In this document: one piece after another, positions 1-64,000 of the stretch
How the letters are laid out: the number at the start of each line of letters is the position of its first letter
Numbering within the stretch: the first letter of the stretch is position 1
Translations under genes and position numbers: made by a program
Virus record (IMG/VR): IMGVR_UViG_3300045988_094266
Direction: 5' to 3' (one strand)
Origin: a virus
DNA length: 64,000 nucleotides
The notes under the pieces: generated by a model
The model's input: the letters and a program-made list of their open reading frames with translations, nothing else
Told to the model about the DNA's origin: nothing
Database searches by the model: none

Positions 1-231
1 GGTTTCTATTTGTTTTTTAATTTTCGGGGAGATACAATTAATTCCAAATAAATCCTTTATATATTTTTCTAATAATTCTTTATCTTTTTCTTCTTGAGTT
101 TTATTTTCTTCTGCCGTTTGCGCACAAGTTTTATGAGCGTAACGTCTTGAGTTTGGTTTAACGTATGGGGTGGTTGATGCATCAAATACTTCTCCACAGT
201 AAAAACATTTTACCATGTGTTTCGCCATACA
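1..231 (-). CDS. Cys-rich (CxxC...HxxC) protein, N-terminal part; truncated at the window edge
   Basis: Minus-strand ATG near 231 (MAKHMVKCFYCGEVFDAS...) stays open to position 1. The promoter-like AT box at 240-280 lies upstream. Confidence 0.3.
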
Positions 232-330
232 TTACGCTCCTTTCTTTATAACCTTATATAAATATAATATCATATTTTAGATAAAAAATCAAGGAAGGAG
301 AAATATCCTTGATACTCTCCTTCCTTTCAT

Positions 331-1311
331 TTAGGTCTTAATTAAGTCTTCTAATTCATGAATAATTAGATCCAATTGTTCAGACTGTTCGGGAGTGCAG
401 TCTCCAACTTTTTTCCCTTTACCTAAAAATTTATCAACAATAGCAGTAATTTTAACTGCATTGGATTGATTTTCTGACATAAGATTTCCAACTAAATCAT
501 TAAATCTTGTCATTAGATAATCAAAATCATAAGTAACATCTTCTGTGACAACTTGTGTTGCCTCATCTGTAATATACTTACCACCAGTTTCTTCTGCTTG
601 CTTATCAATAGCATCAGAAATTGCTTTTACAAGATTATCATATGTAAATTCAATAGATTCTGGAACATACTTAAATCTTGAACCGGCAACATATTGCGGA
701 GTTCCGCGCATAAAGAGACGAGTTTCTGTACCTCCAGATTCATTGGTTACAGAACGAGAATAACCAATAATATCACAAGTTCTCTCACAAATTAATCTAC
801 CTCTATTATCAAGAGTTGGTACAATTTGAGAAGCGACATCTTCTCCTTTTGCATTTTTTTCTGTCTTTACTTTGGCATGAGAAATCAAAATAAGACCATA
901 ATTAAGTTGTAGAATTTTACGAATTGCTTCATCAAATTCTGTACTAACAAGTGCGTATCCCTTTCCATAAGGAATATCACCGATAGTATCAACAGCCTCG
1001 CGTCCGCAAATAAACTTCTCACAATAGCCATATGCAATATCTGCTGTATCAATTACAATAGTTTGGAATTTTTCTTGAACTTCTGGAGTTTTTAATTCAC
1101 TAAAAAGTTTCTTAAATTCACCCCAACTATTGATTGGTTGAGCATATACTCCTGGCAAGGCATTATAACCTTTCTCAAAAGCAAGTAGTAGCGCTTTTGG
1201 AAACTTACTAGCAATAGTTGTTTTGCCAGACTTTGGATCCCCATAGAAAAATACTGAATAACCTCTTAAATCTCTTGATACCTCATGTGGTTTAATATCT
1301 AATAAACTCAT
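331..1311 (-). CDS. P-loop ATPase (GDPKSGKTT Walker A), Sak4/RecA-like recombination ATPase candidate
   Basis: 326-aa ORF with a Walker A motif; RBS GAAGGAG upstream; TAA stop. Confidence 0.5.
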   Translation of the reverse strand: MSLLDIKPHEVSRDLRGYSVFFYGDPKSGKTTIASKFPKALLLAFEKGYNALPGVYAQPINSWGEFKKLFSELKTPEVQEKFQTIVIDTADIAYGYCEKFICGREAVDTIGDIPYGKGYALVSTEFDEAIRKILQLNYGLILISHAKVKTEKNAKGEDVASQIVPTLDNRGRLICERTCDIIGYSRSVTNESGGTETRLFMRGTPQYVAGSRFKYVPESIEFTYDNLVKAISDAIDKQAEETGGKYITDEATQVVTEDVTYDFDYLMTRFNDLVGNLMSENQSNAVKITAIVDKFLGKGKKVGDCTPEQSEQLDLIIHELEDLIKT

Positions 1312-1345
1312 TTATTAATCGCTCCTTCTAAAATTAATTGGGAAA

Positions 1346-1368
1346 AAAGGGAGAAAATCTCCCTTTTT
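1346..1368 (-). terminator. Intrinsic terminator hairpin (gggagaaaatctccc followed by a T-run)
   Basis: Perfect inverted repeat flanked by A/T runs between two minus-strand genes. Confidence 0.5.
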
Positions 1369-2325
1369 TTAGAATTTATATTCTCCCTTTGCAGGAGCGG
1401 AAGTAGAAGTGCCGCTAAGTGCGTTACCCTTTGTAGCCTGATACTCGTCTTGACGCTTTTTAATTTCTGCAAGAGTAACTTCGCGAGCCGCCATCTTTTC
1501 ATTAAGTTCAGAAACAAGAAGAGTCTCTTCGCTATCCCACGCATAAGTTTCAGGTTGTGCCCAGTTAATCACAAAATCTCGCTGAGAGTTACGAACCTCT
1601 TTTACCTTTGTATCACCAAAAGCACTTTCTTCTTCAATTTTGCGAATTACTGTCTTAGAAATTTGAACACCTTGTACTCTAGTAAATACTGGAGAACTAG
1701 AAGTTGCTCCAAGATTCTCAAAATAATCAAGAGCCTTTTCTGGTGCATAAGGAGTATATACATTAAATTCAACAGGAAGCAGAGATCCACGGAAATCAAA
1801 AATACACCCTTTTACAGTTACCTTTTCAGGTAAATCGCGCTCTTCATCAGCTTCTGTACGAATTACATTAGTAATAACCATATCAGTATCAAATGTTGCA
1901 CGATTCTTTTCTTCCGCGAGCTCCTGAGTCACATGGACAAACCCACCCTCATTTCTTTTTACACTTACAAGAGGGTGACCAGTAGTATTATTATCATACC
2001 ACTCATTTAGACCAATAGCAGAATCAATACGGAGCTTTCCTGCGTTTTCTTTACCATGCTCCATTACAGAGCCAATCTTTCCCTCAATAATATTCAAAAG
2101 AACTCCATAGGTAGAATTTGCTTTTCCGTTTTTAGTAGTCTCAGTTACATAACTAAAATGAACATCAACTACATTGAGCATTTCATCATCGGTTGCAATT
2201 CTCAAAATACCGTTAATAAACTCTGTTCCAGGATTTTTAGAATTTTCTCCAGAAACTTTCTTTTCGAGCTTATGCTCATAGACATACCCTTCAATATGAG
2301 TAGCATTAATCATTTTCTTTTTCAT
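1369..2325 (-). CDS. Hypothetical protein (possible ssDNA-binding partner of the upstream ATPase)
   Basis: 318-aa ORF ending in TAA; the functional guess rests only on its position. Confidence 0.3.
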   Translation of the reverse strand: MKKKMINATHIEGYVYEHKLEKKVSGENSKNPGTEFINGILRIATDDEMLNVVDVHFSYVTETTKNGKANSTYGVLLNIIEGKIGSVMEHGKENAGKLRIDSAIGLNEWYDNNTTGHPLVSVKRNEGGFVHVTQELAEEKNRATFDTDMVITNVIRTEADEERDLPEKVTVKGCIFDFRGSLLPVEFNVYTPYAPEKALDYFENLGATSSSPVFTRVQGVQISKTVIRKIEEESAFGDTKVKEVRNSQRDFVINWAQPETYAWDSEETLLVSELNEKMAAREVTLAEIKKRQDEYQATKGNALSGTSTSAPAKGEYKF

Positions 2326-2701
2326 TATTTAACTCTCCTCTATACTTTTCAATATCAAAATTTTTACCTTTTTCGGTCAGGGTATAAACCACAGGATTAG
2401 AACCAAACTTCTCAACAAAACCATCAGAAACTAACTTTCTAATAGAACCAGAAACTTTTCTGGAAGAAATCTCCATCCCATCAGCTATATCTTTTGCTTT
2501 TAAAGATTTAGCATTACTATTTTGAAGATACTCAAGGATTTGAAATCCAGTTTCAGTAAAAAGAGGTTTATCAATATGCTTGTCTTGTTGTGAACGAAGA
2601 ATATCATAAAATTCTTTTACTTCATCCGGGATAATAACAGGTTCTTTACAATTAGCTATAAGCCAATCAAAATAATTTAAAAAAGTCTCACATTTGTTCA
2701 T
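2306..2701 (-). CDS. Winged-helix DNA-binding protein
   Basis: 131-aa ORF. The C-terminal half looks like a MarR-type wHTH (GMEISSRKVSGSIRKLVSDGFV). Confidence 0.35.
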   Translation of the reverse strand: MNKCETFLNYFDWLIANCKEPVIIPDEVKEFYDILRSQQDKHIDKPLFTETGFQILEYLQNSNAKSLKAKDIADGMEISSRKVSGSIRKLVSDGFVEKFGSNPVVYTLTEKGKNFDIEKYRGELNNEKEND

Positions 2702-2754
2702 ATCATTTTCCTCTTTATTTTATATAAATATAATAACATATAAAATAAAGATTG

Positions 2755-3380
2755 TCAATCAAGAGCAATATCATCAAAGATTACAGGGATTTTTTCCTTG
2801 ACTTTATTAAGTGCAATAATTGCTACTTCTCTCATTTGCGGATGGGCGGCTGGAGAGCAGCGAAGCTTGAAGAAATGCCGCCATTCCCGCAAATCCGCAG
2901 TCATAACTACTTCTGTTTTTAAACTATTAGGTAGAACTGCTCTTGCTTCTTGGGGTGTGCATCCAGTAGAGAGCATATTAAAATATTCCTCTTCCGCATT
3001 TTGGCAGGCATTATACCAATGATCGTAAGCTGGATTGCTCTTGATTAAGAAACAGGGTTCAATAACAGTAATTTCATTTCCGAACCCGTCTTTCGAATAA
3101 TTGCAATATCTTGTAGATTCTTGACAATAGGCAGCCAATCTATGACGAACAATTTCATGGCTAACACCTCTATCGCAAATAAATTTAAGAGTAAAAGAGC
3201 AATGCTCGAGGACTGCTTCATGTCCTCTTTTAATAATATTCTAAACAAATTTTACAGCACTATCTTCTGTAATCTTATCTTCAGATTTATAACAAACTCT
3301 ACCGCACTGTTCAATTCGTTTAAGAATTATCTCACCGTCAATAGGTGTAATCAGTTCAACATCTGGCTTAATAATTTTCA
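2755..3380 (-). CDS. thyX: FAD-dependent thymidylate synthase ThyX with one in-frame TAG
   Basis: Reading through TAG at ~3241-3243 gives MKIIKPDVELITPIDGEIILKRIEQCGRVCYKSEDKITEDSAVKFV[TAG]NIIKRGHEAVLEHCSFTLKFICDRGVSHEIVRHRLAAYCQESTRYCNYSK. The ThyX RHRx7S...QESTRY signature spans the TAG. RBS GAGGAA upstream; TGA stop. Confidence 0.75.
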
Positions 3381-3382
3381 TA

Positions 3383-3658
3383 TTATTCCTCACTTAAATT
3401 ATATCCAATAAGTTCCATACAAGGATTTATTAATCGCAATAATATCTCTACTTCATCAATTACGAATTTTTCCTTCAAATCTCTACTTTTTAGAAATTCA
3501 GAATAACTAATACAATTTAGTCCAATAATTCCATATTGTTCTGCTTTAATTCTCATTGAGCGTGGATTGCTACATACAAAAATAGCATCATTATCTTTAG
3601 CATATTGCATTAGTTGATAGGTTTTTCCAGTACATCTGTTACCAATAATTCTAAACAT
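3383..3658 (-). CDS. Small P-loop (GNRCTGKT) protein
   Basis: 91-aa ORF whose stop abuts the ThyX start. Confidence 0.3.
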   Translation of the reverse strand: MFRIIGNRCTGKTYQLMQYAKDNDAIFVCSNPRSMRIKAEQYGIIGLNCISYSEFLKSRDLKEKFVIDEVEILLRLINPCMELIGYNLSEE

Positions 3659-4569
3659 TAAGATCCTCCGCGAGTAGTATTTAAACCAAAATCTTTCGTT
3701 TTATAAAACTCAATCCAATAAGTTTCTCTCTCATTTAAATTTTCCCTTGAAACTTCTTCTAAAATCTCAAAGGTAAAATTATGAACTCCAGATTTCTACA
3801 TGGTAGAATATAGTTTATTGGTTGCTTTTCCGTAAGTTAAAGCAGATTTAATATGTTGTCTAAAACGTTCTTTTATATCAACTGACTATCCTATATAGGA
3901 TTTCCCAGTGGTCAAATCAGTTATCCTATAAATCCCACAATATTTAATTGCTTTTGGGAATAACCGAGCTGTTAATATATCATAAGCTGGTTTATAATAC
4001 ACTTCCCATATTAACTTATCTATGCTTTCTTTTTTGACAAATCTAGGTTGCAACTCACGCAATAATGTAATATCATTTATATCAATTTCATCAAGAGCTA
4101 AACGATAGTAATCTTGATTAGAGTCAATCTCTTCCTATCTTAGTTGAGCCTAAATATAAGCAAGTTGTTTAGCTTGTAAATCCGCTAATTTACTGGATTC
4201 GATAGAAATTTTATTTGATAAATCTTGACTTTTAGCATCAAAAGTCATAGTAAGCTCATTTTCTTTTTCTTCATAGGATTTTAAAAGTGCGGAAATGCGA
4301 ATCTAGTATGCCTCATCAGCTTGCTTTTGTGCATTTTCCCGCATTTCTTCCTAAGATTTTACTAGAGAAGAAAGAATTTCATTTTCAGAGTATATATTTT
4401 CTTTTATATTAGATAATACTTCTCTATTATGTTTTATTTCCTATTCTATCTCGGAGTTTTTCCTCTAATTATCTATATTAACTTCAATTATTTGATGCTC
4501 TTGTTTCTTGAGATAATAGATATAAATTATTAACCCGATTATAGTAATTAATAATAACCCTATAATCAT
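3659..4569 (-). CDS. GIY-YIG nuclease-domain protein (N-terminal TM helix and coiled coil, C-terminal GIY-YIG) with eight in-frame TAG codons
   Basis: Continuous frame once TAG is read as sense. C-terminus GIYRITDLTTGKSYIG[TAG]SVDIKERFRQH...ETYWIEFYKT is a GIY-YIG motif. TAA stop overlaps the next ATG (TAATG). No standard-code ORF of 60 aa or more exists in this 0.9-kb region. Confidence 0.55.
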
Positions 4570-4580
4570 ATTTAAAAAAT

Positions 4581-4605
4581 TCGGGGAGAGTTAACCTCTC
4601 CCCGA
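4581..4605 (-). terminator. Intrinsic terminator (tcggggagag-ttaa-cctctccccga followed by a T-run on the minus strand)
   Basis: Inverted repeat immediately after the 4612..4887 gene. Confidence 0.5.
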
Positions 4606-4611
4606 ACAAAA

Positions 4612-4887
4612 TTACTCTTGAGCGTCTGGGTCGAGATCTAGCCCGCTTTGAGTTAAATGGAGATACTTTACCTTCTGATGAGAACCATCTTCAAGAGTTA
4701 CCTCATCAGGAACGCGCTCTCCAAGTCCCTTGCGTTGGAAAGCAGAAGTAAAAATACCATCAACTTGACGCTTCTCAAGTCCAAGAGCTTCAGCAACATC
4801 TGCCGCTGTTAAATTTTCACCATTATGCTCCTTTAAATAATCTAAAACCTTACGAGTATTTTCTTTCATAGCTGCCATAGTAGACAT
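4612..4887 (-). CDS. Small putative DNA-binding regulator
   Basis: 91-aa ORF with an HTH-like segment (LTAADVAEALGLEKRQVD). Confidence 0.3.
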   Translation of the reverse strand: MSTMAAMKENTRKVLDYLKEHNGENLTAADVAEALGLEKRQVDGIFTSAFQRKGLGERVPDEVTLEDGSHQKVKYLHLTQSGLDLDPDAQE

Positions 4888-5217
4888 TCTCCTTTAATAA
4901 TAAATTTATTTTAATTTAATTTGTTGCTAAATCTTGAACCATAGTGTCAATTTCTAGCATAATATTTATCCCGTCGCTTAATGACATAATTTGATTGGTA
5001 ATCTGCATAATTCGATTATCGGCTCGGGATTTTTCTTCCTTTGAGGAAGTTTCATTTTGGTGAATTTGCTCACATTTATAAAGTTCTTGAGCGAGCTTTT
5101 TCATCTATTTTCGGGTCATATAATTTCTATCCTTTATCCCTGAATTACATATATATTATATCTAAAATATTTTTTTAAGTCAAGAATTTTAGGTAAATAT
5201 CTCAGCAAAGTTAGATT

Positions 5218-6324
5218 TTATGAGAAAATTTCATCTATAATACAATCTTTTGTATCTTTATCTTCTCTCCACAACTTTAATACTGGGTGTCTTAATGTAT
5301 GTTCTTTTTTATCAATAGACATGCAATCAAGAGAAACAACTTTATTAAGATAGTTCTGCGGATTTTCAGTCATATCGCGCTTCATGTCATCAGTTAGACC
5401 AGAACTAACAGTACCTAATTCTATTAGTTTGCCTTGATTATCATAAGCGCCAACTTTAATTGCTGTATTCCATCCATAGAAATAGTATCTACTAATAGGG
5501 ATTGTTCTATAATCGGGAGATCTAATTGCTTTATAGGAATTTATTTTTTCTTGTTCTACCCATACTCCATTCTCGCCTTGTTTTTCAATAGCCCAATACT
5601 CCCATGTATCTATCTCTTTTCCTGTATATTCTTTTGTTGGAGGACAAAAACCTATGCAGATTAAATCAATAGAATCCATCTGTTTAATTTTAATTGTAGA
5701 CCAAGCGGGACGTTTTCCAGGAGTATAAGGATAATCCCTTTTCTTTAAAACCGCGCCTTCGCCTCCACTTTTCAAGATTCGAGAGATTTCTTCTTCAAGA
5801 TTAGTGTCTACTTTTACTGCTAGCCGCAAGAAACTATATTGTGATAAATTATGTTTTTCCCATACTGCCGCAAGGATTTTATATCTATCTTCTGCACCGA
5901 CATTTACTAAATTAATATTATCATATTCAATTATATCATGTATATAATAATGAATAGGATTATCTTTTTGCCTTTTGATAGCTAAATCTGGTAGGCATCC
6001 CATTATGCTTGTTACTGTTTTAGATGTCCCTCCAGGATAATAAATCTCGCCAATTAAAATTGTATTTGATGGCATACAATTTAAGGCTTCAATAATATGA
6101 GGCACATTTGCACCTTTTTCAGAGAGTAATCCAGTTGTTGTACTTGTATTACGAGAAAATAGATAACTGTAGTTATCTGTCTTTTCAAACTCATACCAAT
6201 ATCCATCAATTTTTTCTTCGAGAAAATAATCTCCAGATTGGCACATTTCAGAAAGCATAGATTCTTTACCAGCAGGTAATTTCCACACCTTCATAGCATC
6301 TATCATTTTAGCTTCAGGATACAT
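5218..6324 (-). CDS. ATP-dependent DNA ligase (T7-like, small)
   Basis: Motif I KIDG (EEKIDGYWYE), motif IV GGEGAVLKK and motif V lysines; 368 aa. Confidence 0.7.
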   Translation of the reverse strand: MYPEAKMIDAMKVWKLPAGKESMLSEMCQSGDYFLEEKIDGYWYEFEKTDNYSYLFSRNTSTTTGLLSEKGANVPHIIEALNCMPSNTILIGEIYYPGGTSKTVTSIMGCLPDLAIKRQKDNPIHYYIHDIIEYDNINLVNVGAEDRYKILAAVWEKHNLSQYSFLRLAVKVDTNLEEEISRILKSGGEGAVLKKRDYPYTPGKRPAWSTIKIKQMDSIDLICIGFCPPTKEYTGKEIDTWEYWAIEKQGENGVWVEQEKINSYKAIRSPDYRTIPISRYYFYGWNTAIKVGAYDNQGKLIELGTVSSGLTDDMKRDMTENPQNYLNKVVSLDCMSIDKKEHTLRHPVLKLWREDKDTKDCIIDEIFS

Positions 6325-6530
6325 TATTTATCAAACTCCTTATATTCTTTATATCCAAAGTAAATTCCTATAGGAATGGCATATAAAAATAAAAACCAAA
6401 GACTAACAGTAAAACATAAGATGATTGGTAAAAATATTGTCATAGCTAAAACGAAGACAAGAAGAATGTCAACTAGTATGAATTTAATAAGAGTAGAATT
6501 TTTTAATTTATCAATCATATAAAACCTCAT
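6324..6530 (-). CDS. Small membrane protein
   Basis: 68 aa with two hydrophobic helices. Confidence 0.3.
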   Translation of the reverse strand: MRFYMIDKLKNSTLIKFILVDILLVFVLAMTIFLPIILCFTVSLWFLFLYAIPIGIYFGYKEYKEFDK

Positions 6531-6575
6531 TTTTTCTCTTTATATAAATATATTATAATAATAAAAAAGAAAAAT

Positions 6576-6608
6576 CAACTAAAGATAAGAGTGGTTTTAC
6601 CACTCTTA
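6576..6608 (-). terminator. Intrinsic terminator hairpin (aaagataagagtgg / ccactcttatcttt)
   Basis: 14-bp inverted repeat after the topoisomerase A-subunit gene. Confidence 0.45.
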
Positions 6609-6611
6609 TCT

Positions 6612-8978
6612 TTAAATCTTGGCTACTGAAATAATCTTATCATTATTTTTTATCATTATATTTCCCATAGAAATTCTTGATAGCTTGGGAAAATCTTTTA
6701 CACTAACGACAATAGAACTCTTATTACCAGAAATTAAAATATCATTATCATCAGACACCAATTCTGCTCCGACAACTGTTCCTTTGTAACATGATACTCC
6801 TTTGCCACCGCGGTTTTGTTTATTAAACTCTTTTAGCTCAATTTTCTTTCCAAGACCATCTTCTGAAATAATAGCAAGGTAATCTGCATTATTGCTTATT
6901 GGTAATGCAGCGATAATACTATCATCATCGGATATATTCATTCCTTTTACTCCTTGCGCGGTTCTAGAAGAAATCGGCATTTCCGCAGTATTAAATCTTA
7001 TAGTCATTCCATTTTTAGTAACAAGTATCATTTCCTCTTGATTTATAAAAGTTACTGCGGCGAGTTCATCACCATCTTTTAACTTAATTGATACAATTCC
7101 AGTTCTCTTCATTGCGTCATATTCTTCCAGAGGAACTTTTTTGACTATTCCTTTTTTAGTAGCAAAGAATATAAACTTCTTATTTGTATCTCTTGTTAAA
7201 GTAGTATATGCCATAGGAGTTTCATTATCTTCAAAAGTAATCAAAGTAGATAAGGGTACGCCAATAGAATTGTTATTTCCTTCTGGAATATTATCCACGA
7301 GCAGTCTATACATCTTTCCTTTTGATGAAAATATCATCAAAGTATCTTGTGTATTTGTAGCAGAAGAAAATGCTATAATGTCATTAATTTTCATTCCAGT
7401 GGTATTTCTTTTTTGAGGTTTAAAGGCTTTTTTCGCAATTCTTTTTACTGTGCCTTTACTAGAAATAATAACAACGCAATCTTCTGGCTCTATAACTACT
7501 TGTTCTTTCTCTTGTTTAGGGATTTCTGTATTAATAAGTTTTGTGCGGCGAGCATCTCCATATGTATCTTTAAGTTCGGTAATAAGTTTAATTAACTTAT
7601 TATTCCTTACTTCTTTATTATTTAACAACTCATTACACTTAGCTATAAATTCTATTTTTTCGTTTAGCTCGTCAACTAACTCTTGTTTATCAATGCGAGT
7701 TAATTTGCCAAGTTTCATATCTAAAATAGCTTTAGCTTGAATATCATCTACATCTAAGAAAGCAATTAGTTCTTTCTTTGCTTCATTAGTGTTATTTGCA
7801 CTTTTAATAATTTTGATAACTTCATCAATCTTATCAACAGCAGCGATCAATCCCTCAAGAATATGTTTGCGGGCCTCAGCTTTTTCCTTATCAAACTGAG
7901 TTGCTTTAATTAATACATCTTCCTGATGGCTGACATAAATCTGTAATAAATCTATCATTGAGCAAAGTCTAGGAGTTCCATTTACAATATAATTCATATT
8001 ATAAGAAATAGAAGATTGTAAGTCAGTTAATACAAATAATTGATTTAATGCTTTAGATACAGAAACACCATCTTTTACATAAAATACAAGCCTATTATTA
8101 CCGATATTTGATTCATCATCAAAATCTTCAATAATCTCACTTAATGTTTCAATATTCTTCTCTATTTGCTCTTTTATTTTATTTCGATAGGTTCTATAAG
8201 GAATACTTGTAAAGATAATTTTTTGCCCATCAATCTCATAGTCGCCTTGAATTTTCAAAGAGATTGTGGATTTTCCCGTTTTAAACGCGCTCTTTACATC
8301 CTTGATATTTAGAACAGTTCCGCCAAGAGGGAAATCTGGGCCAGGAATATAGGTTAGTAATTCATCAATAGTGAGCGAGCCTTTTTGAATTAGAGCAATT
8401 GCTGCATTACATACTTCTGTTAAATTATGTGGAGCGCTATTATGGGCCATGGAAATACCAATGGCTTGTCTTCCATTGCAAATAGCATTTGGAAAAAGGG
8501 CTGGTAAAATCACTGGCTCCATAAATTCTCCATTATATGTTTCTTTAATTGGAACTACATTTTTCTTGTAATCATTCATCATTATATCAGCAAATAGTGA
8601 AGGTTTTGCCTCTGTATAACGAGAAGAAGAAAACATATCATTATTTTCTTGAGTTCCTAATTGTCCTTGTCCTGTAATAAGAGGATAACGCATTAAAAAT
8701 GGTTGCGCCATCTTTCGAAGAACACCATAGCAAGCAATATCGCCATGAAAGTAAGAGGTGGCTAGAGTAGAACCAACAATAGCATTACACTTTTTGGTCT
8801 TACTCTTATTATTCATCTTTAAATAATCTTCCATAGTCCAAATGATTTTTCTTTGCGCGCTTAACAGCCCATCCTCCGCCGCAGGAATGGCTCTATCAGT
8901 TAAAACCTCTTCTGCATATGTTAAGAATGTGTTTTTTGCTTCATCAAGAATATCTACTTCTGTAATTAAACTACTCAT
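6612..8978 (-). CDS. Type II DNA topoisomerase, A subunit (GyrA/ParC/T4 gp52-like)
   Basis: 788 aa. YFHGDIACYGVLRKMAQPFLMRYPLITGQGQLG...SSRYTEAKPS matches the GyrA catalytic-tyrosine region (YHPHGD...MRYTEA). Confidence 0.8.
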   Translation of the reverse strand: MSSLITEVDILDEAKNTFLTYAEEVLTDRAIPAAEDGLLSAQRKIIWTMEDYLKMNNKSKTKKCNAIVGSTLATSYFHGDIACYGVLRKMAQPFLMRYPLITGQGQLGTQENNDMFSSSRYTEAKPSLFADIMMNDYKKNVVPIKETYNGEFMEPVILPALFPNAICNGRQAIGISMAHNSAPHNLTEVCNAAIALIQKGSLTIDELLTYIPGPDFPLGGTVLNIKDVKSAFKTGKSTISLKIQGDYEIDGQKIIFTSIPYRTYRNKIKEQIEKNIETLSEIIEDFDDESNIGNNRLVFYVKDGVSVSKALNQLFVLTDLQSSISYNMNYIVNGTPRLCSMIDLLQIYVSHQEDVLIKATQFDKEKAEARKHILEGLIAAVDKIDEVIKIIKSANNTNEAKKELIAFLDVDDIQAKAILDMKLGKLTRIDKQELVDELNEKIEFIAKCNELLNNKEVRNNKLIKLITELKDTYGDARRTKLINTEIPKQEKEQVVIEPEDCVVIISSKGTVKRIAKKAFKPQKRNTTGMKINDIIAFSSATNTQDTLMIFSSKGKMYRLLVDNIPEGNNNSIGVPLSTLITFEDNETPMAYTTLTRDTNKKFIFFATKKGIVKKVPLEEYDAMKRTGIVSIKLKDGDELAAVTFINQEEMILVTKNGMTIRFNTAEMPISSRTAQGVKGMNISDDDSIIAALPISNNADYLAIISEDGLGKKIELKEFNKQNRGGKGVSCYKGTVVGAELVSDDNDILISGNKSSIVVSVKDFPKLSRISMGNIMIKNNDKIISVAKI

Positions 8979-8990
8979 TTATACACTTCC

Positions 8991-10880
8991 TCATTCAAAA
9001 TTAAATCCTAATTCTTCTGCATTATCATAGATATATTGCTTGCGGGGTTCAACTGCGCTTCCCATCAAAATTTCGAGCAATTCTGTGGTAGCTTTGGCAT
9101 CACTAATAGTAATGCGTTTATATCTTTCATTCATAAAACATACTTTTTGCAGATCCTCTGGATTTAATTCTCCCAATCCCTTAGCTCTAAGTAAATCATA
9201 ACTGCCGCTATGATTCTTTTTCCACTCTTCAAGTTCATTGTCACTATAACAGTAATACTCTTTTCCTTTTTGTCGAATAATATATAATGGAGTTACAGCT
9301 CTATATAACTTACCAGCTTCAATAAGAGGACGCATATATGTATAGAAGAAAGTAATAAGCATTAATTCAATATCTGCACCATCACTATCTGCATCGGCCG
9401 TGATTACAACTTTATCAACGGTCAATTTACTAATATCAAAATCTTTACCAAAACCTCCACCAAGGATCCTAATAATATCAGACATTTCTTGGTTAGAAAG
9501 CAGCTTATCAATAGCAGTCTTTAATGGGCTGATAATCTTTCCTCGCAACATATAAATGCAATCAGTTTTAGGATTTCGTGCTTCTACTGCGGAAGCTCCT
9601 GCTGATAGTCCCTCAACAAGCAAGAGATTACGATCTTTAGGACTACGATTTCCGCAATCAATAAACTTATTACTAAGTTTCATTTTTGCCTTTAATCCGG
9701 TTTCTTTCTTTGTCTTTATTCCTCTTGCTGCCTCTCTTGCTTTACGAGCTGCCTCTCTTGCTTTTCTAGCATTTAATGCTTTATCCGCGATACTTTTAAT
9801 TTCTTTTTCATTTGTTGTGAACCAATATTGCAGCTCTTCTGCTATTGCTTGTGTAAAAGGTTTCATATCTAGTTTTGTGACACGAGATTTTACTTGAGCA
9901 TCATATCCAATATTTGGTGCTGTAATATTAAAAACAAGATACATTCCTTCTTGGCAATCATCTCCAGAGAGATTTTCATCCTTATCTTTTAGCCACCCTT
10001 TTTCTCGGAAGAATTTATTAAATTCTCTTGTTAAAAGGGTTTTAATTTGCGTAATATGCGGACCTGCTTCTGTTAAACCAGTATTTACATATGGAACAAT
10101 CGTAGAAGAGTAGTTATTTGTGTAAGTTAGAGCTAAATCCAACTTATTTTTACCTTCGGAAAAATTAATTGAGAAACGATTTTTCAGAATCTCTTTTCCC
10201 TTAACGCCTTCATCTAACAAATCCATAAGACCATTCTTAGAGAAGAACTCTGTCTTTTTTCCATTATCATCTAGTTTGATAGTTAGCCCCGGACAGAGAC
10301 ATACAATAGTTTTAAATAAGGAGTTTAATGCTTTTGCGTCTGGCTTTGGATCAGTAAAAAACTCTTCACTTGCAATCCAGAAAACAGAAGTTCCATGAAC
10401 ATTTTTATCAACCTTACAAGAATCTCTAGATTCAAAAATGCCCTCTTTGAATCTTACTTGTTCTCCTTCTCCATCTCTATATGTCCACACAGTTAATTCA
10501 TGACTAAGATAAGTTGCAAGTTTGCTACCAATACCAAAACTACCAAGAGAAGTTCCCTCATAAGTTCCATCTTCTCTATATTTACCACTGGTATTTAATA
10601 CACTAAATGCGGCTTCCAAAATTGTTTTCCCATCTTCTCTAAAAGAATTAGGAATAAATCCTTGACCATGATCGCTGACAGACACTCTGGCACCATTAAT
10701 TTGTACGTCTATTTCATTACCGTGACCCAATCTAAATTCATCTACCGAGTTTGATACAATCTCTACTACTAATTGAGTAGAAGTTGATGTATCTCCACAA
10801 TATACCCCAGGTCTTAAACGAGTAAATTCTAGAGGACTTAATGACTCAATACTTTTTTCATTATATAACTTATCTGACAT
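8991..10880 (-). CDS. Type II DNA topoisomerase, B/ATPase subunit (GyrB/ParE/T4 gp39-like)
   Basis: 629 aa with a GHKL ATPase N-terminus (IVSNSVDE) and a TOPRIM motif (LLLVEGLSAGAS). Confidence 0.8.
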   Translation of the reverse strand: MSDKLYNEKSIESLSPLEFTRLRPGVYCGDTSTSTQLVVEIVSNSVDEFRLGHGNEIDVQINGARVSVSDHGQGFIPNSFREDGKTILEAAFSVLNTSGKYREDGTYEGTSLGSFGIGSKLATYLSHELTVWTYRDGEGEQVRFKEGIFESRDSCKVDKNVHGTSVFWIASEEFFTDPKPDAKALNSLFKTIVCLCPGLTIKLDDNGKKTEFFSKNGLMDLLDEGVKGKEILKNRFSINFSEGKNKLDLALTYTNNYSSTIVPYVNTGLTEAGPHITQIKTLLTREFNKFFREKGWLKDKDENLSGDDCQEGMYLVFNITAPNIGYDAQVKSRVTKLDMKPFTQAIAEELQYWFTTNEKEIKSIADKALNARKAREAARKAREAARGIKTKKETGLKAKMKLSNKFIDCGNRSPKDRNLLLVEGLSAGASAVEARNPKTDCIYMLRGKIISPLKTAIDKLLSNQEMSDIIRILGGGFGKDFDISKLTVDKVVITADADSDGADIELMLITFFYTYMRPLIEAGKLYRAVTPLYIIRQKGKEYYCYSDNELEEWKKNHSGSYDLLRAKGLGELNPEDLQKVCFMNERYKRITISDAKATTELLEILMGSAVEPRKQYIYDNAEELGFNFE

Positions 10881-11345
10881 TTATTCACCATACTCTCTTA
10901 AAATTTCTTCTGAGGTCATTCTTCCAGTAGCTAATGCATCAGCTAGTTCATTATAAAGCTCTCCGTCATGACCTTTGATTTTTCTTAAATCAATTCTATA
11001 GTCTTTGCTTAACATATCATAGGTCTTAATTAAATCAAGATTTTCTAGCTTTTTACCTCCAGCTCTTGTCCAACCATTAGCTTTCCATCCTTTAATCCAT
11101 GAAGTAAAACTATTTACACAATAAGCGGAATCGCTATAAACAATAGGGGCAAAGAAATCTCCATCTTTAGCTCCATAGTTTTCAAGAGCATAAATTATAG
11201 CAGACATTTCCATTCTATTATTAGTAGTTTTAGGTTCACGCTCTGTATAAGCAGCTATAACAATACCATTATCATCAACTACTATAACCCCAAAACCTCC
11301 TGGACCGGGATTTCCTAAGCAAGAACCATCAGTATATATAGTCAT
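10881..11345 (-). CDS. rnhA: Ribonuclease H (RNase HI)
   Basis: 154 aa. N-terminal MTIYTDGSCLGNPGPGGFG and the downstream D/E residues are typical of RNase H. Confidence 0.8.
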   Translation of the reverse strand: MTIYTDGSCLGNPGPGGFGVIVVDDNGIVIAAYTEREPKTTNNRMEMSAIIYALENYGAKDGDFFAPIVYSDSAYCVNSFTSWIKGWKANGWTRAGGKKLENLDLIKTYDMLSKDYRIDLRKIKGHDGELYNELADALATGRMTSEEILREYGE

Positions 11346-11442
11346 AAATACAAATGCTCCTTTATTTTTATTCTTTTTATTTTCTTAATATATAATATCA
11401 TATATTTTAAGAAAAATCAAACTACAAACAAATAAAGGCTTA

Positions 11443-11475
11443 ATGAGTATTTAACTCATTAAGCCTTTATATTAA
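11443..11475 (-). terminator. Intrinsic terminator hairpin (aaaggcttaatgag / ctcattaagccttt)
   Basis: Inverted repeat after the holin-like gene. Confidence 0.45.
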
Positions 11476-11807
11476 ATAGGACCATCGAGATCAATGGGAA
11501 TATCATTAGAGGCTGAAAAATCTTCTGCGGGGATGTTATATGCAGAATTGAATTCAGTTTCTTTTAAAGCTAGGTCATAAGTAATGCCGCCTTTTTTGTG
11601 ATCTGATTTAGCCATTGCTAAATAAAAAGAACAAACTACTCCGTGGGCGCTCCATGGTAGACCAACAAGAGCACTAATCCATGGAAGGGTTCCTAAATAT
11701 CCCATATAAACACACATAAATGCCAAAAGGATACCTGACACAGTCACGACCCATAATAACATACGAATATCATTTATAAGTTTTTTGGAAAATTCTAATT
11801 TTTTCAT
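11472..11807 (-). CDS. Holin-like membrane protein
   Basis: 111 aa with two TM helices. Sits next to the lysins, and its ATG overlaps the upstream TGA (ATGA). Confidence 0.45.
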   Translation of the reverse strand: MKKLEFSKKLINDIRMLLWVVTVSGILLAFMCVYMGYLGTLPWISALVGLPWSAHGVVCSFYLAMAKSDHKKGGITYDLALKETEFNSAYNIPAEDFSASNDIPIDLDGPI

Positions 11808-13213
11808 TTTAAACCCAGCTTTTCAGCCAATCTTCTTAACATAGTTACAGTTTCTAATCTAGTGCAGAATTTATTTGGCATCATTCTTCCAGCACTGTCT
11901 CCAGCCATAATCCCATTCGCTTTAGCCCATTCAAGATTATCGGTGCCCCAAGTTTCTTTTTCATTAGCTTTATTAGTAAGCCAAGTATTCATAAGTTCAG
12001 CGAATTTCTCGTCAGTCATATCTTCATCATCCTCCTAGATATTTGACATTAAATTATAAACATCTGTTCTTGCGGTTTCCATGCTTTTTCCAAATTTTGG
12101 AAACCAATGGTTTACATCTGCATGATTAGATCCTAATCCTAGCTTGTGACTATCAGCATGACATAAAATAGTCGGAACGGTGATACCATTTAAAGTAGTG
12201 GTTCCCAATGGATTTATGTTATACATTTTACATAAATAAGCAGTAATTTGACAAGCCTCTTCATAAATTTTGTTAAAATAATTTGCATCATTTAATCCAT
12301 CTTCGCAAATTTCAAACTGAATCCATCCATTATTACAAGAACCTTTAGACCCAGAACCGCATCCCCAAGGACGATAATTCCATGGCATTGTCTATACTGT
12401 TGTTACTGTTCCATCAGCCAATTTACCAATCCAACAGTTTAATCCAGCTTGAACAGATATATGATTCCAGTCATTCTTGCTAGTATTTTTTCCTAATTTA
12501 TTTATTAAACTGGTGTAGTTAGGATCATTATCGCTTGGCTATACATATCTTTTTAAATTAGGATTATTTGCACCAGTACTATGCCATAAGATTCCTTTAA
12601 CTTGCATGGTGCGTGTTTGTTTATAGCAAGTGCTATTTGTCATCATACATTGAAGTGGTTTATTGCTATCGCTATATTTCATTTTATTACCTCCTTCAAT
12701 TACATTTGAAATGTTAGCAAATTTATTATAATACTATTGACCATAATTAGCCCTCTTTTGTTGCATAGAAAAACTCTAGTCTGAAGGTCTTTCAAACTAG
12801 AGTAATACCGCGGTAGAGGCTTCTGTGACAGAAGTGGCAGAAATCAAAATTTTAACTAAACTAGAAAAACTTGTAATTAACTCCTAATATAAAAAATCTA
12901 ATTGAGTATTTAAATCTCCAATGGATTTGCCTCGACTTTGACAGAACTAAAGCAAATTTTGTTTTCTACTCCAAAATGTCCATTGAGCCAATCCATATCC
13001 CGCTCCATCTTTTACAAAGTTTTTATACCTTCCATCATCAACTGCGGAGGTATATCCTGCGTCGGTCATTTTTAATTTTTTTTCATAGGTGTTCTATAAG
13101 TTAATAGAATTAAGTCCACTTTCGGCATAAAGATTACCCATTAAACCGGCAATTCCGCAATCACTAAAACCTTTGCCTTTAAAGTATTTCCAAATAATTT
13201 GAGCATTAGTCAT
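11804..13213 (-). CDS. Endolysin: phage-lysozyme-like domain plus Amidase_2 (PGRP-type) domain, with a C-terminal SLH domain reached only by TAG read-through; about 11 in-frame TAG codons
   Basis: One continuous frame when TAG is sense: MTNAQIIWKYFKGKGFSDCGIAGLMGNLYAESG... then ...MKYSDSNKPLQC...GILWHSTGANNP...CHADSHKLGLGSNHADVNHWFP (amidase_2 Zn ligands) ...LMSNI[TAG]RDDED-MTDEKF...EWAKANGIMAGDSAGRMMPNKFCTRLETVTMLRRL (SLH motif), ending in TGA. The SLH part also has its own AGGAGG RBS, so it may be made separately. Confidence 0.5.
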
Positions 13214-13215
13214 TT

Positions 13216-14070
13216 TTATTTTTTTGTAATGAAAGAGCTATATCCAGCAGATTTTAATTTATCTTTTAGTCTTTCTGCATTTAATTTCACAGAGAAAGCA
13301 CCTAATTGAACTTTATAAAAAATTCCTACTTTCTTGACATACCCGCTAAATCCTTTCTCTTCCAATTCCTTTAACATATTCTCTGCATTGGTTTTAGATA
13401 GAAATGCTCCTACTTGAACTCTGTAAAGAACTACCTCTTGTTCTTTCTTAAAATATACACACATTACATTATCAACTGATCTTGCATAAATTTGAGAAGT
13501 TTTTCTTTTCCCATCTATTAGTAATCTAGTAGATCCGCCTCCATCTAAATTAATAGCATATTCTACTTTCAATTCAAGAAAAATTTGCTATAGGGCAGCA
13601 TAAACAAGACCTGGAGAATCTACGGTTACAATATAATAATTATTTTTATTCCATCCAATACAAGTCCTGCGGGCTTTATAATCTAATTCTTTTCCATCTG
13701 TTATAACTACTTTTTTGCTATCTACAATTAATGCAGGATAAGCTGCGATAAAATCTCTAGCGGTTTCATAATCTTTTAATGTTGTATATATAAGTGTTTT
13801 ATTGCCGCTAATTGCAACTCCATGACGAAAATCAGACTAAATAACAGTTCCTTCGTCTTTATAACTAAAGCAGGTGTTGCCATTATTCATGGCAAAGAAA
13901 CCTCCATTAGTAATAATATCTGGTTTAGTAGCCTGTCTTTTATAATAAGCATCTGGAGTTTCCGTCGGTTGATTGCATAAGGCAAAGTCAATTTTTTCAA
14001 TGTCTGTGAAGGGAATTGTTACAATTTGAACATAAGAATAGAGACTATGTTTTTTGATACTATATCCCAT
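13216..14070 (-). CDS. Second cell-wall hydrolase: phosphodiester-glycosidase-like domain plus two SPOR peptidoglycan-binding repeats; two in-frame TAG codons
   Basis: Frame continues through TAGs at ~13837 and ~13588: MGYSIKKHS...NLDGGGSTRLLIDGKRK...YRVQVGAFLSKTNAENMLKELEEKGF...YKVQLGAFSVKLNAERLKDKLKSAGY (SPOR). RBS AAAGGAGAT upstream. Confidence 0.5.
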
Positions 14071-14091
14071 ACTTTATCTCCTTTCAATAAT

Positions 14092-14118
14092 AAAACCCAA
14101 TCTCTAAAGAGATTGGGT
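14092..14118 (-). terminator. Intrinsic terminator hairpin (aacccaatctc / gagattgggtt)
   Basis: Inverted repeat after the PhoH-like gene. Confidence 0.45.
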
Positions 14119-14123
14119 TTAAA

Positions 14124-15380
14124 TCAAATATATTCAGCTATTTGCGCGATTCTAGATCTATAAATATTACGGAGTTCTACTTCACCGTATATATCTTGTC
14201 CTCTATAAACTTTAGAAACTCGTTTCATTCCATTGTTTATGCCAGCAAAATGAATATCATCAACTTGAGTTTTTTCATCGCCGTCAATGATACAAATGCA
14301 ATCCTCTCCAATTCTTTGAAGAGCCAACTTAATAAGTGTACGATCTAAATTCTGAGCTTCAGAAATGTATATACCTGCTCTTGAACCATTGGTATCATAT
14401 CCTCTAATATCCGACATTGGTAGTAAAATTAATTTTTCTTCGCTCATAAGATGTTCTACTCCCGTTCTACCGCCGAATTTAGATATTAGGAGATTGCCGA
14501 TTTGAGAGTCTAATAGTTTTTCATCTCTTGTTCCAGGTAGAAATCCTAATCTTGCACTATTGGCTGTGGCAACGGTATTGCAAAATACAATAATATGATC
14601 AAGTTCGCCTTTTTCTAGCTTAGACATTAAATAGGCTAAGCTAATAAATGTTTTACCAGATCCCGCAGGCCCTTTAATCAAGGTAATTTTATTATTAGAT
14701 AAGCTATCAAAAAGTAATTTTTGGTAAATATCATTTTGATATGGCTTTACTTTTCCAAACCAGTTTGAATTAAAGTCATTATAATTTAGATATCTATGGT
14801 CGTTTCCAGTCCATACTCTCAAATCTACCACTTTATCATCCATATCTCTTATAATGAGATATTCTCCAACATGAAGATTAAAATGATTCAGCTCTGGTTT
14901 TTGATAAAACTCTGTAAGATTCTCATCACTAGCAGAAATTTCTTTATATCCACTATAATTATCAGTTTCTTCTGGAATACTTTCTATCATGTCAGACCCG
15001 AAGAATAGATTTGCAATATGCTTTAGGCTTAAATCATTTGTTACAAAGATGACTTCATCCACTCTTTTATTATTATTATACCAAATTGCATCAGACAGTA
15101 TCCTTGTATCATCCGTTACGTCAAGACACATTTCTTTAATATAGTCTTCAAAATCTGTTTGATGGATTACTACTTCATACATATCAGGGTGCGTTTCAAA
15201 TAAATGTAGCAATAATCTAGCTGAATATTTTATATCTGAATCTTTATTGTTAGCGGTTTTAATTCTTTCCAATTCCTGAAAAGTAATTGATGATACAATA
15301 AATTTTTCATCATTATTGAATAAGCCTTCTCCGCATATCAATAGTGAACAAGTATCATAGAACCGAATATCTTTATTCAT
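14124..15380 (-). CDS. phoH: PIN-domain plus PhoH-like ATPase (YlaK-like)
   Basis: 418 aa. N-terminal PIN-like acidic motif and a PhoH Walker A GPAGSGKTF. Confidence 0.7.
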   Translation of the reverse strand: MNKDIRFYDTCSLLICGEGLFNNDEKFIVSSITFQELERIKTANNKDSDIKYSARLLLHLFETHPDMYEVVIHQTDFEDYIKEMCLDVTDDTRILSDAIWYNNNKRVDEVIFVTNDLSLKHIANLFFGSDMIESIPEETDNYSGYKEISASDENLTEFYQKPELNHFNLHVGEYLIIRDMDDKVVDLRVWTGNDHRYLNYNDFNSNWFGKVKPYQNDIYQKLLFDSLSNNKITLIKGPAGSGKTFISLAYLMSKLEKGELDHIIVFCNTVATANSARLGFLPGTRDEKLLDSQIGNLLISKFGGRTGVEHLMSEEKLILLPMSDIRGYDTNGSRAGIYISEAQNLDRTLIKLALQRIGEDCICIIDGDEKTQVDDIHFAGINNGMKRVSKVYRGQDIYGEVELRNIYRSRIAQIAEYI

Positions 15381-15648
15381 AATTTTCCTCTTCCTCTTCT
15401 GATGTAGTAGTAGTAAATCCTATAACTTTTACACTCTTATTTATAGAGTTATTTAATTTATCTATTTTAGCATTACACTCTACTATTTTTATACTTAATC
15501 TCGCTTTTAAGAGTTCTACAAAGACAGAAATAAGCTCTTTCAAGTCCAAAATGATTGGAATACCCAACGATCCAATAAGAATACCTATAAGTAAATATAA
15601 CAAAATGTACCACCTTCTTCTTTATATATAACAAAAAAAGAAGGAGAT

Positions 15649-16113
15649 TTAATTATTATTGCCCTGACGAAATTTTCTAACTATCGAGAGCGCCTTAGTT
15701 TGATTTTTAATGTAAGTTTTTAAGTTAGTTTCTTCTGTTTTTAATGCTTTTTCAAGTGCGGAAATTCGAGCTGAGCAGCGTCCAATTGCATAATAAAAGT
15801 TTCCAGTAGGGTCAACTTCCGCAGGACTTAATCGCTCATATTTTGTTGCCTCTTGATAATAGTCATATCTATATTGTAATTCTTTGCGAGTTTTTTTCAT
15901 TTCATATTGCATAGCATTTATTCTTGCTTTTGATAAAGCGATAGTTTTACCTACCTTTTCAGAAAAAAAATCTTTATCGCTTTCCGCTAACTTGGCTCGT
16001 CCGCTAAAGATTTTTCCATTATAATTAATTCCAACAATACATATGCCAGATTTTTCATTAACTAGCTATGTAATTGTTGGAGCTTTATATATAGCACTAA
16101 TAACACTCATTAT
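15649..16113 (-). CDS. Hypothetical protein with one in-frame TAG
   Basis: MSVISAIYKAPTIT[TAG]LVNEKSG...INAMQYEMKKTRKEL... runs into the listed 15649..15912 ORF; RBS TAGGAGAAAAC upstream. Confidence 0.4.
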
Positions 16114-16195
16114 TGTTTTCTCCTAATCTTTTAAATCTTTATATTAAAATTATATCATTTATTTATAGAAAAATCCAATTTTAAGGATTTTGAAA

Positions 16196-16250
16196 GAAAA
16201 ATTTAGTGAGCCTGCGCGAACGGAAACTCGGAGCAGAACGAGGCTAGTGG
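16196..16250. repeat. Conserved ~55-nt element, copy 1 (TTTGAAAGAAAAATTTRGTGAGCCTGCGCGAACGGAAACTCGGAGCAGAACGAGG)
   Basis: Near-identical to 43277..43335 (one A/G difference); both copies sit next to a terminator hairpin. Confidence 0.6.
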
Positions 16251-16259
16251 CAAAAGAAA

Positions 16260-16290
16260 ACCCTCCAGGTTAAAAACCTGGAGGGTTAAA
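16260..16290 (-). terminator. Intrinsic terminator (ccctccagg-ttaaaaa-cctggaggg, T-run on the minus strand)
   Basis: Perfect 9-bp inverted repeat 2 nt after the SPFH gene stop. Confidence 0.55.
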
Positions 16291-16291
16291 A

Positions 16292-17188
16292 TTAAGGGGT
16301 AATCAGAATAGAAGAATCTGTTCCTGTCATAGTAGAAGGCATCTGGCCATTCCACTGTTCATACTTAATCTTTTCAATCAACTCGGGAGTAAGAGAAGCA
16401 GCGATTTTGGAGTTAGCTTCTGCTTCCGCCTGGGCAGCAATCTCAAGAGCATCAGCCTCGGCCTGCGCCTTAATCAAAGCCTGCTCAGCCTGAATTTCAG
16501 CAACTTCCTTGTCTTTCTCTGCCTGTACCTTTGCAGTCTGAGCCTCAATGTTTGCAAGCTCAAGCTCCTGCTGAGCATTTACCTTCTTCTGAATAGCCTC
16601 TGCGGTTTCATTGTCGACAGAGATGTCGGTAAAGTTCACGGTATCAATAATAATACCATACTGGTCAAACTTCTCACGAAGGTAGACATCCAACTCAGCA
16701 TTGATCGCAGTACGCTGGTCGCCAAAAATATCGGTTACGGGATAATTAGCAGTTACCTCCTGAGTCCAAGCCACAATCTTAGGCTTAATGAAGGTATCCT
16801 TAATAGTCTCTCCATCTTTACCCTTGAACAAAGTAAATGTCTCTGCTACGCGCGCTTCATCAAAGCGATAAGAGAACTCAAGATTTACCTTTACGGTCTT
16901 ACCATCGCTAGTGGGAACATTAAAGCTCTCATCATTGGGAGAATCTCCACGGTCATCGGAGGTTAGATAAGACTGCTCAAGGCCGATAGAATAAGTTGTC
17001 ACCTTCTTAGTGGGAGAGACAAGATGCCAACCCTGCGTCAGAACCTCTCCATCAACACCGCCGCTCATGTTATAAACAACTCCAACATAGCCTGTCGGCA
17101 CCTTCTCCAAACAAGTAATTGCGGCAATCAAACCAAAAATCAAAACCAAGGCAACAATAACGCCACCAATAATTCCGCTTTTCTTCAT
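16292..17188 (-). CDS. SPFH/band-7 (prohibitin/HflK-like) membrane protein
   Basis: 298 aa with an N-terminal TM helix, an SPFH core and a C-terminal Ala/Glu/Gln-rich coiled coil. GC content is higher than the surrounding sequence. Confidence 0.65.
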   Translation of the reverse strand: MKKSGIIGGVIVALVLIFGLIAAITCLEKVPTGYVGVVYNMSGGVDGEVLTQGWHLVSPTKKVTTYSIGLEQSYLTSDDRGDSPNDESFNVPTSDGKTVKVNLEFSYRFDEARVAETFTLFKGKDGETIKDTFIKPKIVAWTQEVTANYPVTDIFGDQRTAINAELDVYLREKFDQYGIIIDTVNFTDISVDNETAEAIQKKVNAQQELELANIEAQTAKVQAEKDKEVAEIQAEQALIKAQAEADALEIAAQAEAEANSKIAASLTPELIEKIKYEQWNGQMPSTMTGTDSSILITP

Positions 17189-17343
17189 TATTTACTTTCC
17201 TTTCTTTCCTCAAGACCCAAACGCTTTCGGGTTCTATAATAGATTTTAATAAAGAATTTTCCAATCTTCCTAAATGTGAAATTTAGCAAGAACCATATTG
17301 CAACAAGAGCAAGTACAACTAAAATCCAGAAAATAGGATTCAT
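17183..17343 (-). CDS. Small membrane protein preceding the SPFH gene (NfeD-like partner?)
   Basis: MNPIFWILVVLALVAIWFLLNFTFRKIGK...; its stop overlaps the SPFH ATG (TAATG). Confidence 0.3.
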
Positions 17344-17903
17344 AGCATCTCGATACACTCCTTTACCTTCAAGTTCATATCTTCAATGACCTTATCCAAA
17401 GATACTGGATAACAGTCATGAGAATCAACTCCTACATGATACATATAAGGTCTATCTTCAAAGAAATTAGTCTGCTGATGCGTATGACCATATAGATTAA
17501 TGATCATCTGCTTGAGACTTTCTTTCTCAAGATTTCCAGTCAAAGTGGGGAAATGAGACATATAGAAGTGATATTTCCTGTACTTAAGAGCAATAGCCCA
17601 AGCAGTTTCTACCACATTAGGAAGCTCGGCGTACATTTTCTTGCGGCTGTCCGTACAGTGGTTTCCAAAAGTAATGTGGAGTTTTCCATTCATGGAGGAA
17701 ATAAACTCCTTATTTCTCTCAAGACTGTCCGCCCCACCGAGGCAAAGGTCCCCAAGAACATATACATCATCTTCTGGAGTGACAATAGAGTTATGCCTCT
17801 CGATAAGAGCAACATTCATCTCTTCAACAGAATTGAATCCACGAGATTTATAGACAAACTCACGGTCATGCGAGAAGTGCCAATCCGAGGTTACGAAAAT
17901 CAT
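17340..17903 (-). CDS. Calcineurin-type metallophosphoesterase (Pnkp-like phosphatase module)
   Basis: 187 aa with GDLCLGG...GNHC...GHTH motifs. Overlaps the kinase gene (ATGA). Confidence 0.6.
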   Translation of the reverse strand: MIFVTSDWHFSHDREFVYKSRGFNSVEEMNVALIERHNSIVTPEDDVYVLGDLCLGGADSLERNKEFISSMNGKLHITFGNHCTDSRKKMYAELPNVVETAWAIALKYRKYHFYMSHFPTLTGNLEKESLKQMIINLYGHTHQQTNFFEDRPYMYHVGVDSHDCYPVSLDKVIEDMNLKVKECIEML

Positions 17904-18433
17904 TTATCTCCCTCCTCCATGTTATGATGATTGATTTTTACATCCTTAAAGCCATACTTGTAGAGTTTAAATTCTGCGGGAGTGGGAGGTCTAAAACCTC
18001 TAGCCATCTTTCTAATCGCGGAATCGGGTACTTTGGAAAATCCCTTTCTCAAGTTATTGCGGGCTATACAAGTATCAATCCCGCAATCACAAACTTCAAA
18101 ACTAAGTCCAGTCTTCCCGTCCGGCCGCAGCCTTCCTAACAACTTGGCTCTTGATCCTTGAGAGATATGAGTAGCATCAACAAAGATGTAGTCAATCCCA
18201 ATTTCAAGGCACTCGTTAATTTGTCGAACGAACTCTTCAAATACTTCATTTTCTCGCGAGAAATAATCCTTATCTCCAATGAAACTTTCTCTTATCACAT
18301 CGCGAGAAATAATAGCAGTATGAAAGCCATCCATTTCAAGAAGTTCGGCTTCTTTATTAGCCCAAGTTGACTTCCCACTACCAGGGATACCAACCATGAC
18401 TTTTACTTCAATAGTCATACTGCTTTCCTCCAT
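17900..18433 (-). CDS. P-loop polynucleotide kinase (Pnkp-like kinase module)
   Basis: 177 aa with Walker A VGIPGSGKSTWA. Together with the downstream phosphoesterase it resembles the kinase and phosphatase parts of bacterial Pnkp. Confidence 0.5.
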   Translation of the reverse strand: MEESSMTIEVKVMVGIPGSGKSTWANKEAELLEMDGFHTAIISRDVIRESFIGDKDYFSRENEVFEEFVRQINECLEIGIDYIFVDATHISQGSRAKLLGRLRPDGKTGLSFEVCDCGIDTCIARNNLRKGFSKVPDSAIRKMARGFRPPTPAEFKLYKYGFKDVKINHHNMEEGDK

Positions 18434-18446
18434 TCCTCAACTTTCT

Positions 18447-18480
18447 ATATATATTATATTATATTTTTATAATAATTTCA
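18447..18480 (-). promoter_or_regulatory. Example of the recurrent sigma-A-type promoter (TTTGAAA-N17-TGATATAAT followed by ATATATAGAAAGTT and the RBS)
   Basis: Minus strand reads TTTTGAAATTATTATAAAAATATAATATAATATATATAGAAAGTTGAGGAATGGAGG-ATG. The same box occurs about 26 times (see findings). Confidence 0.5.
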
Positions 18481-18496
18481 AAAGATTCTATGCGTC

Positions 18497-19363
18497 TCAA
18501 AATTCGACTGGTTGAATGAGGTCTTCGATATAAAGTCTATCTTCTTCCTTAAAAATAGGAATATTGAGATCGACGAACCAATAATGTTTAAAATGGATTG
18601 AACCATCCTCTCTTTCGGTCTCTTCGCAGTCTTTTATGCAACAAGAACCTCTTTGTAAATAGACGGGCAATTCATTCCAATCTATTCCTTTTTGAGAAAT
18701 AAGCATTTCTAAAATTTCACTACTACATTTACCTTGAAGTTCACTATGAGAAAAATTCGCTTGTCCAACCATTTGAATAGAATTTCTAATAGCATCTAAT
18801 TGGCGCCAATAAATTAGATTTGTTACTTCTTCTTTCGGAATATTGAAAACACGAGCATCAAACATAGCCCCTCTTGCGTTTGCTATCCGTAAAGTTCTCA
18901 TATATTCTTGATGCTCAAGTTGAATTTCTACGCCCTGAGGAGTTAAAGAATTTTTCCAACCAATATCATATCTTTCAATAGCTGAACGAAACACCTTATT
19001 AAAAATCATTGTTGCCATGGACGCTGCTACAGAACACATTTTTTGAACTTCATAATCAAACCATGCGTCGCTATTTAATTTTTTATAGTCAACAAGAATT
19101 AGAGTTATTTCATCGCTTTGAGTATATCCAAGAACACATCCTTGGATATTTTTACATAAATATTTCATTGTTTCTTGCATAGCCGAAGTCAATACCGCAT
19201 CAAATGGTTTTCTAAAACCTTTAGTAAAGGTATGAAATGCTTTTCCATCAATTCTAATTGCTACAGGTGTTCTACGCACAAGTCGAGTTTTTGGAATTTG
19301 CTCATAGAACTCTTTCATGCGAGCGCCTAGCTGGTCATTCATATTATTCATCCTCCTTATCAA
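18497..19363 (-). CDS. Thg1-like protein (tRNA-His guanylyltransferase family, 3'-5' nucleotidyltransferase)
   Basis: 288 aa. N-terminal VAIRIDGKAFHTFTKGF matches the Thg1 signature (RLDGRNFHRF). Confidence 0.6.
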   Translation of the reverse strand: MIRRMNNMNDQLGARMKEFYEQIPKTRLVRRTPVAIRIDGKAFHTFTKGFRKPFDAVLTSAMQETMKYLCKNIQGCVLGYTQSDEITLILVDYKKLNSDAWFDYEVQKMCSVAASMATMIFNKVFRSAIERYDIGWKNSLTPQGVEIQLEHQEYMRTLRIANARGAMFDARVFNIPKEEVTNLIYWRQLDAIRNSIQMVGQANFSHSELQGKCSSEILEMLISQKGIDWNELPVYLQRGSCCIKDCEETEREDGSIHFKHYWFVDLNIPIFKEEDRLYIEDLIQPVEF

Positions 19364-20075
19364 CAGTAAAGATGTGTTCGTCGAAAGTATCCAAATTTAG
19401 AAGAACAGTTTTTCCAGACATATAACTGCAACAGTCAATATCAACTTTATGATTATCACAATACCATAAAGCTCCACCATTATATGAGTAAGAGAATTGT
19501 CTATCTGGCGGTAGAAAATTATTCGCATTATCTAATCTTAGAATTAAGTATTCTGAAATTGGAGTATGGCCATGAACGCAAATTCCTTCACCTTCGGTAG
19601 TATCATAGATATGCTCTCTATCCCATAGCAAATCCTCGTTTGCTGGGAATGGTTCTTTTGCAGGAGTAAAACCCGCATGACAAAGCATAATGGTTATTCC
19701 ATTTTTATTCTTATATTCAAGATATAGGGGCAATTTTCTTAGATAGTGATACCATCCAGACTTAGCTCCATCATTAATCCATCCATTAAAAGTAGAAGCT
19801 CCTCCATTCCAACAGAGAAGATCAAAATGACCTCCTCCATATGTTTCATATTTAATATAATCTTTCATAGCTTTAACAAGCATATCTTCGTGATTACCTT
19901 TAATATAGATAAAACGCGGATCCGACGCGACCGCTTTAATAGTTTCCCAAGACCGCGGACCTCGATCGCCGCAATCTCCTAGACAATAAACTTTATCTTC
20001 TGGCTTTAGAAAGTCACTAATTTTTTGATATAGCTCATACATACCATGAAGATCGCTAACTGCGTATATGCTCAT
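19344..20075 (-). CDS. Metallophosphoesterase (PPP/ApaH-like)
   Basis: 243 aa with DLHG...GDCGDRG...GNHE motifs. Confidence 0.6.
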   Translation of the reverse strand: MSIYAVSDLHGMYELYQKISDFLKPEDKVYCLGDCGDRGPRSWETIKAVASDPRFIYIKGNHEDMLVKAMKDYIKYETYGGGHFDLLCWNGGASTFNGWINDGAKSGWYHYLRKLPLYLEYKNKNGITIMLCHAGFTPAKEPFPANEDLLWDREHIYDTTEGEGICVHGHTPISEYLILRLDNANNFLPPDRQFSYSYNGGALWYCDNHKVDIDCCSYMSGKTVLLNLDTFDEHIFTVDKEDE

Positions 20076-20129
20076 AAATAAAACTCCCTTTCTTATATTA
20101 TATAAATATTATATCATAAATATTATAAA

Positions 20130-20156
20130 AAATAAAGAGAGCTGTAAAGCTCTCTT
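20130..20156 (-). terminator. Intrinsic terminator hairpin (aagagagct-gtaa-agctctctt)
   Basis: Inverted repeat right after the NadE stop. Confidence 0.45.
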
Positions 20157-40083: not shown

Positions 40084-41246
40084 TTATTCACTAACAGTAG
40101 CATCTCCGCCATTTAAGATAAGCTCTGTACCAGGAGTCTAAGTAATTTTTTCTATATTTATATTATTGACAATCATAGTTCCATCGCCTGTAATAGCAAC
40201 ACCATTTTCACCATTAGTGCTTTTTACTACACCGAGGGCTTCTGCTGTAGCAATAGGAATAGTAACTGCGCCATCGCTAACCTAAAGAGGAGTAGTTCCT
40301 ACGGTTATACTCTTAATCTTCTCTGCTAAAGCCGCGGGAAGACCAGTAATTTTCTCCTATGCAATCGCTTTTACGCCAAGAGTTTTATCATCAGGATCAA
40401 TTTCTAATTCATCACTGACTCCTTTGATTTCTGCTAAACCCTATAATTTAGCAATTAGAGTGTCTTGAACTAAAGATGATCCTTCTACTTTGTCGACTTT
40501 ATTAGCTAACTTAGTATCTACACTACTTGTAGTTTCGTATCCACTTAAATCTACAAATCCCGCAAGAACATCCCATTTGTAAGTTCCAGCATCATCAGTG
40601 TCAATACATACTACATTAGTTCCAGCTGGATATTTATTATCAGCTCCTTCAACGAAGTCTTCAGTAGTGGTGAAAGCATCTATAATATTATATACTTTTC
40701 CCTCTTGATCAGCTCCAAGTGTAGGAAGGAAACTAAACATAATGGAACCAGCAGGTTTATAAGTTGAACTTATTGCAGTAGCAATTTTTTGGTCAATCTT
40801 AGAATCTGCTTCTGTTTTATTATAATAATCATTAAATTTTCCATTAATAGTGCTTCATAAGCTGCTTTAACTTCCTCAATGGCTGCCCAAAGATTAGAAG
40901 CTGTTATTGAACTTTCTTCTTCTTTGGTACCAACAGAGGTTTCTAATGCGGAAACTTTTCCTTGAAGCTCTAAAACATCTTCCGTTAAATCACCAGAAGC
41001 AGTAGTTGAAGCCAATTTCATTAAATTGCCAGCAGCATTTTGAATCATATACGCTTCAACTGTATTTTCTTCTTCATTAACTAAGGTAACTACCTAACCA
41101 ACATATGCTACAGGACTAGATTGAGCATATGTTGTTAATTCTTCCATATTATACCATACTGAATATTCATCAATAGGGAAAGGATTTCCTCTACGAATAC
41201 TCAGAGGTAACGCCATATATGCAATATCTTTGTTAATTACTGCCAT
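40084..41246 (-). CDS. Tail-fibre-like paralog with several in-frame TAGs and an apparent -1 frameshift or indel at an A-AAU-UUA heptamer (~40840-40850)
   Basis: MAVINKDIAYMALPLSIRRGNPFPI...AAIEEVKAAYEALLMEN then shifts -1 into FNDYYNKTEADSKIDQKIATAISSTYKPAGSIMFSFLPTLG...KIT[TAG]TPGTELILNGGDATVSE, ending in TAA. Homology to the 38721..40058 gene supports both halves. Confidence 0.4.
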
Positions 41247-41263
41247 TATTTGTTCCTCCTTCC

Positions 41264-42325
41264 TTACTTTCCAATTACAACCTTATGATCCTCAGTTGGA
41301 TCAATGGAAGCAGGTTGATAAACGAATACATCATAAGGAACCGCGGTAAATCCATTTGCTCCTTCTACTTGCACTGGTCCTTGCTTTACATAGCTAGAAG
41401 TTACATCTGCGTTCAAACTAGAAGTAATATTAGCTGCGGTAACTTTAAGCCCAGAAGATTGAGGAACTGCGATAATAATTCTCTTAGTATCACTTTTTGC
41501 TTTAATGCTATTAATAGTCATTGCGGCTGCCGCTTTATTGCTTGCTGTTAAAGAACGAATAATCGCGCTAGTTAAAGGATCTGTAGAATTATTAACTCCA
41601 TAAAAAATCTAGCGATATCCAGTAATAGCTCCTGTGCTATTAGACTTAGATCCAGCTTTAATCTGTCCTTCTGCATATTCAGAACCAAGATTTGTAACAG
41701 GAATAGCTCCATTCCCATAATTAGCTGTTGCTGTAATCTTTAAATTAGTAGCATCTTCAACTTGAATTTCAGAGAAAGTTCCAGTAGCTTCTGTTTTTGT
41801 TTCTTCATCAAATTGGACGCTCCAACCGGTTGCTGTAATTCCAGTGTCTGGGCCGTATTGATAAGATCCTTTATTTAAAGTTGCAGTATAAGTTGGAGTT
41901 ACATTAGTGCCTGCTTCATACGCTTTCATTTGACTAGAGGAAATACTAACAGAAGGTTGCGTAATAGTAGGATTTTTTTCTTCCGCAAAAGCATCTAGCA
42001 GTAATTGATCTAATGTTTTTCCAGTCGCGGGAATATTAACAGATCCATCTCCTCCAGGAGCATATTTACCAAAAGTATAGGTAAATGTAAAATCATCATC
42101 AAATTTTACAATAGATGAATCAACTTCTACAATATCTTTTCCACCAGAATATTCTAACTAACCCCAAGTGCTTGTTCCATCACCATATTTTACTTTTCCT
42201 TTATTCTCGCCATCAGTGGTAAGACAAGCCTCTCCAACGAGAGGAATAAAGGAGTCCTTAACTGAAGTCCAATTTTCCTCGGTATCATGTCTAAGTTGGA
42301 TTCTAGTTTTTAATTCATTGGCCAT
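41264..42325 (-). CDS. Tail-fibre-like paralog with two in-frame TAGs (joins 41609..41929 and 41264..41521)
   Basis: MANELKTRIQLRHDTEENWTSVKDSFIPLVGE...GDGTSTWG[TAG]LEYSGGKD...AITGYR[TAG]IFYGVNNSTDPL...HKVVIGK, ending in TAA; RBS AAGGAGG. Confidence 0.5.
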
Positions 42326-42345
42326 CTTTAAAATGCCTCCTTATT

Positions 42346-42906
42346 TTAGTCTACTGCTGTCCCACAGTTTAATATTAAAGTAAAACCTTCAACATCCACT
42401 ATTTTATCAAGTCCTACAGAATTAATTTCTCCGGTTCCATCTGAAAGTATTTTTATCTAGTTATTCTAACTACTCCCCTTAATTAAACCAAGATTTTCTT
42501 CTGTTCCCGCCGGAATAGTAACTTTATTATCTTCAACCGGCAAATCTTTATTTCCGATAGAGATAGTTTCTATTACTTTATCCTAAGATATTGGAGTATA
42601 CCACTCTAATGTGCCATCTTCTCTTTTTCTAATAGATTGCCCTGTTGATGCTTCTGTAAATCCTTTTAATGAAATCTGTCCAATTCCATCAATAACAATA
42701 GATTGATTGTCTACATCAACATTTACCAAACTACTATTTATATATTTTAACTATTTCCACTCGGTGGATCCATCTCCAATTTTTAACTTTCCAGTATCTA
42801 TTTCAAATCCCGGCTCACCTTGACGAAGAATTGGATTTAATTCGGTCCACTTCTCTGATGTTCCTCGCTTGAACTAAAATATTGTTTTATAAACAACTTC
42901 AGCCAA
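42346..42906 (-). CDS. Tail-fibre-like paralog with about five in-frame TAGs (TTG start after AGGAGGG)
   Basis: (M)AEVVYKTIF[TAG]FKRGTSEKWTELNPILRQGEPGFEIDTGKLKIGDGSTEWK[TAG]LKYI...; carries the conserved N-terminal fibre motif; TAA stop. Confidence 0.4.
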
Positions 42907-42920
42907 AGTCACTCCCTCCT

Positions 42921-43178
42921 TTAGCCAATTAGTCCGCCATCATAAATAATAGTTGTATCTTCTGGAGGAAGAGGCTAATCTCCGCCTCCACCAGAGGGCT
43001 ACAACACCCATTCATGATCAGAATTGAGAATATATTTATTTCCATTTTCAATTACATATGCCGAACTGCCTGGCTTTCGGTTTGTAGGGAGATTAGCAAC
43101 ATCACTTTGGTAATCACATAAAAAATGAATCGCGCCATATATAATTTTATTGGCTGTATTTTTACCAACAGTAATCAT
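42921..43178 (-). CDS. Small structural-module protein with two in-frame TAGs
   Basis: MITVGKNTANKIIYGAIHFLCDYQSDVANLPTNRKPGSSAYVIENGNKYILNSDHEWVL[TAG]PSGGGGD[TAG]PLPPEDTTIIYDGGLIG; RBS AAGGAGAA. Confidence 0.35.
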
Positions 43179-43276
43179 ACTTATTCTCCTTTCTTAAAGA
43201 AGTAGAGAAAATTATCTCTCTTTATACTATATAACAATATTGACAAGAGATTTCACATAAATTGTCCAAACCCCAT

Positions 43277-43335
43277 TTTTGAAAGAAAAATTTGGTGAGC
43301 CTGCGCGAACGGAAACTCGGAGCAGAACGAGGACA
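43277..43335. repeat. Conserved ~55-nt element, copy 2
   Basis: Same sequence as 16196..16250 (TTTTGAAAGAAAAATTTGGTGAGCCTGCGCGAACGGAAACTCGGAGCAGAACGAGG). Confidence 0.6.
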
Positions 43336-43339
43336 ACAG

Positions 43340-43372
43340 AAAAGAGGGGCTAGCTTATGGCTAGCCCCTCTA
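43340..43372 (-). terminator. Intrinsic terminator (gaggggctagc-ttatg-gctagcccctc, T-run on the minus strand)
   Basis: 11-bp perfect inverted repeat downstream of tRNA-Met and the AAA ATPase gene. Confidence 0.5.
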
Positions 43373-43455
43373 GGGTAATCAAGGTTTTGCAGAACCTCAA
43401 TCATACATATTGCATTTATAAATGAAATATATATAAACACCGCTGCAACGATGGA

Positions 43456-43531
43456 TGGTTGCGGGTATGAGAATCGAACTCATTCCTCAAGCCTTATGAG
43501 GGCTGCGACTTAACCACTTGTCCTACTCGCA
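43456..43531 (-). tRNA. tRNA with anticodon CAT (Met, or Ile-lysidine)
   Basis: Acceptor tgcgagt/acccgca, anticodon loop CTCATAA, T-arm atgag-ttcgatt-ctcat, CCA encoded. Confidence 0.55.
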
Positions 43532-43570
43532 ATATATAAAGCAGTTTTAAGACTTGCTTAGGTCTTTATA

Positions 43571-44696
43571 TTAAAGGTCAATATACTTATTGACTCCATA
43601 AATTGAAACCTTAGTAAAGGTTGCATTTTCAACCCTTACTTTTTCGTTAAATTCCTTTCTAGCCTTTGCACTCTCTTCCTCAGTGGGGTAATCATAATCG
43701 AAAGCATCAAAATCACAATAGAAATTAGCATCTACGCCCATAAGTACGAGAGTACCATCCATAGATTTAATCTTTCCTGGATCAAAAGAAAGGTAGAAAT
43801 CATTCTTATCTTTTTTAAACCGAAGACACTGAACCTCTTTGGCATAAAGATCGAGATTATAATTATATGCAGTCATAACCCAACCATTAGTCAAACGAAC
43901 ATTAACATCAAAGAGAACACCTCTCTCATAGTTAATATTCAAGTCCATTAAGGTTTCCTCCAAAGGATAACCCTGTTTCAAATCAAAAGCAATAGCCCTT
44001 AGGCTATCATAAGTGATGTCTGCGACCTGCGATAACTTAACAACCTTTTCAATTTCCTCTTCCTTGCCGCTTCCAAGCGCATCCATCATATATGCCCGTA
44101 CTTCATCTGCGGTAGGACAGCCAATCTCAAAATGATAGTGAAAACGACCAGGGCGATTGATAAGAAATTCGTTCAATTTTCTTGTATCGTTACAAGTGAT
44201 AACAAAAAGTTTCTTTCCATTATCAATCCCATCAAATAGACTTAAAAGTCCTACCTGCGGATCGCCGTCATCATTCCTGGCAAAAGTCTTTTCAAACTCG
44301 TCAAAGATAATAACAACTTCTTGTTCAATGGAACTGAGGAAATTACTAATTCCGGGGATAGGAGAATCGACTACAATCACTGGCATTTCTCGCTTGATCG
44401 CGGCATCCGCAATCATTCTTGCAAAAAGAGATTTGCCAATACCTTTCTTACCAGAAAGAATTATACCAAAGTTTCGCTCGGACTTATCGAAAGAGTTGAA
44501 AACTTTCTCTACTTTATGACTATGCGAGCCATAAACTTTTTCTTCGCCAATCTGCAAATTATTATGAACAGAAAGCCAAATTCCCATTTGGGGATGGAAA
44601 CCGATTGTATAGGTTCCGATTGGTAACTCTTTATAAGTTTTTACATCGTCACCATATACCTAAAAACGATTTCCTGTATGGACAATATTCATCTAT
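43571..44696 (-). CDS. AAA+ ATPase with one in-frame TAG near the N-terminus
   Basis: MNIVHTGNRF[TAG]VYGDDVKTY...MGIWLSVHNN...ILSGKKGIGKSLFARMIADAA (Walker A); RBS GGAAAGGAAG. Confidence 0.5.
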
Positions 44697-44721
44697 TTAC
44701 TTCCTTTCCTATTGTTAGATG

Positions 44722-44809
44722 TGGTGGGCCAGGAGGGAATCGCACCCACTCGAGCTCGAAAGCACCGGTTTTACAGACCGGGGTGTCTACTTTATCACTT
44801 TACTGACCC
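44722..44809 (-). tRNA. tRNA-Tyr (GTA), class II
   Basis: Anticodon stem ccggt/accgg with loop CTGTAAA; long variable arm; CCA encoded. Confidence 0.65.
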
Positions 44810-44827
44810 ATATATAAAAGAATTGTT

Positions 44828-44914
44828 TGGTCCCGGAGACGGGACTCGAACCCGTACGAGATTGCTCTCAGGGGATTTTAAGTCCCCTGTGTCTGCCAAT
44901 TCCACCACTCCGGG
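44828..44914 (-). tRNA. tRNA-Leu (TAA), class II
   Basis: Acceptor cccggag/ctccggg, anticodon loop CTTAAAA, long variable arm, T-arm gggttcgagtccc. Confidence 0.65.
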
Positions 44915-44999
44915 ATATTGCACATTTTTATGCTGAGTTGTGCTTCTCACCTTTCTCTTCTTCTTCCCCGGCGGATGAAAGTATCTCCGGTGTATTCGG

Positions 45000-45116
45000 C
45001 GGGGAGTGCAGGACTCGAACCTGCGACATCGTGCACCCAAAGCAAGTTAAAGATTGCTGTTACGGTCTTTAACAAGACCAAACTATAACGCGCTCTACCA
45101 ACTGAGCTAACTCCCC
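45000..45116 (-). ncRNA. tRNA-like gene (intact acceptor, D-arm and T-arm) with a ~40-nt insertion in the anticodon region; intron-containing tRNA or Y-RNA/vault-RNA-like molecule
   Basis: ggggagt-ta-gctcagttggtagagc-g ... [66 nt including the hairpin ggtcttgttaaagacc] ... gcagg-ttcgagt-cctgc-actcccc-g. No canonical anticodon arm can be drawn. Confidence 0.45.
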
Positions 45117-45363
45117 ATATAAACGATTTTGGATAAGGTTAATCGAGAACCTCGTCAGTGTGCTACTACGCCAAAGGCGAGCCCTGCAGGTTTACTCGCC
45201 ACTCTTTAAATGGTGGACGCTTTCAATCCTACATCCTGACAATAGAAGTCTTATTTACGATTTCTGTACGTATTGCTTCTATTACTGGCACCGCTTCTTC
45301 GTGTTGAACGAAAACTTCTTGGTTCAGAGCCAAGCGTGCAGACCGCTACACTAAAGCGGTATA

Positions 45364-45437
45364 TGGCAGCGGATAGAGGGGTCGAACCTCTAACAAGGGA
45401 GTCAAAGTCCCGCGTGTTACCATTACACCAATCCGCT
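45364..45437 (-). tRNA. tRNA-Gln (TTG)
   Basis: Anticodon loop CTTTGAC, G73, D-loop TAATGGTA (same family as the suppressor tRNA), CCA encoded. Confidence 0.6.
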
Positions 45438-45509
45438 ATAAATCAAGACGCATTAAAGAAAAGACTGTTTATCAGACAGTTGCGTAAACCATTCCGCCAA
45501 AATCGCTAA

Positions 45510-45545
45510 GCGCGATCCACAGGATTCGAACCTGCATCTTCTATT
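45510..45545 (-). other. 3' tRNA fragment (T-arm gcagg-ttcgaat-cctgt plus a 3' acceptor strand, no 5' half)
   Basis: The T-loop signature has no complementary acceptor or D-arm upstream. Next to the repeated ATTTGCTGTATGCGTCTT motif. Confidence 0.35.
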
Positions 45546-45797
45546 AAGAAGAATTTGCTGTATGCGTCTTTATTTTACTTATATTTTAATTACACTCGCT
45601 GCTATATCGCAGTTGAACAAATCGTCATAAATCTTCTCTAAAGAAGCATCTTCATCAATGGTATATCCATTCAAAAGAGAATGTTTCTTTAGAGCTTCTT
45701 TTTCTGATTCAGCAGTAATCTTCTCTAACTTAATTTCATTTTCAAAGAAACTAAGAACTCCAACAACAAAATTCATAATTTTCTCCTAGACTTTAAG

Positions 45798-45873
45798 TGG
45801 TACCCGGTGACGGGCTCGAACCGCCGACCTCCGCGGTGTAAACGCGATGCTCTCCCAGCTGAGCTAACCGGGC
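45798..45873 (-). tRNA. tRNA-Val (TAC)
   Basis: D gctcagctgggagagc, anticodon loop TTTACAC, T-arm ggcgg-ttcgagc-ccgtc, CCA encoded. Confidence 0.7.
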
Positions 45874-46339
45874 ATTTAACTCAGAAAGATATTTTTAAAT
45901 TCGTTCTCAAGCATAAAGAAAACTTCGCTCGCGCAACCACCTTTGCCGACTTGAACATAAGCAATCATAACATCTCCAGAGTCAGCATCGAAACCACGAC
46001 AAATAGTCTTAACAAGACCATAAGGATTAGCTCGATAAAAGCAACCCATAGCAACAAAGTTATTCTTCATATTTAAGACTTCCTTTCTCAACTTTCTATA
46101 AATATTATATCATTTATTTTTAATATTTTCAAAAGTTTCTAAAGACTAGACTCAAAAGGGCTTGCCACATATGCTCAACATTTTCTTGGCTTCCCTTCAA
46201 AAAGAAAATGCTTCTTAGCTTTCTAAATAAGATTTATTTAGTAAAATCTTTTTATACAAGTATATTTGCATATATTTGCTGTATTGAGTCTATATATATA
46301 GGAAAGGAGTGATACATATTCTCGCTCCCTAAGAGGGAG

Positions 46340-46416
46340 TGGTCCGAGTGGTGAGACTCAAACTCACGGCCTCGTGATCCCAAATCACGCGTTCTAATCA
46401 ACTGAACTACACCCGG
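46340..46416 (-). tRNA. tRNA-Pro (TGG)
   Basis: Anticodon stem cgtga/tcacg with loop TTTGGGA; T-arm gtgag-tttgagt-ctcac; CCA encoded. Confidence 0.65.
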
Positions 46417-46693
46417 ATATTAACTTAGGGTTTTTCGCACTTCCGCAGATTTCCATGCCTGGTCCTTATCGTTTCCTCTAGTGCTATACGAGGCACCGAC
46501 CCTAAACCCTTCTGCTCTATGCCGGTTGTGTACTGATACCGGAAAACATCTTGGGGACTTTATTTTTTTTACCTTCGTTGCTCCAATCCTCGAAGGGTAT
46601 CTCGAAGTATAGCTCTTCTATTTTACTGGCTCGGATTTAAGGCCCTACGATTTATTCTTACTGCCTTTCAGACTTGTACGTAAGATACCAATA

Positions 46694-46781
46694 TGGCGCA
46701 GAGAGTAGGATTTGAACCCACGGATCTTTCGACCTCCTGCTTTCTAGGCAGGCGCCATAAACCAGACTCGGCCATCTCTGC
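46694..46781 (-). tRNA. Class-II tRNA (Ser-like) with anticodon parsed as AGA
   Basis: Anticodon stem cctgc/gcagg with loop CTAGAAA; long variable arm ggtcgaaagatc; CCA encoded. A34 is unusual. Confidence 0.5.
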
Positions 46782-46784
46782 ATA

Positions 46785-46861
46785 TGGTACGCCAGAGAAG
46801 ATTTGAACTCCCACAAGCCAGGGTCCGTAGCCCTGTGCACTCTCCGTTATGCTACTGGCGC
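46785..46861 (-). tRNA. tRNA-Arg (ACG)
   Basis: Anticodon stem caggg/ccctg with loop CTACGGA; CCA encoded; starts 3 nt after the preceding tRNA. Confidence 0.65.
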
Positions 46862-46935
46862 ATATACTAGACCCACCATCTTTTTCTCCAGTTCAAACAA
46901 CAGGTAAAGAGTTCTTTGCAGTACGGGTCTAAATT

Positions 46936-47388
46936 TTAATTACGAGTACGTAACCAATAATTTTTCATCTTGTAATTTGAATCATCCGTCACTTCAATAG
47001 CATCATCAATAGGAAACTGATAGTTGCGGGCCTGCTCCTCTGATTCAAATTCAATTTCTGCATAGATAAAAGCTCCATCATCTACCACAGAAACCGTGAG
47101 CGGATACCCGCCGCAATTAAAAACGGAATAATTTTTCTTAATTGGAGGTTTACCGACAAAATCTTTTAGCTGATTGTAAAAATCTTCCGAAATTTCTGTT
47201 TCAATTTCTTCTCTTGTTAAAGAGCCTTCACCTTTTACGGTAATTCTAAAAGGCTCTTTACTTGCCGGGTTATGTCGTAATCGCACTTCTGGATTCGTCG
47301 AAACATAAAATTGCTCTACCTGAGAATTTTTTACTAATCGAAATTCGGTAGGAACTCTTTGAAGAATCCACTTTCTTTCAATTTCCAT
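46936..47388 (-). CDS. CYTH-domain protein (triphosphate tunnel metalloenzyme family)
   Basis: 150 aa. The N-terminal MEIERKWIL motif is typical of CYTH/CyaB-like proteins; sits inside the tRNA cluster. Confidence 0.45.
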   Translation of the reverse strand: MEIERKWILQRVPTEFRLVKNSQVEQFYVSTNPEVRLRHNPASKEPFRITVKGEGSLTREEIETEISEDFYNQLKDFVGKPPIKKNYSVFNCGGYPLTVSVVDDGAFIYAEIEFESEEQARNYQFPIDDAIEVTDDSNYKMKNYWLRTRN

Positions 47389-47672
47389 ACGAATCCTCCA
47401 TCAAATAATCTGCATCTTCATAAAGAGTGTCTTTTATAATAACACACTCATACTTATTATCTCTCTCCGCAGAAGCATCAAGAATGATTAAAGGCTCTCC
47501 TCCTACAGTAGTTTTGGAAAAAACTCTCGCAGCGATGTTCATCGCCTCTCAAGGAGAATTTGCTACTAAAAGAACATTCCGCTTAAACACTTTACTTTTT
47601 ATTGTCTTTAATTTAACTGAGACATTAAAAAAGTATTCCATAATAAATCCTTTCCTACTTTTATTATTAACT

Positions 47673-47997
47673 GGTGGAGCCGGCGGGAGTCGAACCCGCG
47701 TCCGAAACACCTATATAATTAAAGTCTTTTCACACGATAGTTAAACTTTATCCATTAAGTGGGATAGGCTTTAACAAACCACACTCCATTAAGCGTACTG
47801 GTTTACCTCCACCACTTTGTTTAAGAGAGTAAACAAAGAAACTCAAGGGTTAAGCGGCGAGCTTAGCTCAAGCCGCAAGATAATTCTCGAAATAATCGTT
47901 GTCAGTTAATTTTTGTTGCCCCTTAAGGCGGTGTGCATACCCGTGAACTTTAATCCTTCAATGCCCCGTCGAAACCTTTACGGCCCCATGTAACCCC
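47673..47997 (-). ncRNA. ssrA: tmRNA (SsrA), tag peptide ...DNDYFENYLAA
   Basis: 5' GGGGCCGTAAAGGTTTCGACGGGG, tag ORF gacaacgattatttcgagaattatcttgcggcttga, 3' tRNA-like end GGACGCGGGTTCGACTCCCGCCGGCTCCACCA with a G3:U70 pair. Confidence 0.75.
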
Positions 47998-48059
47998 TCT
48001 TGTTAATTATATAAGCAAAAGGGGTATATAACACTTCAAGAAATTTTGTCCTTGCGGAC

Positions 48060-48134
48060 TGGTGGGCCACCGAGGACTCGAACCTCGTCCCGTAGGGCTT
48101 CAACCTACTGCTCTGCCTGTTAAGCTAATGGCCC
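48060..48134 (-). tRNA. tRNA-Phe (GAA)
   Basis: Anticodon stem gtagg/cctac with loop TTGAAGC; T-arm cgagg-ttcgagt-cctcg; CCA encoded. Confidence 0.7.
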
Positions 48135-48215
48135 ATAGGCTCTCTATGTGAGGCGATGCTCAACCCACAACCAAGACGCGCGCTCTTGTGTTTTCCACTT
48201 TTAAACTAATAGAGA

Positions 48216-48292
48216 TGGTACCCCGTATTGGACTTGAACCAATGACCTACCGCTTAGAAGGCGGTTGCTCTTTCCAGCTGAGCTAACGGGGC
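48216..48292 (-). tRNA. tRNA-Arg (TCT)
   Basis: Anticodon stem accgc/gcggt with loop CTTCTAA; CCA encoded. Confidence 0.7.
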
Positions 48293-48304
48293 AAATAAGG
48301 AGCA

Positions 48305-48538
48305 TTAAGCTACTCCAGCTTTTCTTGCTACTCTTGCAAGAATTTTATAGTCTGTACTATCTTCTGCAACCAATTTACATGGCTTTCCAATTAGAGCAAA
48401 TAAACCAAGCAGACTACGAGCATCAACCATAACCATACCGTCATTAGAATGAACCCAAAGTACATCTGGAGTTTTACTCGCTACGGCATTTAGACGCTCA
48501 ACATCACTTGTGCTTTTGATATTAATATCCATTACCAT
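48305..48538 (-). CDS. Small hypothetical protein
   Basis: 77-aa ORF between tRNAs. Confidence 0.25.
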   Translation of the reverse strand: MVMDINIKSTSDVERLNAVASKTPDVLWVHSNDGMVMVDARSLLGLFALIGKPCKLVAEDSTDYKILARVARKAGVA

Positions 48539-48553
48539 TTTATCGACCTCCTT

Positions 48554-48805
48554 TTATATTCTCCATGTACGAAACTCTTTGAACTGCTCTTCCAGATCTT
48601 GTTGATAGTTATAAACTTCGAGAACCCGTTGCATATTTAAGCTATTAGTCCTATCAATAAGACTAATCGCTTCATTTCTATCAACTGCATAAATAGGGTA
48701 ATCTTCAAAGGAAAATTCATCAACTGCAATAATGCAGTATTGATTGATACCATTATCACCACGGATTACCATATCACGAACTTCTACATAACTTGCTATA
48801 GACAT
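48554..48805 (-). CDS. Small hypothetical protein
   Basis: 83-aa ORF; RBS present. Confidence 0.25.
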   Translation of the reverse strand: MSIASYVEVRDMVIRGDNGINQYCIIAVDEFSFEDYPIYAVDRNEAISLIDRTNSLNMQRVLEVYNYQQDLEEQFKEFRTWRI

Positions 48806-48823
48806 GGCACTCTCTCCTTTTAT

Positions 48824-48898
48824 TGGCAGGGCGAGTAGGATTCGAACCTACAGTCATGGTTTTGGAGACCATTGGTTTAGCCATTAACCGATCGCCCT
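48824..48898 (-). tRNA. tRNA-Trp (CCA)
   Basis: Anticodon stem atggt/accat with loop CTCCAAA, G73. The anticodon is CCA, not UCA, so TGA is not decoded as Trp. Confidence 0.7.
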
Positions 48899-49137
48899 AT
48901 GTAAGCTGAGCGTCCCCAGCCCTAATCGAGTTACTTTGGAGCTGCTTCCACTGACGGGCGAACTCGATAAACAAAAGCCTTTTGTTCTACACTCTAGTCA
49001 AAGCAGCATGACACCCTAGTGTAGCATGGCCTCTGTGGTCTTTGTCCCACAAAGAATTTTTCGAACCGAACTCTTTGCACATGACAGAATTTTGCGTTAG
49101 GTATTCACCCTGCCATCTGTCAAGGCTGTCATTCGGT

Positions 49138-49214
49138 TGGTGCTCCGAGGCAGATTCGAACTGCCGACCTCGCGATTATCAGTCACGTATTCTAACCAAC
49201 TGAACTACCGAAGC
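49138..49214 (-). tRNA. tRNA-Ile (GAT)
   Basis: Anticodon loop CTGATAA; T-arm ggcag-ttcgaat-ctgcc. Confidence 0.65.
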
Positions 49215-49440
49215 ATATAATAGGTTCGTTTCGGCGTCACCCGCATTGAGGAGAACCATTTCCCCAGTCTGAGGCCTTAGGGCATACCTCGACGACAGCC
49301 CAGCATTATGTCCGCCAACAGAAAGTTTTTTGACACCCAGTTTATCACTTTCAACTTTTCCGCCGAAGAATGGCGTGGCTTTCCTTTATACGCCTCCGAG
49401 GAGGAGCTTCCCGCAGTCTATTCGCCCCGGCTACGAGGGG

Positions 49441-49516
49441 TGGAGCAAGATACCGGATTCGAACCGGCCCTTTCTGCTTGGAAGGCAGACGTGCTAGCCG
49501 CTAACACTAATCCTGC
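49441..49516 (-). tRNA. tRNA-Gly (TCC)
   Basis: Anticodon stem tctgc/gcaga with loop CTTCCAA; CCA encoded. Confidence 0.65.
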
Positions 49517-49785
49517 ATATGGTAGTTTCCCTGTTTTTTAGAGGTACTACCTAACCCAAGTCGACTTTGTCGTTTGTTCACAGATAACCCGCTCAAACAA
49601 AACAAACCAAAATGCGGAGATGAACGAAATTGTTTTCTTCTTCTTGAATCAGAGAATCGTCATCAAGTTGTCCCTAAGTCATGCAGTCTTCGTAACGCCA
49701 GACTACCAGAAACGCTACTCGGTTTAACCTTGACTGAAAATTCTCGTGCACAGAATAACAGTTGTGTCTCACTCAAGAGTAGAAA

Positions 49786-49862
49786 TGGTGCGTGTGGCGA
49801 GATTCGAACTCGCGACTCCCTGCTTAAAAGGCAGGTGCTCTAGCCTACTGAGCTACACACGC
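49786..49862 (-). tRNA. tRNA-Lys (TTT)
   Basis: Anticodon stem cctgc/gcagg with loop CTTTTAA; T-arm gcgag-ttcgaat-ctcgc. Confidence 0.7.
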
Positions 49863-50095
49863 GACTGTAAACTTTTAAAGTTCACTTAGGATATTATCGA
49901 GAATCTTTTCAAAATCTTCATCCTCAACATAGAACATCTCATTCATAGTTTTACGATCAGTAAGAGAATGATCTGCATTATATCTACAAACTAGCACTTC
50001 AAGAAATTGCCAAAAGCGCAGATTTGGATTAGTCTTTCGCCAAATAACCTCAATCTTATTAGCAATACTAGAAATGCGATTTGCGTCTCTCACAC

Positions 50096-59597: not shown

Positions 59598-60080
59598 TCA
59601 TTTCATTTTAACCCATTCCTTATTTCTAGCTTTTTTATCGAGTAAGGTAGACAAATCCGCAGGTTTCTTCATATGACGGTCATCTCCATCACGGAATTCA
59701 TCCCAACCGAGCAGGAGATACTTCAGATGCTCAGGAGCATCATCAGGGAAAATATCGGTAGAAGCGATATACCAACCAATCCCTACGGCATATCTAGCTA
59801 CGGACTCCCGCAACCAATCTTCGTCAGCGGCCTTATTTCCACGAATTACAAGAATAGGCCCATTGTCAAAGCCGCGAGCATGCTTTAGACCATCATAGCC
59901 TTTATCGGTATCAACAATCTTCTTACCATAGGCTTTTGCATATTCTGCATCGCTATAGTAGCGAACATCTCGATGATTCTTAGTATTTGGATGCTCTACA
60001 GTAACATAATATTTACCATTTTTAATAAAAGGCTCTTCAGTAATGCGCTTATAGGACTGAAAACTAGGTGCAACAGGCAT
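59598..60080 (-). CDS. Hypothetical protein
   Basis: 160-aa ORF; RBS present. Confidence 0.3.
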   Translation of the reverse strand: MPVAPSFQSYKRITEEPFIKNGKYYVTVEHPNTKNHRDVRYYSDAEYAKAYGKKIVDTDKGYDGLKHARGFDNGPILVIRGNKAADEDWLRESVARYAVGIGWYIASTDIFPDDAPEHLKYLLLGWDEFRDGDDRHMKKPADLSTLLDKKARNKEWVKMK

Positions 60081-60382
60081 AATTTAAACCTCCTTAATGA
60101 TTTTCACGAATTTCATTAAGCGCGTTCTTGCTCAAGCTAATACAACCTTCGCAATCCCAGGGGATAATTTTTACAGAATTTAAATTTTCCTCGCCGTAGT
60201 AATCAGCTACATTTCTGAGAGCTTCAGCGAAGTCGTTACCGTATGTAATGCCCTGATAAGTCTTTACTTGAAACTCCTCGAACATTTCTACCTCGTATTC
60301 ATAGTAATTCTTCATCTTTTGATACTCCTTTCCTCATCTTCTATAATTATTATATCATTATTTTTTAATTTTTGCAAAAGAA

Positions 60383-60408
60383 AAAGAGCTTCCTTTAAGG
60401 AAGCTCTT
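60383..60408 (-). terminator. Intrinsic terminator hairpin (agagcttcc-tttaa-ggaagctct)
   Basis: 9-bp inverted repeat. Confidence 0.45.
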
Positions 60409-60784
60409 TGTTAGTTAATAAAGTTTTAAGATGCCTCTTCTTTGATTTTATAATCATAATCAAGATTTTTGAGAAATTCGCCAAAATCATATCCAGAAAT
60501 AATTCTACCGAATTTTGCGATAAATTGAGTTTGTGCGAAAAGAATAGCAAGCCTATATGCCTCGTCCGCGATCATATACTCAGGAGTTTCTCTATCAATA
60601 GGGAAATGGCTCTCAAAAGTTTTATTTTCAATAGAGCAAGTAATAATAGCAGTCATGGCATTTACTTCCTTTCTTATTTTATATATTTATTATATATTAT
60701 AATAAATATAATTGCAACAAAAGAAAAAAATAGAAGATGCGCGGGTAGGCGAGATTGGAAATTCTCCAATCTCGCCTATTAGGA

Positions 60785-61660
60785 TTACTTAGATGTGTCT
60801 CCAGTGAGGAAGCTAAAAGGATTAGAGTTGCCCATCATAGCAGAAAGCATAAACATTTTACCCATATCGTTTCCATTATTGCCATCATTATTGCCAAACA
60901 CCATGCTTGCCATCATCATAGGCATGAGATTGCCAAAAGGCTGGTCAGGAGAAGGTGCAGTATTACCAAAGTTTACGATAGGCATAATCTTGGTAATAAA
61001 GTTAAAGCCAAAGGGATTAGAGGTGGGAATTACAGTTTTAACCTCAGACTCAAGGATATCAATGACTTCAATGTTACCTTCAGAAATTGACGAAACGAAC
61101 ATGGGGTGATGCTTATGAATAATCATGTCGCCTTCCTTTACAGCAGAAGCCGCGACAGGCATACGATATACCATATTCTGGAAGGTGAAAGTAAAACCAG
61201 TCACATCAATGGTCTGCTTAGAGGTAGGATTATAGGTAAAATATTCACCCTTAGAATTACGAATAGCCAAGCCATAAGGAGAAAAGGCCACCTCATCTCC
61301 GCAAGGGCCAAAATCAAAGTTCATATTAAAGCCTTTTCGAGTAGTGTTTCCGCTTTTGTTGGGCATAGGCGCATTGATGTTAGAATTGGTGTCAACCATA
61401 TGAATAGTCCTTTCTTTAACAAGATAAGCGAATCCATCAGTTACAGGGATCGCGCTGGTAATATCGGTTCCGGTGTCAGTTAAATAGAGCATAGAGTTTT
61501 TATCTGTAATCTCTATTTTGACTATATAATCGGTACTAGTATTACTTAGTTTCTTTAGGGTTCTCCACGAATCATACGAAATTTTATTATAACCGAATTT
61601 AACTTTTTCGGCGTATTCGGTAAGGATAAGATTTATAAGACTTGAATTGAGGATATACAT
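60785..61660 (-). CDS. Hypothetical protein (Gly/Asn/Met-rich C-terminus)
   Basis: 291-aa ORF. Confidence 0.3.
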   Translation of the reverse strand: MYILNSSLINLILTEYAEKVKFGYNKISYDSWRTLKKLSNTSTDYIVKIEITDKNSMLYLTDTGTDITSAIPVTDGFAYLVKERTIHMVDTNSNINAPMPNKSGNTTRKGFNMNFDFGPCGDEVAFSPYGLAIRNSKGEYFTYNPTSKQTIDVTGFTFTFQNMVYRMPVAASAVKEGDMIIHKHHPMFVSSISEGNIEVIDILESEVKTVIPTSNPFGFNFITKIMPIVNFGNTAPSPDQPFGNLMPMMMASMVFGNNDGNNGNDMGKMFMLSAMMGNSNPFSFLTGDTSK

Positions 61661-61663
61661 ATC

Positions 61664-62266
61664 TTATACCTTCAGTCTCTTGTTGAGTTCAGCAATTAGC
61701 TCCTCGTTAGTAAAGTCACTAAGAGATTTCCCATTTTTATCAAGAATGAAAGCCGGCGCGAGCCCGCCGCTGTTGCCGTAGTAGTTGCGGTTCGCAGATC
61801 CATCGTAGTCGACAATGCAAACGCTGTACGAGGCCCAATTATCCTTTTCAGGGCTTCCCCAAGGAGTAACAAGCCAGAACGAATCCTTGATATGAGGGGT
61901 TAGGATATGATTATACTTTCGATGTTCATCGAAGGTAAGTGGTGCAACAGTGGTATTTAGCGAACCATATCCTTTATATCCATCCATTGCAGTCAGGTCG
62001 ACATCGCGCGGAATAGCCTTGATGCCAGTTTTCTTAAGCCAAGCCTCAGCGCCCTTCCGCAATGTACTCTCTTTATAGTTATTAGAATTTCCAAAGACAA
62101 AATCAATTCCCACTTCAAGTGCAATTACGAAGGGGTTACCATCAATTTCGTCAAGAACAAGGCACTTTACTCCATTTACAGTAATAGTCTCACCAATCAT
62201 ATTTCTCTTCCTTTCTTTAATTAGAATACTCTTCAACCATTTGAGAAAGCATATCAATTTCATCAT
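61664..62266 (-). CDS. Hypothetical protein
   Basis: 200-aa ORF. Confidence 0.3.
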   Translation of the reverse strand: MMKLICFLKWLKSILIKERKRNMIGETITVNGVKCLVLDEIDGNPFVIALEVGIDFVFGNSNNYKESTLRKGAEAWLKKTGIKAIPRDVDLTAMDGYKGYGSLNTTVAPLTFDEHRKYNHILTPHIKDSFWLVTPWGSPEKDNWASYSVCIVDYDGSANRNYYGNSGGLAPAFILDKNGKSLSDFTNEELIAELNKRLKV

Positions 62267-62411
62267 CTGTTATGTTATCAAAAAAGATGCCGTATTTTGC
62301 GCAGATTTGAGCTTGCTGAGATGGATCATTCATAGCCCATGGCTTTGAAGCCAATTCTCGAGCAGCCAGTTCAAAAGCGCCAGTGTATGCGAAAAATGAC
62401 ATATCCATATT

Positions 62412-62846
62412 TTATACCTCCTCTACAGAATCAAACTCATGAATTAAGATTGCTCCATTGCTGATTTTTTCTGCGCAAATGATGTGTTTAATTTCATATT
62501 TATTTTCATCGGGACAGTAAACAATATGTCCACTTTTTAGCAAGGAAAGAAAGTCACTTTGATAGTAAGTACGACCTCCGAACTCGTTGCAAATTTTAAG
62601 GCGAATTTTATATCCTTCATCAACAGAATAGAGATCTCTTACATTATTATCTACTTCGCATAACCGCCAAGTTGGGTCTCCATTACTAATACTAACCCCA
62701 AGAATCGGAATAGGACTATAAGTTTCTTGAATAGCGAAGAATTTAGCTCTTTTGAGTTGGTCTGTATCAGAAAAGCCGAGGAACTCGCAGATTCTTACAG
62801 TGGAGTTCTTATATCCTTCTGATTTAATCAGTTCACTAATCTTCAT
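62412..62846 (-). CDS. Hypothetical protein
   Basis: 144-aa ORF. Confidence 0.25.
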   Translation of the reverse strand: MKISELIKSEGYKNSTVRICEFLGFSDTDQLKRAKFFAIQETYSPIPILGVSISNGDPTWRLCEVDNNVRDLYSVDEGYKIRLKICNEFGGRTYYQSDFLSLLKSGHIVYCPDENKYEIKHIICAEKISNGAILIHEFDSVEEV

Positions 62847-62908
62847 AACTTTTACTTCCTTTCCTTAACTTTCTATATATATTATATAATAATTTTATAA
62901 AAAAATAA

Positions 62909-62934
62909 AGACGCTCTTTTAAGAGCGTCTTTAT
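62909..62934 (-). terminator. Intrinsic terminator hairpin (aagacgctc-ttttaa-gagcgtctt)
   Basis: 9-bp inverted repeat with flanking T/A runs. Confidence 0.45.
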
Positions 62935-62935
62935 T

Positions 62936-63442
62936 TTACTCAAGGTCGATTACATAATTCTCTTGGATAAATGAATCTTCTGGAATATAGATGGTATACT
63001 CAGTAGACCAGGGTCCAAGCAGGAAATTCAAAACTGGGTTTTTAAAACGGATTTTGTTTTCTTCTATGTATGGGGCATCATCTGTATTCTTAATATAGGA
63101 CTGATCTGCCTCAATAGATTTGGCGGTTACACCTTTATCGGTTTGATACAGGAATGAGTAATAGAGCCCATCTTCTGTATAATAACGGCCTACGTAAGAA
63201 CTAAAATTATCACTCAAAGCAGTAATAGAATATGTTTGAGTGGTTTTCGCAGAATAGGTTGCGGGTTCAACAAAAATAACAATACCACAAATTATAATCG
63301 CAAATAAGAAAGCGATAAATGCTGAAAGTACAACTCCGAGAATTGTAGAGAATAGATATTCTGCAAAAGAGTCACAGTCTTTATATAATACTATAAGAGA
63401 TGTAACCATGAGTAATATAAAGAATCCAATAGCTAATGGCAT
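62936..63442 (-). CDS. Membrane protein (two N-terminal TM helices)
   Basis: 168-aa ORF; last minus-strand gene before the divergent region. Confidence 0.3.
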   Translation of the reverse strand: MPLAIGFFILLMVTSLIVLYKDCDSFAEYLFSTILGVVLSAFIAFLFAIIICGIVIFVEPATYSAKTTQTYSITALSDNFSSYVGRYYTEDGLYYSFLYQTDKGVTAKSIEADQSYIKNTDDAPYIEENKIRFKNPVLNFLLGPWSTEYTIYIPEDSFIQENYVIDLE

Positions 63443-63564
63443 AAGTAAAACCTCTTTTCTTATTTATATAAATATATTACCATATTTTATTAAGATACGC
63501 AAGTAAATCTTATGGATTATAACGAACCGTCATAATTTCTCACGGGGATGCGGGAATTTTTTAG

Positions 63565-63600
63565 GCAGAGAAATTGACAATTCCGCGGTAATTTTAATAA
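63565..63600 (+). promoter_or_regulatory. Plus-strand sigma-70-type promoter (TTGACA-N17-TAAAAT) in the divergent intergenic region
   Basis: ttgacaattccgcggtaattttaataaaat, upstream of the plus-strand RHH gene. Confidence 0.4.
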
Positions 63601-63607
63601 AATGGTC

Positions 63608-63712
63608 ATAGAGGTATTTTTGTCCAAAATTTTCTAACGAGTGTCCAAAAATTTCTAATAAAGTGTCCGATTTTTTCTAATGACTTGTCCAAAATTTTCT
63701 AATGTATTGATT
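63608..63712. repeat. Four direct repeats of (T)GTCCAAAATTTTCTAA spaced about 25 nt apart (operator or iteron-like)
   Basis: Copies at ~63611, 63641, 63661 (degenerate GTCCGATTTTTTCTAA) and 63686. Confidence 0.55.
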
Positions 63713-63813
63713 GTTCTATTGTTTATAATTTTAGAAAAAAGTTTAACAAATTTTAGGACAAAACCAGAAAATTATGTTATAATAAAAGTAAAGAATAGTA
63801 GAGAGGTGATTTT

Positions 63814-63957
63814 ATGAATTATTCCACTGTTTCTGTTAGATTAACAGAGGAAGAGAAGAAAGATTTGGAAGTCTTTGCTAAGAGTTGTGATTTAACAATG
63901 TCTTAGGTAATTAGAAAGGCTGTTAAAGAATATATTGAGAAAAATAAAATAGACTAA
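63814..63957 (+). CDS. Ribbon-helix-helix (CopG/Arc-like) DNA-binding protein with one in-frame TAG
   Basis: MNYSTVSVRLTEEEKKDLEVFAKSCDLTMS[TAG]VIRKAVKEYIEKNKID, ending in TAA; RBS GAGAGGTGA upstream. Confidence 0.5.
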
Positions 63958-63972
63958 AGGAGATTAAACTAA

Positions 63973-64000
63973 ATGACTAATGATACTTATAAAGTTTTTA
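63973..64000 (+). CDS. Start of a plus-strand gene (MTNDTYKVF...), truncated at the window end
   Basis: AAGGAGATTAAACTAA-ATG directly after the RHH gene. Confidence 0.3.

Follow-up and report, generated by a model that had tools for sequence, protein, structure and literature searches.

The 64,000-nucleotide stretch of DNA analysed here (the window) carries a lysis cassette of three genes on the minus strand, running from 14070 to 11472 and encoding, in order, a NAGPA+SPOR protein, an endolysin and a holin-like protein. Terminator-like hairpins, likewise on the minus strand, lie on both sides: one (14093..14120; 12-bp stem and T-run) between PhoH and the cassette, the other (11432..11470; 17-bp stem and T-run) directly 3' of the holin-like gene. 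The surroundings are a block of nucleotide-metabolism and replication genes, and the order PhoH, lysin, holin-like gene, RNase H is repeated across the 45 relatives with neighbour matches. GC content is low (about 36%), near-identical relatives are found on contigs of ~148 kb, and the DNA belongs to a gut phage of ~150 kb in which TAG, on the sequence evidence given below, encodes glutamine (code 15). A blastn search with the cassette DNA returned no matches in 50,697 GenBank phage records, in which relatives exist at the protein level only. Because a sigma-70 scan does not beat shuffled sequence (32 sites vs. 28.8 ± 5.5), no promoter was assigned to the cassette. All gene counts refer to a codon-usage-scored call of 85 genes in the window; it replaced two plus-strand ORFs (17298-17927 and 25111-26799), which are antisense shadow ORFs with false TAG counts. 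The lysin and NAGPA+SPOR genes described in an earlier, first-pass annotation of this DNA are on the minus strand.

Domains of the cassette proteins

The endolysin ORF (11804..13213, minus strand, 469 aa) begins with an ATG 2 nt past the stop of the upstream gene and has no Shine-Dalgarno sequence (SD) of its own. Its frame is open from 13213 to 11804 when TAG is read through, as the first-pass annotation had proposed, and ends at TGA; the in-frame TAGs number nine and not about 11 (13094-96, 12947-49, 12884-86, 12797-99, 12776-78, 12734-36, 12539-41, 12392-94 and 12035-37). Pfam searches suggested by that annotation detected Amidase_2, SLH and SPOR domains in the cassette. The endolysin is a single 469-aa polypeptide comprising Phage_lysozyme2, Amidase_2 and one SLH motif, and the protein collection holds 469-aa translations (P0001 and P0002) at 99% identity. 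Standard-code annotation splits the gene into about eight fragments, with the wall anchor appearing as a separate small gene. The Phage_lysozyme2 domain (aa 3-165; 12719..13207, minus strand; Pfam 4e-35), with six TAGs inside or just past it, matches the endolysin family phrog_20388 (3e-65), and in a Foldseek search its predicted model matches the phi29 gp13 lysozyme (3CSQ/3CSR). The Amidase_2 domain (aa 202-353; 12155..12610, minus strand; Pfam 1.7e-11) contains two TAGs (aa 225 and 274), and its predicted model matches AmiA/AmiE, PlyL, PlyG and XlyA with E-values down to 5e-6. Foldseek with the full-length model matched the catalytic domains only, the SLH module being too small to surface.

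The SLH motif (aa 422-454; 11852..11950, minus strand) lies within the C-terminal module at 11807-12019, and the real lysin product includes this module. Pfam SLH (PF00395) scores 23.7 bits for the 71-aa tail alone, above the cut-off of 20.8, and 19.8, below it, within the fusion; the module also matches Sap SLH1 (3PYW; E 6.5e-4), and many relatives are pre-annotated with PF00395. The conserved SLH elements that serve to bind the secondary cell-wall polymer (Trp, GIIxG and TRAE) are represented by W429, G434-IMAG and T451-RLE, W429, G438, R452 and E454 are invariant in the alignment, and the predicted structure is a helix, a loop and a helix. Both Pfam and the structure match give one motif only, not the three tandem SLH motifs of S-layer proteins.

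Among known enzymes, the layout and motifs recall LysBT1 from a Brevibacillus thermoruber prophage, which likewise has Amidase_2, a flexible linker and one C-terminal SLH with a conserved Trp, GIIxG and TRAE (PMC12285257). The present lysin differs in its extra N-terminal Phage_lysozyme2 and in its origin, a recoded gut phage instead of the prophage of a thermophile. Over aa 3-211, its Phage_lysozyme2 part shares 51% identity with the endolysin of Faecalibacterium phage FP_Lagaffe (NC_047911), and stand-alone endolysins of Oscillospiraceae/Evtepia phages in GenBank are 36-45% identical to the amidase-SLH part. In FP_Lagaffe a C-terminal SPOR forms part of the endolysin itself; here the endolysin has SLH at its end, and SPOR belongs to a different protein, the one with NAGPA.

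The putative holin (11472..11807, minus strand, 111 aa) starts at an ATG that overlaps the lysin stop (ATGA). By eye it has two hydrophobic stretches (about aa 17-37 and 41-66) and a charged tail; a PHROG search gave no match, and in 44 of the 45 relatives with a neighbour match the gene comes immediately after the lysin. It contains no TAG, which is uninformative because it also has no Gln codons.

The first cassette gene (13216..14070, minus strand, 284 aa) ends at TAA, has AAAGGAG 5 nt upstream of its ATG and contains two in-frame TAGs (13837-39 and 13588-90). The phosphodiester-glycosidase-like plus SPOR architecture reported for it is borne out by Pfam, with NAGPA (PF09992) at aa 52-206 (2.6e-19, 70.5 bits) and SPOR (PF05036) at aa 216-282 (1e-15, 58.2 bits). 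The SPOR part matches CwlC (1X60; 2.9e-12) and the NAGPA part matches 6PKU weakly, while the motifs NGG.F and NLDGGGST are conserved in the 120 NAGPA homologues listed. This architecture had also been called uncommon, which is true of deposited phage genomes (no NAGPA match in 50,697 records) but not of metagenomes, where the family has 459 matches and nearly all of the 120 listed contain both domains. Among the relatives, the gene is confined to L001, L002 and L072, which are the closest; in L086, a NAGPA+SPOR gene stands between XkdX and an Amidase_2 gene. It is a lineage-specific insertion from a recurrent family. The corresponding PHROG family is annotated as function unknown. Judging by its context, here in the cassette and in L086 beside XkdX and an Amidase_2 gene, the protein probably serves as an accessory wall hydrolase, with a SPOR domain that would direct it to glycan strands stripped by the amidase.

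TAG as glutamine and the codon before the SLH module

On the sequence evidence, TAG is a sense codon here and is read as glutamine. The first-pass annotation held that abundant TAG at gene ends would speak against recoding; the 85 called genes in the 64-kb window end in TAA (65) or TGA (20), and none in TAG, with the HNH gene alone closing in a TAG-TAA tandem. In-frame TAGs number 54, spread over 21 of the 85 called ORFs; a few of these ORFs are uncertain predictions. Across 54 distinct lysins aligned from IMG/VR loci, the TAG at aa 225 corresponds to Q in 52 relatives and that at aa 274 to Q in 49, while at aa 40, 139 and 146 Q is found in 28-39; for five of the eight TAGs upstream of 12035-37, Gln is the commonest residue. 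NAGPA position 161 is likewise Q in 85 of the 120 homologues listed. Read with TAG as Gln, an example of a stretch across a TAG position is ...NLMSNIQEDDEDMTDEK... The nine lysin TAGs would be decoded by the phage's own tRNA(CUA), predicted by ARAGORN as tRNA(cta) at 37196..37270 on the minus strand. This suppressor tRNA has a U1-U72 mismatch and G73 and is part of an array that comprises 31 tRNA genes and a tmRNA. In sequence it is slightly closer to the phage's own tRNA-Trp (71%) than to its tRNA-Gln (67%), a point that counts against the Gln reading. We saw no release factor or aminoacyl-tRNA synthetase gene in the 64-kb window. Reading of TAG as Gln has been validated by metaproteomics in crAss-like phages (PMC9523058).

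The last lysin TAG (12035..12037, minus strand, aa 393) encodes the residue with which the acidic interdomain linker qEDDEDM opens, and it shares nucleotides with an SD-like AGGAGG at 12036-12031. It is followed by the five codons GAG GAT GAT GAA GAT and then by an ATG (12019-12017) that starts the previously described 71-aa tail, which is free of TAG; in the predicted structure, residues 392-398 have pLDDT values below 50. Relatives at 78-80% identity have E at aa 393, those of at least 87% identity read IQEDDEDM, and the TAG is confined to the closest lineage (3 of 54 aligned relatives). Dulem virus 33, with a standard-code amidase-SLH endolysin, has CAG (Gln) at exactly this position. The linker TAG has replaced a GAG of the acidic, disordered linker EEDDEDM and is an ordinary sense codon.

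The first-pass annotation saw this TAG differently, as the element that fuses an SLH domain onto the lysin and as a switch between forms with and without the anchor. Neither idea is supported by comparison with relatives. Twenty-five of the 54 have no in-frame TAG in the lysin, and most of these hold lysozyme, amidase and an SLH-type tail in one unbroken ORF; the single-ORF relatives are 51-63% identical to the present lysin. Since TAG terminates 20 of 155 ORFs in the loci of these TAG-free lysins, the fusion is older than the recoding. A leaky stop, at which termination would give a lysozyme-amidase ending in ...LMSNI and read-through would add the anchor, nevertheless has some appeal: under table 11 an ORF (12388..12035) does end at this TAG with the SLH tail in frame behind it, and competition by RF1 could leave some terminated product at any TAG. 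However, a ribosome arriving there has already needed efficient suppression at eight upstream TAGs, several at invariant Gln positions, so that a lysin lacking the anchor could be no more than a minor side product; standard-code relatives have the fusion with no TAG at all; and the TAG occurs only in the closest lineage, whereas the SD and ATG that follow it are universal. We therefore regard a leaky stop as very unlikely. Even further from the evidence is an operon-like arrangement of three separate genes, in which TAG 12734-36 and TAG 12035-37 would be the true stops of the lysozyme and amidase genes, each followed by an SD and ATG. Strong SD+ATG sites do follow the two TAGs, at distances of 18 and 6 codons, but TAG would have to mean Gln at seven other places within the same two domains, and relatives have sense codons at both positions, making three genes extremely improbable. 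A non-random placement of the two linker TAGs near these sites was also considered and rejected: by our own calculation, chance alone would place about 0.7 TAGs in this way, so their position is not significant.

Candidate internal starts in the endolysin gene

Both interdomain linkers of the lysin contain an SD followed by an in-frame start codon. At the first site (12680..12694, minus strand), GGAGG (12694-12690) is separated by a 7-nt spacer from an ATG (12682-12680) encoding Met178, at the N-terminus of the amidase part; a disordered segment in the predicted structure (residues 168-176, pLDDT < 50) immediately precedes it. The site ranks first of 23 by predicted SD pairing (-13.5 kcal/mol), and its counterparts rank 1-4 among 17-46 in-frame NTG codons in 54 of 54 relatives. 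GGAGG and ATG precede the amidase domain in all 54, with the Met invariant and the SD kept while linker residues vary. Initiation here would give a 292-aa amidase-SLH protein with three TAGs. At the second site (12017..12036, minus strand), AGGAGG (12036-12031; AGGAGGA with A 12030) lies ahead of the ATG for Met399 (12019-12017), with 11 nt from the GGAGG core to the ATG and the low-pLDDT linker 392-398 of the predicted structure directly before it; the product would be the free 71-aa SLH module, with no TAGs. This site ranks second (-10.7 kcal/mol), and 1-3 by SD strength across relatives. GGAGGA is found 8 or 11 nt before ATG or GTG in 42 of 42 SLH-type relatives (which share ancestry, have 22 distinct linkers and so do not count as 42 independent cases), and the motif is also present inside a stand-alone amidase-SLH endolysin (L082). 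The SD-forming pair GAGGAG, or at least GGAGGA, is used in all 42; elsewhere in these genes 37% of Glu codons are GAG. The 11-nt spacing is at the long end of the range for an SD.

An AGGAGG ribosome-binding site had been ascribed to the SLH tail. The motif is indeed present and conserved, but it is better explained as a candidate internal start of the kind known from two-polypeptide endolysins. Internal starts are predicted in about 50% of Gram-positive phage endolysins, and some have been validated (PMC9430671). In phi2638A the internal start lies between the lytic domains (PMC12203907), and in Lys170, LysIME-EF1, CTP1L and CD27L it gives rise to a free wall-binding domain (PMC4777826, PMC7098653). 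The lysin gene described here shares with the surveyed enzymes an SD and in-frame start in an interdomain linker, at a position conserved across a sequence cluster and preceding either the wall-binding domain or the second lytic domain. It differs from them in its two nested candidate sites, in the SLH nature of the wall-binding domain, and in predicted products with 9, 3 and 0 recoded stops. By analogy with these systems, we consider it most likely that the gene also yields an amidase-SLH protein from Met178 and a free SLH module from Met399, that is, two shorter in-frame products on the pattern of phi2638A, Lys170 and CTP1L. In the sections of PMC12285257 consulted, we found no mention of an SD and ATG ahead of the LysBT1 SLH; here they are conserved.

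Could the two sites instead be inert relics of fusions between lysozyme, amidase and SLH genes, with only the full-length protein being made? Such a fusion history is plausible because stand-alone amidase-SLH endolysins begin near the Met178 position. In addition, acidic and Gly-rich linkers favour GGAGG-like strings, and in the work of Pinto et al. 15% of the portal genes used as a negative control were also predicted to have internal starts, which implies that false positives occur. Relics, however, would hardly explain why motif and Met are kept down to 51% amino-acid identity despite changing linker residues and lengths, why the SD-forming synonymous choices are fixed, or why one relative retains the start codon as GTG; moreover, the pre-SLH motif is kept in a stand-alone amidase-SLH gene, which lacks a lysozyme fusion boundary. 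We thus find relics rather doubtful as an explanation and favour functional internal starts. As a separate point, an acidic GAG/GAT-rich linker such as that before Met399 yields GGAGGA-like strings more easily than average sequence does.

LysBT1 trimerises via its SLH and so supplies three prongs (PMC12285257). A lone SLH motif would presumably have to do the same, in which case free SLH modules could complete a three-pronged wall-binding unit together with the full-length enzyme. We give a probability of roughly 70% to the overall reading of the locus as a code-15 lysis cassette with a one-gene, three-domain lysin, a linker TAG that is sense, and two likely internal-start products. The cassette would then be a clean new example of phenomena that are already known, leaving current concepts unchanged. 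If both starts are confirmed, internal starts would be extended to a three-domain SLH endolysin, and the single-SLH wall-binding module might be of use in endolysin engineering for gut Clostridia-type hosts.

Distribution of TAG and the nested products

Expressed as TAG/(TAG+CAA+CAG), the TAG share is 33% in the lysis genes, 33% in the tail-fibre-like genes, 41% in two homing-endonuclease genes (GIY-YIG, 3658-4569, 8 TAGs; HNH, 35184-36095, 4 TAGs) and 3.4% in the other called genes, an enrichment far above chance (Fisher p from 2e-7 to 5e-10). The first-pass annotation had placed the highest density in lysis and structural genes, which are indeed enriched but share this property with the homing endonucleases. 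Its figure of 2-5 TAGs per tail-fibre gene compares with the 3, 4, 1, 2, 5 and 2 counted in the tail-fibre-like genes at 38721-43178. Its description of early genes as TAG-free is nearly correct: no TAG occurs in the genes for topoisomerase II, ligase, PhoH, RNase H and Sak4 or in the NAD genes, but one or two are present in each of five others (ThyX, RNA ligase, a GatB/YqeY-like gene, an ATPase and one more). Homing-endonuclease genes rich in TAG are not predicted by a pure gating of late genes.

Such a TAG skew, together with gating of late genes by a suppressor tRNA, has already been published for the code-15 crAss-like, Lak, Agate and Sapphire clades (Borges et al., bioRxiv 10.1101/2021.08.26.457843). 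Like those phages, the present one has TAG concentrated in lysis and structural genes, standard-code replication genes, its own tRNA(CUA), low GC and closely related standard-code phages; unlike them, it has its lysis cassette within a nucleotide-metabolism and replication block and two homing-endonuclease genes that are equally rich in TAG. As judged from codon counts, the skew to lysis and tail genes is consistent with the published gating model. In that model the in-frame TAGs per candidate product (nine for the full-length lysin, three for amidase-SLH, none for SLH only) would mean that active enzymes can accumulate only once the suppressor tRNA is abundant: the free SLH module could be made at any time, amidase-SLH after three suppressions and the full lysin after nine. 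Termination at UAG 12037-35 would also leave the ribosome positioned right on the SD, from where it could start again at Met399. Taken as one joint reading, namely three nested products with a ratio set by the suppressor-tRNA level, re-initiation at Met399 and a NAGPA+SPOR protein that cuts the phosphodiester link between peptidoglycan and the secondary wall polymer, the SLH ligand, this is unlikely to be correct in full. Bounded by hairpins, placed amid standard-code early genes and having close standard-code relatives, the cassette offers a compact system in which to examine whether stop-codon recoding acts as a timer.

The skew might also have arisen without any regulatory role, if CAG-to-TAG and GAG-to-TAG changes built up in fast-evolving or recently transferred genes after the suppressor tRNA had been gained. 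That the top TAG share (41%) belongs to homing endonucleases, which are mobile and not late by function, would fit such drift, as would the range of 0 to 16 TAGs in the lysins of relatives, the shuffling of lysin modules among them and the fact that standard-code relatives do without TAG. Several TAGs, however, occupy strongly conserved Gln positions of conserved domains and not just variable regions, and recoded clades that are independent of one another have converged on the same classes of gene, lysis and structural. We rate a skew without regulatory role as less likely than not. TAG gating is in any case not needed for the cassette to work, because in standard-code relatives the lysin occupies an unchanged place in the genome.

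Reading of TAG in the lysis genes

Every gene in the segment 11804-14070 lies on the minus strand, and reading the frames with TAG marked apart from TAA and TGA reveals two long ones: a NAGPA+SPOR ORF (14070..13216, 284 aa, two TAGs, TAA stop) and, 2 bases downstream, the lysin ORF (13213..11804, 469 aa, TGA stop). The lysin contains nine in-frame TAGs (13094-96, 12947-49, 12884-86, 12797-99, 12776-78, 12734-36, 12539-41, 12392-94 and 12035-37), so that the first-pass annotation was correct in calling it TAG-rich but too high in its count of about 11. The segment 12773-12803 (minus strand) contains a terminator-like hairpin with a 13-bp stem followed by TTTTTCT, around 90 nt upstream of the candidate internal start at Met178. 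Its arms are two TAG-containing segments (CTCTAG...CTAGAG, encoding LLqFERPSDq), and CAG or CAA in place of these TAGs would make the same stem impossible.

Comparison with relatives indicates that TAG is glutamine here. We retrieved 79 related IMG/VR loci and aligned 54 distinct relatives to the lysin; TAG positions 225 and 274 align to Gln in 52 and 49 of these, and positions 40, 139 and 146 in 28-39, while positions 89, 160 and 393 are variable columns. A tRNA with anticodon CUA is present at 37196-37270, within an array that comprises 31 tRNAs and a tmRNA. The stops of all 85 called genes are TAA (65) or TGA (20), and the sole terminal TAG belongs to a TAG-TAA tandem. Together, the aligned glutamines, the tRNA and the lack of any sole-TAG stop among the 85 genes uphold the earlier reading of TAG as a sense codon. 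The tandem ends an HNH homing-endonuclease gene (35184-36095, minus strand) with four TAGs, the last being the final sense codon directly before TAA; nowhere else in the window might TAG still act as a stop. The tRNA array (36164-54558, minus strand) is interspersed with small ORFs and includes tRNA-Sup(CUA), tRNA-Ile(UAU), two tRNA-Gln genes and the tmRNA (47672-47987, tag DNDYFENYLAA). The suppressor tRNA has a U1-U72 mismatch and G73, and resembles the phage tRNA-Trp (71%) slightly more than the phage tRNA-Gln (67%).

Origin of the lysozyme-amidase-SLH fusion

Pfam profiles match each of the previously proposed Amidase_2, SLH and SPOR domains. The lysin consists of Phage_lysozyme2 (aa 3-165, 4e-35), Amidase_2 (aa 202-353, 1.7e-11) and SLH (aa 422-454), the last scoring 23.7 bits when only the tail is scanned and 19.8 bits in the fused protein (cut-off 20.8); PHROGs assigns the protein to endolysin families. 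In the tail, which resembles SLH motif 1 of B. anthracis Sap (3PYW, E 6.5e-4), are found the Trp, GIIxG (as GIMAG) and TRAE (as TRLE) motifs reported both for SLH domains and for LysBT1. An AlphaFold model built from the lysin alignment (A1; mean pLDDT 78) matches the Amidase_2 enzymes AmiA/AmiE, PlyL, PlyG and XlyA as well as phi29 gp13 lysozyme; outside the domains, confidence is low only at residues 168-176 and 392-398, the two linkers.

The last TAG (12035-37, residue 393) lies in the second linker and is followed by five codons (GAG GAT GAT GAA GAT), ATG 12019-17 and a TAG-free 71-aa tail. It had been proposed that this TAG fuses the SLH domain onto the lysin and switches between products with and without it. 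The relatives argue that TAG 12035-37 does not make the fusion. The lysin lacks any TAG in 25 of the 54 distinct relatives, and most of these TAG-free lysins (including those of loci L019, L022, L036, L047 and L056-L076) are single unbroken ORFs with lysozyme, amidase and an SLH-type tail. In the loci concerned TAG terminates 20 of 155 ORFs, and they therefore use the standard code. Thousands of lysin relatives are present in the protein collection, many annotated PF18013+PF01510+PF00395 and including 469-aa translations 99% identical to the lysin. The residue at position 393 is Gln in relatives of at least 87% identity and Glu in those at 78-80%, and Dulem virus 33, whose amidase-SLH endolysin is stand-alone (TIQEDDDM), has CAG where the lysin has TAG; the TAG is thus a GAG-to-TAG point change in an acidic linker. 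Moreover, stopping at this codon cannot be a dedicated switch, since the ORF has eight earlier TAGs. What holds is that the SLH domain belongs to the lysin.

Conserved internal starts in the linkers

The SLH tail had also been credited with its own ribosome-binding site. AGGAGG (12036-31), which overlaps TAG 12035-37, is indeed present and conserved; an internal start fits it better than a fusion or termination switch. In every relative a Shine-Dalgarno sequence precedes both interdomain Met codons. At site 1, GGAGG stands 7 nt before ATG 12682-80 (Met178), with the Met invariant and the surrounding linker variable (EGGNK, KEEATG, TGGSN, KGGGS, EKGDGGT and others). At site 2 (Met399), AGGAGGA is followed by ATG or GTG 8 or 11 nt past the GGAGG core in 42 of 42 SLH-type sequences, which have 22 distinct linkers; the Glu codons forming the Shine-Dalgarno are always GAG, although in the rest of these genes GAG makes up just 37% of Glu codons. 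By anti-Shine-Dalgarno duplex energy, the sites rank 1-4 of 17-46 in-frame NTG codons across all 54 sequences. Site 2 is absent from relatives with other C-terminal modules. These (L023, L029, L039-L046, L053, L055 and L077-L079) keep the lysozyme-amidase core and site 1 but have longer non-SLH C-termini, and some gain an N-terminal peptidase-like domain, reaching 615-877 aa; the L077 lysin has 16 TAGs.

In endolysins of Gram-positive phages, in-frame internal starts are predicted from just such a linker Shine-Dalgarno and start codon, and several have been validated (PMC9430671); phi2638A (PMC12203907), CTP1L and LysIME-EF1 (PMC4777826, PMC7098653) are examples. The conserved sites thus speak for translation starting internally, which is known from other endolysins. 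Nested products of 469, 292 and 71 aa are predicted, carrying nine, three and no TAGs. LysBT1 (Amidase_2 plus one SLH) is reported to trimerise via its SLH (PMC12285257), from which we infer that a free SLH product could complete a trimer.

The lysis cassette and TAG usage across the window

The cassette (14070 to 11472, minus strand) lies between terminator-like hairpins after PhoH (14120-14093) and after the holin-like gene (11470-11432), both on the minus strand. The holin-like gene (11807-11472, minus strand) overlaps the lysin stop, shows two stretches that look hydrophobic on visual inspection and contains no Gln codons. Across the 45 related loci whose neighbours could be matched, PhoH, lysin, holin-like gene and RNase H recur in that order. 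Of the related loci, just the three closest (L001, L002, L072) contain the NAGPA+SPOR gene (Pfam NAGPA 2.6e-19, SPOR 1e-15; SPOR part matching CwlC, 1X60, 2.9e-12), which is therefore a recent insertion. All relatives without it have a strong Shine-Dalgarno before the lysin start; here, the lysin ATG stands 2 nt past the NAGPA+SPOR stop (13211-13218, minus strand), behind an A-rich stretch without one, so that the full-length lysin may rely on translational coupling. The architecture, described earlier as uncommon, is so among GenBank phages, where NAGPA had no match, but not in metagenomes, where the query returned 459 hits, nearly all of the 120 listed having both domains and no assigned name. 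In an unrelated phage contig (L086), one homologue is flanked by XkdX and an Amidase_2 gene, where lysis genes are typically found. The protein might act as an accessory wall hydrolase, with SPOR directing it to amidase-stripped glycan.

TAG usage was compared as the share of TAG among Gln codons in a codon-usage-scored gene set, with classes from PHROG annotation. The share is 33% in lysis genes (11 TAGs, 22 other Gln codons), 33% in tail-fibre-like genes at 38721-43178 (17 and 35), 41% in GIY-YIG and HNH homing endonucleases (12 and 17) and 3.4% in all other genes (14 and 394; Fisher p 2e-7 to 5e-10). No TAG occurs in topoisomerase II, ligase, PhoH, RNase H, Sak4 or the NAD-salvage genes, and one or two are present in each of ThyX, RNA ligase, a GatB/YqeY-like gene, an ATPase and one further gene. 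The reported skew is real, yet extends beyond lysis and structural genes to the homing endonucleases, which had been overlooked. The skew has been published, as has its interpretation as suppressor-tRNA gating of late genes (bioRxiv 10.1101/2021.08.26.457843), and such gating is plausible here. Overall, the first-pass observations were mostly right and their interpretation partly so, and the lysin and its cassette are a fresh example of already known phenomena.

The window's highest TAG density (eight TAGs, 2.6 per 100 aa) is in a 303-aa ORF at 3658-4569 (minus strand), whose GIY-YIG domain is restricted to aa 209-302; ahead of it come a hydrophobic N-terminus and a long stretch resembling a coiled coil, an uncommon layout for a homing endonuclease. 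Two plus-strand ORFs with several TAGs (17298-17927 and 25111-26799), wrongly taken up by length-based calling under code 15, were rejected as antisense shadows of minus-strand genes for a metallophosphoesterase, an RNA ligase and an exonuclease. The largest unannotated gene, an 813-aa ORF at 30771-33212 (minus strand), lacks both TAG codons and a PHROG match and scores well for coding. RNA-repair, tRNA and NAD genes cluster at 18497-26232 (minus strand) in standard code and encode tRNA-His guanylyltransferase, a NinI-like phosphatase, NAD synthetase, nicotinamide phosphoribosyltransferase, the GatB/YqeY-like protein (two TAGs), PRPP synthetase and RNA ligase (one TAG), and a Ro-like RNA-binding protein is encoded at 33624-35147.
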